Source: Spirochaetia bacterium
Lineage (GTDB): Bacteria; Spirochaetota; Spirochaetia; DSM-2461
DNA length: 64,000 bases
Assembly: GCA_963668315.1 (NCBI GenBank)
Contig: OY764216.1
Span: forward strand, 5,376,001 to 5,440,000
Direction: 5' to 3'
The notes beneath the pieces were generated by a model. The model saw only the letters and a list, made by a program, of their open reading frames with translations, did no database searches and was not told where the DNA came from. Positions within the stretch are counted from its first letter, which is position 1; each line of letters begins with the position of its first letter. Shown here piece after piece: positions 1 to 64,000 of this stretch. The translations under genes and the position numbers were made by a program.

Positions 1-1405
1 TGACTTCCATCTGAAACATGTCGTATACCCTTGAAGATCTCTTAGAGGTCTCAAACTGCCGGATTTCCTCCATGCCGAAGAGTTTATCCATGTTTTTATC
101 ACAATAGCTCTTCAATTCCTTCTCATAGATTTCCAGGAGACGGCCGTATCCATTAATCACGGTTTCCAGATAAAGAAGAACAGCATGATCATAACCTTCA
201 ATCGTCATGAGAATCTCTGCCAGTTCCCTGAGGTCCTCCAGGGCATAGAGATAATTATTCTCAAGGAGAAAACTGCGGGCTATTTTCTCCATTATGATAA
301 TCACAGTTTCATTTGATATGGAAAGCAGTCCCTTCTTTGCCTCTGGAAGCACGATTTCGAAGGGGGGAATGGCCTTTGCAACGGCGATAATCAGTTCGGA
401 AAGAGCCGCAAAAATCTGCTCTGACCAGCTGTGCCTCCCCAGGGTGTCGATGATCTTTTCAAGGGATTTCTGATACGAAGCTCTGTACATCTGCCCGGGC
501 TCAATCACAACTTCGGCAAGACGAAGCTCCACCCCCTTGAATCCCACGGGGCCTAGATCCAGAAAGACAAAACTATCTTCGGGAATGGGAGACCGGGACC
601 GGCCGGCTAAATCCTTCCCGTACCCGAAAACAACCTGATTGGTGGTTAGGATATGGCTTCTGTCATTGGCGATTTTGTTCGCCCGTCCCTGCAGCCTGGC
701 GGCCGTGTTCACAACCGAACCGGAGAGGTCTCCCGTGGCAGTAATGACCAGGGCTGAGTACTTCTTCCCCCCCGCGATTCCGGCGGAGATGGTGAGCTTT
801 GGGAGCTTCAGCCCCTGCCCGTTCCTCTTTTTCACGATTTCGGTATTCTTGGTGATCTTTCTTTCCCCGAAGTAGTCGGCGATCATGATAACCGAGTTAA
901 GCACATCGTAGGCAGATGTTCCCACAAGTATGATTTCGTCCCCCCGGGCCCGGTGTCCTATGACCTGGTTCTGGCGGCAGATCTGACGGATATCGTTTTC
1001 AATGCAGTTATCCAGAAGCTGGAGCATGGAGATATGGTTGCCATGGGTCTGGCAGAATGCCGTATATCCGTGGATATCAATAAAAGCGGTATAGATATCA
1101 GTGATGGTCATACTTCGCTTCAACTCCCCCACTCCGGGATATTTGCCGTGGGGAAGAGTCAGCTGCTTCCAGAGGAGAGGATAGTTCTGGCTGTCCAGAT
1201 CACCGAAAAATCCCCAATGCATCTCCTTGAGAAGCCTGAAGGCGCTTTCGAAGGTATATTGCTTAACCTTACCTTCGGGCACCCGGGACAAATAGGTCTC
1301 CAGCTCACTGATCATGGTGATCTTTCTATTGATAATACACCAGTAGATATGGGTGAATAATTCATAGGGATTGGTTTTTTCAGTATAATCTTTTATATCG
1401 CGCAT
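1..1405 (-). CDS. Class III adenylate/guanylate cyclase-domain protein (3' end runs off the window start)
   Basis: Not in the ORF track. Manual translation from ATG at 1405 gives MRDIKDYTEK...TAFIDIHGYTAFC...RARGDEIIL...ISAGIAGG...DLSGSVVNTAARLQ, with both metal Asp positions and the N-x-A-x-R motif. The same frame reads open at positions 2-25. Confidence 0.75.
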   Translation of the reverse strand, partial: MRDIKDYTEKTNPYELFTHIYWCIINRKITMISELETYLSRVPEGKVKQYTFESAFRLLKEMHWGFFGDLDSQNYPLLWKQLTLPHGKYPGVGELKRSMTITDIYTAFIDIHGYTAFCQTHGNHISMLQLLDNCIENDIRQICRQNQVIGHRARGDEIILVGTSAYDVLNSVIMIADYFGERKITKNTEIVKKRNGQGLKLPKLTISAGIAGGKKYSALVITATGDLSGSVVNTAARLQGRANKIANDRSHILTTNQVVFGYGKDLAGRSRSPIPEDSFVFLDLGPVGFKGVELRLAEVVIEPGQMYRASYQKSLEKIIDTLGRHSWSEQIFAALSELIIAVAKAIPPFEIVLPEAKKGLLSISNETVIIIMEKIARSFLLENNYLYALEDLRELAEILMTIEGYDHAVLLYLETVINGYGRLLEIYEKELKSYCDKNMDKLFGMEEIRQFETSKRSSRVYDMFQMEV

Positions 1406-1589
1406 CTTCGTTTATTATAGGGAGCAATTGATGTAATAGCAATATAATCTCATGGCTTATCATTCTATATTTTTCAGGAAGCACAGGGGGAAAAAAAGTT
1501 CCCCCCCGCTGCCGGGCCATCTCCCGCAGGTACCAGCGTAAACGCACTGTGTTTTTTTACATAAACGGAACTTTTTCATAGGATTCCCT

Positions 1590-1618
1590 TTGACAGAAAA
1601 TATAACTTTTCCTATCAT
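1590..1618 (+). promoter_or_regulatory. sigma70-type promoter for the GH120 gene
   Basis: TTGACA(1590-1595)-N17-TATCAT(1613-1618). Confidence 0.55.
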
Positions 1619-1758
1619 TCATCAGAGTCGTTTGATGCCCTTGCCGGGAAGCTTGTTCCGGCGATGAAAAGGAGTGCGTCAGAACTCATTACCGCTACAT
1701 AAATTAATACTGAAGAATGATGCCATGAGTCTTATCATCCTCATTCCTGGAGGTTCAC

Positions 1759-3741
1759 ATGAAATATTACGTTAATGCAAACGCCGCGAAAGACGGCAGC
1801 GGTTCCAGCGAAAGCCCGTTCAAAAGAATCAGCGAGGCCGCGAAACTGGCTCTTCCCGGCGATGAAGTCCTGGTCGCCCCGGGGATCTACCGGGAATATG
1901 TCGATCCGGTCCACGGCGGTACGGAGGAGGCCCCCGTCACCTATACGAGCACGACGCCTCTCGGGGCCGTGATTACCGGGGCGGAGCAGGTGAAATCATG
2001 GCAGCCTTACAGGGATAACGTCTGGGTCTGCCGGATTGCCAACAGCCTGTTCGGAGATTACAACCCCTACGCCACATTGGTCTACGGGGACTGGTATTTC
2101 GCCGCCCCCAACAAACACACCGGCTGTGTCTATCTGAACGACAGGGCCCTGTACGAAACGGTAACTCTGGAGGAATGCCTCAAAGGCGAGATTTATGAAT
2201 GCAGCTGGGTGCCGGAGGAATCGGTGTACAAGTGGTATACCGAGCAGGATGAAAATGCGGATGAAACGATCATCTACGCCAATTTCCAGGGGCAGAACCC
2301 GAATAAGGAGAACGTGGAGATCAATGTCCGCCGGCGATGTTTCATGCCTTCCGTAACGGGCATCGGTTACCATATCGTCAGGGGATTCAACATCAACAAG
2401 GCGGCCACCAACTGGGCTCCCCCTGCGGCCTTTCAGGACGGCATGATCGGGCCCCACTGGAGCAAGGGGTGGATCATTGAGGATTGCGAGATTTCCAACA
2501 GCCGCTGCGCCGGCATCTCCCTGGGAAAATACCTTGACCCGGAGAACGAGCATTATTTCACCTATAAGCAGGTGAAGAGCCCGACCCAGATGGAAAGGGA
2601 CGCGGTCTGCCGGGGGCAGTATCACGGCTGGATGAAAGAGACCGTCGGAAGCCATACGGTCCGCCGCTGCAACATCCACCACTGCGAGCAGGGGGGAATC
2701 ATCGGACGCATGGGCGCCGTCTTCAGTGTTATCGAGGACAACCATATACACCATATCAACAATATGATGGAACTGGGAGGTGCGGAAATCGCCGGCATCA
2801 AGATCCATGCCGCCATCGACGTGCTCTTCCGGCGCAACCATATCCATCACTGCACCATGGGCATCTGGTGCGACTGGGAAGCGCAGGGGACGCGCATTAC
2901 CCGGAATCTTCTCCATGACAACCAGAGACCGCCTTTCGCCAAAAACCTTCCGGGAAGCATGATGTCCATGGACCTGTTCGTGGAAGTCAGCCACGGCCCG
3001 ACCCTGATCGACAACAATGTCCTTCTCTCCGACGTGAGTCTCCGTTTCGCGACTCAGGGGGTAGCGATGGTCCATAACCTTATCTGCGGGGCGTATACCG
3101 CCGTGGGAGAGGGAACCACCTGGCGGTACACGCCCTACCATATCCCCCACCGTACGGAAGTCATGGGCTTTATGACCTTTCTTCACGGGGATGACCGCTT
3201 CTACAACAATATCTTTGTTCAGAAAGGACCTTCCGAGGATTACGTGACCTATAATGATCAGGATTCCAGTGAAATGCGGGAGAACAGGCTCGTGGGGACC
3301 TGCGTTTTCGACGAATACCCCACCTATGAGGAATGGGCGGGGCAGTTCGATTTTACAAAGCGTCCGAACATGCAGGCCCTGGAGCCGGCCCATTTCGGCC
3401 ATCTGCCCGTATGGAGCGAAGGCAATGCCTACCTGAACGGGGCCAGGGCGTGGAAGAAGGAAACGGATGGTCTTGAAAGTAATGACGGCAAAGTCAAAGT
3501 GGAGCTGGTGGAAAAGGACGGTCAGTATTATCTGGATACCAATGTCTACGATTACCTCAAGGACTTCAAGGGCCGGATGATCCATACCGGAACTCTCGGT
3601 AAGGCTTTCGAACCGGAACAGAAGTTTGAGAATACCGACGGCACGGCGATACGCTTTGACGCGGACTACTTCGGCAGCCATCGCGGCGTGGATGTTATTC
3701 CCGGGCCCTTTGCATCTCCCTCCGGCAGGATCAAGCTGTAA
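1759..3741 (+). CDS. GH120-family beta-xylosidase (DUF1565 N-terminus, right-handed beta-helix)
   Basis: Motifs NWAPPAAFQDGMIGPHWSKGWIIEDC, GIWCDWEAQG and FVEVSHGP; GGAGG RBS; no signal peptide. Confidence 0.85.
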   Translation: MKYYVNANAAKDGSGSSESPFKRISEAAKLALPGDEVLVAPGIYREYVDPVHGGTEEAPVTYTSTTPLGAVITGAEQVKSWQPYRDNVWVCRIANSLFGDYNPYATLVYGDWYFAAPNKHTGCVYLNDRALYETVTLEECLKGEIYECSWVPEESVYKWYTEQDENADETIIYANFQGQNPNKENVEINVRRRCFMPSVTGIGYHIVRGFNINKAATNWAPPAAFQDGMIGPHWSKGWIIEDCEISNSRCAGISLGKYLDPENEHYFTYKQVKSPTQMERDAVCRGQYHGWMKETVGSHTVRRCNIHHCEQGGIIGRMGAVFSVIEDNHIHHINNMMELGGAEIAGIKIHAAIDVLFRRNHIHHCTMGIWCDWEAQGTRITRNLLHDNQRPPFAKNLPGSMMSMDLFVEVSHGPTLIDNNVLLSDVSLRFATQGVAMVHNLICGAYTAVGEGTTWRYTPYHIPHRTEVMGFMTFLHGDDRFYNNIFVQKGPSEDYVTYNDQDSSEMRENRLVGTCVFDEYPTYEEWAGQFDFTKRPNMQALEPAHFGHLPVWSEGNAYLNGARAWKKETDGLESNDGKVKVELVEKDGQYYLDTNVYDYLKDFKGRMIHTGTLGKAFEPEQKFENTDGTAIRFDADYFGSHRGVDVIPGPFASPSGRIKL

Positions 3742-3753
3742 TTCTCGATGAAC

Positions 3754-3779
3754 GCATCGGGGATATTTTTCCCCGGTGC
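3754..3779 (+). terminator. Hairpin after the GH120 gene, possible terminator
   Basis: GCATCGGGGA / TCCCCGGTGC stem with one G-U pair; no clear U-tract. Confidence 0.4.
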
Positions 3780-3825
3780 ATCATGAATTAATGGTTATTG
3801 ACAAATAAACGTGTATATTACTTCC

Positions 3826-4680
3826 ATGAAGCAAAATACCCTGTTATGCCTGGGGATTCTTCTCTTTTTCTCCGGATGCAGTCTCCTCTCTCAGCAGGAG
3901 ACCTATGCTCCCGTCCAGGAAGGATGAATCTCTCTGGAAGGGGGAGCTCACACCTACAAACTCTTTCTTCCCGATGATTTTGATGAAGATGAGAATTTCA
4001 TGAACCTCTATCCCCTTGTGATCGGCTTGCACGGCAGGACTTCCCTGACAAACCATTACTATGTGGTAAACGAGGTGAAAGATGCCTACCCCTGTATCTA
4101 TTTTGCCCCGAATAACAGCAATTTAAGTTTCGGAGGAGACCTCGACGGAGCCGATAATTCCGCATGGATACGCGGGGAACTTCAATCGATTATCGAGAAT
4201 AAAAACTACAAGATAGACAGGAACCGCATCTATATCATCGGCTTTTCCATGGGCGGAATGGGAACGACCCAGATGGCCCAGGATCTCTATACCGAGTACG
4301 GATACCGCACTGCCGCCATTGTTCCCATTGACGGGGGATACTTTCAATACATCAAATCCCCCCAAGTCCTCGACAGTCTTAGCTGCTGGTTCCACCAGAT
4401 GGCCTACAATCAGGAATCGGATTACCAATGCGCCAAAAATTACTATCCGGCTACCCTGGAAACCGAAACCACGGGCCATATTACCTACTCCAACAGCTGG
4501 GATCCCGAAACGGTGTACTCCTATGACACCACGACTTACACCCTGACTCAGGCTAAAACCGAAATCTTCAAACTAACCGATTACCACACGTCCAGCCACA
4601 CCGCCGGACCGGTATTTAAAAATCCGGAAGTAATAGAGTGGCTCTTTGACCAGAGTCTTGAGAAAAGGGACATCTACTGA
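3826..4680 (+). pseudogene. Lipoprotein alpha/beta hydrolase (esterase/peptidase-like) interrupted by an in-frame TGA at 3925-3927
   Basis: MKQNTLLCLGILLFFSG-C lipobox, then QEG*ISLEGG, in frame with ORF 4000..4680 (PLVIGLHG, GFSMGG nucleophile elbow). Confidence 0.75.
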
Positions 4681-4695
4681 AATGACTCGGGCCTC

Positions 4696-5331
4696 TTATA
4701 GTTTGTATATAAAATAAATGCTCACGGGAAACCAGTTCCTGCCACTTCTGTCGCTGGTCGTTGTTGTATAAAAATCCAGATTAGAGACGGTTTCTTTGAT
4801 TCCCTCCGCTTCCTGATACCGGATATCGTATAGGAATCCCGCGGCCACCGCAGAAAGACGGAACAGAAAATCCTCTTTGAGACTCACATCGAGAAAAAGA
4901 GGAATTTCCAGGGCAATAAGGCCCTCAAAATAGTGGTCATAATCCAGAGCGGGAGTCCTCTGAGGTTTTAGATAGCCCTCGAAACGCACTCTGCCTCCTA
5001 TTCCGGAGGCGATGATATCCTTTCTTACTATGGGGAGATTCACTCCGCCGCCCCATCCGAAAAAGGTCTGCTTGATTTCGCTGACACCGTTGGATGTGCT
5101 GGAGAAACCAATGAACAGATCCCCTTCATATTCCCGGGAGTCATCGGGGAAATAGTGAAAACTTCCCCCGAACTTCATGGCATTGTCCCTTATCTCAGTC
5201 TTTGACGTTCCGTCATCGCTGATATCCGATTCACAGTAGATCTGAATATTCAGTCCGATACCCTTATCCTGCGAGAAGATTTCCAGAGAGCATAAAATCA
5301 GCACCATCAAAAAGAGCTTTTTCATAAACAT
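4696..5331 (-). CDS. Exported protein, probable outer-membrane beta-barrel
   Basis: Signal peptide; alternating aromatic/Gly-rich strands; aromatic C-terminal strand (VSIYFIYKL). Confidence 0.5.
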   Translation of the reverse strand: MFMKKLFLMVLILCSLEIFSQDKGIGLNIQIYCESDISDDGTSKTEIRDNAMKFGGSFHYFPDDSREYEGDLFIGFSSTSNGVSEIKQTFFGWGGGVNLPIVRKDIIASGIGGRVRFEGYLKPQRTPALDYDHYFEGLIALEIPLFLDVSLKEDFLFRLSAVAAGFLYDIRYQEAEGIKETVSNLDFYTTTTSDRSGRNWFPVSIYFIYKL

Positions 5332-5466
5332 ATGTTATTTTATTTTTTCACCACCCGTCAAGTATATGCCTCCGGAGCTCTTCCTGCGGGGGAGCCCATA
5401 GCGTACGATCAAATTCGCGCATGAGGCGCCGATGTATTATAATAGTAATAGGTATGGGGCTGTAAA

Positions 5467-5721
5467 ATGAAGATTTATGCCGAGGTCACATACTTGGAAG
5501 ACTCCTCTGTCGTATTCAAACCGGTCTTTATAGAAGACGATGAAGAGTGGAAGACCTATGCCCGGTTCGACAGATTTCTCAATCAGATCAAAGACCACTG
5601 CGAATTGCTGGATGTATTCGGCCCGGAAAAAGTGACTCTTCAGAACGAAATGATTCTTCTGGAAAGGGCGGAAGCTCTCAGCCGGGCCTTTGAAGGTAAG
5701 GACACGTTGCTATTCAGATGA
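5467..5721 (+). CDS. Small hypothetical protein
   Basis: 84 aa ORF, TATAAT upstream, protein-like composition. Confidence 0.55.
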   Translation: MKIYAEVTYLEDSSVVFKPVFIEDDEEWKTYARFDRFLNQIKDHCELLDVFGPEKVTLQNEMILLERAEALSRAFEGKDTLLFR

Positions 5722-6438
5722 TGATCCGGGAAGGATCTGAAGGACTTCCTGTTTTAGCCGTTCATAAAGAGAAGAATCGACTTTTTCCCCCAGATCGTCA
5801 GGGGGAGTAAGAATGCAGGTCCACTTTCCCGTGCCCATTTCCACATATCCCAGAGCCGCATGTTCCAGATAGAAGGGAGAAGTATCGCCCCGGACGCCGT
5901 AAAGAGGATCGCCGCACAGGGGTAATCCCAGATTCCGGAACATGATGCGTATCTGATGGTAGCGGCCGGTAAGCAGTTTGATGAGCACATGTCTTTCATC
6001 GGCGCAGCCGGGGATTTCTCCGATAGCCAGTACTTCCAGAAAGGAAGGAGCCCCGCCGCTTCTGACAACAGTTGCCTTCTGGCCTTTTCTTTTCAGATAG
6101 GCCTTATGGGTTCCGAGCAGCCCGTCTGCCGAGAGACGGCCGTCCCATTTCACCCGGGCGATGTAGTATTTCTTCCAGCGCCGTTCGGCTATCTCATTGT
6201 TATAGTAGGCTACGGCTTCCTTTGAGCGGGCGGTCAGAACAATCCCGCAGGTAACCCCGTCCAGCCGGTGGGGAAGATAGATGGGGGTGTCGAAAGTATC
6301 CGCCAAAAGAGAGAGGAGAGAATCCCTGTTATTGTCCACCCTCTTTTCACAGGCCATACCGGCGGGTTTATAGACGATAAGCTCATTGATGGTCTCTTGT
6401 ACAATCCGCAGATCTTTTCTGGAGGTGCCGTTCTTCAT
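5710..6438 (-). CDS. RluA-family RNA pseudouridine synthase
   Basis: VYKPAG, HRLDGVTCG (catalytic Asp), LLTGRYHQIR, GDPLYG. Confidence 0.9.
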   Translation of the reverse strand: MKNGTSRKDLRIVQETINELIVYKPAGMACEKRVDNNRDSLLSLLADTFDTPIYLPHRLDGVTCGIVLTARSKEAVAYYNNEIAERRWKKYYIARVKWDGRLSADGLLGTHKAYLKRKGQKATVVRSGGAPSFLEVLAIGEIPGCADERHVLIKLLTGRYHQIRIMFRNLGLPLCGDPLYGVRGDTSPFYLEHAALGYVEMGTGKWTCILTPPDDLGEKVDSSLYERLKQEVLQILPGSSSE

Positions 6439-6582
6439 CGTCCTGAATGATAATAAAAGACAGGAAAAGTTATAATCCCCCGGATGTCAGAAAATGAGAG
6501 TCCACTCTCCAGGAATGATTCCGCTTTTCCTGTCCTTTCAAAGCGCCGCCCCGATCGGAGGTATCGGATTATGCCATAAAGA

Positions 6583-7155
6583 TCAAAAATCAGAGAGGAC
6601 CTGGTTAAAAACCGTAGTATAGTCGGTACCGTCTATAACTGCTGAAGTAAAAATGGGTGTTCCGCTATCGGGCATGGTCATGACGGTACTGACAGTAACG
6701 GAGGAACTGAGCACACTTCCGGATATGGTAAAATTCGACGTATAGGTAGTGGAGCCCGCACCCGAGACCGAAGTGATGTTCCCATTTATGAACATGTACT
6801 CCGCCGTATTCCCGGGATTCGTCACTTTATAATTGTCAAATGTAATGGTGGCTCCGCTGTCTGAAGTCGAAAAACTGCCGTCCAGAATCACATCAGCATT
6901 ACCGTCTGAATCAAGATCGATGGACGTATTGGTAAAGGTAAAAGTCACCAGACTGCCGGAAACGACAATGTCCAAACCGGCAGTGTCCGCCTCTACGGCC
7001 GCTTCTCCATCACTTTCATAGGAGGAATAGCCTTCCGTGGAAGTCATACCGGCGAAAATTGTCCCATAGGCTCCGTTTTCAACTTCTTCTGCTGTCAACG
7101 AATCGGCTTCATCATCATCGGATGATCCCAGCAGGTCACAGCCTGAAATATCAAA
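6583..7155 (-). pseudogene. Ser/Thr-rich lipoprotein lacking its signal peptide (5'-truncated)
   Basis: The frame is open upstream of the annotated TTG and reads *FDISG-C-DLLGSSDDDEADSLTAEE. A lipobox-like Cys is present, but a TAA lies six codons before it and there is no start codon or hydrophobic region. Confidence 0.5.
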
Positions 7156-7258
7156 TTAATTGCCCCTTTACCATTCTGTAATGGGAGCGTATTGAGAAGA
7201 GAATGGAATTCATAGTATATTAGTCATGTTTAAATCAAAAACGATATGAGGAAAAGAA

Positions 7259-7663
7259 ATGAACCATCCCAAAGTATCCTTCACTCTGACTGAGGGGCTC
7301 GATCATATATCGCTTTATGAATCCTTCCATGAATCCCCGGATGACTCGACGGGGACCATACTGATTCATCACGGAAAGGCGAAATACCCCGGAAAAAAGG
7401 TTGCCGCCTACTCGAAGATAAACCTCTTTCAGGTTCAGCCCGATGCGGAAGAGATACTAGCGGCAAAGGCTGTGGAGATCGCGGAGAAATTCGGGCTGAA
7501 CAGACTGGTCGGCGTCCATAATCTAGGCGTGATCCGGAAAAATGATTCCATTCTCTTCCTTGCAGTAGAGGGGAAAGACCGGGTCAGCGCCTTCAGCGGC
7601 ATGAGAGAATTTCTTGAGGCGATAAAGGATGAATCCCTTCTCGGCCTGACGGAACTGGAATAA
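7259..7663 (+). CDS. moaE: Divergent molybdopterin synthase large subunit-like protein
   Basis: MoaE-like layout (GTILIHHG, HNLGVI..ND.ILFLAV...DR..AF) next to moeA and moaA; the C-terminal WKKE motif is missing. Confidence 0.65.
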   Translation: MNHPKVSFTLTEGLDHISLYESFHESPDDSTGTILIHHGKAKYPGKKVAAYSKINLFQVQPDAEEILAAKAVEIAEKFGLNRLVGVHNLGVIRKNDSILFLAVEGKDRVSAFSGMREFLEAIKDESLLGLTELE

Positions 7664-7673
7664 TCTTCCTCTC

Positions 7674-8930
7674 CTAAAACTGAAAGACCCGGACTTTCGC
7701 TCCCTCCGGGATCCCGTCCGTTTCCCGGCTGACAAGGATGTAGCCGTCGGCCCGGCTCAGCATGGTAATCATGCTTGATCCGCCGCTTACGGGAACCGCG
7801 TCGTATACCGGTTCGTGGTCAATCGAATATCCCGTGTCCCCGCCGTTTTTCCTGAGGATAACCGGCATGTATGTATCCCTTCCGGGAGCGGGGTGAACGT
7901 TTCTGGAAAGCACGGCGTCTATCCAGGGGACGGGAGGAACGGGAGCACCGTTAAAACGGTACAGCAGGGCTTTTCCGAGAATTCTGAAGATCGTCAGGGA
8001 TGAGATGGGATGGCCGGGAAGGCCGATCAGGGGAAAACCGTCAGCTTCGGCCAGGACGGTCGGTTTCCCCGGCTTGAAGGCGATTCCATGGACGAAACAT
8101 CCCGGTGTTCCCATTTTATTGAAGACTTCGGGGGTGAAATCCTTTTTCCCTACCGAACTACCCCCGCTCAGGAAGAGGACGTCCGAATCGGTCATGGCCT
8201 TCCTTACCGCGTCTTCCAGGGCCGATCTGTCATCGGTGATAACCGCCGTGCGGACAACTTCATACCCCAGCCTTTCCGCCTCGATTTTTATGGTATAGGT
8301 ATTTATATCCCGGATTTTTCCCGGCCTGAGTTCTTCCTCCGGTCCGAGAATCTCATCGCCGGTAGAAAGAAGGGTCATGGCCGGTTTTCTGTATACTTCC
8401 ACTTCCTCTATGCCCGAAGCCGCCAGGACACCGATATCGGGGGCATCAAGCCTTCGCCCTATCTCAAAAAGAGGCGCGTTCCGGGGAATATCCCCTCCTG
8501 CGGGGACAACGTTCATTCCGGGAACAGCGGGTTTCATCAGGGCGATTTCATTCCCCCGGACTTCGGAGTACTCCACCATGACGACGGCGTCAGCGCCTTC
8601 GGGAAGCATTCCCCCCGTCGGAATATACGCGGCCTCTCCGGGCCTGAGAGAGAAGGAGGGAGCGTCTCCCATAATGACTTCCCCGGCCGATGTAAATAGA
8701 GACGGAGAGATTTCCGAGGCGTTCTCCGTCTCGGCGGCGCGGATAGCGTAGCCGTCCATGATGGAACGGGCGAAATGGGGCACCGGATCCCGGGAGACTA
8801 GGGGCCCGGCAAGAAATCGTCCGTAGGCCTCGGATGGGGAGAGTTTCTCCGTTCCCGGTCTGAGATGGGAATATCTGCGGTTCAGCTCTTCCAGAGCGTT
8901 CTCCATGGTAATCAGTTTCAATAAGGCCAT
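7674..8930 (-). CDS. moeA: Molybdopterin molybdenumtransferase
   Basis: RSIMDGYA, IPTGGMLPEGADAVVMVE, STGDE, SGGSSVG, KPGKP, GLPGHP. Confidence 0.95.
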   Translation of the reverse strand: MALLKLITMENALEELNRRYSHLRPGTEKLSPSEAYGRFLAGPLVSRDPVPHFARSIMDGYAIRAAETENASEISPSLFTSAGEVIMGDAPSFSLRPGEAAYIPTGGMLPEGADAVVMVEYSEVRGNEIALMKPAVPGMNVVPAGGDIPRNAPLFEIGRRLDAPDIGVLAASGIEEVEVYRKPAMTLLSTGDEILGPEEELRPGKIRDINTYTIKIEAERLGYEVVRTAVITDDRSALEDAVRKAMTDSDVLFLSGGSSVGKKDFTPEVFNKMGTPGCFVHGIAFKPGKPTVLAEADGFPLIGLPGHPISSLTIFRILGKALLYRFNGAPVPPVPWIDAVLSRNVHPAPGRDTYMPVILRKNGGDTGYSIDHEPVYDAVPVSGGSSMITMLSRADGYILVSRETDGIPEGAKVRVFQF

Positions 8931-9102
8931 AATGCTTCGGTCCTCCCATGCCCAGAACCATACACGACATTCCCCGTTATGTCTGCCGTCACCGGGTATC
9001 CGGCGGAATATTATCTCCCCTTCGGGAAACTCTTCTCCCCGACAGGGGACGTATTGACATTCTGCCTGAAATTCCCGAATCTTGAAGAGGAGAAACTGAT
9101 CA

Positions 9103-9906
9103 ATGCTGGATTCCTACAACAGAGAAATTTCCTACCTGAGAATATCGGTGACAGACCGGTGCAATCTGCGCTGCCTTTACTGTATGCCGCCGGAGGGAAT
9201 CAGGAAAAAGGACCACTCCGACTGTCTCAGTTATGAGCAGATCGCGTCCATAGCCTCGGTAGCCGCTGAACTGGGAATCGAAAAAATCCGCCTTACCGGA
9301 GGGGAGCCCCTGGTCCGTTCGGGTATTGAGGAGCTGGTGAAGATGCTCAGGGGTATTTCCGGAATCGCCACCATAGCCATGACCACTAACGGCCAGCTTC
9401 TGGACAGCCACGCCGTCTCCCTCAAAGAAGCCGGACTGGACAGCCTGAATATTTCTCTGGACACACTGGATAAAGAGCGTTATGCCTGCCTGACAAGGGG
9501 AGGTGAAATTTCCAGAGTCCTCACCGGAATAGACGCGGCCCTTGCCTGCGGTTTTCCCGTAAAGATCAATATGGTGGTAAGCGGCGGGACGACGGCCGGA
9601 GAGATAAGCGATATGGAAGACTTCTGCCGGAGCAAGGGGATGAAACTGCAGAAGATTAAAGAGTACTCCCTGAAGAAGGATAAGCAGGAGAATGATGATT
9701 TTGTGTATCAGCGCCCTCCCCCCTGCAGCCGGTGCAACCGCATCAGACTCCTTTCGGACGGAAGGCTCAAGCCCTGCCTCCATTCGGACAGGGAGATTAA
9801 AATCGACATGGACGACATCAGAGGCTCTCTCAGAGAGGCAATAGAGAATAAACCCCGCTGCGGCAGCGTATGCAACACAAGGGATATGGCGGAGATCGGA
9901 GGCTGA
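9103..9906 (+). CDS. moaA: GTP 3',8-cyclase (radical SAM), short form
   Basis: YLRISVTDRCNLRCLYCMP, RLTGGEP, CSRCNRIRL...PCL, C-terminal IGG. Confidence 0.93.
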   Translation: MLDSYNREISYLRISVTDRCNLRCLYCMPPEGIRKKDHSDCLSYEQIASIASVAAELGIEKIRLTGGEPLVRSGIEELVKMLRGISGIATIAMTTNGQLLDSHAVSLKEAGLDSLNISLDTLDKERYACLTRGGEISRVLTGIDAALACGFPVKINMVVSGGTTAGEISDMEDFCRSKGMKLQKIKEYSLKKDKQENDDFVYQRPPPCSRCNRIRLLSDGRLKPCLHSDREIKIDMDDIRGSLREAIENKPRCGSVCNTRDMAEIGG

Positions 9907-9907
9907 T

Positions 9908-10363
9908 ATGGGATTTTCACACGTAGACGAATCGGGAAAGGCCCGCATGGTGGATGTCTCCTCAAAGCCCGTTATTCACCGGACGGCAAGGGCCGAAGGG
10001 ATGATTCTCTGCCAGAGGAAGACGTTGGAACTGATAGGGGAAAACCAGATCAAAAAGGGAGACGTCCTGACGGTGGCCCAGATAGCCGGAGTCATGGGCG
10101 CCAAGGAGACGTCGGCCCTTATTCCCTTGTGCCATAACATAGCCATAGACCAGATTACCGTGGAGCTGACCCCCGAAGAGAAGGGTATCAGAATCCGTTC
10201 GAAAGCCGTCTGCACCGATAAGACCGGGATCGAGATGGAAGCCCTTACCGCCGTGTCCGTAGCGGCGCTTACCGTCTATGACATGTGCAAGGCCGTGGAC
10301 AAGTCTATGGAGATCACGGGAATCAGGCTCCTGGAAAAGACCAAGGAAGAGATCCGCCGATGA
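9908..10363 (+). CDS. moaC: Cyclic pyranopterin monophosphate synthase
   Basis: SHVDESGKARMVDVS, LIPLCH, TGIEMEALT, YDMCKAVD. Confidence 0.97.
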   Translation: MGFSHVDESGKARMVDVSSKPVIHRTARAEGMILCQRKTLELIGENQIKKGDVLTVAQIAGVMGAKETSALIPLCHNIAIDQITVELTPEEKGIRIRSKAVCTDKTGIEMEALTAVSVAALTVYDMCKAVDKSMEITGIRLLEKTKEEIRR

Positions 10364-10830
10364 CCATAACGATCATTACGGTCAGCGACCGGGCCAGCCG
10401 GGGAGAATACGACGATCTCTCCGGGCCGGAAATAGCGGGAATCCTCAGGGAATCCTATCCCGACTGCCATATAGAGAGAACGATTGTTCCCGACGAAAAA
10501 GAGGATATTCTGCGCGCCTTCGAAGGGGCCGCCGGAGACGATTACATCCTCACCACAGGCGGGACGGGTTTGTCCCCGAGGGATATCACGCCGGATGTGA
10601 CAAAAACCTACTGCGACAGGGAACTGCCGGGGATCTCCGAAATTCTCAGAAGGGAATCCTACAGGGAAACACCCCATGCCATGCTCAGCCGGGGATATTC
10701 CGGCCTTAAGGGAAGTACGGTCATCGTCAACTTCCCCGGCTCGGTCAAGGCGGTGAAGCTCTGTACGAAAATCCTTGTGCCCATCATGGAGCACTGCCGT
10801 AAAATGCTCAGGGGCGAGGGGCATGAATAA
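10360..10830 (+). CDS. mog: MogA/MoaB-family molybdopterin adenylyltransferase
   Basis: ITVSDR, D.SGP, TTGGTGLSPRDITPD, NFPGS; ATGA overlap with the moaC stop places the start at 10360. Confidence 0.9.
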   Translation: MTITIITVSDRASRGEYDDLSGPEIAGILRESYPDCHIERTIVPDEKEDILRAFEGAAGDDYILTTGGTGLSPRDITPDVTKTYCDRELPGISEILRRESYRETPHAMLSRGYSGLKGSTVIVNFPGSVKAVKLCTKILVPIMEHCRKMLRGEGHE

Positions 10831-10944
10831 AGCCGGAAAATGTCCTTTTTCCAGGGAAATACTCTATAATTAATAGTGTGAAGGATTGCATATTTCTGCA
10901 TACACCGGGTGAGAATGATTTCTTCACCGAGGAGTATAAGAAGA

Positions 10945-11718
10945 ATGAAAAGGTGCCGATTTTTCTTTATACTGGTTCTGATCACCCTGCCTCTCTGCGC
11001 TATGACCGAAGAGGAACTGCGGTCTGAATTCATGAAAACCCTGATAATTCCCAGCATAGAGGGGGAATTTCATATCACCCTGATCTCCCAAAGGGGTGAT
11101 GAAAGAAAAATCATAGCCCGGATATACCAGAAACGGATGGAAGAGAACCGTATAGGACGGCTCTTCCTCTTCGAATTCCCCCCCTCCATAAGGGGAACGG
11201 GGCTTCTTATCCACTCGTGCCTTGACGGAAGCGCCGATAACATGTGGATCTATCTTCCCGCCGTTAACAGAGTAAAACGGATAGCCCTGGAGTCCTCGGG
11301 AGGGGGCTATTTCATGGGGTCCGACTTCACCTATCTGGACCTTCTCGACCATGACCGGGACGATAGGGAATACGAGCTTCTAGATGACGCCCTGATTGAC
11401 TGCGTCGATTGCTACACCCTCAGGACAAGGGGCATAACGGAGGAACTCCGCCGGGAAATCGGCTACTCCTATACCTTGAACTATCACAGGAAGGACAATT
11501 TCATGGTGCAGAGAATCGAATATTTCGATCTGGCCGGGGAGCTTCTCAAGGTTTATTGCGCCGAAGGATTCCTGGATTTCGATCCGGGGATCTACCCCGT
11601 CAAGGTCACGATGACCAATGTTCAGACCGGCCACCGCTCGATTATCGAAATGGTCAATACCAGCAGCGCAGAAATCCCCGACAGTTTTTTTACAGCCCGC
11701 TACCTTATGGACCATTAG
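10945..11718 (+). CDS. Outer-membrane lipoprotein-sorting (LolA-like) protein
   Basis: Signal peptide; F..P..IRGTGLL, WIYLPA..RVKRI, FMGSDFTY.DL motifs; start codon uncertain. Confidence 0.8.
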   Translation: MKRCRFFFILVLITLPLCAMTEEELRSEFMKTLIIPSIEGEFHITLISQRGDERKIIARIYQKRMEENRIGRLFLFEFPPSIRGTGLLIHSCLDGSADNMWIYLPAVNRVKRIALESSGGGYFMGSDFTYLDLLDHDRDDREYELLDDALIDCVDCYTLRTRGITEELRREIGYSYTLNYHRKDNFMVQRIEYFDLAGELLKVYCAEGFLDFDPGIYPVKVTMTNVQTGHRSIIEMVNTSSAEIPDSFFTARYLMDH

Positions 11719-11733
11719 GACCGCCGGGAGATA

Positions 11734-12618
11734 TCAGGAAAACAGGTTTAACTGCCCGTTATCCTCTTTCTCCTCAAAGGCGGAGAGATAGGAGAAAATC
11801 CCATTGATATCGCTTGCCATACCGTTCTCGCCGCATCTCCGGTGGAAAAGCTCCATCAGCTCCCTGTTCCTGGGACTGTTGACCTCATAGCTCGTTCCGT
11901 AATGGTGAATATATTTCTGTTTCATTCCGGGAAAGTGCCGGTCCAGTTTCGCATAGAAGTACTCCCGGTTCCCCTCCCGGAGGGTCAGGCCCATGGCAAA
12001 GCAGATGATTCCGTACACTCCGGCTTCGATGCAGCAGTCGAGGAGGCCGTTAATATTTTCCTCCGTATCATTGATAAAAGGGAGGATGGGATCCAGCCAG
12101 ACAACGGTTTCGATGCCGTTCCGGTTGAGGGTTTTCAGAACGTCTACCCTTTCCCCGGTGGTGGACACGCGGGGCTCAATGATACGGCAGAGGTCTTCAT
12201 CCATGGTGGTAAGAGTCATCTGCACGATGCATCGGGCCTTCTCATTAATCCTCATTAAAAGATCCAGATCCTGCAGAATCAGAGCGGATTTCGTCTGGAT
12301 GGCCAGCCCGAAACCATATGTCTCAATTATCTCCAGACAGCTCCGGATATTCCTCAGGTTCAGGGGCAGCGGGATATAGGGATCGCTCATGGCTCCCGTG
12401 CCAATCATGCACTTTTTCCGCTTCCCCCTCAGTCTGGCTTCCAGCAGCTCCGGAGCATTGCTTTTGATCTCCACATCCTCAAAATCATGGTCCATGCCAT
12501 AGCAATGGCTCCGGGCGTCGCAGTAGATACAGCCATGGGTGCAGCCGCGGCTGATATTCATACCGTTTTTCTGAGACAATATTCCCTTGTAATCCTTCAG
12601 ATGCATATCGTCCTTCAT
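11734..12618 (-). CDS. Radical SAM protein, spore photoproduct lyase (SplB)-like family
   Basis: RGCTHGCIYCD, GTGAMSDPY, QTKS, EPRVSTT.ER, PILPFIND; start codon uncertain. Confidence 0.85.
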   Translation of the reverse strand: MKDDMHLKDYKGILSQKNGMNISRGCTHGCIYCDARSHCYGMDHDFEDVEIKSNAPELLEARLRGKRKKCMIGTGAMSDPYIPLPLNLRNIRSCLEIIETYGFGLAIQTKSALILQDLDLLMRINEKARCIVQMTLTTMDEDLCRIIEPRVSTTGERVDVLKTLNRNGIETVVWLDPILPFINDTEENINGLLDCCIEAGVYGIICFAMGLTLREGNREYFYAKLDRHFPGMKQKYIHHYGTSYEVNSPRNRELMELFHRRCGENGMASDINGIFSYLSAFEEKEDNGQLNLFS

Positions 12619-12747
12619 TTTACCCCGCAACGGACGGGAGCTTCAATCCTTCCGGGAATATCCCGATTATGTCCCGGCCGTCCTTCTCACTCCCTCCGGT
12701 GAATGGTATACTGAGGCTTACCCATAGGGATAGGGGATTACTCAAAA

Positions 12748-13392
12748 ATGGCACATACCGGAAAGCTCATACCAGTAATACTGATTCTCCTGCTGGCCCA
12801 GTCTCTCCTCACCGCGGGCGGCGGACAGCTGGGTTTCAGCGCCAGTTTCTGCGGCGGGCTCCCCTCGGGGAAGGGATTATGGGACTGGACGGATCTCGAA
12901 GACAGGGGAACCCTCTACTGGAACTGGGGAGGCGGAGCCGGGATTTCCGGACGCCAATTCCTCGGGGAAAAGGTCCTTATCGAAGAGGGGGCGAATCTCG
13001 TTTACATACAGGCGGATCAGCAGCTGGGAAGCACGCGCTATACCTATACCCAGTACTCCCTGGAGATTCCCCTTCTCGTAAAAACGCGGCTTCCCTTTAA
13101 AAATCCGTCCTATCTGGGCGTCGGTCCCGATCTGGTTTTCCTGCCCTTTGAGGGAACGATGAACTCCCTTTCCTCCCGGCCCGACCGATTTTTCATGCTG
13201 GCCCTGAACGCCGGAATGGATGTCCTGATGCGCTCCACATCCGCGTCCGACCTGTTCTTCTCCTTTCACTTCGTCCACCCCCTCACCTCTCCCCGATACG
13301 GCTGGATTGAGGAAAGCAGCGGCAGCGTGCGGATCAACCGGGTTGAACTAACCGCTTCCTGGTTCTTTAATCTGGGAGACGGGAAGCGGTGA
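12748..13392 (+). CDS. Outer-membrane beta-barrel (porin-family) protein
   Basis: Signal peptide; YSLEIPLL strand motif; paralogous to the next gene. Confidence 0.6.
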   Translation: MAHTGKLIPVILILLLAQSLLTAGGGQLGFSASFCGGLPSGKGLWDWTDLEDRGTLYWNWGGGAGISGRQFLGEKVLIEEGANLVYIQADQQLGSTRYTYTQYSLEIPLLVKTRLPFKNPSYLGVGPDLVFLPFEGTMNSLSSRPDRFFMLALNAGMDVLMRSTSASDLFFSFHFVHPLTSPRYGWIEESSGSVRINRVELTASWFFNLGDGKR

Positions 13393-14027
13393 AAAGAGAG
13401 GCCCTCCTCTGTATGATCCTGATGATAACCTTCACTCCCCTCTTCGGACACAGTTTCCATGCGGGGCTGGAAGAGAGCGCCGGAATTGCCATTGGGACGG
13501 GAAAGGGGAACTGGGACTGGACCGATTCATCCCGGGATATTCAGCGCTACACCCCGTTCACACCGGGTATCGCCCTTGTGACAGCCTATGATCTGGGGCC
13601 TTTTTTTCAGATGGAGGGGGGAGTAGGCTATTACTGGAACAGCAACGAATTGGCCAACGGGGAGAGCCGATGGGTCTACGAACAGCAGACCCTGGAATTT
13701 CCCCTGGCCCTGCGTCTCTTTTTCGTTCCCCGGGAAAGAGGATTCTACGTAAAGGGCGGAACGGCCCTGATGATACTGACCGGAAAGGCCACCTTCCACA
13801 ACAGGGAAACCCGGGAAGATCTCCTTTTATCGGGCAGGGCCAGAAACAGATTCCATGGGGGACTTCAGATCGGCCTGGGCTATCAGGCGAAGCTGCTCAG
13901 GGGGCTGGGAGAAATAGAGGCAAAGTACATAACCTTCTACACCTCTCCCGATTATGTACGGACCGACGGCAGTCTGGGGGATATCCGTTTTCACCGTTTC
14001 GGTGTAAATTTCCGTTATTACTTCTGA
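13389..14027 (+). CDS. Outer-membrane beta-barrel (porin-family) protein
   Basis: Signal peptide; QTLEFPLAL; C-terminal FGVNFRYYF beta-signal; GTGA overlap with the upstream paralog. Confidence 0.65.
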   Translation: MKREALLCMILMITFTPLFGHSFHAGLEESAGIAIGTGKGNWDWTDSSRDIQRYTPFTPGIALVTAYDLGPFFQMEGGVGYYWNSNELANGESRWVYEQQTLEFPLALRLFFVPRERGFYVKGGTALMILTGKATFHNRETREDLLLSGRARNRFHGGLQIGLGYQAKLLRGLGEIEAKYITFYTSPDYVRTDGSLGDIRFHRFGVNFRYYF

Positions 14028-14121
14028 AAAAGGCCCGGTATACCTGCTGTCCGGGAGGGAGTGTCAAGTCCTTGAAGGGCAGGTAGTTTACTGATAAGAT
14101 ATCTACTTTGAGGAGATTCAG

Positions 14122-16515
14122 ATGAAGAAGTTGTCATTGCGATGGATTCTCATTTTGGGGATGCCCGGTCTGGTGATAGGAATGGTATCCCTTATTACCC
14201 TCTCTACCTACCTCTCCTCAAAACAGGCTTTCACTCACCACATACGGGATATCATGAGGAATATCTCCTCCTATACCATTGATAAGTCCCGGAGCCATCT
14301 CAATCCCGCCAAGGACGCCGCCCTCCTGACCAGCGGTCTGGCCGTGAGCAAAATCGTCACATCGAGCAAGAAGAGCGAGATGGAGAGCTACTTTTACGAA
14401 CAGCTTCTGGTAAATGCCCAGATTTCCAGCATTTACTACGGAACGGTGGAAGGGGAATTCGTCATGGTCTCCCGGGACGACCACGAAGGCTTCCTGACGA
14501 AGATCATCACCATTGACAACGGGGACAGAAACGTACTTTTCAAAGAGATGGACAAAACCTTTTCGGAACTGTACCGCTATAAGGAACCGAACGATACCTA
14601 TGATCCCCGGAAGCGGCCCTGGTTCAAGGATGCGATTAACGAGAAAAAGCTTATCTGGACCGATCCCTATGTCTTCTTCACATCCCGGAATCCCGGCATT
14701 ACCACGGCAAGTCCCGTCTATAATGCCAACGGCTCGCTGCACGGCGTGGTCGGGGTGGATATAGAGATATCCGAATTGTCCGATTTCATCAGCACCCTGA
14801 GTATCGGTGCAAGCGGGAAGGCGTTCATCCTCGATAACAACGGCCAGGTTCTGGCCTACCCCGAGAAGGAGAAAATCACCCATAAAACGGGGGAAAGCGA
14901 TACGGTCAGCCTCGTATCCATAGGGGAACTGGACGACCCGATCAGCCAGGAAGCATACAACGCCCTCAAATCGATTGAGTATGATCTGAACGGCGACAGC
15001 GAGATTTTCTTTACCTTCAAGCATGAGGGAAGAGTCTACCAGGCGATGTTCGCCCCCTTCAGGGCATCATACTGGCCGTGGCTTCTGGGAATCTATGTGG
15101 CGGAAGATGACTATATCGGCGTGATCAAGGAGAACAGGAACTACTCCGTTATCCTCTCCTTCGCCCTGGGGCTCATTACAGCCCTGATCGGTTTCCTTAT
15201 CACCCGAAGCATAGTCACCCCTCTGAACAAACTGCAGCTCGCCGCCAAGGAAGTGGCAAAGGGAAACCTGGATAAACCGCTGAAAAATGAGACGATTTAC
15301 CGGGAGCTCGATGAAACGGCGGAGATGTTCGAACTCATGAGGTCCGGTCTTAAGGAGAAAAAAAGAATAGAGGAGCAGTTCCAAAGAACCCAGAAGGTGG
15401 AGTCCATTGGAAGACTGGCCGGAGGAGTCGCCCACGATCTGAATAACCTCCTCACCCCGATTCTGGGTTACAGCGAAATTCTCATGCTGCGCCTGTCCGA
15501 TGACAAGAAAAAGCAGGGCCAGGTCAGGCAGATTCATAAGGCGGGCATCAAGGCAAAGGACCTGGTGAAACAGCTGCTGGCCTTCAGCCGCAATCAGGAG
15601 CTGGAATACAAACCCCTCGATCTGAACGGGGTGGTCTCCGGATTCCTGAATCTGCTGAGAAGAACGATCAGGGAAAACGTCGCCATCGAATTCTCAGGTT
15701 CCGACAGGCCTCCCGTTATTCTGGCCGACCAGGGCAAGATCGAACAGGTGATCATGAACCTTGCCGTCAACGGCCAGGACGCCATGCCGGACGGAGGCAC
15801 GATCCGAATAAGCATCTCCCTCGTCGAAAGGGAAGAACTGCCTGTGGAAATACGCCGGGAAGCGGAGAAAGAGCATTTCGCCCTCCTGACTGTCAGCGAC
15901 GAGGGCTGCGGAATGGACGAAGAGACCCAGAAGCATATATTCGAGCCATTCTTTTCGACCAAGGGAGAATTCGGCAACGGCCTGGGACTGGCGACAGTTT
16001 ACGGTATCGTCAGCCAGCATCACGGAAGAATCCTTGTCCGGAGCCGGTCTGATGAGGGCAGTACCTTCGAGGTCTATCTGCCCCTCTCCGATGAATCGCA
16101 GATCAGCGCAGCCTCGCCGGCCTCTCCGGAGAAATCGATCAGAGGAAGGGAAACCATTCTCGTGGCCGAGGACAACACCCAGGTCATGGAACTGACAAGG
16201 ACGATACTTGAAGATCTGGGATATGAAGTTATGTCGGCGGATAACGGTTTGACAGCTCTTGATATGCTGAACAGCGGCAGAGATCAGATTGATCTGCTTC
16301 TGAGTGATGTCATCATGCCTGAAATGAATGGAAAGGAACTCTTTGATAGAGCCCGTCAGGTTCACCCCGGTCTGAAAGTGCTTTATATGTCCGGCTATAC
16401 CGATAACAACATCGTTTCCCTCAGAGAAATAGAAAAGGAGCCGAACTTTATCCAGAAGCCCTTCTCCGCCACCGACCTGGCCCATAAAATACGCCAGATA
16501 CTGGATGGCAGATAA
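14122..16515 (+). CDS. Hybrid sensor histidine kinase (dCache-HAMP-HisKA-HATPase-REC)
   Basis: TM; YDPRKRPWF..WTDPY Cache motif; TM; HAMP; AHDLNN H-box; N/G/F boxes; SDVIMP receiver. Confidence 0.93.
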   Translation: MKKLSLRWILILGMPGLVIGMVSLITLSTYLSSKQAFTHHIRDIMRNISSYTIDKSRSHLNPAKDAALLTSGLAVSKIVTSSKKSEMESYFYEQLLVNAQISSIYYGTVEGEFVMVSRDDHEGFLTKIITIDNGDRNVLFKEMDKTFSELYRYKEPNDTYDPRKRPWFKDAINEKKLIWTDPYVFFTSRNPGITTASPVYNANGSLHGVVGVDIEISELSDFISTLSIGASGKAFILDNNGQVLAYPEKEKITHKTGESDTVSLVSIGELDDPISQEAYNALKSIEYDLNGDSEIFFTFKHEGRVYQAMFAPFRASYWPWLLGIYVAEDDYIGVIKENRNYSVILSFALGLITALIGFLITRSIVTPLNKLQLAAKEVAKGNLDKPLKNETIYRELDETAEMFELMRSGLKEKKRIEEQFQRTQKVESIGRLAGGVAHDLNNLLTPILGYSEILMLRLSDDKKKQGQVRQIHKAGIKAKDLVKQLLAFSRNQELEYKPLDLNGVVSGFLNLLRRTIRENVAIEFSGSDRPPVILADQGKIEQVIMNLAVNGQDAMPDGGTIRISISLVEREELPVEIRREAEKEHFALLTVSDEGCGMDEETQKHIFEPFFSTKGEFGNGLGLATVYGIVSQHHGRILVRSRSDEGSTFEVYLPLSDESQISAASPASPEKSIRGRETILVAEDNTQVMELTRTILEDLGYEVMSADNGLTALDMLNSGRDQIDLLLSDVIMPEMNGKELFDRARQVHPGLKVLYMSGYTDNNIVSLREIEKEPNFIQKPFSATDLAHKIRQILDGR

Positions 16516-16568
16516 AAAAACCGGAAAGCCCCAGTGAAAGGAGCTTCCCGGCATCCTGTTATTTTTTC

Positions 16569-19013
16569 CTATTTACCGGTTACCGAGTTAGCCGCCACGC
16601 GGCCCGATACGATAACTTCCGATACGGCGTTTCCGCCGAGACGGTTACCAGCGAAGATTCCGCCGGTCACTTCACCCGCCGCCCAGAGCCCGGGTATGAT
16701 TTCCCCGTTCTCGTTCAGCACATGGCGGTCGATGTCGATGGACAGACCTCCCATGGTATGGTGTGTGGAGGGAGCCAGGTAACGGAAGGAAAGCAGCCCG
16801 TCGTCATCAAAGCTGCCGTCCGCCTTATAGTTCCCGATCAGGGCAACGGCGGCCATTTTGGGAATTTCCAGCTCGGGAGTCGTTCCGTTCTTGTAGGCCT
16901 CATCGTAGTCTGCGATTGTCTTCTTCAGCGTGTCGTAATCGATGCCCAGCATCTCGGCCCCCTCGGTCAGAGTGCAGAAGTACTCCTCGTTGGGCCTGTT
17001 GTTGGCGGCCGTATTGTCCCGGGCGTTGGAGACCTGGATAAAAAGGCCGTCCTTGCCGCCCCAGTCATAGGCACCCTGGGCCAGAACATCCCGTTCCGCC
17101 GATTCATCGACATAGCGCTTGCCCGCATTGGGAGTGCCGGCGGGGCTTACGAAAATAACATCCTCGCCCCGGCCGTAGGCCAGAAAACCGGTGGTCTTCC
17201 AGCTTATGGGCATCAGCTGGGCGAAGCCCATGCCTTCCGTGGCGGCTCCCACTTTCTTTGCCATGGTGATTCCTTCGCCCATGGCCAGGGAGCGGTTGGT
17301 GGTTTTGATATTGACCGTCAGGTATTTGGGATTCCAGTACTCGTTGGTCTCCACCACCATCTCCGGGTTGTAGCCGTAACCGCCGGTGGCGAGAATGACG
17401 CCTTCTTTCGCGGTAATCTCCACTTCGGTTCCGTCATACTGAACCGCTTTGACGCCGGTAACGCGGCCGGATGCGTCGGTAACAAGCTCTTTAGCCGTGG
17501 TGCGGTAGTACACGTGGTTCTTGTCATTGGCGGTAAGCATGGTGTTCAGAGGCACGGCGAAGTAGGTTCCCCAACGTCCCGGAACTTCCACTCCGTTCAC
17601 AACACCCCCGTCAAAGGGGTTGATTCTCTGCCAGAGACAGCCGATCAGGGTCCGGGTAGCCTGGGTGTTATCGAATTTGGACCCCTGCCCGATCAGCCAG
17701 GCTTTGGTGTCCTGGATGCCCGTGCAGATCTGTCTGACCAGATCGTAATCACTGTAGATCCAGTGGCTCTTGTCAAAACTGACTCTCACGCCGCCGTAGT
17801 AGGTCTGGAAGATGTAGAGCTCGATCGTACTGAAAAGGGTCAGGTCCGTTTCGCTCTTTCCCGCCGCCAGCTGGGGCTCGGCCCAGGCAAGGTAAGCCCG
17901 GATCTGGCTCTTCAACGTTTTGAGGGTAGAGAGGTACTCCTGATGCACACCGCGGTTGGCCAGGTCGTAATCTTCCACGTTCTCCACATCGGCGGAAACG
18001 GTTTCGTCGAAGGGTTTCTCATTCCAGCTGAGAATCCATTTCAACGTATCGATACGGCCCTGTTCGGACTTGGACTTCTGAAGGGTCTCACCGGTGGGTT
18101 CGTAGTATCCAGAGGTAGCGTCCGGATTTTTCGGATCCCAGACCATGCACTCCATGACATTCTGGAAAGAGCATCCCGAAACGAGGGTATTTCCGCCCGC
18201 ATCGGCCTCTTTCTCAATGATACAGACGGTCGCACCGTTCATGGCGGCCTGAGCGCCAGCCATGACTCCCGCACCGCCGGCACCGACGATAACCACATCA
18301 TAGCTCTCTTCAATCTTGGTACCGGGCGTCAGGACATAGGGCTTGGCGCCGACACGCAGAGCGGGAAGATCGCATCCGGCCTGATTCGCCGCGTCTTCCA
18401 CGGCAGCGAGGACGGCATTGCTGGTATAGGTAGCTCCGGAAACCACATCCACTCCGGTGGAGGTGCAGTCCATGATCTCCTTGAAGATTATATCATAGGC
18501 ATAGGTACCCACATGATCGGTCTCATGGGACTCGGCCACGTTAATGCCGGTGATCGCCGAATCGGAAAAGGTCACGTCCAGTTTCACGGGGCCGTAGAAG
18601 CCGCCGCCCGTACCGGTATAGGAGCCGGCTTTAAAGGCGATCTCTCCCACTTCCACTTCCTTTCCCTGGGCCTGAGCCAGAGCGGAGGCGGCGGCTTCCT
18701 TGACCGCTTTGGTCGTTACGGAAGCTCCGGAGACACCGTCCACGTCGGCGGACTGCTCATCGAGAATCTGCTTTACCAGGGTTTTGTAGGCTTCTGCGGC
18801 AAAACCCTGGCCGCCCTCTTCATCGGTAATATCGACAGAGGTGATTTTGCTCTCGTCAACGGTTAATGTTACCGTGACATCGCCGTGCATGGCTTCCGCC
18901 GATGCCGAATATGTTCCGGGGGCAAAATCGTTGCCCTTGCCGCAAGCGGCCATGAACAGCATTCCCGCCGTTATAAGCAACAACGACAGAAAACGAAAAA
19001 CTTTGGATTTCAT
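16569..19013 (-). CDS. Lipoprotein flavocytochrome-c-family reductase (UrdA/fumarate reductase-like) with two FMN-binding domains
   Basis: Lipobox MAA-C; DGVSGAS and DVVSGAT flavinylation motifs; GAGGAG FAD site; LATGG; QLMP; HHTMGG; NRLGGNA. Confidence 0.88.
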   Translation of the reverse strand: MKSKVFRFLSLLLITAGMLFMAACGKGNDFAPGTYSASAEAMHGDVTVTLTVDESKITSVDITDEEGGQGFAAEAYKTLVKQILDEQSADVDGVSGASVTTKAVKEAAASALAQAQGKEVEVGEIAFKAGSYTGTGGGFYGPVKLDVTFSDSAITGINVAESHETDHVGTYAYDIIFKEIMDCTSTGVDVVSGATYTSNAVLAAVEDAANQAGCDLPALRVGAKPYVLTPGTKIEESYDVVIVGAGGAGVMAGAQAAMNGATVCIIEKEADAGGNTLVSGCSFQNVMECMVWDPKNPDATSGYYEPTGETLQKSKSEQGRIDTLKWILSWNEKPFDETVSADVENVEDYDLANRGVHQEYLSTLKTLKSQIRAYLAWAEPQLAAGKSETDLTLFSTIELYIFQTYYGGVRVSFDKSHWIYSDYDLVRQICTGIQDTKAWLIGQGSKFDNTQATRTLIGCLWQRINPFDGGVVNGVEVPGRWGTYFAVPLNTMLTANDKNHVYYRTTAKELVTDASGRVTGVKAVQYDGTEVEITAKEGVILATGGYGYNPEMVVETNEYWNPKYLTVNIKTTNRSLAMGEGITMAKKVGAATEGMGFAQLMPISWKTTGFLAYGRGEDVIFVSPAGTPNAGKRYVDESAERDVLAQGAYDWGGKDGLFIQVSNARDNTAANNRPNEEYFCTLTEGAEMLGIDYDTLKKTIADYDEAYKNGTTPELEIPKMAAVALIGNYKADGSFDDDGLLSFRYLAPSTHHTMGGLSIDIDRHVLNENGEIIPGLWAAGEVTGGIFAGNRLGGNAVSEVIVSGRVAANSVTGK

Positions 19014-19347
19014 CTTTTTGTTCTCCTCCTTACTCTTTCTCCCCCTGTCCGGCAGAAAATACTCTAACAGCACAGGACAATCCGCCGGCCCTTCACGTCG
19101 GGGAGAAATCGTTCAACAAATATAGATAATATTTTATTTAATCACCGCCCCGGACGTTTTGGCAAGAGTTTTACGGTTACAATTTTTCCCTTCCGGTTTC
19201 AATATGGAGGGTTCCCGGAAATCCCACCGCCCTATGATCAGACAAGCCCCTGTTGAAGCCCTTCTCCCCTTGTACAAACCTTCCCATTCCCGTAAAATGT
19301 GTACGGTCGTTTTCATAGGAACGCCTTTTACGGCCGCATATTTACAA

Positions 19348-20529
19348 ATGGAAGAATCGGACTTTTCCCATAAATATTTTGCTCTTCATCTCGTCCAGTT
19401 CATCAAGGGAATTCAGCTCGGCAATTTCGAAGATTTTGAAGAGCAGTGCCGCATCCATCTGAACTTTTCCGGCGAATATTATGTCTGCTGTGTCGCCCAG
19501 GCGGACAGGGAACGGGAACCGCCCCCTTCCCCGGAGAGTCTTACGGCTCCTGTTTATCATCTCCTTTCCCGTGATTTCCCCCTTTATCACCTTCCCCTGA
19601 ATGATTTTCTATCCGTTTTCATCATCAATTTAAGGGAAGAGAAGGAGAAGCAGAAGCTTAAGGACTCGCTGGAAAAAAACATATCCGCCCTCCCACGCCC
19701 TCTCTATCTTGGATTGGGCCGGGTGCGGAAAGGCATGGGCGACATCTGGAAATCCTACAGCGACGGCATGACCGCTCTGGCGGAGAAGGGCAAAACCGAA
19801 TCCTGCTCTATTCTCGACTCCGACCTGATCGATATCACCTATACGGTCCGGTACGGTTTCTCCGAAGAAAAGAGAATCATCAACTTTCTCGGTGTACAGG
19901 ATAGGGAAAATCTTATGGACCTCCTTCATGAGATTGTCCGACGCAACCGGGAGTCCCATCTGTCCCATAAGCATATGAATATACTTTTCACCCAGCTCTT
20001 CAATACGGGCATACGCTTTGCCGCCGAACTGGGACTTGATATGAAGAAAGTTTCCTCCGAATGGGAGCAGAAACTGCTTTTCAATACGGATAACAGCGAA
20101 ATAACCGATTATGAGGAAAAACTGGGAATCCTGAAAATTTTCTTTGAGAGGATCATGTTCCTCTGCCGGAAAGATCTTCGGGAACCCGCCCAGGTTCTGG
20201 TCGAGCGGGTTGTCGATTTTGTCCGGGATAACTTCCATAATAATCTTTACCCCGAAAAGGTGGCCGCCCATCTTGGACTGTCCGCCAAGTATATCTCTCA
20301 CATCTTCAAGGAGCAGACGGGGATCTCCCTGATAGATCATATCAGCACAGAACAGATAGAGCATTCGAAATGTCTTCTCCTCCATACAAACGAAAATGTG
20401 GACGATATCGGAAAGAAAGTAGGCATAGCCAACAGGGTGACCTTCTACCGCCTCTTCGTGAAGCACGAAGGAATCAGCCCCAGCGCCTTCAGGAAAAAGG
20501 CTCCCCCCTTTGTCAGGGGATGCCGATAA
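19348..20529 (+). CDS. AraC-family transcriptional regulator, possibly N-terminally truncated
   Basis: C-terminal double HTH (VAAHLGLSAKYISHIFK, FYRLF..EGISPSAFR) after a GGDEF-like region; start unclear (track ORF opens at 19159). Confidence 0.75.
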   Translation: MEESDFSHKYFALHLVQFIKGIQLGNFEDFEEQCRIHLNFSGEYYVCCVAQADREREPPPSPESLTAPVYHLLSRDFPLYHLPLNDFLSVFIINLREEKEKQKLKDSLEKNISALPRPLYLGLGRVRKGMGDIWKSYSDGMTALAEKGKTESCSILDSDLIDITYTVRYGFSEEKRIINFLGVQDRENLMDLLHEIVRRNRESHLSHKHMNILFTQLFNTGIRFAAELGLDMKKVSSEWEQKLLFNTDNSEITDYEEKLGILKIFFERIMFLCRKDLREPAQVLVERVVDFVRDNFHNNLYPEKVAAHLGLSAKYISHIFKEQTGISLIDHISTEQIEHSKCLLLHTNENVDDIGKKVGIANRVTFYRLFVKHEGISPSAFRKKAPPFVRGCR

Positions 20530-20573
20530 CCGGCTTAACAGAAATTCTCCTACTTCCCGAACCGGGGATTAAT

Positions 20574-20602
20574 TTGAGATTCCCCTTTTTATTCACTATA
20601 AT
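20574..20602 (+). promoter_or_regulatory. sigma70-type promoter of the mtaC operon
   Basis: TTGAGA(20574-20579)-N17-TATAAT(20597-20602) in an AT-rich spacer; AAAGGAG RBS before the GTG at 20635. Confidence 0.7.
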
Positions 20603-20634
20603 TAATTATTAGTAGCATAATAAAGGAGAAAGGA

Positions 20635-21381
20635 GTGGGAACGACCGAATCCCCTCAGAGTTTCAACCGCTATGATCTCATTCTCGAAGGGGAGAAAGAA
20701 GTAAAGCATACCCTTTCGAAGGATCCCGTATTCCAGCAGATCGCCCTTGAAGTCGTCAACGGAGACGAATTAAAAATCCTTGATGTGGTTTCCGCCTCCC
20801 TGAAAATAAAGACTCCCCAGGAGGTTATCAGCAAAGGACTCATTGTCGGCATGGATGAAGTCAGCCGCCTCTGGGCCGAAGGCTCCTATTTCCTTCCCCA
20901 GGTGATACTCTCCTCGGACACCATGCTGGCAGGCATAGCACTCTGCGAAAGGGAAATGGGAAAGTCCAGCGAGAAGAAAGGCCTGATTCTTTCCCACGTG
21001 GCGGAGGGGGATATCCATGACATCGGGCAGATGATTGTCAATTCCATACTCCAGGCCGCCGGTTACGAAGTGATTAATCTGGGGGTGGATGTTCCGGTGG
21101 ATCAGGTGGTTCAGGCCTGCCTTTCCTACCGTCCCCTGCTCCTGATGGGCTCGGCCCTTATGACGACCACCATGAGCGCCTTCCCGCGTATCGCCGCGAA
21201 ACTCCAGAGTCTGGACAGGCAGATTCCCTTCCTCTGCGGCGGAGGGGCTGTCAATGATGAATTTGTGAACAGCTTTGATCTGGGAATCTGGGGCAAAGAT
21301 CCCAACTGGGCGGTCGGTATGGCCGATGATGCGCTGAAAGGGCTCTCCTGGCAGCAGATCAGAAAAAAGTGGAATTCCTGA
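20635..21381 (+). CDS. mtaC: Methanol-type corrinoid protein
   Basis: B12 cap domain plus HVAEGDIHDIG (DxHxxG), ALMTTTM.AF and IPFLCGGGAVN, closely resembling Methanosarcina MtaC as I recall it. Confidence 0.88.
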   Translation: MGTTESPQSFNRYDLILEGEKEVKHTLSKDPVFQQIALEVVNGDELKILDVVSASLKIKTPQEVISKGLIVGMDEVSRLWAEGSYFLPQVILSSDTMLAGIALCEREMGKSSEKKGLILSHVAEGDIHDIGQMIVNSILQAAGYEVINLGVDVPVDQVVQACLSYRPLLLMGSALMTTTMSAFPRIAAKLQSLDRQIPFLCGGGAVNDEFVNSFDLGIWGKDPNWAVGMADDALKGLSWQQIRKKWNS

Positions 21382-21396
21382 CAGGGAGGCTAAGGC

Positions 21397-22767
21397 ATGA
21401 AATTATCCAGCACGATGGCCTATGACAGCGCGGATGAAATGATATTCGGTTCCTGCCGATCACCCCTGACAACGCGCAGGGGGCTCAGAATAGGGAGCGG
21501 CATGGTTATCCCCGAGATAGTGGTACATCCCCGGCCGGGCAGAGAAGCGACTCTGAAAGATCTGATCCGCGAATATGAACGGGCCTATGAAGAGGCGCTG
21601 ACCCGATGCGTTTCCATCGGAATCCCCCAGGTCTGCCTGGAAGTCGAGCATGTCATCCAGATGACCCAGAAGCCCGACTGGGGGGAGGAGATCGCCTCAG
21701 CCATCGCCGCGCTGACCGACTCCTACAGGGAGAGATACGGGATCACCGCCGCCTGCAAATTCACCATTGCCGATGTCCGTCGTCCCGCCCTCGGCCATAT
21801 GAGAGAGTCGGAACGGGCGGAGGAAGTGCTGGATTCCTTCAGGCGTAACGCCCCATTCGCCGATATACTGGCCATTGAATCCCTGGGGGGCAAGGAGATA
21901 TTCGATCACTGCATTATCCGCAATGACATCAAAGGCATGCTCTTCGCCCAGGCCGTGCTGGGGGGAAGGGACATGGAGTGGCTCTGGCCCCGGATTGTCG
22001 AAATAGCCCGGGAAAACGGCAGCCTTCCCGGCGGGGATACAAGCTGCGCCCATGCGAATACGGCCATGTTCATGGCCGGAGGCTACCTAAGCAGGCAGAT
22101 CCCCCATACCCTGGCGACCCTTTCCCGCGCCATCAGTGCGGGTAACACCCTGGTAGCCTATGAGTGCGGGGCCACGGGGCCGGGAAAAAACTGCGCCTAC
22201 GAAAATCCCATAATAAAAGCGGTCACCGGCGTCTCCATCTCCTGCGAGGGAAAGAGCAGCGCCTGCGCCCACTCCGATTTCTGCGGCAATCTGATCGGAG
22301 CCGTATGCGATCTCTGGTCAAATGAAGCGGTGGAGTTCCACTCCATGTTCGGGGGAACTTCGGCCGCGGTATTTACGGAGATACTGGGTTACGATACCGC
22401 CCTGATGAATTCGTCCATCAATCTGGGACTCGACCATCAGCTTAAGGCCAGCATGATCCATTCGGACCGTCTGCGCGATCCGCAGAGCTACATACTCTCC
22501 CCCGATATCGCCTGGAAAATCGGCAAAACCATAACGGAAAATTCCGAAAGCTATTACGCCAGATCCCGGGCCGCCGCCCTGAAAGGCGGAGAGCTGATTC
22601 TTGAAGAACCCCAGCTGGCTCTGACCGAATACGAAAAGAGTGCCCTGACGGGATATTTGAAGATTCTGGAAAATCTCCCCGGTGACCAGGAGAATTTCAT
22701 AGACCTCTGCCTCCATGATTATGCCGGAGTCAAAGGTTTCAGAAAAGAATCCTACGGATTTGATTAG
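21397..22767 (+). CDS. mtaB: Methanol:corrinoid methyltransferase
   Basis: MAYDSADEMIFG, IESLGGKE, GGDTSCAHANTAMF, GATGPGKNCAYEN, EGKSSACAHSD, DLWSNE; the putative Zn ligands Glu/Cys/Cys are present. Confidence 0.92.
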   Translation: MKLSSTMAYDSADEMIFGSCRSPLTTRRGLRIGSGMVIPEIVVHPRPGREATLKDLIREYERAYEEALTRCVSIGIPQVCLEVEHVIQMTQKPDWGEEIASAIAALTDSYRERYGITAACKFTIADVRRPALGHMRESERAEEVLDSFRRNAPFADILAIESLGGKEIFDHCIIRNDIKGMLFAQAVLGGRDMEWLWPRIVEIARENGSLPGGDTSCAHANTAMFMAGGYLSRQIPHTLATLSRAISAGNTLVAYECGATGPGKNCAYENPIIKAVTGVSISCEGKSSACAHSDFCGNLIGAVCDLWSNEAVEFHSMFGGTSAAVFTEILGYDTALMNSSINLGLDHQLKASMIHSDRLRDPQSYILSPDIAWKIGKTITENSESYYARSRAAALKGGELILEEPQLALTEYEKSALTGYLKILENLPGDQENFIDLCLHDYAGVKGFRKESYGFD

Positions 22768-22776
22768 GAGGGCGGC

Positions 22777-24414
22777 ATGTCAATCGGGATTGCTTTGGAT
22801 ATGGGAACAAGCGGGATCAGGTCGAGAGCCCTGGATCTTGAGTCGGGAGTCTGCCTCTCCGAAGCCTTCTCCACGGGGAATCCGATTCCCGGAACCAATC
22901 TGATGGCCCATCTCCAGTTCGCCCTTGAATCAGGCTCCGATAGGGCCAGGAATCTTCTTCTCGAAGGGGTGAACAGTATTATCGGACAACTGGGGGTGGA
23001 TCTGGGCAAAGTCACGAGAGTGGCGATAAACGGAAACCCCGCCGAGCTGTCCCTCCTCCAGGGGGAAGAGATTTATGACCTGGCCTATGCGGGCAGAAAT
23101 AAAGCGAGCCGCTATCTGAAGGACATCCCGGACAGGGACGGAACGCAGATTCCCTCCGGTGAGTTCGGAGGGCTGAATGTCCCCGATTCCTGCCTGGTAA
23201 TCATTCCCCCGGCGTTAAGCCATTACATTGGGGCAGACGGCCTCTCCATGATTCTGCAGAGCGGAATTCTCAACGAAGAAGAGCCCTCTCTGGTAACGGA
23301 TTTCGGAGCCAATGCCGAAATGGCCCTCTACCATCGCGGGCGGGTCTATACCGCTTCCGCCGCCGCCGGTTCGACTCTGGAAAGCCGGCATCTGCCCCGG
23401 GGACGATCGGCCGGACCGGGCGTCGTCACGGATATCACGGGCTGTTCCGGGGATCTCTGGTCAGCCACGATCCTGGACGGGCAGATGATTCCTTTCGCAA
23501 GTGATCCCTTTGATATGCGCCGGAAGAGCCGGATAGATGAGGGGAAGGAGGACTTAAGGTGGATCAGCGGCTCCGGAGTGATCTCCCTTATTGCCGAGGC
23601 ACTTGATGCGGGGATACTGAAGCCTCCGGTTATCCGCAGTCCCGACGGTCTGCTCCATGTGGGTAACAGCATAACCCTGAGCGGAGAGGACTGCGTGGAG
23701 ACAGGCAAAGCCGTCGGTTCCATCAGAGCGGGCCATATGACCCTGTGCCGCCAAGCGGGAATAGGATACGGCGATATTCAATCGGTCTATATTGCCGGAA
23801 CCCTGGGGACGTATACCGATCCGGTAAAGGCGCAGAAAATCGGTCTGATCCCCCCGGGTGCCGAAAGAATTATCCGCGTCGGGAATACGTCCCTGAAAAT
23901 GGCCTGTTCCCTTCTTACGGATCCGGATCTTCTGGAGAGAATGCAGCAGTTTGCCCTCCGCATCCGTCCGGACTACTGCAGTCTCTCCGAATCGGATACG
24001 TTCAAGAAGATTTTCCTGCTGGAACTCTCCCACTGGTCGGAGGGGATGTCTCTGGACATATATCAGAAGCTGCTGGCAAGATATGGCTGCTCCGGAATTC
24101 CCCAAAGGACGGAAAATCCTTCGGTCGTGACTCCCGATTCGGAGGATGGGGAGGGGAACCATCCCCGCCGCAGCTCCCTTGTCACCCGATTCGGTCAGCT
24201 CCCTTCCTGCCCCGTGGCCGGCTGCACTTCCTGCGGAGTCTGTGTCGATCAGTGCCCCAAAGCGGCTCTGAGCCTTGATAAGGAGGGGGGGCCGTCGAAT
24301 CTGAAGCTGGACAGATCCCTCTGCCTGGGGGTGGCCTGCCGGAAATGCGAGCGGGTCTGTCCCGAACATGTCATGGAACTGGAGCCTTTTTTCCAGGCCG
24401 GAGGAGGAGCTTAA
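22777..24414 (+). CDS. ramA: ATP-dependent corrinoid reductive activase, RamA-type (ASKHA plus C-terminal 2x[4Fe-4S])
   Basis: GIALDMGTSG, GNP..LSLLQ..EI.DLAYAG, IGAD, TDFGANAEMAL, TASAAAG; C-terminal CTSCGVCVDQCP and CLGVACRKCERVCP. Confidence 0.88.
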   Translation: MSIGIALDMGTSGIRSRALDLESGVCLSEAFSTGNPIPGTNLMAHLQFALESGSDRARNLLLEGVNSIIGQLGVDLGKVTRVAINGNPAELSLLQGEEIYDLAYAGRNKASRYLKDIPDRDGTQIPSGEFGGLNVPDSCLVIIPPALSHYIGADGLSMILQSGILNEEEPSLVTDFGANAEMALYHRGRVYTASAAAGSTLESRHLPRGRSAGPGVVTDITGCSGDLWSATILDGQMIPFASDPFDMRRKSRIDEGKEDLRWISGSGVISLIAEALDAGILKPPVIRSPDGLLHVGNSITLSGEDCVETGKAVGSIRAGHMTLCRQAGIGYGDIQSVYIAGTLGTYTDPVKAQKIGLIPPGAERIIRVGNTSLKMACSLLTDPDLLERMQQFALRIRPDYCSLSESDTFKKIFLLELSHWSEGMSLDIYQKLLARYGCSGIPQRTENPSVVTPDSEDGEGNHPRRSSLVTRFGQLPSCPVAGCTSCGVCVDQCPKAALSLDKEGGPSNLKLDRSLCLGVACRKCERVCPEHVMELEPFFQAGGGA

Positions 24415-24415
24415 G

Positions 24416-25228
24416 ATGGCGGTACTGGGAATTATCACCTGCGAAATCCTCGGAGAGGAAATGGCCTCCCTTATCGCCGGCGAGCATGATCTCTCCTCTA
24501 TCACGATCATAGATGATCCCCAGGCGAAACACCTCATGGAAGCCCTTTCTCAGAGATGTGATACGCCGGTGCAGCCGATTCCCCATGTGTCCGCCTATCT
24601 CTCCTCCGGAACGGGATGGGAGATTCTCATAAAGGTAATGGAAGTCGGACTGCATACTCACAGGGAAAAGATGCGCCGGCGACTCCGCGGAGAAGCCCTG
24701 GCCTTCGAACGATATATAGATGCCCTGATGCTGGGTTTCGGCCTATGCGGCGGGGCGCTGACCCGTCCCGGGGAACTGCTTGACCTCCGCTGCCCCCTCT
24801 TTTTCCCCCGTGAGGGGGATTCTCCCCCGGCGGACTGCATTTCCATCTGCCTGGGAGGAGACGGGGAATATGAAAGGGAAAGGCGGCGGGAAGCGGGAAC
24901 CTATTATATAACGGCAGGCTGGAGCCGTTACTGGCGTGATGCCCTAGAACGGGAAACTGCGGTACGGAGGGAGCAGCTCTCTCCTTTTTTCGACCGCCGG
25001 ATCATGGCCCGCTACGAACGGATACTGGTCATAGACAACGGGGTGACTCCCCGGCCTCTCCTCATGGAAGGGGCCGAAAAGCTTTCACATCTGACGAATC
25101 TGGAGATTTGTGAAAGGAAAGGGTCCCTCTGCCGTCTGAGTGCCTGTTACCGGGAAGCCAGAGAGGCGGTTCAGGAGAGGAGCGGGGATTTGAGCGGCGT
25201 CCGCACCTATGATTTATCAAGGGGATGA
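24416..25228 (+). CDS. DUF1638-family protein
   Basis: LGIITCEIL..E, EVGLH, GFGLCGG, DCISICLGG, GTYYITAGW; GGAGGAG RBS; starts 1 nt after the ramA stop. Confidence 0.8.
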   Translation: MAVLGIITCEILGEEMASLIAGEHDLSSITIIDDPQAKHLMEALSQRCDTPVQPIPHVSAYLSSGTGWEILIKVMEVGLHTHREKMRRRLRGEALAFERYIDALMLGFGLCGGALTRPGELLDLRCPLFFPREGDSPPADCISICLGGDGEYERERRREAGTYYITAGWSRYWRDALERETAVRREQLSPFFDRRIMARYERILVIDNGVTPRPLLMEGAEKLSHLTNLEICERKGSLCRLSACYREAREAVQERSGDLSGVRTYDLSRG

Positions 25229-25229
25229 C

Positions 25230-28200
25230 ATGGATTTAGCCCAGGTAAAAATTCAGGACCTCCAGCTCGTTCACAAGGGAAAGATGTCCAGCATCTACCG
25301 GCTGGATAACGCAGAGGACGGGAGAACTGTGGCGCTGAAAATAACAAACAGCCTCTCCCCCCGCAGCGAAGAACCGGAAAGACTGGCAAATGAACTGAAT
25401 ATTTCCCGAAATTTTACCATCCCCGGTCTGCGAAAAGCCCTCGGATCGGGAAAGGTAGAAGGCCGATCAGCCATTGTCCTCGAGTGGGTGGAAGGGAAAA
25501 CCCTCAGGGAAATCTGCCCCGGGGGGCCGGATATTGATTATCTGAAAAAACTGACCATAGCCCGGAATGTCGCAGGAAACCTGACGGAGCTTCATAAACT
25601 CAATATTATCTATAAGAACCTTAACAGCGAAAATATCCTTGTGGCCGGGGACCTGAAAACAACCCTTATTGATTTTTCCCTCGCCGGCCACGGTTCACGG
25701 TCGTCCCTCCCCGTTCTTTCCGGAAAAAACGAGGGGGATTTTGCCTATACGGCTCCGGAACAGACGGGAAGGACGGACTTACCCATGGACTATCGGGCCG
25801 ACCTCTACTCCCTGGGAGTGCTGCTGTACGAGCTTTTCAGCGGAAAGCTGCCCTTCTCGGGAGAGAACGCCTACGAACTGATCTACGAACATATAACCCG
25901 AATCCCCAGGGAGCTTTACCTGGTGGACCGGGAACACCCCCGGGTTCTTTCCGATATTGTCATGAAACTTCTGAATAAAAATCCCGATGAGCGGTATCAG
26001 ACAGCCTACGGCGTATACAGCGATCTGGAAAACGCCCTCAAACAGTACATGGACAAGGGCTCGATAGACCCCTTTGAATTATGCCGCAACGATATATCCG
26101 GCCATCTTCTGACGGGAGAGAATCTATATGTCCGGGAGGAGAAACTGGAAGATCTTAAGAAAGCCTACGGGAAAGCCCTGTCGGGGAACCAGCAGGTCCT
26201 GCTGCTGACCGGTCCGGCAGGGACGGGCAAAACTCTACTTGTGAATGAATTTAAAAAAATCGTTCAGAAGAATAGAGGGATTTTCGTCTCAGGCTCTTTT
26301 GACCAGTATAAAAAACATGTGCTATTCAACGGCCTGAATCAGGCTCTGACAGCTCTTGTCGGCTCTCTCACCCGCTATGAATCGGATCGTCTTCAGAAGC
26401 TGGGCGACAAACTGCAGGAAGAGACACTCCTTATGACCGAACCGATGACGACTCTCTTCCCCCAGTTGAAGCCGCTGTTTTCCCGACGCCGCTCCCCCGG
26501 TTCTCCCGGCCCTTTCAGTGAGGAACGGCTCCTTTCGTCCGTTCACAGGGTTCTCTCCTTTCTGGCCCGTGAGTGCCGGCCCCTGGTCCTCTTTCTCGAC
26601 GATCTGCAATGGGCCGATTCCACCACGGTCAAACTGATAGAAGCCCTGATAGACGACAGAGACGGAGCTCCCCTGCTGTTCATCGGGGCCATGGACAATT
26701 CCGCGGCCCTTAGCGATGATTATAATAAATCACCGGATATCCTAAGGAAACTGACAGCCCATGCGTCCCTGATAACCATAGAGCTGGAGAACCTGGACCG
26801 CGGCTCGTTCATCAGCTTTCTCAAGGATATCCTTCTCCGGGAAGACAAAGAGATGCTGAGCCTGGCCGAAGATCTCTACGGGAAAACCGGCGGCAACCCT
26901 CAGCTTACCATCGACTATATCTACTCCCTCTACCGGGAAGGATCCCTCTATTTCGATTTCGAGGCCAGGATGTGGAGCTGGGATACCGGGGCCCTGGACG
27001 AAAAAAACGCCTTAGTCGATATATCCAGCACCACGTCCCATACACTGGAACAGCTCTCCCCTTCCTGTCGGGAACTGCTGACGGCGGCCTCCTGCATAGG
27101 AGACCGGTTCAGCCTCGACCTCCTTGCTTCCCTCAAAAAATGGGATATCAAGAGAATCAGAGACGATCTGGAGGAGGCCGTAAAAGCCTTCCTCATTGCC
27201 CCCGTTCAGCCCGAAGGCTACACTCCCGGCTCCCCTGAGGATCGGGAGGGCGAGTCACATATCTACCATTTCACCCATGCCTACATAAGAAGAATTGCCA
27301 ATGCCCTCCTTTCCTCCCGGGAAAAGCGCAGGCTCCATTTTTCCCTGGGGCAGAATTATCTCGAGGTGTACTCCCGGGATGAACTGGAAGCCCATCTGTT
27401 TGATGTAGCCGATCAGTTAAATGAGGGCTTTCAATATATAAAGAAGCCGGAAAAGCTCCGCGAACTGGCTGAATTGAACCTGAGGGCGGGAAAAAAGGCC
27501 CTCAGTTTCGGTCTCCATAAGTCAGCCACCAGATACCTGAATATGGGAGTCGGCCTCCTCCCCGTCAGCCGGTGGGAGACGGCCCCCGCGCTGTGCCTGG
27601 ATTTTTACCAGCAGATCCTGGAAGCGGAATATCTGAGCCAGAATTATTCCCGGGTTCTGACGATCGCCTCGGAACTTGAGTTCCACTCCCGCGACCCGGA
27701 GATTACACGGAAAATCCATAGATACAGAATACTGGCCTACTCGGCCCAGGGTGACTACAAGGAAGCGTTTCAATCATCCCTGAATGCTCTGGACTCCCTG
27801 GGGCTGCTGAACAGAGAGGATATTCCCCTGGCCTCCCTGTCCCGGACGATTACCCCGGTTCAGATGGATATGGTATCCATCATCAAGGCGACCCATACCC
27901 TCTCCAGGGAGATTCATCTGGAAAGCCTTCTGGAAAAATTCATCCTCATTGTCATGGAAAATGCGGGGGCCGACAAGGGGGTTCTCATCATCGAAGAGGA
28001 GGGAGAAATGAATATTCTCTGCCAGGCCAGCAGAGGGCCCGAGACGGAGATTACCCGAGAAAGAACTCCCTACAGGACCAGCGAGGCGGTTCCCCTGTCG
28101 GTGATTGACGCCGTCATCAACAGCAAGGAGGAAGTCATACTGGGAAATGCCCTTCATAACTCGACCCTTTCGGGAGACGACTACATAGCAAAGAATCAGG

Positions 28201-29933
28201 TTTTGTCCATTCTGGCCCTTCCTATCATGCACCAGAGCAATATGATGGGGGTTCTCTATCTGGAGAACAGATTAATGGCCAATGTCTTTCTCAAGGATCA
28301 CCTCCAGCTCCTTAACGTTCTGGTCACCCAGGCGGCCATATCCATTCAGATTGCCCAGCTCTACACCAGCCTCGAGGGGAAAATCAAGGAACTGGAAAAA
28401 ACCCAGAAGGCCCTGCTCGAGTCCAGGACATGGCTCGATCAGATTATCAACGCCGTGCCCGATCCTATTTTCGTGAAGGACAGCCGGCATAAGTGGATAC
28501 TTCTGAATAACTCTTTCTGCCATCTCATGGGACTGACGAAGGACGATATCATCGGAAAGATGGACTATGATCTATTCAAGAAGTCCGAGGCCGAAGTCTT
28601 CTGGGCCAAGGATGAGGAGGTCCTTCACTCGGGAACGGAAAATATCAATGAGGAGACACTGACCGACACATCCGGTGAGATTCACACCCTTGTCACCAAA
28701 AAGGACCGCTACACCGATAAGGGGGGGAATCATTATATCGTCGGTATTATCCGGGATATCACCGAACAGGTAAAACTGGAGGGGCAGCTCCAGCAGAAGG
28801 CCAAGCTGGAAGCGGTCGGCCGCCTTGCCGGCGGGGTCGCCCACGATTTCAACAATATGCTCGGGGCCATACTGGGCTACGGGGAAATAGCCCTTGAACA
28901 GACCTCTCCCGGTGATCCGGTGAACTCCGCCCTGACCGAAATCATGGAAGCGGCCACCCGCTCCGCCGATATAACCCGCCAGCTGCTCGCCTTTGCCAGA
29001 AAGCAGACGGTGGCGCCGAAAGTGATTGACATTAACGATATCATCATCGGCATGCTGAATATGATCCGCCGTCTCATCGGAGAAAATATTGAGCTCCACT
29101 GGACCCCGGGGAATAACCTCTGGAAAGTGAAGATGGATCCGTCCCAGATTGATCAGATACTGGTCAATCTGTGTGTGAACGCAAAAGATGCCATGCAGAC
29201 GGGGGGAACAATATCCATAGAAACGGGAACGGAGAGTTTTGACGAGGAGTTCTGCCGGAACGAACTGGGTTTTCTTCCGGGGGATTTTGTCTATATCTCG
29301 GTCAGGGATACGGGCTGCGGCATGGATGAGCAGACCCGGGAGCATATTTTTGAACCCTTCTTCACGACGAAAGGCATCAATAAGGGAACCGGGCTCGGCC
29401 TGGCTACCGTATACGGCATAGTGAAGCAGAACTCGGGCTTTATCAAAGTCTACAGTACAACGGGAGAAGGGACAGAGTTCAAGATTTTCCTGAGCCGGGA
29501 AAACGAACGGGAGAAACGGGACGATCAGAAAAAAGGAGAAGAGACTCTGCTCAGGGGAAAGGAGACCATTCTGCTGGTCGAAGACGAGCCGGTGATTCTC
29601 AAACTGGCCCGGACGATTCTGGAGCAGCTGGGATATACGGTCCTCTATGCCGGTTCGGCGGCGAAAGCCCTGGAATTGGCGGAAAAGAAAAAACAGGAGA
29701 TTGACCTTCTGCTGACCGATGTAGTCATGCCCGATATGAACGGTTCGGAATTATCGGAAAAACTCAGAGAAATGATACCCGGCCTGCGCTGCCTTTTCAT
29801 GTCCGGGTATCCCGCCAATGTGGTAACCCAGCAGGGGATTCTGGACAGTGCGGTCAATTATCTGCAGAAGCCCTTTTCAAAGACGGAAATGTCGATCAAG
29901 GTCCGCAGGGTCCTTGATGCTCCCCTATCCTGA
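25230..29933 (+). CDS. Multidomain sensor: Ser/Thr (pseudo)kinase-AAA ATPase-GAF-PAS-HisKA-HATPase-REC
   Basis: VALK, YKNLNSEN, DFS, APEQTGR, DLYSLG; GPAGTGKT and LDDLQWAD; GAF (GVLYLEN); PAS; AHDFNN; TDVVMP; ATG 1 nt after the DUF1638 stop (alternative start 25209). Confidence 0.92.
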   Translation: MDLAQVKIQDLQLVHKGKMSSIYRLDNAEDGRTVALKITNSLSPRSEEPERLANELNISRNFTIPGLRKALGSGKVEGRSAIVLEWVEGKTLREICPGGPDIDYLKKLTIARNVAGNLTELHKLNIIYKNLNSENILVAGDLKTTLIDFSLAGHGSRSSLPVLSGKNEGDFAYTAPEQTGRTDLPMDYRADLYSLGVLLYELFSGKLPFSGENAYELIYEHITRIPRELYLVDREHPRVLSDIVMKLLNKNPDERYQTAYGVYSDLENALKQYMDKGSIDPFELCRNDISGHLLTGENLYVREEKLEDLKKAYGKALSGNQQVLLLTGPAGTGKTLLVNEFKKIVQKNRGIFVSGSFDQYKKHVLFNGLNQALTALVGSLTRYESDRLQKLGDKLQEETLLMTEPMTTLFPQLKPLFSRRRSPGSPGPFSEERLLSSVHRVLSFLARECRPLVLFLDDLQWADSTTVKLIEALIDDRDGAPLLFIGAMDNSAALSDDYNKSPDILRKLTAHASLITIELENLDRGSFISFLKDILLREDKEMLSLAEDLYGKTGGNPQLTIDYIYSLYREGSLYFDFEARMWSWDTGALDEKNALVDISSTTSHTLEQLSPSCRELLTAASCIGDRFSLDLLASLKKWDIKRIRDDLEEAVKAFLIAPVQPEGYTPGSPEDREGESHIYHFTHAYIRRIANALLSSREKRRLHFSLGQNYLEVYSRDELEAHLFDVADQLNEGFQYIKKPEKLRELAELNLRAGKKALSFGLHKSATRYLNMGVGLLPVSRWETAPALCLDFYQQILEAEYLSQNYSRVLTIASELEFHSRDPEITRKIHRYRILAYSAQGDYKEAFQSSLNALDSLGLLNREDIPLASLSRTITPVQMDMVSIIKATHTLSREIHLESLLEKFILIVMENAGADKGVLIIEEEGEMNILCQASRGPETEITRERTPYRTSEAVPLSVIDAVINSKEEVILGNALHNSTLSGDDYIAKNQVLSILALPIMHQSNMMGVLYLENRLMANVFLKDHLQLLNVLVTQAAISIQIAQLYTSLEGKIKELEKTQKALLESRTWLDQIINAVPDPIFVKDSRHKWILLNNSFCHLMGLTKDDIIGKMDYDLFKKSEAEVFWAKDEEVLHSGTENINEETLTDTSGEIHTLVTKKDRYTDKGGNHYIVGIIRDITEQVKLEGQLQQKAKLEAVGRLAGGVAHDFNNMLGAILGYGEIALEQTSPGDPVNSALTEIMEAATRSADITRQLLAFARKQTVAPKVIDINDIIIGMLNMIRRLIGENIELHWTPGNNLWKVKMDPSQIDQILVNLCVNAKDAMQTGGTISIETGTESFDEEFCRNELGFLPGDFVYISVRDTGCGMDEQTREHIFEPFFTTKGINKGTGLGLATVYGIVKQNSGFIKVYSTTGEGTEFKIFLSRENEREKRDDQKKGEETLLRGKETILLVEDEPVILKLARTILEQLGYTVLYAGSAAKALELAEKKKQEIDLLLTDVVMPDMNGSELSEKLREMIPGLRCLFMSGYPANVVTQQGILDSAVNYLQKPFSKTEMSIKVRRVLDAPLS

Positions 29934-29944
29934 TCTCCGAGGTA

Positions 29945-29976
29945 CCGGCGGGAAGAACGAAGAAACTTCCCGCCGG
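29945..29976. terminator. Hairpin between the convergent kinase and fucO genes
   Basis: Perfect 11-bp stem CCGGCGGGAAG / CTTCCCGCCGG. Confidence 0.7.
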
Positions 29977-29993
29977 CATAGGGTTCTCTCTAT

Positions 29994-31142
29994 CTACATC
30001 AAAGATTTATAGAGGGCGATAACATCTTCCTTGGTAGGAGTCCGGGGATTTCCCGGCTGACAGGCGTCTGCCATGGCGGAATCGGAAAGAAAATCCAGGT
30101 CCACTTCCTTGGCGATACCCTTGAGATTCTGGGGAATATCAATATCCCTGGAAAGGGATTTGACCGCGTCGATGGCGGCTTTGCGGTACTCGGCCCGGCT
30201 CATGGATTCGGTGTTCTCCACGCCCATGGCCTGGGCGATATACTTGTACTTGTCGCCGGTGTACTCCGCATTGTACTCCATAACCGTAGGCAGAAGAATG
30301 GCGCAGGCGACCCCATGGGGCGTATCGTAGAAAGCACTGAGCGTATGGGCCATGGAGTGGTCGATTCCCAGGCCGACGTTGGAAAATCCCATCCCGGCGA
30401 TATACTGTCCCAGGGCCATGTCCTCACGGGCTTTCTCGTCTCCCTTGACGGAATCCCTGAGGGAGCGGCCGATGATTTCGATGGCTTTAAGGTGCATCAT
30501 GTCGGTCATTTCCCAGGCGCCTTTGGTTATGTAGCCTTCGATCGCGTGGGTCAGGGCGTCCATTCCGGTGGAAGCGCAGAGTTTGGCGGGCATGCTCATC
30601 ATCATGTCAGGATCGACACAGGCGATGATAGGAATGTCATTCGTATCGACACAAACGAATTTTCTCTTTTTCTCAAGGTCGGTAATAACGTAGTTGATCG
30701 TTACCTCGGCGGCCGTTCCGGCTGTGGTGGGCACGGCGATGATGGGAACGCATTTGTTCTTGGTGGGAGCCACTCCCTCCAGGCTGCGCACATCGGCGAA
30801 TTCCGGATTGTTGATAATGATGCCGACAGCCTTGGCCGTATCCATGGAGGAACCGCCGCCTATGGCGATAATATAATCGGCACCGGCTTTTTTGTAGGCT
30901 TCCACGCCGCTGAGCACGTTCTCGATGGGAGGATTCGGTTTGATATCGGAGAAAAGCTCATAGGAAAGACCGGCGCCGTCCAGGACATCGGTGACCTTCT
31001 TCGTGACGTTGAATTTAATCAGGTCCGGGTCGGAACAGATAAAAGCCTTCTTCCAGCCGTGCAGTTTCACTTCATCGACGATGCAGGCAATCGCACCTTT
31101 TCCGTGGTAGGATGTTTCATTAAGGGTGATTCTATTTGCCAT
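29994..31142 (-). CDS. fucO: Lactaldehyde reductase (iron-containing alcohol dehydrogenase)
   Basis: MANRITLNETSYHG, GGGSSMD, DVRSLEG, PTTAGT, DALTHAIEG, HSMAH. Confidence 0.92.
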   Translation of the reverse strand: MANRITLNETSYHGKGAIACIVDEVKLHGWKKAFICSDPDLIKFNVTKKVTDVLDGAGLSYELFSDIKPNPPIENVLSGVEAYKKAGADYIIAIGGGSSMDTAKAVGIIINNPEFADVRSLEGVAPTKNKCVPIIAVPTTAGTAAEVTINYVITDLEKKRKFVCVDTNDIPIIACVDPDMMMSMPAKLCASTGMDALTHAIEGYITKGAWEMTDMMHLKAIEIIGRSLRDSVKGDEKAREDMALGQYIAGMGFSNVGLGIDHSMAHTLSAFYDTPHGVACAILLPTVMEYNAEYTGDKYKYIAQAMGVENTESMSRAEYRKAAIDAVKSLSRDIDIPQNLKGIAKEVDLDFLSDSAMADACQPGNPRTPTKEDVIALYKSLM

Positions 31143-31289
31143 AATATTTCTCCTTGATATATCAGGCGGACAGCAGTAATTTCCGGCCGCCGTAAAGATT
31201 CGAAATGTATTATGACAGTATTATGCCGCCCCTTGGGGGAAGGCTCAAGTGACAGATATTTCAAAGTGTAACTTTTTATCGATATTTTT

Positions 31290-31847
31290 TTAACTTTTCT
31301 GCAGTTCGGGCAGCAGGAGGACGGCCAGCCGGGCGGGAAGGGCCTCTATCAGGCAGTCAGCCAGGGTTTCGGAGGACTTTTCCATACCGCTGACGGCCCA
31401 CTCGACGGTCATGGAAATGGAGCCGTGACAATAGAGTTCCAGGATGAACCGGATCTCCTCGTCCAGGGGTTTTCCCGTTTGCCTGCGGATGATATTGGTA
31501 TAGAACTCCAGAATAAAGTCGTAGTCATGCTGCTTGATGGAGTTGTAATCGGAAGATTTGAATGCCTGGGCAAAAAAGACCCCCTCCCGCCGGATAAAAT
31601 CAAATTTGAGAATCAGCCCCTCCCTGAGGCTCAGGGTCACCCCCATCTGCTCAAAGCACTCTCTGGCCAGAATATCGAAGCACCAGTTGACCAGATCGTA
31701 CTTATCCCGGAAATGACGGTAGAACGTCTGCCTGGTCACCCCGGCGTCTTTCACCACATCGGTGACGGTAATGCGTTCGAGGGACGTCTGTTCCATCAGT
31801 TTTTTAATGGATGAAGCCATTTTAGATGTTGCGCTGTTCCTTCCCAT
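31290..31847 (-). CDS. TetR-family regulator (DhaS-like)
   Basis: ITVTDVVKDAGVTRQTFYRHFRDKYDLVNW. Confidence 0.9.
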   Translation of the reverse strand: MGRNSATSKMASSIKKLMEQTSLERITVTDVVKDAGVTRQTFYRHFRDKYDLVNWCFDILARECFEQMGVTLSLREGLILKFDFIRREGVFFAQAFKSSDYNSIKQHDYDFILEFYTNIIRRQTGKPLDEEIRFILELYCHGSISMTVEWAVSGMEKSSETLADCLIEALPARLAVLLLPELQKS

Positions 31848-31908
31848 TATTACCCTACCTCTGCTTCAGTATATGGATCATAAACCTGTTTTTGTATATT
31901 ATCAAAGA

Positions 31909-32103
31909 ATGAGCGGACAGGAAAGAAAAAATATTCATCCCGGACTGGAAGTCAATATTGTCCTGAAAAAGGATCAGCGAAGCGGAAATCTGACCAGGGG
32001 AGTTGTAAAGGATATCCTGACCAATTCCTCCTTTCATCCCCACGGGATCAAAGTGCGCCTGGAGGACGGGCAGATCGGCAGGGTACAGGAAATCATCGAA
32101 TAA
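31909..32103 (+). CDS. YwbE (DUF2196) family protein
   Basis: VNIVLKKDQRSG.LT.GVVKDILT.S..HPHGIKVRLEDGQIGRV. Confidence 0.9.
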   Translation: MSGQERKNIHPGLEVNIVLKKDQRSGNLTRGVVKDILTNSSFHPHGIKVRLEDGQIGRVQEIIE

Positions 32104-32114
32104 AGGAAAATCGA

Positions 32115-32384
32115 ATGGCCAATTACAAAATCAAGTGCGAAGTCGTCGAGATACGGCAGAATAAGTTCAAATGCTCACAGGTAGGACAAACCTTCCTACT
32201 TGGCGCCCGTACCCCCGAAGGGATGTGCGCCAAGGCATACGCCTCCATCTACCCCCAGGCCCTGGCGATGCGTTTTTCCGACAAGATGGCCTGGGAAGAT
32301 GAATCGGGGGTTATCAATATTACCTGTCCCGACCGGGATGTGGTCTACCGCTTATCCAGAATCAAAGACGAACAGACGTCCTAA
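32115..32384 (+). CDS. TIGR04076-family small Cys-containing protein
   Basis: C...G..F.....PEGMC..A...IYP...A...ITCPD..V.Y pattern. Confidence 0.75.
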   Translation: MANYKIKCEVVEIRQNKFKCSQVGQTFLLGARTPEGMCAKAYASIYPQALAMRFSDKMAWEDESGVINITCPDRDVVYRLSRIKDEQTS

Positions 32385-33037
32385 ACAAAATAGTTTTCCA
32401 GACCTCCGAAATCATTCAGGTCGGCCGTGAGGTTGCTGAGGATCAGCTCCGAATCCTTGTTTTTCAGACCGGCGATGATTTCCGCGTGGTGCTTCGTATC
32501 GGCGGAGAGGAGCTTAATATCGCTTGTGCTCTTGTAGAACTGGGCATAGGCTCTCTTCAGCCGGTTCATACAGCGTTCCAGTTCTTCCTTGGCATACCGG
32601 CTGCCGCATGACTCGACGAGCTTCAGATGAAATTCCACATTGTGGGCCCAGTGGGTCCAGACGTCTGAACAGTCCCTCTGGCAGCGCTCGTCAATCTCCT
32701 CCAGTTCAGCTATCTGAGCCGGGGAAAACCGGTCGAAATGCATTTTCAGCATGCCCCTCTCAAGGATCAGCCGGAACTGGATCATTTCGGAAATATCTTC
32801 CTTTGTCAGCCGGATGACCTCGTAACCGTAACGGGGTATATTGCGCAGAACATTCTCGGCGCAGAGAGTCATCAGAGCTTCCCGGACGGGGGATTTACTG
32901 CATTCATACTTCTCTATGAGACTTCTCTCGTTCAGTATATCGCCGGGCTGGTACTCCAGAGAAATGATATCTTCCAAGATCGCATTGTATACTTTGTCCT
33001 TTAAACTCATCTCTTTCCCCGCCGGGTTATCACTCAT
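32381..33037 (-). CDS. GntR/FadR-family regulator (FCD domain)
   Basis: PGD.LNE..L......SKSPVREAL wHTH; FH motif in the C-terminal domain. Confidence 0.9.
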   Translation of the reverse strand: MSDNPAGKEMSLKDKVYNAILEDIISLEYQPGDILNERSLIEKYECSKSPVREALMTLCAENVLRNIPRYGYEVIRLTKEDISEMIQFRLILERGMLKMHFDRFSPAQIAELEEIDERCQRDCSDVWTHWAHNVEFHLKLVESCGSRYAKEELERCMNRLKRAYAQFYKSTSDIKLLSADTKHHAEIIAGLKNKDSELILSNLTADLNDFGGLENYFV

Positions 33038-33110
33038 TTTTCCACTCTCTTCCGATGATTGAAGGGCATTTTACCATAGATCGGGGTGAAGTGAAAGGGA
33101 AACTCCGGAG

Positions 33111-33162
33111 TTGACACCTGATATGATTACTGGTATTATCAGTAGTATTACCAGTAATCATA
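33111..33162 (+). promoter_or_regulatory. sigma70 promoter overlapped by a perfect 14-bp inverted repeat (probable GntR operator)
   Basis: TTGACA(33111)-N17-TATTAT(33134) with TG extension; TATGATTACTGGTA(33122-33135)-N13-TACCAGTAATCATA(33149-33162). Confidence 0.8.
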
Positions 33163-33173
33163 CGAGGTGATTT

Positions 33174-34463
33174 ATGAATACAGTTAAAGAGCAGTTCTAC
33201 CTGGATATATTAAACAAAGAGCTTGTCCCCGCCCTGGGATGCACCGAGCCCATCGCCATTGCCTACGCGTCTGCTAAAGCGCGGCAGGTGCTGGGAGAAT
33301 CTCCGGAAAAAATCGATATCTGCTGCAGCGGAAACATTATAAAGAACGTGGCGGGTGTAAAAGTCCCCCACTCGGGCGGACTGAAGGGAGTCGGCGTCGC
33401 AGCCATTCTCGGTGTTCTGGGGGGTGATGCCGACAGGGAGCTGGAAGTGCTGGAAGGAGTCACCGACGGACACAGGGAACAGACGAAAGAGCTTCTGAAT
33501 AATGGATACTTCTCCTGCAAACTTCAGGAGGATGTGGAAAACCTTTATATCATCGCCACCGTATGGAAAGGGGCCCATTCGGCCAGCGTCACCATCATCA
33601 ACCGCCATACGCTGATCACGGAAATCAGGAAAGACGGAGAAGTCATCTACCAGGCTCAGGGGGAAAGCGGAGTCAAGGGAGAGGCCGATTCCTGGGATGT
33701 GACGATCAGGGAAATCCTGGACTTCGCCGAAAAGGCGGATCTGGAGAAAGTGAGAGGGCTGCTCGACCGGCAGATTCAGATGAACTCCGCCATCGCCCGG
33801 ACGGGAATGGAGAGCGATTACGGAGCCCAGGTGGGAAAAACTCTCCTCGAAACCTCAGGAGAAGACGTGAGGACCCGGGCAAGGGCCTTTGCCTCGGCGG
33901 GGTCGGATGCCCGGATGGGGGGCTGCAGCCTTCCCGTCGTGATTGTGTCGGGCAGCGGCAACCAGGGAATGACCGTATCTCTCCCCGTGCTGGAATACGC
34001 GAAAGAGTGGAATGTTCCCCCGGAAAAACTATACCGGGCCCTGATTATCAGCAATCTGACTTCGGTCCATCTGAAGCACTATATCGGCAGCCTCTCGGCC
34101 TTCTGCGGAGCCGTCACGGCGGCCTGCGGCGCGGGAGCGGCCATAACCTACCTGGACAACGGGACCTATCAGAATATCTCCCACACCATCATCAATACCC
34201 TGGCCAATGTGGGAGGCATCGTATGCGACGGAGCCAAGGCGTCCTGCGCCGCGAAAATATCCTCCGCCGTGGATGCCGCCATCCTGGGGTACCAGCTGAG
34301 CATGAAAGACCGTTTCTTCGAATCCGGGGAGGGCATCATAAAGGAAGACCTGGAAAGCACGATCCAGAGCATGGGCTATGTGGGGCGGGTGGGAATGAAA
34401 GCCACCGATATCGAAATCCTCAATGTCATGATGGACCAGGTCGATTACCGGGCGGGAGCCTAA
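33174..34463 (+). CDS. UPF0597/YhaM (CyuA)-family Fe-S L-cysteine desulfidase / serine dehydratase-like protein
   Basis: PALGCTEP, SDARMGG, SGSGNQG, LSAFCG, CDGAK.SCA.K. Confidence 0.88.
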   Translation: MNTVKEQFYLDILNKELVPALGCTEPIAIAYASAKARQVLGESPEKIDICCSGNIIKNVAGVKVPHSGGLKGVGVAAILGVLGGDADRELEVLEGVTDGHREQTKELLNNGYFSCKLQEDVENLYIIATVWKGAHSASVTIINRHTLITEIRKDGEVIYQAQGESGVKGEADSWDVTIREILDFAEKADLEKVRGLLDRQIQMNSAIARTGMESDYGAQVGKTLLETSGEDVRTRARAFASAGSDARMGGCSLPVVIVSGSGNQGMTVSLPVLEYAKEWNVPPEKLYRALIISNLTSVHLKHYIGSLSAFCGAVTAACGAGAAITYLDNGTYQNISHTIINTLANVGGIVCDGAKASCAAKISSAVDAAILGYQLSMKDRFFESGEGIIKEDLESTIQSMGYVGRVGMKATDIEILNVMMDQVDYRAGA

Positions 34464-34464
34464 A

Positions 34465-35202
34465 CTAAATCACGTTGTCCACAACGAGCATATTAAGCTT
34501 TTGGGAAGTACGCAGTTCCCCCTTCGTCAGGAGGAGCTGCTCTTTCAGCTCATCGGAATACTTATGGGGCGTCAGCGTCACAAGACACTTGAAGGCGCAG
34601 GGCCTCATATCGGAGGATGAAATCCCGCATAGCATTCCATAGGTGCTCTCCCTCAGCTCCAGGGGATTGAAAATATACAAAAGGTCCTCCTCCAGAGTGT
34701 TATACTGATTGATAAAGGAAAAACGGATAAGCCTGTCGCTGTAGGTGACAGAACCGAGGTAGTAGATTTCGCTGCTCCTCCCGTTGGGAGTCACGACACT
34801 GATGGTAAGGGCGGCTTTCTGCTGATTCCCCTCCCTCCCGGGAAATATATCGATCACCCCGTCCTTAAGCCTTTTATAGCGGCCGTCATAAAAATAGAAA
34901 TACAGCCGGGAGGCATTATGGAATGTTTTCATCACCGTTCCTCCGGTCTGACCTCCGCCTGCGCCGGGAATCTGATAGTCGATAAGCTGATTGGGGGAGA
35001 CCTGGAGAGCCGCAGCTATATGAAAAAGCGTCGTCAGATCCAGTGAGATCTCACCGGTTTCATATTTTGAAACGGTGGAGCGGCTCTTATGTATCCGATC
35101 GGCCAGATCCTGAATCGTCATACCCCGGATTTTCCGGTTCTTTCTGATGCGGTCGCCCACATGGCGGTTGACCTCTTCATAAAGACAGGATGCACTTTCC
35201 AT
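34465..35202 (-). CDS. XRE-family HTH regulator with a C-terminal domain
   Basis: IRKNRK.RGMTIQDLA..IHKSRSTVSKYETG; start uncertain (track start 35256). Confidence 0.85.
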   Translation of the reverse strand: MESASCLYEEVNRHVGDRIRKNRKIRGMTIQDLADRIHKSRSTVSKYETGEISLDLTTLFHIAAALQVSPNQLIDYQIPGAGGGQTGGTVMKTFHNASRLYFYFYDGRYKRLKDGVIDIFPGREGNQQKAALTISVVTPNGRSSEIYYLGSVTYSDRLIRFSFINQYNTLEEDLLYIFNPLELRESTYGMLCGISSSDMRPCAFKCLVTLTPHKYSDELKEQLLLTKGELRTSQKLNMLVVDNVI

Positions 35203-35451
35203 AAACAATCCCTCCCCTTGTTGAACCCGGAGTTTCCTCAAACGGTACAATGGCATGTTTTTTTCCTATAAAAGGCCCTATATGTCGCTAATCTAACATA
35301 AAAAGGCGTAGAATTCTATTCTCAGGAAATTTTTACCCTTATACTTCTATTCTAACGAAACTTATACAATTTGTCTCTTCCCCGGTCTTTTCTGTATACT
35401 GAAAAGAAGAATGCGCCGCCCTTCGCTGTGCGGTGCAGAGGGAGAAAGAAT

Positions 35452-36378
35452 ATGAAGATAGCGATTATAGGAGCGGGGGCCATGGGATGCCTTTACGGCG
35501 CCCACCTGAGTGAAAAGAACGATGTAACCATGATTGATGCCCTTCCGGACCAGGTGGAAGCCATCAACAGCAAGGGAATAACCATGGTGGATACATCGGG
35601 CAGGGAAAAAAACTTCCCTGAGGTAAAGGCCTCCCTTTCCGGAGAATGGCGGGACGATATGGATGTGGTGATCATCTTCGTCAAATCGACCTACACGGAA
35701 CAGGCCCTTGAACAGAACCGCGGCCTTCTGGGAGATTCCACCCTGGTCATGACCCTTCAGAACGGAGCGGGCAACGACAGGAAAATAGAAAAGTATGTGA
35801 AAAGGGAAAACGTCATCATAGGCACAAGCAAGCACAACGCCATCAATCTGGGCAGGGGTAAAATCCGCCACGGCGGGCCGGGAGAGACGACCATCGGCAG
35901 TAATTATCAGGCGACCGGTGCGGTTGAAACCATTTCCCGAATGCTTTCCGAAGCGGGATTCGAGGTAAATGCCACCGACGATATCCAGCGGATCATCTGG
36001 AGCAAACTGCTCGTGAATCTCTCGGTCAATACGTTTACAGCGATAACTCTGACCCCCATCGGATACATGATTAAAAACCAGCATGCCTGGGATTTCGCGA
36101 AAAGGCTTGTGTATGAGGCCATAGAAGTGGCCGAGGCCGACGGCACCTATTTCGACAGGCGGGAGGCGCTTAATATGGTAAGAGGCGTCTGTGAAACGGC
36201 GGGAGAGGGGTATTCATCCATGTATCAGGATAGAAAGCGCAGGATCCCCATGGAAATCGACGCCATAAACGGGGCTATCGTGGAACAGGCGAAGCTTTAC
36301 GGGGTCCCCACCCCCTACAATACGCTCATCGTCGACCTGATCCACGCCATAGAAGGGGCTTACGATCTCTATGAGTAG
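35452..36378 (+). CDS. panE: 2-dehydropantoate 2-reductase (ketopantoate reductase family)
   Basis: MKIAIIGAGAMG, VKS, LQNG, WSKLLVN, SSMYQD, EIDAING. Confidence 0.9.
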   Translation: MKIAIIGAGAMGCLYGAHLSEKNDVTMIDALPDQVEAINSKGITMVDTSGREKNFPEVKASLSGEWRDDMDVVIIFVKSTYTEQALEQNRGLLGDSTLVMTLQNGAGNDRKIEKYVKRENVIIGTSKHNAINLGRGKIRHGGPGETTIGSNYQATGAVETISRMLSEAGFEVNATDDIQRIIWSKLLVNLSVNTFTAITLTPIGYMIKNQHAWDFAKRLVYEAIEVAEADGTYFDRREALNMVRGVCETAGEGYSSMYQDRKRRIPMEIDAINGAIVEQAKLYGVPTPYNTLIVDLIHAIEGAYDLYE

Positions 36379-36396
36379 CCCTTCAGGGTATGGGAA

Positions 36397-36416
36397 AGGC
36401 CCCCTTTCGGGGGCCT
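36397..36416. terminator. Hairpin between convergent genes
   Basis: AGGCCCCC-TTTC-GGGGGCCT. Confidence 0.7.
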
Positions 36417-36420
36417 CTCA

Positions 36421-36642
36421 TTACTTCCACCAGATTGCTTTCTTTCTGGGGTTGCCGAAGGACTCAAAGGAGTCCCCCGATTCATTCAGGACAGCCATGA
36501 ACTCATCCAGAGTAAAATCATAACCGTCTTCATTCGCCATGTTAACAAAGTTTTCCTTGCTTTCAACCACATCGTACTTGAGTCGGAGATCGTTATCCGA
36601 ACCTCCGGCAATTAAAAATTCTTCAACATTTTTCTTGGACAT
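36421..36642 (-). CDS. Nif11-like leader-domain small protein
   Basis: MS..NV..FL......LR......E.FV..A...GYDFT..E pattern; GGAGG RBS. Confidence 0.75.
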   Translation of the reverse strand: MSKKNVEEFLIAGGSDNDLRLKYDVVESKENFVNMANEDGYDFTLDEFMAVLNESGDSFESFGNPRKKAIWWK

Positions 36643-36719
36643 TTTTATTCCTCCAACCTTTTGGTCAGATAATAAAAAAAGATTTAAACTCTGTCAATCT
36701 AAGGAAAAGCGTGCTCTCT

Positions 36720-37847
36720 CTATAAAAGATCGGACATAACACGGTTCTTTCCGGCCTCTTTTCCCTGGTAGAGAAGCTGGTCAGCCCGTTCAAAGAGAGA
36801 GGCTTTGGTATCTCCCGGACGGTAGTGGGCCACACCGATGGTAAGGGTGACATGCAAAGAAAGGCCGGAACATTCCACCGGTTCCGCCGTGGTCTTAATC
36901 CTTATGCGCTCCATGGTCTCGCAAGCCTGCAGTTCCGTTGAGTCCCTGAGTATGAAAAGAAACTCCTCCCCTCCCCAGCGCCCCAGGAAATCGTAGGCTC
37001 TGATAGAACGGCTGAACCGGGAAGCCATCTCTTTCAGAACCTCGTCACCGATTTTATGGCCGTACTCGTCATTGACTCTCTTGAAATTATCCAGATCTCC
37101 CACCGCTAGGGAGATATTCCGAATTTCCCTGTCGGGAAAGGGCTCGTTCAGCACCAGCTCAAGTTCGCCTTCCACACTCCTTCGGTTGGGAAGATTCGTC
37201 AGAGCATCGGTATGGGCCATACGTCTGATTTTCCCATGGTATAATTTCAGCTCCTCCTCGGCATTCTTCAGAGTCATACCGAAGCGGAAGAAGCTCAGGG
37301 CCATGATTGTAAAGGTCAATATAATGTTCACTTCGTGAAAAACAAAGAGAGTTCTTTCCGGAATGGCATAAAGAGATCTGCCGTCTCCATAGATAAGAAT
37401 TATGGTCAGATAGGCAGCCACGATGGTCATCGACAGAGGAAAGGTAATGCGCTTTCTCGTATTTACATTCAGAGAAAGCAGAACATTGGCTGACAGAAGA
37501 TAGTAGTGTACCCCGAAATGAATACCAAAGAAATTCACATAGATAAATGTATTCACAAAGAGAGTTATCAGTCCCAGATAAAAGGCGAGAACGTATTTTT
37601 CCCTTCGTGAAAGATACGAGGCAGTCCCGAAGCAGGCCATAATGAGAATGCTGATATAAAAAGGTTTCATCAGGCCGGCAAGAAAATAGTAGATTGAGTA
37701 AAGTAATATCGACGTCACAGCCAATAGATAAATTGTCGTCTGAAAGGTGTAGATGGGGTTGTACGCCTTCTCTTCATCCATGCTTTCCATAAGTTTAAGT
37801 ATAGGTGCGGTAAATACGAAATCAAGAGGCGACCATTCCTTCATCAA
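36720..37847 (-). CDS. Membrane diguanylate cyclase
   Basis: About six TM helices; DALT.LPNR, DLDNFKRVND.YGH, RAYD I-site, GGEEF; start uncertain. Confidence 0.92.
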   Translation of the reverse strand: MMKEWSPLDFVFTAPILKLMESMDEEKAYNPIYTFQTTIYLLAVTSILLYSIYYFLAGLMKPFYISILIMACFGTASYLSRREKYVLAFYLGLITLFVNTFIYVNFFGIHFGVHYYLLSANVLLSLNVNTRKRITFPLSMTIVAAYLTIILIYGDGRSLYAIPERTLFVFHEVNIILTFTIMALSFFRFGMTLKNAEEELKLYHGKIRRMAHTDALTNLPNRRSVEGELELVLNEPFPDREIRNISLAVGDLDNFKRVNDEYGHKIGDEVLKEMASRFSRSIRAYDFLGRWGGEEFLFILRDSTELQACETMERIRIKTTAEPVECSGLSLHVTLTIGVAHYRPGDTKASLFERADQLLYQGKEAGKNRVMSDLL

Positions 37848-37902
37848 GGGAACAGGAGAAAGAAATTTGCTATCATCTCCTTTCCGATGTAAATTTAGAA
37901 GT

Positions 37903-39474
37903 ATGGACAGCCGGGGTGGAAGTGAACATGAGGAACTCTATCTTCTCCTTTCTTCGAAAAGCGAAAAGCTTCTGGAGATTGCCAACGATCTTCTGACCCA
38001 TGGCATGAAGGCCCGATCCTCCCAGGGATTTTTCAATTATCTCATATACCTGACCTCGGACCTGACCACGGCGATGGAGGACCACCGGGTTTTCGGCAAT
38101 GAAGACTGGCGGCCCTACTACCAGCTGACTCTGGAAACGAACAGCCTCTGCTCCATCATAAAAGAGATCATATCCCTGGAGAAAATCAATCACGGCCTTA
38201 CCGGTAATATTCCGGAGGAGAAACTCAGGAAGGACAATGAGAAGCTTAAGCTCATGGCCCGCGACCTTCTCCTGAATATCTGCGGCGCGCTCGTCAGGGA
38301 ATCGATGAAACTGCCTCTGAAATGCAGGATAGGCATGGCGGACGCCACCCTGTACCGGGACGACATCATCTACGATGTGCTGCCCCAGACATCCGGGGGT
38401 CGCAGCGAAATTCTGGAGGATGACAGGATTGTCTACCTGGCGGAAAGATTTCTGAACCTGGCCGGGGAATACCGCTATCTGAAACCGCCCGATCTGAAGG
38501 ATAAGGAGCGGGTCAATGGTTATATCCGGGCCCGGCTCAACGAAGAGAAGCTGGACTCCCTGGAGACCAAATCAATCCATCTGAAAAAGCTCTTTGAGAA
38601 ATATACCGATTTCAAGATAACCGCGTCCCATGGGGAAGACCTGCAGGAACTGCACCGCTACATCTCATCGGTCAGCAGCCTGATCAGGCTCGCCTACCTC
38701 ATCATCGATTTCAACAGGAGCCACTCCTTCCTTATGAGCATCTCCCATGTGGGAACCTATACGGCCAAGGACAACGGATTTTCCCCGGAGGATTTCACCT
38801 GGTTCATCATATCCTACGCCTTCTATTACATAGATCTTCTCTTCAAGGAGGGGGCGGCCCTCTGCCGGAGCATATTGAAGGATTACCTGACAATCTCAGA
38901 GGAGCCCCTTCCCGTACCGCCCTACCGCGGTTTTCATGTCCGGCCCTCCACCCTCGTCTCCCGAATTATACGGCATTACGGATCGGATATGACCATGGTC
39001 CTGGACGGGGAAGAGTACAACCCGGCCAGTCCTCTGGACCTGTTCCGGGCGAATGAGACAATCAACCGCAAGGCCCGGAGAGCTCTCAAGGAAGAGCTTA
39101 TCCAATACCTGACGGACAGAGGAGAGAGAGAAGGGGACAGCAGCGAAGAGCTTTTCAGAGCGGGTGTCTCCTTTTTATATAACCGGGGCCGAATTTTCAT
39201 CAAGGATATGGATGTATTTCTGGAAGCCCCCGCTGAGGGCTCAGCGGACTGGAGCCGGGAAGAGCGGATAAACGAGACGGCGGCCAGGGTGGACAGGCTG
39301 ATTATGGAAGAGAAGATTCATCTTCTCCTCACGGAAAGGGTGGTTTTCCGGGGGGATGCCCGGGTTCTGGAAGATCTCCGGACACTGGCCGATGGGGGGT
39401 ACGGAGAGGACCGGGAGGGCGGCAATATTCCCCTGCCTCCGGAACTTTCCTATCTCCGGCGCGAGTGGCAGTAG
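37903..39474 (+). CDS. Large protein with a C-terminal HPr-like phosphocarrier domain
   Basis: VPPYRGFHVRPSTLV (His15-like), NPASPLDL (Ser46-like), V.FRGD..VL; long helical N-terminus. Confidence 0.7.
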   Translation: MDSRGGSEHEELYLLLSSKSEKLLEIANDLLTHGMKARSSQGFFNYLIYLTSDLTTAMEDHRVFGNEDWRPYYQLTLETNSLCSIIKEIISLEKINHGLTGNIPEEKLRKDNEKLKLMARDLLLNICGALVRESMKLPLKCRIGMADATLYRDDIIYDVLPQTSGGRSEILEDDRIVYLAERFLNLAGEYRYLKPPDLKDKERVNGYIRARLNEEKLDSLETKSIHLKKLFEKYTDFKITASHGEDLQELHRYISSVSSLIRLAYLIIDFNRSHSFLMSISHVGTYTAKDNGFSPEDFTWFIISYAFYYIDLLFKEGAALCRSILKDYLTISEEPLPVPPYRGFHVRPSTLVSRIIRHYGSDMTMVLDGEEYNPASPLDLFRANETINRKARRALKEELIQYLTDRGEREGDSSEELFRAGVSFLYNRGRIFIKDMDVFLEAPAEGSADWSREERINETAARVDRLIMEEKIHLLLTERVVFRGDARVLEDLRTLADGGYGEDREGGNIPLPPELSYLRREWQ

Positions 39475-39480
39475 GCAGGA

Positions 39481-40446
39481 TTAAGCGACAAGCCCGGGAC
39501 CGGATGAGTGCAGCGCCGAAAGGATCTCGCCGCCGGAGGGCAGCCTTTTTACATTCCCCGAGGCATCAAACTCGGTCAGTCTTTTCAGAACGGGCAATTC
39601 ATGGCGCCTGAGCAGGATCCACTGCTCACCCCTTTCCGAATAAGGATGGTACCGCTCCCTCATCCGGGGAAAGCTGAAGAGGCCGTCCCCGTGATCCAGA
39701 GCCGGATAGAACTCATCCCTCACGCGGTTCAGCAGGGAAGGATTAACCGCCGTATTGACCAGAAAAGCCCAGATGTTATCCGTCACAGCCAGATAGACAC
39801 CGGGGAAACTGAGCCGGAAAGAGAGTAGTTCAAAGTGCTTTTCCGTACGGGGCAGCTGGTAGGGAGGCAGAAAAAGATAGTTCTTCTCCCTGCTCTTTCG
39901 GAAGGACAAGCGGCGCATATCCAGGGGGGCTTCCATATCGGTAAAGAGTTCGCTTTCCTCCCTGTCCGATCGGCTGACCGCGGTATAGAGCTCCTCCCAC
40001 CCGGGGAAAAAGGCGAACCTCTCGCCGATAAGCCCATAGGTTTTCTCCAGCCAGATCAGTCTCTCCGTGTTGAAGGGGATCAGGGAGGCGGAACAGTTCT
40101 CATCAAAGGCGTCGATGTACCAGCAGTTATGGGCATCATAGGATTTGCAGATCAGGCTCTGGCGGGCTTCTCCGTGAATGCCGCATTTCCCGTCCCTCCT
40201 GTCGAGGAAACGGCAGTCCCGCCGCAGATACACAGTCCACTCCCCCGTGCTTTTCAACGCAGGGAAAAGCCCCTCATAACAGGAAATGAGAAGCAGATTG
40301 ACAAAGTCCCTCTGACTGTCGAGCGTCAGGGGCGCCATAGGCAGATTCCGGCAGCAGGGAGTATCGCGGCAATGGGAGCAGGGCGATTCACCCCAGGCCT
40401 CCTGCCGGACTTTCAGATCTCCCGAAGCGGTTAATTTATCTTTCAT
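39481..40446 (-). CDS. YkgJ-like CxxCxxCC cysteine-cluster protein
   Basis: CSHCRDTPCC, CRFLD, CGIH, ICKSY. Confidence 0.7.
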   Translation of the reverse strand: MKDKLTASGDLKVRQEAWGESPCSHCRDTPCCRNLPMAPLTLDSQRDFVNLLLISCYEGLFPALKSTGEWTVYLRRDCRFLDRRDGKCGIHGEARQSLICKSYDAHNCWYIDAFDENCSASLIPFNTERLIWLEKTYGLIGERFAFFPGWEELYTAVSRSDREESELFTDMEAPLDMRRLSFRKSREKNYLFLPPYQLPRTEKHFELLSFRLSFPGVYLAVTDNIWAFLVNTAVNPSLLNRVRDEFYPALDHGDGLFSFPRMRERYHPYSERGEQWILLRRHELPVLKRLTEFDASGNVKRLPSGGEILSALHSSGPGLVA

Positions 40447-40529
40447 GACCCGGCATTCTCCTTAATCAAGAAAGATATACAGAGTAAAATGATTTATGTA
40501 AAGCCGGAAGACTCCGGGAGGTCTGTTTT

Positions 40530-41516
40530 TTACCAGTTATGATGCACGTCGTCCCTGATATACTCGTCATAAACCTTCCTGACGGCTCTCATCTGGTCAT
40601 CGGTGAGCCCGGGAGCGTCGGATACGGAGACATTCGACTCCACCTGGGAAGGACGGCTGGCACCGGGTATGATACAGCTTACCTGCTCATGCATGAGAAT
40701 CCACTTCAAGGCCGGCTCAACCAGAAGATCCTGACCGGGGAAAATCTCCCTCAGTTTTTCCACAGCCTCCAGACCCTTTTCATAGGGAATCCCCGCAAAG
40801 GTCTCTCCCTTGTCAAAGGCTTCCCCGTTCCTGTTGAAATTCCTGTGATCACTCTTCTCAAAGGTCGTTTCCTTCCTGAATTTCCCCGTTAGAAGTCCGC
40901 TGGCCAGAGGGACGCGTACGATGATGCCGATATCCTTCCTTTCCGCTTCCCGGAAAAAAAGTTCGGCCGGACGCTGTCTGAACATATTGAAAATGATCTG
41001 CACCGTCTCCACCCCGGGATACTCGATGGCCTTGAGCGCTTCCTCCACTCTTTCCACGCTGACCCCGTAATGGCGGATTTTCCCGGCTTTTTTCATGCGG
41101 TCCAGACTCTGGAACAGTTCCGGATGATAGTAGACATCGGTGGGAGGACAGTGAAGCTGCAGGAGATCCAGGGAGTCCCTGGCGGTATTTCTGAGGCTGT
41201 CATCGACAAACCCCTCTATGTTCTCCCCCGTATATCCTGAGGCGATATGGGGATTGAGCCTTCTGCCCGCCTTGGTGGCGAGTACGATCTCTTCCTTCCG
41301 CTCCCTTATGACCCTTCCCACAGCCTTTTCGCTGAGTCCGTTGCTGTAGACATCGGCCGTATCGAGAAAATTGATCCCCCTGTCGATGGCCAGATTAAGG
41401 GTTTGGTAGGCCGTTTCCTCATCGAAAGGCTTTCCCCATCCGCCTCCAAGCTGCCATGTTCCCAGAGAGATTTCCGAAATTTCATAACCCGTTTTTCCTA
41501 ACTTTCTATATTTCAT
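40530..41516 (-). CDS. Aldo/keto reductase
   Basis: LGTWQLGG, DTADVY, ATK, LQLH, PLASGLL, IPGA. Confidence 0.95.
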   Translation of the reverse strand: MKYRKLGKTGYEISEISLGTWQLGGGWGKPFDEETAYQTLNLAIDRGINFLDTADVYSNGLSEKAVGRVIRERKEEIVLATKAGRRLNPHIASGYTGENIEGFVDDSLRNTARDSLDLLQLHCPPTDVYYHPELFQSLDRMKKAGKIRHYGVSVERVEEALKAIEYPGVETVQIIFNMFRQRPAELFFREAERKDIGIIVRVPLASGLLTGKFRKETTFEKSDHRNFNRNGEAFDKGETFAGIPYEKGLEAVEKLREIFPGQDLLVEPALKWILMHEQVSCIIPGASRPSQVESNVSVSDAPGLTDDQMRAVRKVYDEYIRDDVHHNW

Positions 41517-41598
41517 ATAGTAAATATAACGATTCCGGTTGGGAAAAGCCAGAAATTACGGAGGAGCCCTGTGATCATTTCCGTTCCGAAAGGCCTCT

Positions 41599-42039
41599 TT
41601 ATTTGTGAAGCCCCTTTTCCACCTGCCTGATGATCGTGTTGACAGCCAGTCCCGGGAGTGTCCCTGACGCCTGATGGGCGATGGCCAGGCGGTCCGAAAG
41701 GGAGATATGGTAGACGCACTTGTCGCCGGAAAACTTGTAGGTACAGACGCTCCGGACATGAATCGTCCTGCCCTCATAACTCCCTTCATACACATGCTGA
41801 TAGATGGCGCTGTCCCCCTCAACGAGAATCCCTACGCCGTCGTCATAGAAACGGACATTGGCCAGAACGTTTTTCATCCATTTCAGGTAGGACTCGATCT
41901 CCCCTTTTCCCCGGAACGTCCCCTCATTGGTGATCCATTCGCAATCATCGGCAAAGAAGGACAGAGCCCCGTCCACCTCTCCCGATTCAAGATTATGAAT
42001 GAAATCCCGAATTGCCTTTTCCTTAGCATTCGCGGCCAT
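41599..42039 (-). CDS. SnoaL/NTF2-like protein
   Basis: D..LSFFADD......G.FRGK.EI pattern; GGAGG RBS before ATG 42039. Confidence 0.75.
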   Translation of the reverse strand: MAANAKEKAIRDFIHNLESGEVDGALSFFADDCEWITNEGTFRGKGEIESYLKWMKNVLANVRFYDDGVGILVEGDSAIYQHVYEGSYEGRTIHVRSVCTYKFSGDKCVYHISLSDRLAIAHQASGTLPGLAVNTIIRQVEKGLHK

Positions 42040-42090
42040 GGTAACCTCCTCCCATAATACAAATATCTCCCCCAAGGGGGCTCCTCTCTT

Positions 42091-45024
42091 CTACCGGTCC
42101 GACGGAACATCCTCCAGCCCGGCGAAATACTCAGCCAGGACAGCAACGGATTTCTTCTCATCCTGCCGCCATTCCGGGACATCCCACGTCTCCCATCGGT
42201 AGACGGGACCGTCTCCCCCGGATGGATCATCGGGGATACGGGCCAGAATATCTCCCCCCTCCCCGGCGATGAGAGCGTAGATCCGGATTCCCCCGCTCCG
42301 GGCTGTTTCGAGTACATCCCTCTCCGGGTAGGCCCGGTAGGCCCGGCCGTCGTCCAGAACGGTTCCCTCCGAGGGATCGCTCACGTTCAGCAGAGTCCAG
42401 GGAATCCGGAGGGTGAGCCCCGAATCATCCAGATAGAACGAGCGCCCCGCCTCATCGAGAGGGCCGTATTTAAGGATGCTCCAGTTCGTATAATAGGCGG
42501 GGATCTCCTCCCCCCCTTCGGTGCGAGAAGCCCGGTTGGTCAGAATTTCCACCGGCAGGAACGACTGCCCTTCCCTCCCGGAACTCCTGAAGGAGAGGGT
42601 GGAGAGATTGTAGTCCTCCGCCGTCAGAAGGCGGGCGCTCCTCTCTTCGGGCCGGACGACAGCCAGGCACTCCATTCCCGTGGGGACCGCAGCACCCCCC
42701 TTGCCGGGAAAGGTACGGATTCCCCCCTCCCTGTCGTATGTATCAAATCCCAGGTAAACGGTTCCTTCCCATGTCTCCCGTCCGGACATATGGAGGTAAA
42801 GATGGGATTCGGAACCCCAGACCTCAAGGGACACCCCCGCGGGAGAGTCATAACGGGACCGGCCCTTCTCCGAAACGCCCTTCATGGCCATGACGCCGTA
42901 ATTCTGCTCCGGGTCCATCACGTTCCGCCAGAGGGCCTGCCGGTCATAGGGAATCATGAAAGGCTCGGTCGTCCAGGTTTTCTTGGCCCACTCGTCTATC
43001 CACTCGAAGACCAGGCCCCCCGCGTATCCTTCCCGCCTTATCGCTTCGGTCATACGGATGATTCCCCGGGCCTGCTCCTCTTCCGAGAGGCCGCCGTGAT
43101 GATAACCGTCAGGACTGTAATGGGCCATGGCGGCGCTGGTGGAGATACCGTATTCGGCGACCAGGGCCGGGTACTTTCCGTGAATCCCCATGAAGTCCCG
43201 CAGATAGCCCCCGTAGCGGAAGAAACCCTCTTCGTCTTCGTATTCCCCGTAGGAACTCTGATTGTTCATAAAATCGGGATAGTTGGGATAGATATGATAG
43301 GCGCCGAAAAATCCGCCGAAGGACGAATCCTCCAGTACGATCCGGTTGATATCGACGGAAACCCTGTCATTGACCGGTTCCCTGCCCGCCAGCTCGGGAT
43401 CGTTCCACTCCACCTCATGATGGAGGGCGTCCAGGATAGGCCAGCTGACGATTCCCACCGGACGGGACACTCCGTATCTCTCCGTTTCATAAACGACGGC
43501 TCTGTCGCAGGAGGCGGCCAGCCAGGACTCCACGGCCGGCCCTTCCGGAGCTGAGATGTAACGGCCTTTGTACACGTAATCCCCGTTCCGTTCATTCGTG
43601 GTTTCCACCTCCTGGGGCTCCATTTCCCGCCCCACCAGCCAGGCGAGGATCCAGGGACTCACGTCGGCGGTGTATACGCCCCAGGCGCGCCCTTCCCTTG
43701 CTTCAACAGTCCGGTTGCCGTGAAGGGCGTCGACGGTAAGGTCAATCTCCTCCCCGTAGGTCCGGTTATAATCGTCCCCCAGATAGTCGTTCCCCTCCGG
43801 ATGCTCCTCCGGCCAGATTTCGTGGATCAGATAGAGGGGATCTTCCCGGTTGTTCCGGTTGAATTCACGAAAAGCGCGGTAGAAGGAGGGCGGGAACAGG
43901 GTATAGATCCTTAGCGTATTCATATTCATCTCTTTCATCCGGGTAAACCACCGGTAGTAGAGATGCTCGTCCTCGGGAAACTGGGTGAACCAGGTCCCGG
44001 GAAGAGCCGCTCCCAGGTTCACTCCCTTGATAAAAAAGGGCTCCCCCTCTCCCCCGTCGCGGGAAAGATAGAAATCCTGCCCCTCAATGGAAAAGACAGG
44101 ATTCGCCCCGATCCCGGAGGAACCGGTCTGAGCCGCGCGGCTCTTCTCTGTCACGCCGTTGATCCAGGGCTGGTATATCCGCCAGTATAACGCGTCATTT
44201 CCCTCTTCGGGAAACAGGGCGAAGCGGGATTTAAAAAGATCTTTCCCCGCTATTTTATAAGACTCGCCCAGAATCGTCCGGGGGGGCAGGTCGGCGGCAA
44301 AAAAACCGGTGCGGACCAGGGGGCTCACCCCTTCTATGATAAGGGGGACGGAGAGGGGAATCCCTGCCTCGCTCATCTTCCGCCTCCCCTCTTCTGTCAG
44401 TCCCAGCTCCAGCAGGGAGGCGGCCTGAGCATCACCGGCAGCCCGGTAGACGGGGACCCAGGTATAGACCGGGGCGGATTTCCCCCCCAGGGAGGCCTTC
44501 GGCGGTTTCCCCGAGAAATCCGTCCCCCCCCTCAGAACGACATCCTCACGGCCGTCCCGGGAGAAGACCAGCCGGGCTTCTTCCTTTCTCTCATAATGGA
44601 GGACCCAGCCGGTGCGCTCTATCTGAAGGAAGGTTTCCAGTCTGTTCCGGAACAGGGAGTGGACCCTCTCGGTCAGGGTATAGCCGTCGCAGAGAAAACT
44701 GCGGCTGTCCAGGGCGGATTTTTTCACCCCGTCCACCGCGAGAAGAGCCTCACCGTCGGAAAAATCCGCCGTCAGGGACCCGGCCAGAAGAGTGACATCC
44801 CCTTTCTCTCCGGAATCGCCCTCGCCAAGGATCTCGGCTTTACGGTAGAGGAAGGGCCACAGAAGCCTCTCCCTTCTCTCCTCTCCCTCGCCGGACGGAT
44901 CGGCCAGAATGACCCGGCAGGTCTCCGGTTGTTCCAGGCGCCACAGGAGAGAGGGCAGCCCTCCCCCCAGGAGAAGGATCAGGAGAAAAACCCGGGGCGG
45001 AGTGATAATCGGCCTAAGCTTCAC
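42091..45024 (-). CDS. Membrane-anchored putative glycoside hydrolase (clan GH-A/GH2-like TIM barrel)
   Basis: N-terminal TM; FFIKGVNLG, NTLRIYT, GREME, YHIYPNYP, VAEYG, FEWIDEWAK. Confidence 0.7.
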   Translation of the reverse strand: MKLRPIITPPRVFLLILLLGGGLPSLLWRLEQPETCRVILADPSGEGEERRERLLWPFLYRKAEILGEGDSGEKGDVTLLAGSLTADFSDGEALLAVDGVKKSALDSRSFLCDGYTLTERVHSLFRNRLETFLQIERTGWVLHYERKEEARLVFSRDGREDVVLRGGTDFSGKPPKASLGGKSAPVYTWVPVYRAAGDAQAASLLELGLTEEGRRKMSEAGIPLSVPLIIEGVSPLVRTGFFAADLPPRTILGESYKIAGKDLFKSRFALFPEEGNDALYWRIYQPWINGVTEKSRAAQTGSSGIGANPVFSIEGQDFYLSRDGGEGEPFFIKGVNLGAALPGTWFTQFPEDEHLYYRWFTRMKEMNMNTLRIYTLFPPSFYRAFREFNRNNREDPLYLIHEIWPEEHPEGNDYLGDDYNRTYGEEIDLTVDALHGNRTVEAREGRAWGVYTADVSPWILAWLVGREMEPQEVETTNERNGDYVYKGRYISAPEGPAVESWLAASCDRAVVYETERYGVSRPVGIVSWPILDALHHEVEWNDPELAGREPVNDRVSVDINRIVLEDSSFGGFFGAYHIYPNYPDFMNNQSSYGEYEDEEGFFRYGGYLRDFMGIHGKYPALVAEYGISTSAAMAHYSPDGYHHGGLSEEEQARGIIRMTEAIRREGYAGGLVFEWIDEWAKKTWTTEPFMIPYDRQALWRNVMDPEQNYGVMAMKGVSEKGRSRYDSPAGVSLEVWGSESHLYLHMSGRETWEGTVYLGFDTYDREGGIRTFPGKGGAAVPTGMECLAVVRPEERSARLLTAEDYNLSTLSFRSSGREGQSFLPVEILTNRASRTEGGEEIPAYYTNWSILKYGPLDEAGRSFYLDDSGLTLRIPWTLLNVSDPSEGTVLDDGRAYRAYPERDVLETARSGGIRIYALIAGEGGDILARIPDDPSGGDGPVYRWETWDVPEWRQDEKKSVAVLAEYFAGLEDVPSDR

Positions 45025-47893
45025 CGGCGGCTCCCTCCTCTTCCAGGGTGAACCCCTTTCTCTTTAGCTTCTGCCATCCCTTATTGCGGAAGAGATAAGC
45101 CACAAAGGCATACACCCGGTGCATACTGATAACCTGGCGGTAGCCGAAATTCTCCTCGATGGCAGTGAACATGCTCTGGCGGAACTCTTTTCCCTTGAAG
45201 TAAAGAATGTCCCGTTCGGCCAGCAGAAGGGAGACGGAGGAGACCAGGATTCCCAGAAGGACCACCACGGTGAACATGAAGAGGAAGAACTGCCCGTGAA
45301 TAAGGCCCAGAACAAGAGAGGAGATGAGAACGACATATCCCATGAATTCCCAGAAGGGCCCCAGCAGCTCGAAAATAAAAAGATAGGGGAAGGTCAGTAG
45401 CCCGGGTGTCCCGAATTTCCTGTTGAAGAGCATTTTCCTGTGGTAGATGAGAATCTCGATCAATCCCCTGTGCCAGCGGTCGCGCTGTTTCAGAAGATCC
45501 CCCATTTTTTCGGGCACCTCGGTCCAGCAGTTGGCGTTGTGGGAGTAGTCGATGCGGAATTTCTCCCCCTTCTCGTTAAGATGCCTTATCAGCCGTACGA
45601 CAAGTTCCATGTCCTCCCCCACGGTGTCCCTCTTCAGGGAACCGGTTCCGGTCATGTACCCGCCGATATCCAGGACGTCCTTTCTCAAAAAGGCCCCGAA
45701 GGCCCCGGAGATAATCATCAGCCCGTTCAGCTTTGTCCAGCCCAGCCGGCCGGTGATGAAGGAGCGGAGATATTCGATCGTCTGATAGCGGGAATACCGG
45801 TTTGCCGGCAGGTGGATTTCGCGAATGGAGCCGTTCTTGGTCACGCATCCGTTGACGGGAATGATATTCCCGCCGATGGCCACTGTTTTCGTCTCGCTGT
45901 TGAGGATGCGGAACATCAGCTTCGTCAGAGCCTCCGGTTCAAGAAGGCTGTCCGCGTCGATGCTGCAGATGTACTCTCCCCGCGCCGCGTTCAGCCCCAC
46001 GTTCAGAGCATCCGCCTTTCCCCCGTTCACCTTATCGATAACAAGCAGATTGGGAATCCGGTCGTTTTTGTAAAGCCCCTGAACGGGGGCGGTCCTGAGC
46101 CGGCGGGAGAGGGGATAATCGACCAGTTTGAGTTCGAACTGCTCAATGAGCCTGCCGATCGTTCTGTCCCCGGAACCGTCGTTTATCACGATGACCTCCA
46201 GATTCGGATAGTTCAGGGAGAGAAGGGAATAGACGTTCTGCACGATGGTGGCTTCTTCGTTATAGGCGGGCGCCAGTATGGAAATGGACGGCATGAGCCC
46301 CCGGGTATTGAGAAACCGGCTGTCCGCCGTGCTCCACTCCCGGTACTGATCGCGGATAACCTGCCATGAAAGAAGCATGAGAAGAAGATAAACCGTGTTA
46401 ATCGATAGGGTATAGAACACAAAGATACGGTGATAGGTCATGATATAGGAGACGACGATCTCCTCTCCGGTCATGAAATTGAGAAGAGGGCCTTTGAGAA
46501 GAAGAAAAACCGCCACGGGAAGGGCCAGAACAAAGGCAATAAGCCCTACCATTATGAATCGGTCACCCGCTCCCAGCTGTATCTTCGGATTGCCGCGGAT
46601 CTCGGGAGGGGGAGGCAGATTCAGCTGGGAAATCAGATCCTTCCTGAGGAAGGACTGGCACTGGCGGAGAAAGGAGGCGTTTGATGCCAGATAGGGTCTG
46701 AGCCTTTCGAGAAGAATCTTCTCCCGAGTCAGGTTCTTGTTGGCATTGAGGAAATTGATCAAAGGGGAACTGACGCCCTGTTCGATGACATCTCCGAGCA
46801 GGCGGCCTATCTCTTCATCCTCCTCTCCGCCCAGACGCAGAATGAAATAACGGATTCTCGATGCCAGAACAGCGGCGTAGCCCTTCCGTTCCCCCTCCCC
46901 CTGCGCTTCCTTATAGCGCCGGAAAAGTTCAGGCAGAAGGCGGGGCTCGCGGCTTATCAGATCGGTCAGTCCCGCCACGACCTGGGAGTGAAACTCATCG
47001 TCGGCGAAGAGGTCGGCCGTCTCTTTCTCATCCGGATTGCGGGAGCTGCGGAAATAGTGATATACCGCTTTTCCCCGCTGTTCGGGGAGGGAGGACTTCA
47101 TAATAAAAAGCAGAGCCTCCCTGTCTCCGTAGGATTCCATGAGAACATCGGCCGCTTCCCCGGCGGCGATCTCCCCGGCGCCGGTAATCATTTCCAGAAG
47201 AAAAGGGCGGTACCATTCCCTCAGTTTCGTCCGGGCCGCCTGAATGAGTATTCTCAGGGCTTCCGGTTCCTTTCTGTCCCGGTTCACATCGGACCACTCC
47301 AGGAGCAGTTCATGATTGTCCCGAAGCATTCCCAGCACCCGGAGGTTGTAGTTTTCCCCGGCCCCCTTCATGCTGCGGCAGATAATATCCACCGCTTCGG
47401 CCCCTTTGGTTTCGCTGAGTATCTGGACGATCTTCAGCTTGAGGAGGGAGGAGGACTCTCTTTCAAGGGCCTTTTTAAGGAGCTCCGTCCCCACGTCCCT
47501 GTCCAGCATGAAAAGCAGATCCACTCCTATGGCCCTCTTTCTGAGAAAAGGGCTCTTCAGCAGCTTATCCACACGGGGCAGAATGTTCCAGTTGTATTTG
47601 AGCAGGGTCAGTGCTTTCCGGAGTGATTCGGGAATCTGGGCGGACTGCTCGGCACGGTGCCAGGCTATAAAATAGTCCAGCCGCTCCCCTTCATCTATGC
47701 CCTCCAGCCCCTCCAGCTCGCCGGTGACGATGGAACGGCTTATCAGGGCCCCCAGCCTCTCCCGCTTCCTGTATTTTCTCTTGGAGTACAGCTTGATGAC
47801 ATAGGTAGCGCCGAGGATCAGCAGATCGAGAAAGATAAGCGCCCCCATGATCAGGGTTACCACCAGCCAGCTCTCGAACATATCAGCCCTCAC
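45014..47893 (-). CDS. HEAT-repeat plus processive GT2 polysaccharide synthase fusion
   Basis: TM and helical repeats, then PAYNEE, NDGS, GGKADALN, DAD, GEDME, QRDRW and C-terminal TMs. Confidence 0.88.
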   Translation of the reverse strand: MRADMFESWLVVTLIMGALIFLDLLILGATYVIKLYSKRKYRKRERLGALISRSIVTGELEGLEGIDEGERLDYFIAWHRAEQSAQIPESLRKALTLLKYNWNILPRVDKLLKSPFLRKRAIGVDLLFMLDRDVGTELLKKALERESSSLLKLKIVQILSETKGAEAVDIICRSMKGAGENYNLRVLGMLRDNHELLLEWSDVNRDRKEPEALRILIQAARTKLREWYRPFLLEMITGAGEIAAGEAADVLMESYGDREALLFIMKSSLPEQRGKAVYHYFRSSRNPDEKETADLFADDEFHSQVVAGLTDLISREPRLLPELFRRYKEAQGEGERKGYAAVLASRIRYFILRLGGEEDEEIGRLLGDVIEQGVSSPLINFLNANKNLTREKILLERLRPYLASNASFLRQCQSFLRKDLISQLNLPPPPEIRGNPKIQLGAGDRFIMVGLIAFVLALPVAVFLLLKGPLLNFMTGEEIVVSYIMTYHRIFVFYTLSINTVYLLLMLLSWQVIRDQYREWSTADSRFLNTRGLMPSISILAPAYNEEATIVQNVYSLLSLNYPNLEVIVINDGSGDRTIGRLIEQFELKLVDYPLSRRLRTAPVQGLYKNDRIPNLLVIDKVNGGKADALNVGLNAARGEYICSIDADSLLEPEALTKLMFRILNSETKTVAIGGNIIPVNGCVTKNGSIREIHLPANRYSRYQTIEYLRSFITGRLGWTKLNGLMIISGAFGAFLRKDVLDIGGYMTGTGSLKRDTVGEDMELVVRLIRHLNEKGEKFRIDYSHNANCWTEVPEKMGDLLKQRDRWHRGLIEILIYHRKMLFNRKFGTPGLLTFPYLFIFELLGPFWEFMGYVVLISSLVLGLIHGQFFLFMFTVVVLLGILVSSVSLLLAERDILYFKGKEFRQSMFTAIEENFGYRQVISMHRVYAFVAYLFRNKGWQKLKRKGFTLEEEGAAGEA

Positions 47894-49550
47894 CCCTTAT
47901 TCTGAAGCGGATGATTCCCAGCAATTCTGTGAGCATCACCGGTTTTTTAAAATAGTGGTAGACCCCCAGTTTCTGAGCCCTCTCCACGGTGTCCTCCGAT
48001 TTCAGATGGGAAAGGAAAATAAAGGGAATATTTCTGAGATCCCGTGACTGCCGCATCAGTTCTCTTATGCGGAATCCGTCCAGCTGGGGAATCATCGTTT
48101 CGGAGATGATCATATCCGGACGGTACAGGTCGATGAGATGAAGCGCCTCTCCTCCTTCATGGCTGTAATGGACGGTGAAACCGCGGCTTGTCAGAAAATC
48201 ATGAAGAAGCCGAGAGCATACGGGATCGGCATCGAAAATCAGGATCGTTCTGTTTTTGTCAGTCTCCTCCTCTATGTCGGAGGAGGAACAGATGGCATTG
48301 TCGCCGAGGGAATCCAGAAGCTGAAGCCGGTTTCTTATCAGCCGTATAATCTGCTCCTCCCTGTTCTCCGATGTTTCCGGAACCTCATCGATATGGGCCA
48401 GAGCCACGCTGCAGGTCATATCCTGAATAAAATCCTGGGACTCGCGCACCCGGTTCTGCATCTCCTCGATGATACGGAGCGGGTCCGTTCCCTCAGGCCG
48501 GGGCAGCATCAGAATAACAATAGGCCCTGCTTCCCTGAAAAGGTAGGCGTCCTCCGGCCTGCTTCCCTGAAGAAGATGGGCGAATGTGGCTATGACCCGG
48601 TCTCCCTCCTGAAATCCGTAAAGATTATTAAAGACTTTCATGCCGTCAATCCGGAAAAAAGCCAAGACGCCCCCCGGATTCAGCCTGATGAACTCGGGCA
48701 GAAAATTATGGTAGAAAGCGGCGTTATAGAGGCCCGTAACGGGATCGAGCATTTTACCGTCCATGGACAGGACCAGTTCTTCATTCAGGTCAAAACTGAT
48801 TTTTTCCCAGTCCGCGTCTTTTCCGGCGAGCTCTCCGGAGGGTTTCTCCTTCTCCGCTCCCGCCCCCCCGAGAAAGGCAATATAGCGATCGGTCTTTTTA
48901 GCGATGATGCAGCCGTGCTGGGGGCAGATGGTTCCGATCTCCCTCGATGAGAGCATCTCCGCCGTTTCTCCGATCTCCCCGGGGGAAGAGAAAAATTCGC
49001 TGATAAAGGAGGTCATGCCCGCGAAATGGGCGTCATCGGCGAAGATGTCGTATCTCTCGCCGAAACTCTCGAAGAGATGGGAGGAGAAAAGAGTCCCCGT
49101 CCTGCGGTCCAGGGAGAGAAGAAGACCGGGGGCCGTCTGATAGGAGAGGGGAATCATTTCCAGATCGGGAAAAAGGGGAAGGCTGCCGTTTTCCCCCTCT
49201 TTCACCGGACTCAGAGGGGAGAGCAGGCCATAGGCCTTCAGTATCGGTTCCGTCCGGCTGTTGCAGAGGATTCTTCCCTGGAATCCTGCCTCCTCCCAGG
49301 AGGGCAGACTGGAGCAGACATCGGGATCCTGCCCCGAAATCAGCAGGGCCCGGACCTCTTCAAGGGGAGCGATCTCCCTGAGGGCCGCGAGTGTCTCCCT
49401 GAATACGGAACGCGGACCGGGATCGATGATGATTCCCTGTCCTCTTCTGTAGATCAGATAGATATTAGTCTGCCGGGAGTCGGTATTATCCACGGAACCG
49501 AGCCAATAGGTCGAATCGGCGATAAGCCGGGGGGCGTTATGACGGGGCAT
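47883..49550 (-). CDS. ODP-like MBL-fold plus degenerate GGDEF plus pseudo-receiver protein
   Basis: IDPG, SGQDPDV, PQHG; DPVTGLYN, FNNLYG..EGD, EAGPI; ISETMIPQLDG...KP; ATG overlaps the upstream stop. Confidence 0.75.
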   Translation of the reverse strand: MPRHNAPRLIADSTYWLGSVDNTDSRQTNIYLIYRRGQGIIIDPGPRSVFRETLAALREIAPLEEVRALLISGQDPDVCSSLPSWEEAGFQGRILCNSRTEPILKAYGLLSPLSPVKEGENGSLPLFPDLEMIPLSYQTAPGLLLSLDRRTGTLFSSHLFESFGERYDIFADDAHFAGMTSFISEFFSSPGEIGETAEMLSSREIGTICPQHGCIIAKKTDRYIAFLGGAGAEKEKPSGELAGKDADWEKISFDLNEELVLSMDGKMLDPVTGLYNAAFYHNFLPEFIRLNPGGVLAFFRIDGMKVFNNLYGFQEGDRVIATFAHLLQGSRPEDAYLFREAGPIVILMLPRPEGTDPLRIIEEMQNRVRESQDFIQDMTCSVALAHIDEVPETSENREEQIIRLIRNRLQLLDSLGDNAICSSSDIEEETDKNRTILIFDADPVCSRLLHDFLTSRGFTVHYSHEGGEALHLIDLYRPDMIISETMIPQLDGFRIRELMRQSRDLRNIPFIFLSHLKSEDTVERAQKLGVYHYFKKPVMLTELLGIIRFRIRGEG

Positions 49551-51106
49551 CAGGCGAACTCCTTTAACATAATCAGCTTTTTGCAGTTTCCCTTTCCCTG
49601 GAGGAGCAGACTGGAATCGGTTCCCCTGTGTATGAGATAGGAACCGTAGCCGTTCTCCCGGTACTCCTCCGGCTCGGGAGGTATGTCGGCAAACCACTCG
49701 TAATCGGGCCCGGAAAAGGAAATGGAAACCTCGGCCCGGCCGGCGTAAAGCTTCCACCCCACGGTAAGGGGGCCCTCGGTATAGGAGATCCCGTTGGCGC
49801 AGGCCTCCAGGAGGGCGATAGTCAGTTTTGTGGAAGCTTCCAGCTGATCCTCCCCATAGGCGCTGTTCAGTCCGGCGGCGAAATCCTCCCGGACGGCCTC
49901 CAGATCGATGCTGTCCCTATCGGAAAATTCATACCGTCTTTCCGACAGGGGAGCCGCCCTTCCTTCGGTGATCCTCACCGCCACGGCCGTCACATCATCG
50001 TCGAAGGTTCCTGCGGCATAGAAGAAAACGACATTCAGAACTTTCTTGAGCAGCTCATCGGGGGAGAGGCTGCCGTGCCCCTTCACAAGCTGCCTGATTC
50101 TCTCATGGCCGAACATCTCTCCTTCCGAATCCTTGACTTCGGAAATTCCATCGGAGTAGAAGAAAAAGAGATCCCTACGGTCAAAGGGCAGCTGGAAGGC
50201 TCGATAATTCTGGGAAGGGGAAAATCCCAGGGGCATGTTCGCCCCTTTCAGGCTCCAGCAGCTGTCATCCGCTCCGTCATAGTAGATGAAACTGGTATGC
50301 CCCGCATCAATATAGCTCAGGAGGGATTTCTTCGTATTCAGGCGGCAGTAATAGAGGGTCAGGAATTTTTTCAGATCGATGAGGTTTCTGCTGATAAGGG
50401 AATCGATCATCTGCAGGACATCCCGGATATCCGAATCCTCTCCCCTGGCCAGTCCTTCGGTTATGAGAGATTTGTAATAGGAGGCCTTCACTCCGGCGGC
50501 CAGCAGGGCGGCGGGGACCCCCTTTCCCATGACGTCTCCGATAATGAAATCGGTGATACCCGGGGCCAAAGGCAGAAATTCATAAAAATCCCCGTCTACC
50601 TCGCGGGACGGGATAGTTTCGGCGGCGACCTCGAGGCCGGTCAGATCATCGGAGACAGCCCCGGTAAGGAGGATTTTCTGAATCCGCGCACTGATCTCTA
50701 TTTCATGATCCCTCGCCTGAAGGGCTTCTTTCTTATAGTCCGAATCACCGCTGAAGACTTCCGCCGATCCGAGACGCAGTATCGCACCGTCCTCTCCGTT
50801 CAGAAGCCGGCCAAAGCGGAGGGTAATGAGGACCTTCTCTTCGGAAAGGATGAAGGGAAGAGTCAGAAGACCGTTGTCCCCCTTACCGGCCAGGGCGGAT
50901 AACCTTTCATCAAGAACCTCAGGAGGCCATTCAACCATCTCCATCCAGAATCGGGGGTCCCGGTCAATTTCCTCCCGGGATACCTGGAATAGCTCCCTTG
51001 TTTTCTCTGAAACATGGGACCAGCAGGTAAGGGATTCGTCACAGGCGAAAAAGGAATAATTCAGTTCGTCCGCAGCTGTCTTCAGCTCTCCTGCCCAGGT
51101 ATTCAC
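49550..51106 (-). CDS. PAS-like plus SpoIIE/RsbU PP2C phosphatase plus RsbW-like HATPase
   Basis: DGDFYE, GDVMGKG, AGH, YSDGISE, DDVT; C-terminal E..AN and ENGYG. Confidence 0.88.
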   Translation of the reverse strand: MNTWAGELKTAADELNYSFFACDESLTCWSHVSEKTRELFQVSREEIDRDPRFWMEMVEWPPEVLDERLSALAGKGDNGLLTLPFILSEEKVLITLRFGRLLNGEDGAILRLGSAEVFSGDSDYKKEALQARDHEIEISARIQKILLTGAVSDDLTGLEVAAETIPSREVDGDFYEFLPLAPGITDFIIGDVMGKGVPAALLAAGVKASYYKSLITEGLARGEDSDIRDVLQMIDSLISRNLIDLKKFLTLYYCRLNTKKSLLSYIDAGHTSFIYYDGADDSCWSLKGANMPLGFSPSQNYRAFQLPFDRRDLFFFYSDGISEVKDSEGEMFGHERIRQLVKGHGSLSPDELLKKVLNVVFFYAAGTFDDDVTAVAVRITEGRAAPLSERRYEFSDRDSIDLEAVREDFAAGLNSAYGEDQLEASTKLTIALLEACANGISYTEGPLTVGWKLYAGRAEVSISFSGPDYEWFADIPPEPEEYRENGYGSYLIHRGTDSSLLLQGKGNCKKLIMLKEFA

Positions 51107-51117
51107 ACAGCATTCCT

Positions 51118-51450
51118 CTAACGGGACAGAGCTTCGACGGCTTCATCCCTGGTCGTATATATGGACGCGATCTGGGAGAGACGGACCATATCGAAAAGGA
51201 CCTTGACCGCCGGCATGGCCTGGCAGAGGACCATCCGCCCTTTTTTCTCATTTATCGTCCTCAGGGCGGAAACAATAATCCCCAGTCCGGTGGAATCCAT
51301 AAAATTCACATTCGCCAGATCCAGAACGACCTTGTTCCTATCGGCAAGAAAGGCTTCCAGATCAGAGCTGAACCGGGGAGAATTATTTACATCAATCTGA
51401 CGTAACTCGGGTACGAGAATGGCCACATCCTGTTTTTCTTCTAACTTCAT
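51118..51450 (-). CDS. STAS anti-sigma factor antagonist (RsbV/SpoIIAA-like)
   Basis: VVLDLANVNFMDSTGLG with the phosphorylatable Ser. Confidence 0.92.
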   Translation of the reverse strand: MKLEEKQDVAILVPELRQIDVNNSPRFSSDLEAFLADRNKVVLDLANVNFMDSTGLGIIVSALRTINEKKGRMVLCQAMPAVKVLFDMVRLSQIASIYTTRDEAVEALSR

Positions 51451-51487
51451 ATTAAGAAGTATTAGGGGTGGTCAGGAAAAAATCAAT

Positions 51488-52180
51488 TTATTTTTCATAG
51501 GAGAATTTGTGAATTACCACGTCCATACCTCCGTCTTCCATGGGAGAGTCCCCCCGGAAGAGCCAGAGATTCAGATGTACCCGGCTTTTCGTATCCCGGG
51601 GGATGTCATCCCCTTCGTAGGTCCAGTGCCTAATCCTTTGTCCCTCCCCGTCGGTCAGAACGAAGTCGATCTCCTCCGCGCCCCAGACGATACGGCAGCG
51701 GTAGTCCCCCCGGGTCGGGGAGTCGAAGACAAGGGAATTTCCCTCCTTCCCGTAGGGCTGTACGGAAAAGGAGCAGGGAAAGGTCCCGGGAATCCCCCAC
51801 CGGGAGATTTCAAAGTCTATCTCATTGTATTGGGGCGGGGCCTCGTCGTTATAGAGGAAGAAACCGAACACGCACTGAGAGTCGAGGGGAACGGGAAGGG
51901 AGAAATCCAGCGTAAAGGTACCGTAGGAGAAGTATTCCCGGCTGAACACTTCCGAACTGGTCCAGGACCTCCTCCCCGGTAGTATGGCCAGGCCTATGCC
52001 GTCGCCATTCCGGGAGATGCTGTCACCGGAAAATCGGTTCGGCCCGGGACCTGTGGGACGGCGGCTCTCTTTGACAATCCAGTCGTATCCGCTGAAGGAA
52101 AGGGTGTCTTCCTGATCTTCCGAAAAGAGCCATAGAGCCATAAGGGCTGTAAAACCGCATAGAAAAATTTTCCTTTTCAT
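51488..52180 (-). CDS. Secreted GH16-family glycoside hydrolase
   Basis: Signal peptide; catalytic EIDFE motif; FSGYDW, YGTF, HLNLW. Confidence 0.8.
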   Translation of the reverse strand: MKRKIFLCGFTALMALWLFSEDQEDTLSFSGYDWIVKESRRPTGPGPNRFSGDSISRNGDGIGLAILPGRRSWTSSEVFSREYFSYGTFTLDFSLPVPLDSQCVFGFFLYNDEAPPQYNEIDFEISRWGIPGTFPCSFSVQPYGKEGNSLVFDSPTRGDYRCRIVWGAEEIDFVLTDGEGQRIRHWTYEGDDIPRDTKSRVHLNLWLFRGDSPMEDGGMDVVIHKFSYEK

Positions 52181-52234
52181 GTCCTGTGAATTATAATGGA
52201 AGAAATGTGAAAATGAAAATTTTAGGAGTATTTT

Positions 52235-52912
52235 ATGAAAAAGGCGGCCCTGTTTTTAATTCTGATCACCGGTTTCCTTTATTCAGAGGAGAGGACTCTT
52301 CTGTTTCTGCCGAGAGAGGATCATCCCTTTTTCCTGAATTCGACGGCCGGACAGTTCCATATGGAAGAGTCCGACGGAATGTGGCCCGCTACCATGAAGA
52401 TAAGCACGGACGGAGACGGGGGGAATGTTCAGGTGGTGGCCCACGACATTACTCCCTTCAGTCTGGAAAATAAAAATCTGGTTATCTGGATCAAAGGGAA
52501 TAACATGAAAGCCCTCAGGGAGTTCTGGCTGTACGCCTCGGACAGCAACGATTTCTCCAACCGGATAGTCTTCATGCCCAGCAATGATCCCACCCAGCTG
52601 AGAGAGGGGGTATGGAGCCGCCTGAGCCTGCCCCTCTCGGCCGGTGAGATCTGGGGCACTCCCGATCTTTCCCGTCTCTCAGCCCTTCAGTTCTGGCTCA
52701 ACGACAGGGGCTCATCCCCCCTCTCCCTGGAACTGGGCCCGGTATATCTGGAAAGTTCCCTTCCCCCGTCGGCCGTTATCCTCACCTTTGACGACGGCTG
52801 GAAATCCCAGATAGAAACCGCCGCTCCCGTCATGGCGGAGCAGGGTCTTACCGGAACGGCCTATATTATCCCGGAGCTTATAGGCAGCCCGGGTTATATG
52901 ACGGAGGAAGAC
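52235..52912 (+). CDS. Secreted polysaccharide deacetylase (CE4/NodB), truncated at the junction
   Basis: Signal peptide; beta-sandwich-like region; LTFDDG...GT.YI...IG..GYMT, after which the expected His motif is absent. Confidence 0.75.
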
Positions 52913-52920
52913 CACTCACT
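52905..52920. other. Probable chimeric or concatenation junction between two genomes or contigs
   Basis: In-frame switch from mid-deacetylase to mid-sialidase, coinciding with a change to CG-dinucleotide-rich sequence. Confidence 0.8.
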
Positions 52921-53749
52921 CATCACAGCGCCGAACGGCACCCTCGTCGCCACCTTGATTCGCTATGCGAACGAAAAATGGGAGAAGAAACTGCCGCCGG
53001 TCTACTTTCTCAGCCATGACCATGGGCACACTTGGGAGGGACCTTGCGACTTCGACAAATCCGCCACTGTCGACGATATTGCCTTCACGATGAACACTTC
53101 CTTTGTCCGTGACGGCGAGATCTTCATTCTGTTTCGAGGCGGAAAGTCGAACATGACGCCGGGCGGACCGCAGACGCTGTGGGTTTCCGGTGACAACGGG
53201 GAGTCGTTCAGCCAACGGAGCACCCTGCCCTTCGACACGGACTGCTACTACTGGGCCGCCGGGGCGCTCGATGACGGCAAGATCATCGTCTATACCTATG
53301 ACGCCCATCTCCAGAGAGAGGACCGAACGGCGGAACAGAACCTTCCCTACGTGATCAGCAAGGATGGCGGACGCACCTGGTCGGACATACAGACCACGCA
53401 CTTTGCCAAGGGCATCCGCAACATGCAGCTCTCCGGAAAACTGGGTGAATTCTACTTCATTCAGGGGCGAAGCGGCAGCTATCCGCGGGACCTGGTCGGC
53501 GACGACCCCGGTCCGGACAATTTCGTGCTTTACTCGTCGCGGGACGGCATCCACTGGGACGAAGGCATCGTGCTGATGAGCAGGCTTCAGACTCCCGGCG
53601 GGGGCGACTGCTATTCCGCCAACGAGGTCATCGGCAAGTATGACCCCGCGACGCCGGAGAAGCTCTTGATCCATGGCGACGTCAGCTATTCGGGGGCCAA
53701 GACAAACATGCACCAATGGTGGGTTTCGCTGTCTCCTTGTCGTGAGTGA
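52913..53749 (+). CDS. BNR/Asp-box sialidase-like beta-propeller, 3' fragment
   Basis: Four Asp-boxes: SHDHGHTW, SGDNGESF, SKDGGRTW, SRDGIHW. Confidence 0.8.
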   Translation, partial: HSLITAPNGTLVATLIRYANEKWEKKLPPVYFLSHDHGHTWEGPCDFDKSATVDDIAFTMNTSFVRDGEIFILFRGGKSNMTPGGPQTLWVSGDNGESFSQRSTLPFDTDCYYWAAGALDDGKIIVYTYDAHLQREDRTAEQNLPYVISKDGGRTWSDIQTTHFAKGIRNMQLSGKLGEFYFIQGRSGSYPRDLVGDDPGPDNFVLYSSRDGIHWDEGIVLMSRLQTPGGGDCYSANEVIGKYDPATPEKLLIHGDVSYSGAKTNMHQWWVSLSPCRE

Positions 53750-53772
53750 TCCGAGGCGAGGGAAACCGAGCC

Positions 53773-56700
53773 TCATTTGGAGGGGGCATCCGCCTTGGAT
53801 TCCAAACGAGTGTTCGACGCGGATGCGCTGACACGAAGGACCTGAAACGCCTTGCCCTGCCCGCCAAGCTGGACCTGCTGCTCCGAGCCGAAGTACTGTT
53901 TCGAAAGCCTGGGGACCTGGCCGGCGGCGTAGCTGAACCACTCCAACACATCGGCGACTCCACGAGCGGCGGCGGGTCGGAGCGGACGTTCGATCAGCGG
54001 GCCGGTTTCGGCGGCATGGGCAGCCGCGAGAAGAGCGTAGGTCAGCAGACCGTGCCCCAGATCGTCTACCTCCTGGGCTTCGGCGTTGGAGCCAACGGCA
54101 GCCAGGGTGAAGGTGCCGCCCGACTTGCCAAGCTGTTCGATGGCGCCTCGAAACGCGAAAGGATCGTTTCCCTGGCGGTTCAGGCGGATGGCTCCGCCTG
54201 ACGCGCAGGTGTCGAAGATCAGGAGACGTTGCCTGGCAGGCACCTGCGATACGGCGTCGCCAAGCCGGTCGGCAGCCAGACCCTGGTCGCGGATATCGTC
54301 GGCGATTTGTCCGGCCCCAGCCTTAAATTCATGGGGCAGGAAGAAATAACGCTGGCCGACCATGGTTCCGTGTCCGGCCAGGAAGACGGCGAGCGTGTCT
54401 TCGGGCTTCGCCTTGGCGGCCACCGCCTCGACGGCGTCGAGGATATGCTGGCGGGTGGCTGCATGATTCAGCAGGACCGTGACCTGAACGTCTGCGAATA
54501 CGACCCGACTGCGTTCTTCGAGCAAGGCGGCAATTGCCTGCGCATCGGGAGCGGCATAGCGGAGGTTCAAGGACGATTGCTCGTAGTCGTTGATGCCGGC
54601 GGCCACGACATAGAGCGTGTTGCCTTGCGCCCCCTCGGCTTGCGGCTCAACCGATTGTTTCGTTTCGCGGGTGCCGGGCGGCGGGTCGACCTTTACGACC
54701 TCACTCGCGTGTGGCTTGCCGTCGGAGACGATTGGAAGGACGGGGAACGTCATTCCGGAACTGCTGTACTGGACGTCAGGCGACTGGCCGAAGTAGCGGC
54801 GTCCGAGTTCGCGGGTGTGGGAGGAGGCGAAGCTGAAGAGTTCCATCGCGTGGGCCACCTTGTCGCTTCCGGACGGCTGGACCCATTGTTCGACGAGCGG
54901 GCCGTCGTCGACCGCCTTGAGCCCGGCGAGAAGGGAATAGGCCAGGATTCCGTGGCCCAGCTCTTCCACTTCCCGGGCCTGCTCCGCAACGGAGGAGGAC
55001 GCGATCGTGAAGGCTCCCTGGGCTCGGCTGAGCCGTTCCACGGCCCCGCGGAACGCGAAGGGATTGCGGGACGACTTCTGTACGGGCAGGGCTCCACCGG
55101 ACTGGCCCGTGTCGAACACGATCATACGTTTCAGGGCGGGCACCTGGGCCAGGGCGTCGCCCAGGTTGGCGGCAGGAAGCCCCTTGCGGCGAATGGCGTC
55201 TTCCAGAGAATCGTCGCCTCGGCGGAAATCCTGAGGGAGGAAGTAGAAGGTCTGGTCGACGAGCGAGCCGTGGCCGGCGAGGAAGACGACGACCGTATCC
55301 TGGGGCCGGGCCTGTTCCGCGAGCGAGGCAATCGCCCCGAGAATACCGGCCGAGGTGGCGGCCTCGTTCTGCAGCGACACGACCTGCACGTCTTCGTAAA
55401 GGGCTCCGCCACGCTGGGCGAAGACCTGGGCGATCCGGTCGGCATCGTGGACGGGGAAGCTCATGGCCAGCGACGGTTCGGCGTAGTTTTCGATGCCCAC
55501 GACGAGCACGTGGAGCCGGGATTTCGGCAAGGGCTTGCTGTAGCGAAGGGTGAGGCGAGCCGGTTCGCTTTCAAAGCTGCCGTCGGCGCTGGCGGAGACG
55601 ACTTCGAGGACGTTTTCGCCCTGAATCAGTTCGACGGCGAAGGTGCGGCGGATGCCGCCTTCGATTCGTTCGGTGGAGTGGACCGCGCCGATGAGCCGGG
55701 CGCCGTTGTGCTTGAGGGAGGGGCCTTTGATGCCGCCGCCCTGGTCCTTAGCGGTCACGGTGAGGGTGAGCCGGTTCTGTTCCACATCGCCACCCGCCTG
55801 GGGCGAGTCGATCACCAGCAGCGGCGGCAGTTCCTCACCGAGGACGACATCGGGTTTGGGCCGTTCGCCGCGCCAGATAGCGGCCAGCAGTCCGGGATAG
55901 TAGAAGTCCTGGAAGAAACGATCGACGGGGACGACGTTCAGTCCGTCGCCGATGCGGAAGAGGACTTTCTGCCGAGCATTGTAGCTGCCGTCGAAGAGAC
56001 CTTCGGGGGTGACGACGAGCCAGTCGGCGGTCGTTCGCAGGCTGGTGTCTTCGGAAATACGGAATCGGCTAAGGGTAACCATTCGGCAGATCTCTTCGAG
56101 GGTCTGCTGATCGCGGACACGGACCCAGCCGTCGCCGTCGACGGTGACGAGAAGCCCTTCGTGCGAGGGCAGCACCACGCTTCGAACGCCTTCCATTTCG
56201 CGGAAGGCGCGGCTTTTTCCAGTTTCCAGATCGACGATACCGATGCCATGGTCGCCCGCATATGCGGCCAGTTTTCGGCGGGGGTCGATGCTTACGGAAC
56301 GAGCGTTTTTCCATGCTCGTGGAAAGAGGCGTACTTGATCAGTGGCGAAATCCCAGCGTTTGTATCCCCACTCCCCATAGAGCCAGGCCGAGTCTTCGTC
56401 GGCGAAGACCGCTCCCAGCCCCCCGCAGTTCGGGTCCCACCGGTTGGGATGAACGTCGTCGTCGGACGAAGCGACTTCCTTCCAAGTCGTAGTATTCCAG
56501 AGGCGGAGCGAGAAATCCGTTACGGTCAGCAACTTCTTGCCGGACGGAGAGAAAGCGATGCCGACCACGTCGTACGTTGTGGTGGAATCCCCAGTCACGT
56601 TTCCGAACAAAGGCGTGATCTGCCGTCCGGCCTGCGTGTCGTAAACACGAGTGACATGATATGTGCCATATTCGAGGCTTCTTTCATTCTCTTCTGCGTT

Positions 56701-58635
56701 TGACAAGAAGTCTGCAACGGCGAGGAGTTTGCCGTCGGGGCTGAACGATGCGGCGGCGCAGTGGTCCTGGAAATCCTCGAGTCTTGCGATTTCGTGACCA
56801 GAGACCAGATCAATCAACCGACCGTGATAAGCACGATCAGTGTCAGAATTCCACGCGCCGCGTTCATGGCTTGGGACAAAGGCAGTCGTGCCGTCTGGTG
56901 ATACATGAAGCTCGTTTGTGTCGGCACCGCTATCCGAAACAGAAAATCTCATGTCTCCGGGAATGACGGCGTCCAGAATTCCACGTTTCATATCCCAGAC
57001 CGAAGCGAGTCCCCAATGCTTCTCGTCGTCATCATCATTGCCACCCAAAGCACCAACGAAGAGCAGGTCATTGTCTTTCAATCCAGTTGCAGCCACTGGA
57101 TCGTTCACGGCATCATTCCAGCGGACCTCCGACAGGAGTTTGCCGGTCACGCTCCAGACCTGCGCGGCACCGCCTGAGGCCTCCCCTAGGGGGCTGTGTC
57201 CGCGAGTTCGCAGAAGAGCTTGTCCGCCGTCGACGTAGGCAAGGGAACGCGTTCCAAGCTTGTCGCGTGTGTCGAATTTCTTGACAAGTTTGCCTTCAGG
57301 CACGGAGAATAGGTGGACGAAATACCTGTCGTCTGGAACGTGTCCGGTGAAGAGGTTGACTTGGTAATGGCGGGTGACGCCCACCGCAAGTTCCTTGCCA
57401 TCGTCCCGGAACGCAATGCATGTCGGTTCCGGGGCGGGAAGGGGGCCGAACATGCCTTTATGCTGCTCGCCGACCAGCAGACCGATTTGTTCCTGCGTTC
57501 TGGCATCCCAGAGTTCGCATCGTTCGGGTTCGTCCGTGCAGCACCCGGTGAGTGCCAAGCAGGAACCATCGTACGACAGCAGGAGTTCTCGCAGACTCAT
57601 CTTGTGGTGCGCCCTGCTGATCTGTTTGCCGTCGCGGTCGAATACGGCCACTTCGTGCTTGAAGCGACCGGAGCGGGAACGCTTGCGGGCCAAGCCGTTG
57701 GACCGCAGGACGAAGGAGCTGCTGTCACCCGCAAAGGCGCGGGAGGCCGCGGCCAACTCAAGACCCTCCAGTTGCGACAGAATCTGCCCCGACGTCGTGT
57801 CGATCAAGAACGTGTTCTTATGGTGGTAGGCCAGGAGTCGTGTCCCATCCGGCGAGAACTCGACAATGTCGGGGGAGTCAGGCATGTCCACATGTCGTTC
57901 GACCTTGGTATGAAGATCGCAGAGAAGAAGGCTCTTCTCGGCGTGTAAGCAAAGATAGCGGCCATCGGGCGAGAATACTCGCTGAAAGAGCTGCTCGCAA
58001 TCTTCATCGTAGTTGAACTGATGTGCCTCGAATTGCTTGACCACTCGCCCTTTGGCAACGTCAAAGAGCTTGGAGGACGGCCCTTTCGACACGAGCACGT
58101 ATCGGCCGTCTGGTGATAATACGGGCGGCTCGCAACCGCCTTTGGGCATTGGGATAGTGCGCAACCGGTGGCCTCGGCGCACATCCCAGAGAATCATCTG
58201 GTAGTTATACGAAAAGTCGTCATACGTTGCCAGGAAGCGTGCGTTGCGGTCGTGCGAAATTGTGCCGTCGAAATCGCCCGGGTGACCGACATTGATGATG
58301 ATCTCCGGTTTCGCGGGTGCAGTGCCGGTTGCGCCGGGTGAGCCCGTCGGGGCGACTGCTGCCGGGAGGGAGATTACCGTGCGGTCGATCCAGCCGTTCA
58401 AACTCTGATCACCAATCTCGAAGGTCCCGCGGAGCCACGTGTCATCGGCCGCTTCGATGCGGAACCGGGTTCCCACGGGCACAGTTGCGATGACGTCGTC
58501 GCCGGAGTACAGGTCCGCATCGCGCTGCGTCGTGACCGTTTGTCCGACCTTGACCGTTTCCTGGGACCATGCGGAGGTCACAACGGCAAGACCGATGATC
58601 CATGCCGCCATGGCTCTGGTGTGGCTGCGTTTCAT
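53773..58635 (-). CDS. Secreted SH3-like/WD40/Ig-like protein with two tandem caspase-like (peptidase C14) domains
   Basis: Signal peptide; many FSPDG WD40 blades; FLAGHG...FDTGQSG and FLAGHG...FDTCASG. Confidence 0.88.
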   Translation of the reverse strand: MKRSHTRAMAAWIIGLAVVTSAWSQETVKVGQTVTTQRDADLYSGDDVIATVPVGTRFRIEAADDTWLRGTFEIGDQSLNGWIDRTVISLPAAVAPTGSPGATGTAPAKPEIIINVGHPGDFDGTISHDRNARFLATYDDFSYNYQMILWDVRRGHRLRTIPMPKGGCEPPVLSPDGRYVLVSKGPSSKLFDVAKGRVVKQFEAHQFNYDEDCEQLFQRVFSPDGRYLCLHAEKSLLLCDLHTKVERHVDMPDSPDIVEFSPDGTRLLAYHHKNTFLIDTTSGQILSQLEGLELAAASRAFAGDSSSFVLRSNGLARKRSRSGRFKHEVAVFDRDGKQISRAHHKMSLRELLLSYDGSCLALTGCCTDEPERCELWDARTQEQIGLLVGEQHKGMFGPLPAPEPTCIAFRDDGKELAVGVTRHYQVNLFTGHVPDDRYFVHLFSVPEGKLVKKFDTRDKLGTRSLAYVDGGQALLRTRGHSPLGEASGGAAQVWSVTGKLLSEVRWNDAVNDPVAATGLKDNDLLFVGALGGNDDDDEKHWGLASVWDMKRGILDAVIPGDMRFSVSDSGADTNELHVSPDGTTAFVPSHERGAWNSDTDRAYHGRLIDLVSGHEIARLEDFQDHCAAASFSPDGKLLAVADFLSNAEENERSLEYGTYHVTRVYDTQAGRQITPLFGNVTGDSTTTYDVVGIAFSPSGKKLLTVTDFSLRLWNTTTWKEVASSDDDVHPNRWDPNCGGLGAVFADEDSAWLYGEWGYKRWDFATDQVRLFPRAWKNARSVSIDPRRKLAAYAGDHGIGIVDLETGKSRAFREMEGVRSVVLPSHEGLLVTVDGDGWVRVRDQQTLEEICRMVTLSRFRISEDTSLRTTADWLVVTPEGLFDGSYNARQKVLFRIGDGLNVVPVDRFFQDFYYPGLLAAIWRGERPKPDVVLGEELPPLLVIDSPQAGGDVEQNRLTLTVTAKDQGGGIKGPSLKHNGARLIGAVHSTERIEGGIRRTFAVELIQGENVLEVVSASADGSFESEPARLTLRYSKPLPKSRLHVLVVGIENYAEPSLAMSFPVHDADRIAQVFAQRGGALYEDVQVVSLQNEAATSAGILGAIASLAEQARPQDTVVVFLAGHGSLVDQTFYFLPQDFRRGDDSLEDAIRRKGLPAANLGDALAQVPALKRMIVFDTGQSGGALPVQKSSRNPFAFRGAVERLSRAQGAFTIASSSVAEQAREVEELGHGILAYSLLAGLKAVDDGPLVEQWVQPSGSDKVAHAMELFSFASSHTRELGRRYFGQSPDVQYSSSGMTFPVLPIVSDGKPHASEVVKVDPPPGTRETKQSVEPQAEGAQGNTLYVVAAGINDYEQSSLNLRYAAPDAQAIAALLEERSRVVFADVQVTVLLNHAATRQHILDAVEAVAAKAKPEDTLAVFLAGHGTMVGQRYFFLPHEFKAGAGQIADDIRDQGLAADRLGDAVSQVPARQRLLIFDTCASGGAIRLNRQGNDPFAFRGAIEQLGKSGGTFTLAAVGSNAEAQEVDDLGHGLLTYALLAAAHAAETGPLIERPLRPAAARGVADVLEWFSYAAGQVPRLSKQYFGSEQQVQLGGQGKAFQVLRVSASASNTRLESKADAPSK

Positions 58636-58701
58636 GGGAACACCTCGTCCGATTTTCGTCCAAAGCCATACTTCGACGCGATCTGCTTCAGGGAAACGGC
58701 C

Positions 58702-60741
58702 TCACTCTTCCAGCAAGCGATCCAACTCGCGTTCGTCGACGTAGCGGATGTTGATCACGCCGAGGAGGCGCCCGGCGTTGAAGTTCTCGCATTTCAACTC
58801 GCGAGCTTCCTCGGGACCTTCTCCCGAACCGAGCGCGCGGCCTCGTTCGGCATAGAAGGCTGCGGTGATCATGCCGATCGAGTCGCCGAAGTTCTGTCGC
58901 ATCGCCACCGAGTCGGCCACGTCGACGAAACGGAAGCGTTTCATGGCAAAGTCACTCGGATCGCCCGACGCCGTGACTTCGCCCTTCGGAAGATACCAGC
59001 CTTCGAAGGTGTGGGTGCATGGCTGTTCCGGATCGTCCGACGGCTCGAGGAGCCAGGACCATGCCTTGCCCAGGCGTTCCCGTTTCTGACCGAGGATGTT
59101 GATCCCGTCGACGAGAACGGTTGCCGCCGCTTTCTCGCGATAGTGATTCTGGATGCGAATCTCGAACAGCTCGTTTTCGCTCGCGGCAATCAACAACTCG
59201 CGGGTGATCTTGCCGTCTGCGGTGGTGGGCCGCTGGGATGTGACGACGAAGTCCTTCCGTTTGCGGGGAGTGTTCTTGGTGATTCGCTTCTCGTCTTCGG
59301 CCAGAACGGACCAGACCTCGACCTGAAAGGGAAACGCATCCTCGCCCCGAAGCAGCATGGGATGGTCCCGGTCGGACTGGGCGTGGTTGACGACTTCGAC
59401 GTTGTAGGGGCCTCCTTCGGGTCGACCGCTTGTGGTGAAGCTGCCGCCGCAGTCGCCCACGAGGTCTTCGCTCAGGGGGAGCACGCCGCTGGGGGTCGCG
59501 AGACTGGCGCCGTCCTCGGTCGAAACGAGGTCGCACTGGACGTTCATGTTCGTTCCGCGGCGCCGCAAGACGCCCGTGATCAATGCATCGATGCCCTCGT
59601 CCCGGCGAAGTGGTTCCATGCGAGCCGGGTTGCCGAGGGCCTCGACCTGAAGCCCCTTCGCGGCCTTCGACAGGGAATCGGTCGACAGGACGCAATAGGC
59701 ATCGTCGGCGAGTTTCTTCAATTCCACGTGGACCCGTTCGGCGCAGTAGGCCGGCAGATTGGCGGCGGCCAGGGCTTCTGTTCTGCCCATGGGTTGGAGG
59801 AATTCCAGGACACCGACCTTTCCGAGTTTGCGGCGGCGGATCTCCAGGTCGAGGTGTTCCGCGAGGCGCCGGCAGAGCGTTTCGGGCGGTTCCGGGCGAA
59901 GTGTGAGCACGACGGGAAAGCCGCTGTCGAGCGGATACATGGCGGGATTCTGTTGAAATCCGAAGACCTGGGCGGCCGTACTGGAGACGCGTTCGTAGGT
60001 GTACTTGTAAACCTCGTCGGCGGTCACGCGCCCGTTGCCGTCGCCGTCGGCGCCGCCTTCGAGGGCGCGGCAGAGCCAGTAGGTGAAGATGCCGTTCCGC
60101 CGTTCGGCCCACTCGTAGCTCTTCTCGTCTGCACGGCAGCTTGCCAGGACCATGCAGCCGGTGACGGGCTCGGGCAGAATGGCCTTGGCCACGGCTGCCG
60201 CGTCCAGGCCGGAGGGTTCCACCGATTTCGAGTTACCCGCGTGACAGCAGTCGAGGATGAGGAATTTGGTGGCGGCCCGGCACTCGGTGAGGAAGTTCCG
60301 CATCTCCTCGGCGGGAAGGGCCGACTCCTCGATGGAATTGACGTCGAAGTCCCTGGGAATCAGATACGTCTTTCCATTTGAGGGATGCCCGTGTCCGCTG
60401 AAATAGACGAGCACGTGATCCTCCGGGCCCGCTTTGCTGAGCAGTTTGGGAATCTCGCGGCGCAGGTTCGCCAGGGTGGGTTTCAGCGAATCGGCGGACT
60501 GGTCGGTCATCAGCAAGAGATGGTCTTCGGGGATCCCGGCACGCTGTATCAGGATCTCTGCCGTATCGCCGGCGTCACTGCCGGTGAAACGCAGGTCCCA
60601 GCGGTGGTCGTCGTGTTGTTGGACGCTGATGACGACAGCCCATTGCTCACCGATCTCGGCTCTCGCGGCGGAAGTCGTTCCATGGGCCAGGGCGACGAGG
60701 ACGCATATCGCGATCGTTGAACAGCGTAGGAGATACTGCAT
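58702..60741 (-). CDS. Secreted caspase-like (C14) protein with uncharacterised C-terminal domains
   Basis: Signal peptide; YFSGHG, LDCCHAG, GIFTY, ADGDGNGRVTADE. Confidence 0.88.
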   Translation of the reverse strand: MQYLLRCSTIAICVLVALAHGTTSAARAEIGEQWAVVISVQQHDDHRWDLRFTGSDAGDTAEILIQRAGIPEDHLLLMTDQSADSLKPTLANLRREIPKLLSKAGPEDHVLVYFSGHGHPSNGKTYLIPRDFDVNSIEESALPAEEMRNFLTECRAATKFLILDCCHAGNSKSVEPSGLDAAAVAKAILPEPVTGCMVLASCRADEKSYEWAERRNGIFTYWLCRALEGGADGDGNGRVTADEVYKYTYERVSSTAAQVFGFQQNPAMYPLDSGFPVVLTLRPEPPETLCRRLAEHLDLEIRRRKLGKVGVLEFLQPMGRTEALAAANLPAYCAERVHVELKKLADDAYCVLSTDSLSKAAKGLQVEALGNPARMEPLRRDEGIDALITGVLRRRGTNMNVQCDLVSTEDGASLATPSGVLPLSEDLVGDCGGSFTTSGRPEGGPYNVEVVNHAQSDRDHPMLLRGEDAFPFQVEVWSVLAEDEKRITKNTPRKRKDFVVTSQRPTTADGKITRELLIAASENELFEIRIQNHYREKAAATVLVDGINILGQKRERLGKAWSWLLEPSDDPEQPCTHTFEGWYLPKGEVTASGDPSDFAMKRFRFVDVADSVAMRQNFGDSIGMITAAFYAERGRALGSGEGPEEARELKCENFNAGRLLGVINIRYVDERELDRLLEE

Positions 60742-60805
60742 GATGAACTCCGGGAGAGGATTGCGTCAAAGGTGCAACGGCGATGCGGGGTCAGGCCGGG
60801 CCTGT

Positions 60806-63800
60806 TCAGGGAAGCACGGCGAGATTCACTTCGCTCACGGACATGGGTTTGTGGGCCGTGGGGTTCTGTTCGTTTCCGGTCATCCTTCGAACGCGAGTCT
60901 TCACGGACAGTTCGAGCTCGGTGAAGTTGAGCGTCCCATCGCCGTCGACGTCCGCCTCGGGAGCACTGAGTGTATCGAGGATTGCCTGGGTGAAGGCCCC
61001 GTGCTGCCAGGCGTTGCTTTCGATGCTGAGTTCCGAACTCATGGACGAGGCAAAAATGAGGGTCCCGGTTCCCTGCCAGTGTTCTCTTCCCATGGGGGCC
61101 ACAACTTCGAGCCCCTTGGTGCCCTTGATTCCGCCCGAGTGGCAGGTATCGACGAACATGATCACGTTGGTTCTCAACTCGCGCTCGATCCAATCGGTCA
61201 GCGTGCTGCGGGAGATCGTGGTATTGCGCAGGTCGTCGGGATCGAAATCGTGGGGGATCAGGTGCCACAGGCCGGAGTTGAAGGCTCCATGGCCGGAGAG
61301 CTGGATGAGCACGACATCCTTGCCGGGCTCGACGTTCTTGCTGACCCAGTCCATGGCTTTGCGGATATTGTCGGCGGTGGCGTCTTCATCGGTGAGGACG
61401 CGTGTGTGAACCTGCCGATACATTTTTCCTTCCTGGGACTTCCAGGCGTCGGCGAAGTCGATGGCGTCGCGATGGGCGAATTCCAGGTTGTATTTGGATT
61501 TCATGTACCTGGAGATGCCGATCGCGAGCACATAGAGGTTGGGCAATTCGGATGGTTTCAGAATTTCCGGCTGCGTGACGCGGCGATTGACGAGAAGCAC
61601 GCGTGAGGCGGACAGCGACTTGTAGTTCACGGCGGTGAAGACGATTTGGTTCTCGCCGGGGGTGAGATCCACGGTTTGGGTGCATTTTTTCCAGACCAGG
61701 TCGCCGTCGGTTCGCGAATCTGTCTCGATGTAGGGATCGACGGGTCGGCCGTTGATGCGGAGGCTGACTTCCTTGAGGCCGACCTGGGGGATGCTGCCAA
61801 CCTCGGCTTGAATTGTCAGGGAGGGGTTGTCGGTGGTCATTTCCATGCGGGGTTCGACGAAACGGATTCGGGGAGGGCGGTTTTCGTCGAATTCCTTGCG
61901 ATCGGTGAAGTTGATCGGCGCCGGCGGTTTCACGGACTGCCGTTTCAGGGATTGGTTGGCCATGGCCAGCGCGTTTTCGCAGTTGCCCTGTCGACGACTT
62001 CGGAAATCACATCCGGCCTGTAGAGGACGGGGGCGAATTGATCGACGCTGTAGAAATCCGCGGGCATTTCCCGCTCCTGGTTGACATGCCATCCGACGTA
62101 TTGGCCGCCACGGGAGGAGGCGTCGTAGAATCCGCCACGCGTCCAGGCGACCCATTCTCCGTCCTCGGCGAAGAAGAGACTGAGGATGGGTTCGAGGATG
62201 TCCGGGCGTTTCGCAAGTCTTACGTTGATCGTTTTGGTTGCCGTTCCTGCGAAGACCCAGGCGAAACGCTCCTTGCGACGAATTCGGAGTTCGACCATCT
62301 GGCCCTCCCGGAATTCCCCGCGCATCATTCGGGGCACGCGTGAGTAGTAGGGCTGTCCTGCAAATGACACGATTTCATCTTTGGCCTGGAGACCGGCCGC
62401 CTCTCCATAGCTTCCAGGGGGAACGCTGTACACACGATTTCCGTCCATGATCACGTCCAGGTCGGCCAGATCTCGATTCGATGTGATCGGCCAGATCCGA
62501 ATTGTTCCATCGAGTGACGAGGTGGCCAGCAAGGTCTTATCGGGCGACTCCTCGATGGCAGTGATGGTGTTGAGGTGGCCCAGATACTCCTTGGCGATTC
62601 CCCAGGCGTTCGCGTTTTGGGGGCCAGGAACTCCGAGCATAGCCAGCCTGCCGGTCTCGCTTCCGATGAAGACGGGACACAGTTTGCCGTCCAGGAGCGT
62701 ATCGTTGCCGAAAATGAAACTGTAGGGATTGCCGAACCCGAAAGTACGAAACGACTTGAATTCACGACCGTCGCGCAAGACCGACAGGTTCATGATTCCG
62801 TTGACGACATTTCCGTCGTCGTCGGTGGCCGGAGTCCGGTCGAAGGAAAGTCGACTGTTGTCCCACGGGGATCGCCTGGTGGGATAGGCGGGTTTGTCCG
62901 GTGCGGCTTGGACGTCGGCCTCGTGGCGACGTAACAAGTCGAAACGCTTGTCGGTCGGCCCACAGCGGTTGTAGTTGTATTGTTCCTGGCCATAGGCCTC
63001 ATCGGCAAACTGAAGCGACTTACCGTCATCGCTCCAAGCCACCCCATAGATGGGACGGCTCTTGGGACGGAAGTGATGGAGTTGTTTTCCCGTTCTCGCG
63101 TTCCACACATGGATTTCACCGATCGCATCGGCACTGGCGGCCAAACCGTCTCCTCCATTCGCGTCCTCATTGAGCGACACAGCGGTGGGCAGATAGCAGT
63201 GTTTGGTGTAGAGGGTTGCGGGTCGCGAAGAGCCTTGTCTCCACAATCCGATCCAGTAGTTGGTCGGCTGCAGCGGGTTTTGTGTCATCCCGCCCCGGGC
63301 ATATCGATAGTAGCCGTCATTCTGGATCTTGCCGGGCGTGGTGAATTGAGGCATCGTTTGCGTGTTGGCCAACCGAATGCGATCTTCCTCCTTTTCGAGG
63401 TTCCGGATTGAGGCGGGCCATTGGTCCATGTTGTCTGCACTGATGAGGCCCTTGTCACGGAGGGAAACGACTAATTTGTCGGTGCAGGGCGAACGCAGAA
63501 CGAGCCAGTTTTCGTCGACGGGAAAGCCGAAATAGCTGTAGGGGATGTTGTCGACCTGCATTCCCTTCCCGAAGATGTCTGGAACATCAAGAAACGCTCT
63601 TGCGTCGCCCTCTTCCTCCAACCATTCGAAGATGTAAATGTGTCCGTCGCAGCCGTAGGTTGCGAGTTTCGTGCCATCGGGGGAGAATTCGACACCGAGC
63701 GTGCAACCGGTGTGTCCGGGCAGCAGTTTGTGGATGCGAGTCAGATCGTCCATGGCGTAGACGCGGGTCGATCCCAACTCCGTGCTGTCGCTGATGCCGA

Positions 63801-64000
63801 CCAACAGGAAACGGCCACACGGGGAAAACGCCACGTCGTTGACTCTGCCAAGCTTGTGAGCTCCCGGTTCTTGGTAGCCTCGCAGGGATGTGTGGAGCAT
63901 GCCAGTCGTCAGGTTCCAGATACGAGCCTGCTTTCCGCCGACGGCCGCCAACCACTTTCCGTCAGGGCTGATCGAAAGCGCCTTGACGGGCACGCCGGAG
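60806..64000 (-). pseudogene. WD40-PDZ-Ig-caspase (C14) protein split by a 1-nt frameshift near 61993; 5' end outside the window
   Basis: ORF 61945..63993 (WD40, PDZ, WVAWT..GFYDAS linker) continues in ORF 60806..62155 (QLSGHG, VDTCHSG). Adding one C restores EVVRQGNCENAL. Confidence 0.8.

Follow-up and report, generated by a model that had tools for sequence, protein, structure and literature searches.

A five-gene bacterial operon in a spirochaete chromosome, predicted to pass methanol's methyl group to a cobalamin protein

The methanol methyltransferase of Methanosarcina barkeri is made up of MtaB and MtaC (MT1, PDB 2I2X) and operates alongside RamA. The second methyltransferase (MT2) of methanogens is MtaA, as set out in the available portions of two reports (PMC5770442, PMC8048578). 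The same portions describe cobalamin-dependent methanol activation in bacteria, namely by the MtaABC systems of the acetogens Sporomusa, Moorella and Acetobacterium, in which the methyl group passes via MtaA to tetrahydrofolate and from there into the Wood-Ljungdahl pathway. In the available part of Sousa et al. 2018 (PMC5770442), the MtaB of Desulfotomaculum (Desulfofundulus) kuznetsovii clusters with methanogens and not acetogens, for which horizontal gene transfer was suggested, and the operon Desku_0050-60 holds two MtaA proteins together with B12-synthesis genes. A further point of reference is provided by the split methionine synthase and the glycine-betaine MtgBC system of Roseobacters, where, according to the accessible sections of PMC5764234 and PMC12478193, a RamA-family activase and a DUF1638 protein support a corrinoid protein. 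That activase, a ferredoxin and DUF4445 protein, is no more than a distant relative of RamA, and methyl groups come from methyl-tetrahydrofolate or glycine betaine. The same sections report that Phaeobacter mutants of either the RamA-like activase or DUF1638 are methionine auxotrophs and that the two genes co-occur across the alpha-proteobacteria.

Here we describe a five-gene operon in a spirochaete, the products of which quite probably move methyl groups from methanol to a cobalamin protein and maintain its cofactor in the active state, and which was likely acquired horizontally from bacteria and not from archaea. The window, by which we mean the whole stretch of 64,000 nucleotides that was analyzed, contains three forward-strand open reading frames that occupy exactly positions 20635-24414: mtaC (20635-21381, 248 amino acids), mtaB (21397-22767, 456 amino acids) and ramA (22777-24414, 545 amino acids). 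Two further genes on the same strand lie beyond that range, encoding a DUF1638 protein (24416-25228) and a giant kinase (to 29933), and the full unit is a tight operon, 20635-29933, with intergenic gaps of 15, 9, 1 and 1 nt and with ribosome-binding sites noted. Upstream lies an AraC-family regulator (19159-20529, forward strand; Pfam and NCBIfam) with an HTH_18/HTH_AraC C terminus and a GGDEF_2-like middle. It is also found in a ~92.5%-identical relative (run X5) and is a neighbor outside the conserved cassette, having no counterpart upstream in the eight related loci with upstream sequence. A sigma-70-like promoter site, TTGAGA-17-TATAAT (20574-20602, forward strand), precedes the start of mtaC by 32 nt; a consensus match only, it scores 11/12, the top score among 13 sites across 19000-31500, where shuffles give 7.7 +/- 3.2 sites. 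A sequence-only reading of this DNA had proposed mtaC, mtaB and a RamA-type activase between 20635 and 24414, set among bacterial flanking genes and behind a bacterial promoter. The open reading frames, together with Pfam and NCBIfam profiles, bear this out, as do the promoter site and the bacterial-type neighbors, namely the AraC regulator, a flavocytochrome-like reductase and a lactaldehyde reductase.

The same reading had raised misassembly as a concern to be settled by read coverage, and the locus proves to be continuous. The whole genome stands on one contig of 5.62 Mb, and word depth is uniform across 15000-33000 in two runs of one sample, each of which yields one contig that shows 0 differences. 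Another study supplies an independent contig of 34,956 bases, ~92.5% identical, that spans 19905-33000 and hence bridges both cassette borders, which excludes misassembly, and a 96%-identical MtaB sits on a 1.52-Mb contig. Nothing beyond the unusual taxonomic distribution would suggest that misassembly or contamination placed foreign genes into a spirochaete chromosome, and we give that explanation virtually no credence.

MtaC, the corrinoid (B12) carrier, is extended at its N terminus, and Pfam recognizes in it a B12-binding_2 cap and a B12-binding Rossmann domain bearing the DxHxxG motif (D126-x-H128-x-x-G131), with His128 as the predicted lower cobalt ligand. The sequences HVAEGDIHDIG (121-131) and CGGGAVN (201-207) both align with those of its best PDB match, M. 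barkeri MtaC (2i2x_B, E 2.9e-52), confirming the resemblance to Methanosarcina MtaC (HVAEGDxHDIG and CGGGAVN) noted from the sequence. MtaB, a predicted zinc-dependent methanol:corrinoid methyltransferase, matches PF12176 with 611.1 bits (cut-off 25; E 1.7e-183) over residues 2-454, covering profile positions 2-460 of 460, and matches M. barkeri MtaB (2i2x_A) with an E value of 3.2e-128. Its residues E161, C217 and C266 correspond in the alignment to E164, C220 and C269 of that protein, which are reportedly the zinc ligands (Hagemeier et al. 2006). Both proteins fall below the methanogen equivalog cut-offs (MtaB, 601.8 versus 720 bits for NF040651; MtaC, 230.2 and 231 bits versus 420 and 450 for NF040655 and NF040669), and methanol, the predicted substrate of MtaB, is therefore assigned by homology and not by a passed equivalog test.

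RamA, predicted to reactivate the corrinoid protein by ATP-dependent reduction, consists of Raco_middle (residues 4-164), RACo_C_ter ASKHA (169-425) and Fer4 dicluster (483-530) domains, and a Pfam scan found neither Fer2 nor RACo_linker. It passes the methanogen RamA model TIGR04270 (552.5 bits versus a cut-off of 500) and fails the AcsV/RACo model (72.5 versus 800). The two C-terminal 4Fe-4S cysteine motifs lie at 483-494 and 516-529, and the residues invariant in 33 cassette-type RamA homologues include G10-T11-S12-G13, C483, C489, C493, C516, C521, C524 and C528, with C486 nearly so. The architecture that had been read from the sequence, an ASKHA domain with two C-terminal 4Fe-4S motifs and no 2Fe-2S domain, thus stands, as does its contrast to bacterial RACo: three of four RACo paralogs in two cassette-bearing bacteria show the Fer2, linker, middle and ASKHA arrangement. 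RamA of three cassettes (L007, L008 and L010) is without the ferredoxin tail.

The DUF1638 protein (270 amino acids; Pfam; AF2 model pLDDT 86.8) was assigned its start at 24416 because the N terminus MAVLGIITCEI is conserved in eight other cassettes, and its invariant residues are C9, E10, H57, H80, C111, D140 and C141. It is likely to be an accessory factor of corrinoid reactivation; the accessible part of PMC5764234 links DUF1638 genetically to RamA-like B12 reactivation, and both are also treated in that of PMC12478193. The giant sensor protein (1,567 amino acids; 25230-29933, with its start at 25209 or 25230) contains Ser/Thr kinase, AAA_16 ATPase, GAF, PAS, HisKA/HATPase and receiver domains (Pfam) and is predicted to regulate the cassette. 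Its N-terminal 880 amino acids have no close paralog in their own genome, the next best being 26% identical.

The window thus shares with M. barkeri the same three protein families, the mtaC-mtaB order, the counterparts of MtaB E164/C220/C269, the MtaC DxHxxG and CGGGAVN motifs and a RamA that ends in two 4Fe-4S motifs and has no 2Fe-2S domain. It differs in that its MtaB belongs to a separate clade (44-45% identical to named Methanosarcinaceae and under the equivalog cut-offs), its operon also takes in ramA, DUF1638 and the kinase, and its spirochaete host is without the coenzyme-M pathway context. As far as the available portions of the D. kuznetsovii report extend, that organism offers a precedent for a "methanogen-like" MT1 in a non-methanogen; by contrast, the window cassette has DUF1638 and the kinase in place of MtaA and resides in a host without the sulfate-reduction or Wood-Ljungdahl context. 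The acetogen systems, on the corresponding portions, are likewise bacterial routes for methanol, whereas the spirochaete genome has neither CdhC/AcsB nor a linked MtaA. With the Roseobacter systems, as they appear in the accessible sections, the window has in common a corrinoid protein served by a RamA-family activase and DUF1638, but in the window MtaB is the donor enzyme, and its activase clears the cut-off of the RamA model for methanogens.

By homology to the M. barkeri MtaBC/RamA system, MtaB with zinc at E161/C217/C266 would polarize methanol, and its methyl group would be taken by Co(I)-MtaC. Upon oxidation of Co(I) to Co(II), RamA would restore Co(I) by means of ATP and electrons delivered through its two 4Fe-4S clusters, a repair likely assisted by DUF1638, and expression of the operon would likely be set by the kinase. 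The methyl group might then move onward via an MtaA-like-thioredoxin fusion into the folate/methionine pool (MetF, MetH), or to a thiol.

No MT2 to move the methyl group from the corrinoid to an acceptor, whether of the MtaA/URO-D or the pterin-binding type, is present in the operon or the window, and none was found within 5-10 kb of any cassette among 12 related loci (four edge-truncated open reading frames were left out). The one URO-D-family gene of the genome, unlinked to the operon (C1:2174812-2176185), encodes an MtaA/CmuA-like protein fused to a thioredoxin-like domain. This orphan fusion, which scores 149.7 bits against a cut-off of 235.4, is our best guess for the MT2. The gene does not track the cassette, being present in a congener without MtaB (G003) and not found in Desulfogranum. 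Elsewhere in the genome, MetH and a DHPS-like protein are the only ones to contain pterin modules, MetF accompanies MetH, and no MtrH was found. The complete genome gives 0 matches to PF03598 (CdhC/AcsB acetyl-CoA synthase), for which methanogen controls match; the methyl group would therefore not feed acetogenesis.

These absences can also be read to mean that the module is not a catabolic methanol pathway at all, but acts on another methyl donor or only charges a corrinoid for methionine synthesis or other biosynthetic methylation, which would account for the lack of a traveling MT2. The missing MtrH and CdhC/AcsB, the restriction of the homocysteine module to MetH, the equivalog shortfalls and the PocR small-molecule sensor domain of one cassette kinase among the related loci are all in keeping with such a role. 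Against it stand the conserved counterparts of the zinc-site residues of MtaB and the full-length identity to a structurally characterized MtaB. Folate/C1 genes also adjoin two cassettes (MTHFR and a partner in L007, a CdhD-like fragment in L003), and the genome contains no stand-alone homocysteine methyltransferase. On balance we judge a non-catabolic role to be decidedly unlikely. A bolder extension of the methanol reading is that the cassette is a mobile, self-contained unit for harvesting methanol methyl groups, without a dedicated MT2 and unloaded by whichever host enzyme is at hand, with the kinase as sensor and DUF1638 obligatory. We put this forward as speculation, with the odds clearly against it. 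If it were true, methyl-MtaC would be unloaded by the orphan fusion or by MetH, and a fermentative spirochaete could use methyl groups derived from methanol in its methionine or folate metabolism. The kinase would then count as the first methanol (or corrinoid-state) sensor in bacteria, and RamA would depend on DUF1638 as its obligatory partner.

The order mtaC-mtaB-ramA-DUF1638-kinase is also that of records from Oceanispirochaeta, Desulfobulbaceae, Desulfosarcina, Bacteroidota, Phycisphaerae and other bacteria. Across nine genome loci, mtaC is found in 8/8 (those with upstream sequence), ramA in 9/9, and DUF1638 and the kinase in 8/9 each, one cassette being without DUF1638 and one without the kinase. 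Identity to the window is 60-73% for MtaB, 56-69% for MtaC, 41-52% for RamA, 31-45% for DUF1638 and 31-50% for the kinase. The 120 MtaB matches listed all show 59-96% identity; the full set at E<=1e-20 numbers 1045, not all of which need belong to the clade. Cassette MtaBs elsewhere carry the machine annotation "MtaB domain-containing protein."

For all five genes the closest relatives are bacterial cassettes. MtaB is 73% identical to that of Oceanispirochaeta, 69% to those of Desulfogranum and Desulfosarcina and 60-63% to those of other cassettes, and 39-49% to named archaeal MtaBs. In the MtaB tree, built without the D. kuznetsovii sequence, the window falls in an all-bacterial clade (support 100) apart from the methanogens, and forcing this clade with Methanosarcinaceae costs 78.7 lnL and is rejected by the AU test (p-AU 5.4e-12). 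The RamA trees agree, with the named archaeal RamAs in a clade of their own. That a methanogen directly and recently donated a Methanosarcina-type mtaCB-ramA module to the spirochaete might be argued from the methanogen architecture of RamA and its TIGR04270 score, from the M. barkeri proteins being the best solved-structure matches of MtaB and MtaC and from the shared MtaC motifs. Such a transfer is highly improbable given the rejected grouping, the bacterial nearest homologues, the 44-45% identity to Methanosarcinaceae MtaB against 60-73% within the bacterial cassettes, the scores below the equivalog cut-offs and the accompanying DUF1638 and kinase genes. The cassette is a bacterial cousin of the methanogen system and not a recent loan from archaea. 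Of the two origins offered by the sequence-only reading, cross-domain transfer from a Methanosarcina type is consequently not supported. The evidence does favor a poorly described bacterial clade, which is large, spans several phyla and, in the literature searched, is mentioned only in machine annotation or as mtaB counts in MAG surveys. Since the whole family is related to archaeal MtaB and RamA, an ancient interdomain transfer is likely, in either direction, the trees giving none.

The trees of MtaB and of RamA both place the window and Oceanispirochaeta copies as sisters inside a Desulfobacterota set. With these as the nearest non-spirochaete relatives, transfer from bacterium to bacterium is likely. 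The gene itself is rare, occurring in 1/401 sampled Spirochaetota genomes (this one), in 1/41 relatives with this genome counted, and in 3/401 genomes of the phylum of Desulfogranum; being the sole copy in the spirochaete sample sets the window apart from other bacterial cassettes. The clade is well sampled, but not vertically inherited within Spirochaetota; of the two properties whose combination would have undercut the sequence-only reading, only the first applies. Cassette GC is 54.9% against 51.3 +/- 4.7% for the genome, its tetranucleotide distance is exceeded by 24% of genome windows, and a scan of the window's genes revealed no mobile-element genes adjoining it. The locus hence bears no direct mark of recent transfer.

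This native-like composition would also suit a cassette that was ancestral in the spirochaete family and then lost from nearly all members. So would the sister position of the only other spirochaete copy, in an Oceanispirochaeta MAG whose RpoB is 79% identical, the level of other genera in the family. However, MtaB was found in none of the 24 further family genomes and in none of the 400 other sampled Spirochaetota, and it is absent from three congeners, one of which (G001) has a 96%-identical RpoB. Both spirochaete copies nest among Desulfobacterota, and their flanks differ and are not syntenic. Vertical descent with loss is accordingly very unlikely, and bacterial transfer remains our preferred reading.

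Another group of MtaB representatives, more remote and 36-44% identical to that of the window where full length and with Armatimonadota as its named members, is separate from the cassette clade; our guess is that it includes the acetogen type.

Exactly three open reading frames occupy positions 20635-24414, all on the forward strand: mtaC (20635-21381), the gene for a corrinoid protein with the Pfam domains B12-binding_2 and B12-binding; mtaB (21397-22767), which matches PF12176 over its full length (E 1.7e-183); and ramA (22777-24414), the gene for an activase in which Pfam detects Raco_middle, followed by the ASKHA domain of RACo and, at the C-terminus, a Fer4 dicluster, but neither Fer2 nor the RACo linker. 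Against the NCBIfam models, the activase scores 552.5 bits with TIGR04270 (RamA), above the cut-off of 500, and 72.5 bits with AcsV/RACo, far below the cut-off of 800. MtaB (601.8 bits against 720) and MtaC (230-231 bits against 420-450) fall below the cut-offs of the methanogen equivalogs. The closest solved structures are the two chains of the methanol:corrinoid methyltransferase (MT1) of M. barkeri, 2i2x_A for MtaB (E 3.2e-128) and 2i2x_B for MtaC (E 2.9e-52). E161, C217 and C266 of the window's MtaB align with E164, C220 and C269 of 2i2x_A, which are reported to be the zinc ligands of the M. barkeri enzyme (Hagemeier et al. 2006), and the MtaC motifs HVAEGDIHDIG and CGGGAVN are common to the window and 2i2x_B. 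The sequence-only reading had described mtaC, mtaB and a RamA-type activase in this order, and correctly so: the open reading frames, the domains, the TIGR04270 score and both MtaC motifs agree with it.

The unit is larger than these three genes and comprises five. A DUF1638 gene begins with the ATG at 24416, one base past the ramA stop, a start set by the N-terminus MAVLGIITCEI that is kept in eight other cassettes. It is followed on the same strand by the gene for a giant kinase of 1,567-1,574 aa, in which Pfam finds Pkinase, AAA_16, GAF, PAS, HisKA, HATPase_c and receiver domains. The genes of the unit are separated by 15, 9, 1 and 1 nt, with a purine-rich ribosome-binding site at every junction, and a sigma-70-like site with 11 of 12 consensus matches is predicted 32 nt 5' of mtaC.

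By homology, MtaB would activate methanol on zinc and methylate Co(I)-MtaC, and RamA would restore Co(I), once oxidatively inactivated, by means of ATP and two 4Fe-4S clusters. The DUF1638 protein is likely to act as a redox or metal-binding helper of RamA. Its residues C9, E10, H57, H80, C111, D140 and C141 are invariant in nine cassette proteins. Genetic evidence from Phaeobacter connects DUF1638 with a RamA-like activase and the reactivation of B12, and in Ruegeria both DUF1638 and the RamA-like activase rise on methylated osmolytes (PMC5764234, PMC12478193). The protein was modeled with confidence as a two-lobed alpha/beta structure (pLDDT 86.8) for which Foldseek returned no match in the PDB at E<=0.001. 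A wider structure search gave many Rossmann-like matches at Z 7-8 and, as the best, the Asp racemase 3s7z_A (Z 9.5, 119 residues aligned, rmsd 3.3), a weak resemblance to Asp/Glu racemases that does not suffice for a fold or function to be named.

The genome is a single contig of 5,624,497 bases. Positions 15000-33000 are likewise unbroken, with 0 differences and even word depth, in the contigs of two runs of a single sample, which may be the genome's own source. A 34,956-base contig from another study, filed under a different organism, covers 19905-33000, from which it differs by 982 substitutions and 9 gaps, and bridges the junctions of the AraC gene with mtaC and of the kinase with the gene downstream of it. 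Misassembly of the locus, a possibility for which continuity of coverage was to be checked, is excluded by this contig together with the uniform contigs of the two runs.

A scan of one genome per species recovered nine further cassette loci. Their MtaB proteins are 73% identical to that of the window in an Oceanispirochaeta MAG, 69% in Desulfogranum japonicum and in an uncultured Desulfosarcina, and 60-63% in two Desulfobulbaceae MAGs and in single records labelled Bacteroidetes, Pseudomonadota, Phycisphaerae and 'bacterium'. When these loci were searched with the window's proteins by tblastn, mtaC was found in all eight whose sequence extends upstream (L010 breaks off within mtaB), ramA in nine of nine, and DUF1638 and the kinase in eight of nine each, the former missing from L009 and the latter from L004; the AraC gene upstream of mtaC in the window has a counterpart in none of them. 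The N-terminal 880 residues of the kinase find a next best match of only 26% in the window's own genome; there is thus no close paralog, and the kinase therefore likely came in with the cassette. Three loci emerged from a scan of metagenome contigs, two of which, by identity, repeat types among the genome loci. A search of 5.8 billion clustered proteins returned 1045 at E<=1e-20 to the window's MtaB, and the 120 listed are 59-96% identical and mostly 455 aa long. The source names among those listed include Desulfogranum, Desulfobulbus, Desulfobulbaceae, Desulfomonilaceae, Rhodocyclaceae, Chloroflexota, Anaerolineae, Opitutaceae and Candidatus Thiodiazotropha, as well as a MAG labelled Methanospirillaceae that is placed among bacterial rows in the trees. 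Matches to RamA are 41-46% identical where the source is a named bacterium and 36-41% where it is a named archaeon.

Some variation within the cassette family is also apparent. The RamAs of L007, L008 and L010 (three of nine cassettes; 476-514 aa) are without the C-terminal two-cluster ferredoxin domain that is the defining feature of methanogen RamA, and the predicted route of electron entry must differ in them. The kinase of a Desulfobulbaceae-type cassette (L035, 13574-20947) has 2,457 aa, with a PocR sensory domain (E 5.4e-49) between PAS and HisKA; this extra domain hints that the cassette kinases may sense a small alcohol-like or cofactor ligand. In the Oceanispirochaeta MAG, a classical 2Fe-2S RACo-type activase (L018, G441:C2:27601-31356) lies on the same contig, ~25 kb from the cassette.

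Whether the module is archaeal, of Methanosarcina type, as the sequence-only reading had proposed, or belongs to a poorly described bacterial clade, its fallback, was addressed by phylogeny. MtaB trees were built with FastTree (90 rows) and with IQ-TREE under LG+C20+F+G4 with SH-aLRT (52 rows). The named archaeal rows were Methanosarcina spelaei, Methanimicrococcus, a Methanosarcinaceae MAG, Methanomassiliicoccales, Methanomethylophilaceae, Methanobrevibacter smithii, Hadarchaeum and Hodarchaeota, and the other named rows outside the cassettes Armatimonadota, a Bacillota MAG and 'bacterium'. The representative search listed nothing above 43% identity over the full length, and Methanosarcinales were missing from it although the MtaB of M. 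barkeri scores higher; named archaeal MtaBs were recovered separately with a 263-aa piece of the query. In both trees, the cassette MtaBs form a single clade (support 100) with the row P0454 as sister, and this clade stands in a four-way polytomy with a Hadarchaeum pair, a set of seven rows that includes the Bacillota and 'bacterium' clusters, and a methanogen clade of 15 rows (support 96). The MtaBs of the window and the Oceanispirochaeta MAG are sisters (99-100) inside a Desulfogranum/Desulfobulbus/Desulfosarcina set (100). By BLASTP, identity to the window's MtaB is 61-73% for the bacterial cassettes, 53% for P0454 and for the Bacillota MAG, 48-49% for Hadarchaeum, 44-45% for Methanosarcinaceae, 43% for Methanomassiliicoccales, 42% for M. 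smithii and 39% for Hodarchaeota.

Trees of RamA (FastTree, 133 rows; IQ-TREE, 51 rows), rooted on the 2Fe-2S-type RACo paralogs of two cassette-bearing genomes, likewise show the copies of the window and of Oceanispirochaeta as sisters (100), nested in a Desulfobacterota set (96-99), and place the named archaeal RamAs together in a clade of their own (98-99). Under this root, the bacterial cassette RamAs are basal to the archaeal clade; the direction of transfer is not read from it, because the root branch is very long. Forcing the cassette MtaB clade together with the six Methanosarcinaceae rows, a grouping that is the one first proposed and was tested once the tree was known, cost 78.7 log-likelihood units (p-AU 5.4e-12). 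With this result, the separate clades, and identities of 44-45% to Methanosarcinaceae against 60-73% to the cassettes, an archaeal origin of Methanosarcina type is not supported: the window's MtaB and RamA group with bacterial cassettes and not with archaea. The evidence instead favors the second reading, that of a bacterial clade so far poorly described, with predicted methanol activation in an unexpected lineage.

Within the spirochaetes, this clade is sparsely represented. MtaB (PF12176) occurs in one of 41 genomes of relatives, a set that includes three congeners and a further 21 genomes from the family, and in one of 401 genomes sampled across the phylum (one of 336 of high quality), the genome in each case being the window's own; it occurs in three of 401 sampled across the phylum of Desulfogranum, Desulfogranum included. 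It is absent from the congener G001, whose RpoB is 96% identical and whose genome is 96% complete. An MtaB of 96% identity lies on a 1.52-Mb contig and a relative of ~92.5% identity is present in X5, a sequencing run of another study, and the cassette is therefore shared by close relatives of the strain. Such a distribution is typical of an accessory cassette that is rare and passes from one bacterial phylum to another. In RpoB, the window's genome shares 79% identity with the Oceanispirochaeta MAG and 75-79% with genera assigned to the same family. The history in this spirochaete family may be one acquisition with subsequent losses or, equally, a further transfer between its members. No island borders were definable by synteny with congeners, in which only the neighboring histidine-kinase gene (14122-16515) was matched (70-73% in DNA, 72% in protein), its neighbors there not being syntenic. 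Composition was rejected as a mark of transfer, the cassette being ordinary for the genome.

The cassette family also lacks an evident second methyltransferase (MT2), which would pass the methyl group from the corrinoid to an acceptor. No URO-D-type, MtrH-type or pterin-binding methyltransferase lies within the window, nor in the flanks of the nine genome loci (31 of 35 flank ORFs of at least 130 aa scanned, four edge-truncated ones dropped) or of the three metagenome loci (11 ORFs scanned, duplicates of L004 or L008 skipped). C1 genes lie near two of the cassettes: L007 has MTHFR with its partner, and L003 a CdhD-like fragment. In the window's own genome, MtrH and CdhC/AcsB were not found, and the organism is not an acetogen. 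The genome encodes one MTHFR and one full-length MetH, the sole carrier of homocysteine and pterin modules besides a DHPS-like protein; its only RACo-family gene is the cassette ramA and its only stand-alone corrinoid protein is MtaC, the remaining B12-binding matches being MetH, three radical-SAM-type proteins and an HTH regulator. The single URO-D-family gene (C1:2174812-2176185) encodes an MtaA/CmuA-like protein fused to a thioredoxin-like domain; it scores 149.7 bits with the MtaA/CmuA model (cut-off 235.4) and only 61.9 with HemE. This fusion is our best guess for MT2, and a tentative one, more apt to be wrong than right. It is surrounded by unrelated housekeeping genes, and its presence does not follow that of the cassette: homologues occur in the congener G003 (66%) and the Oceanispirochaeta MAG (47%), and searches of G001 and Desulfogranum returned none. 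The G003 homologue (L028, G003:C187:3316-4665, reverse strand) has one in-frame TGA, and the thioredoxin-like tail of the fusion in the window's genome gives a weak match (31.7 bits, HUIPC motif) to NCBIfam models of thioredoxin-like selenoproteins; the L028 protein may therefore contain selenocysteine.

MtaB homologues are known in bacteria from acetogens and D. kuznetsovii, that of the latter clustering with methanogens, for which transfer was suggested by Sousa et al. (PMC5770442), and mtaB has been recorded across many bacterial phyla in surveys of MAGs (PMC10805028, PMC11264602). In the literature outside subscription journals, no description was found of the five-gene cassette, its kinase, DUF1638 in it or the lack of MT2, and no paper on MtaB in Spirochaetota. 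As far as these searches reach, the bacterial variant is machine-annotated and uncharacterised, and the locus is the first spirochaete member, in the present sample, of this methanol:corrinoid methyltransferase variant. The cassette is a predicted means to compete for methanol in rare members of several bacterial phyla, the spirochaete included. As one more member of the family, the window's locus carries lower weight by itself; the methyl acceptor, the role of DUF1638 and the signal of the kinase are matters of the cassette family rather than of a single locus. In metagenome surveys, mtaB serves as a marker of methylotrophic methanogenesis (for example, in PMC12287602). Such counts can include non-methanogens, because the bacterial clade shares its Pfam family and some annotation names with the methanogen enzymes, some of its members being annotated in their sources as methanol:cobamide methyltransferase.

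Several other genes of the window deserve mention. Directly upstream of the AraC gene, and present in the ~92.5% relative too, a gene on the reverse strand (16569-19073) encodes an 834-aa protein with two FMN_bind domains, a flavocytochrome-c/FAD_binding_2 reductase domain and a lipoprotein-like N-terminus. The gene directly downstream of the kinase (29994-31142, reverse strand) encodes a lactaldehyde reductase, which scores 656.9 bits with the FucO equivalog (cut-off 537), and an Fe-ADH lies upstream of the Bacteroidetes-type cassette L004; the parallel is probably a coincidence. Finally, where the window is richest in GC (58-65%), it holds a run of four large genes on the reverse strand (53773-63993; 1620, 679, 449 and 682 aa) with caspase (Peptidase_C14) and/or WD40 domains, which looks like a conflict or signaling cluster of the STAND/caspase type.
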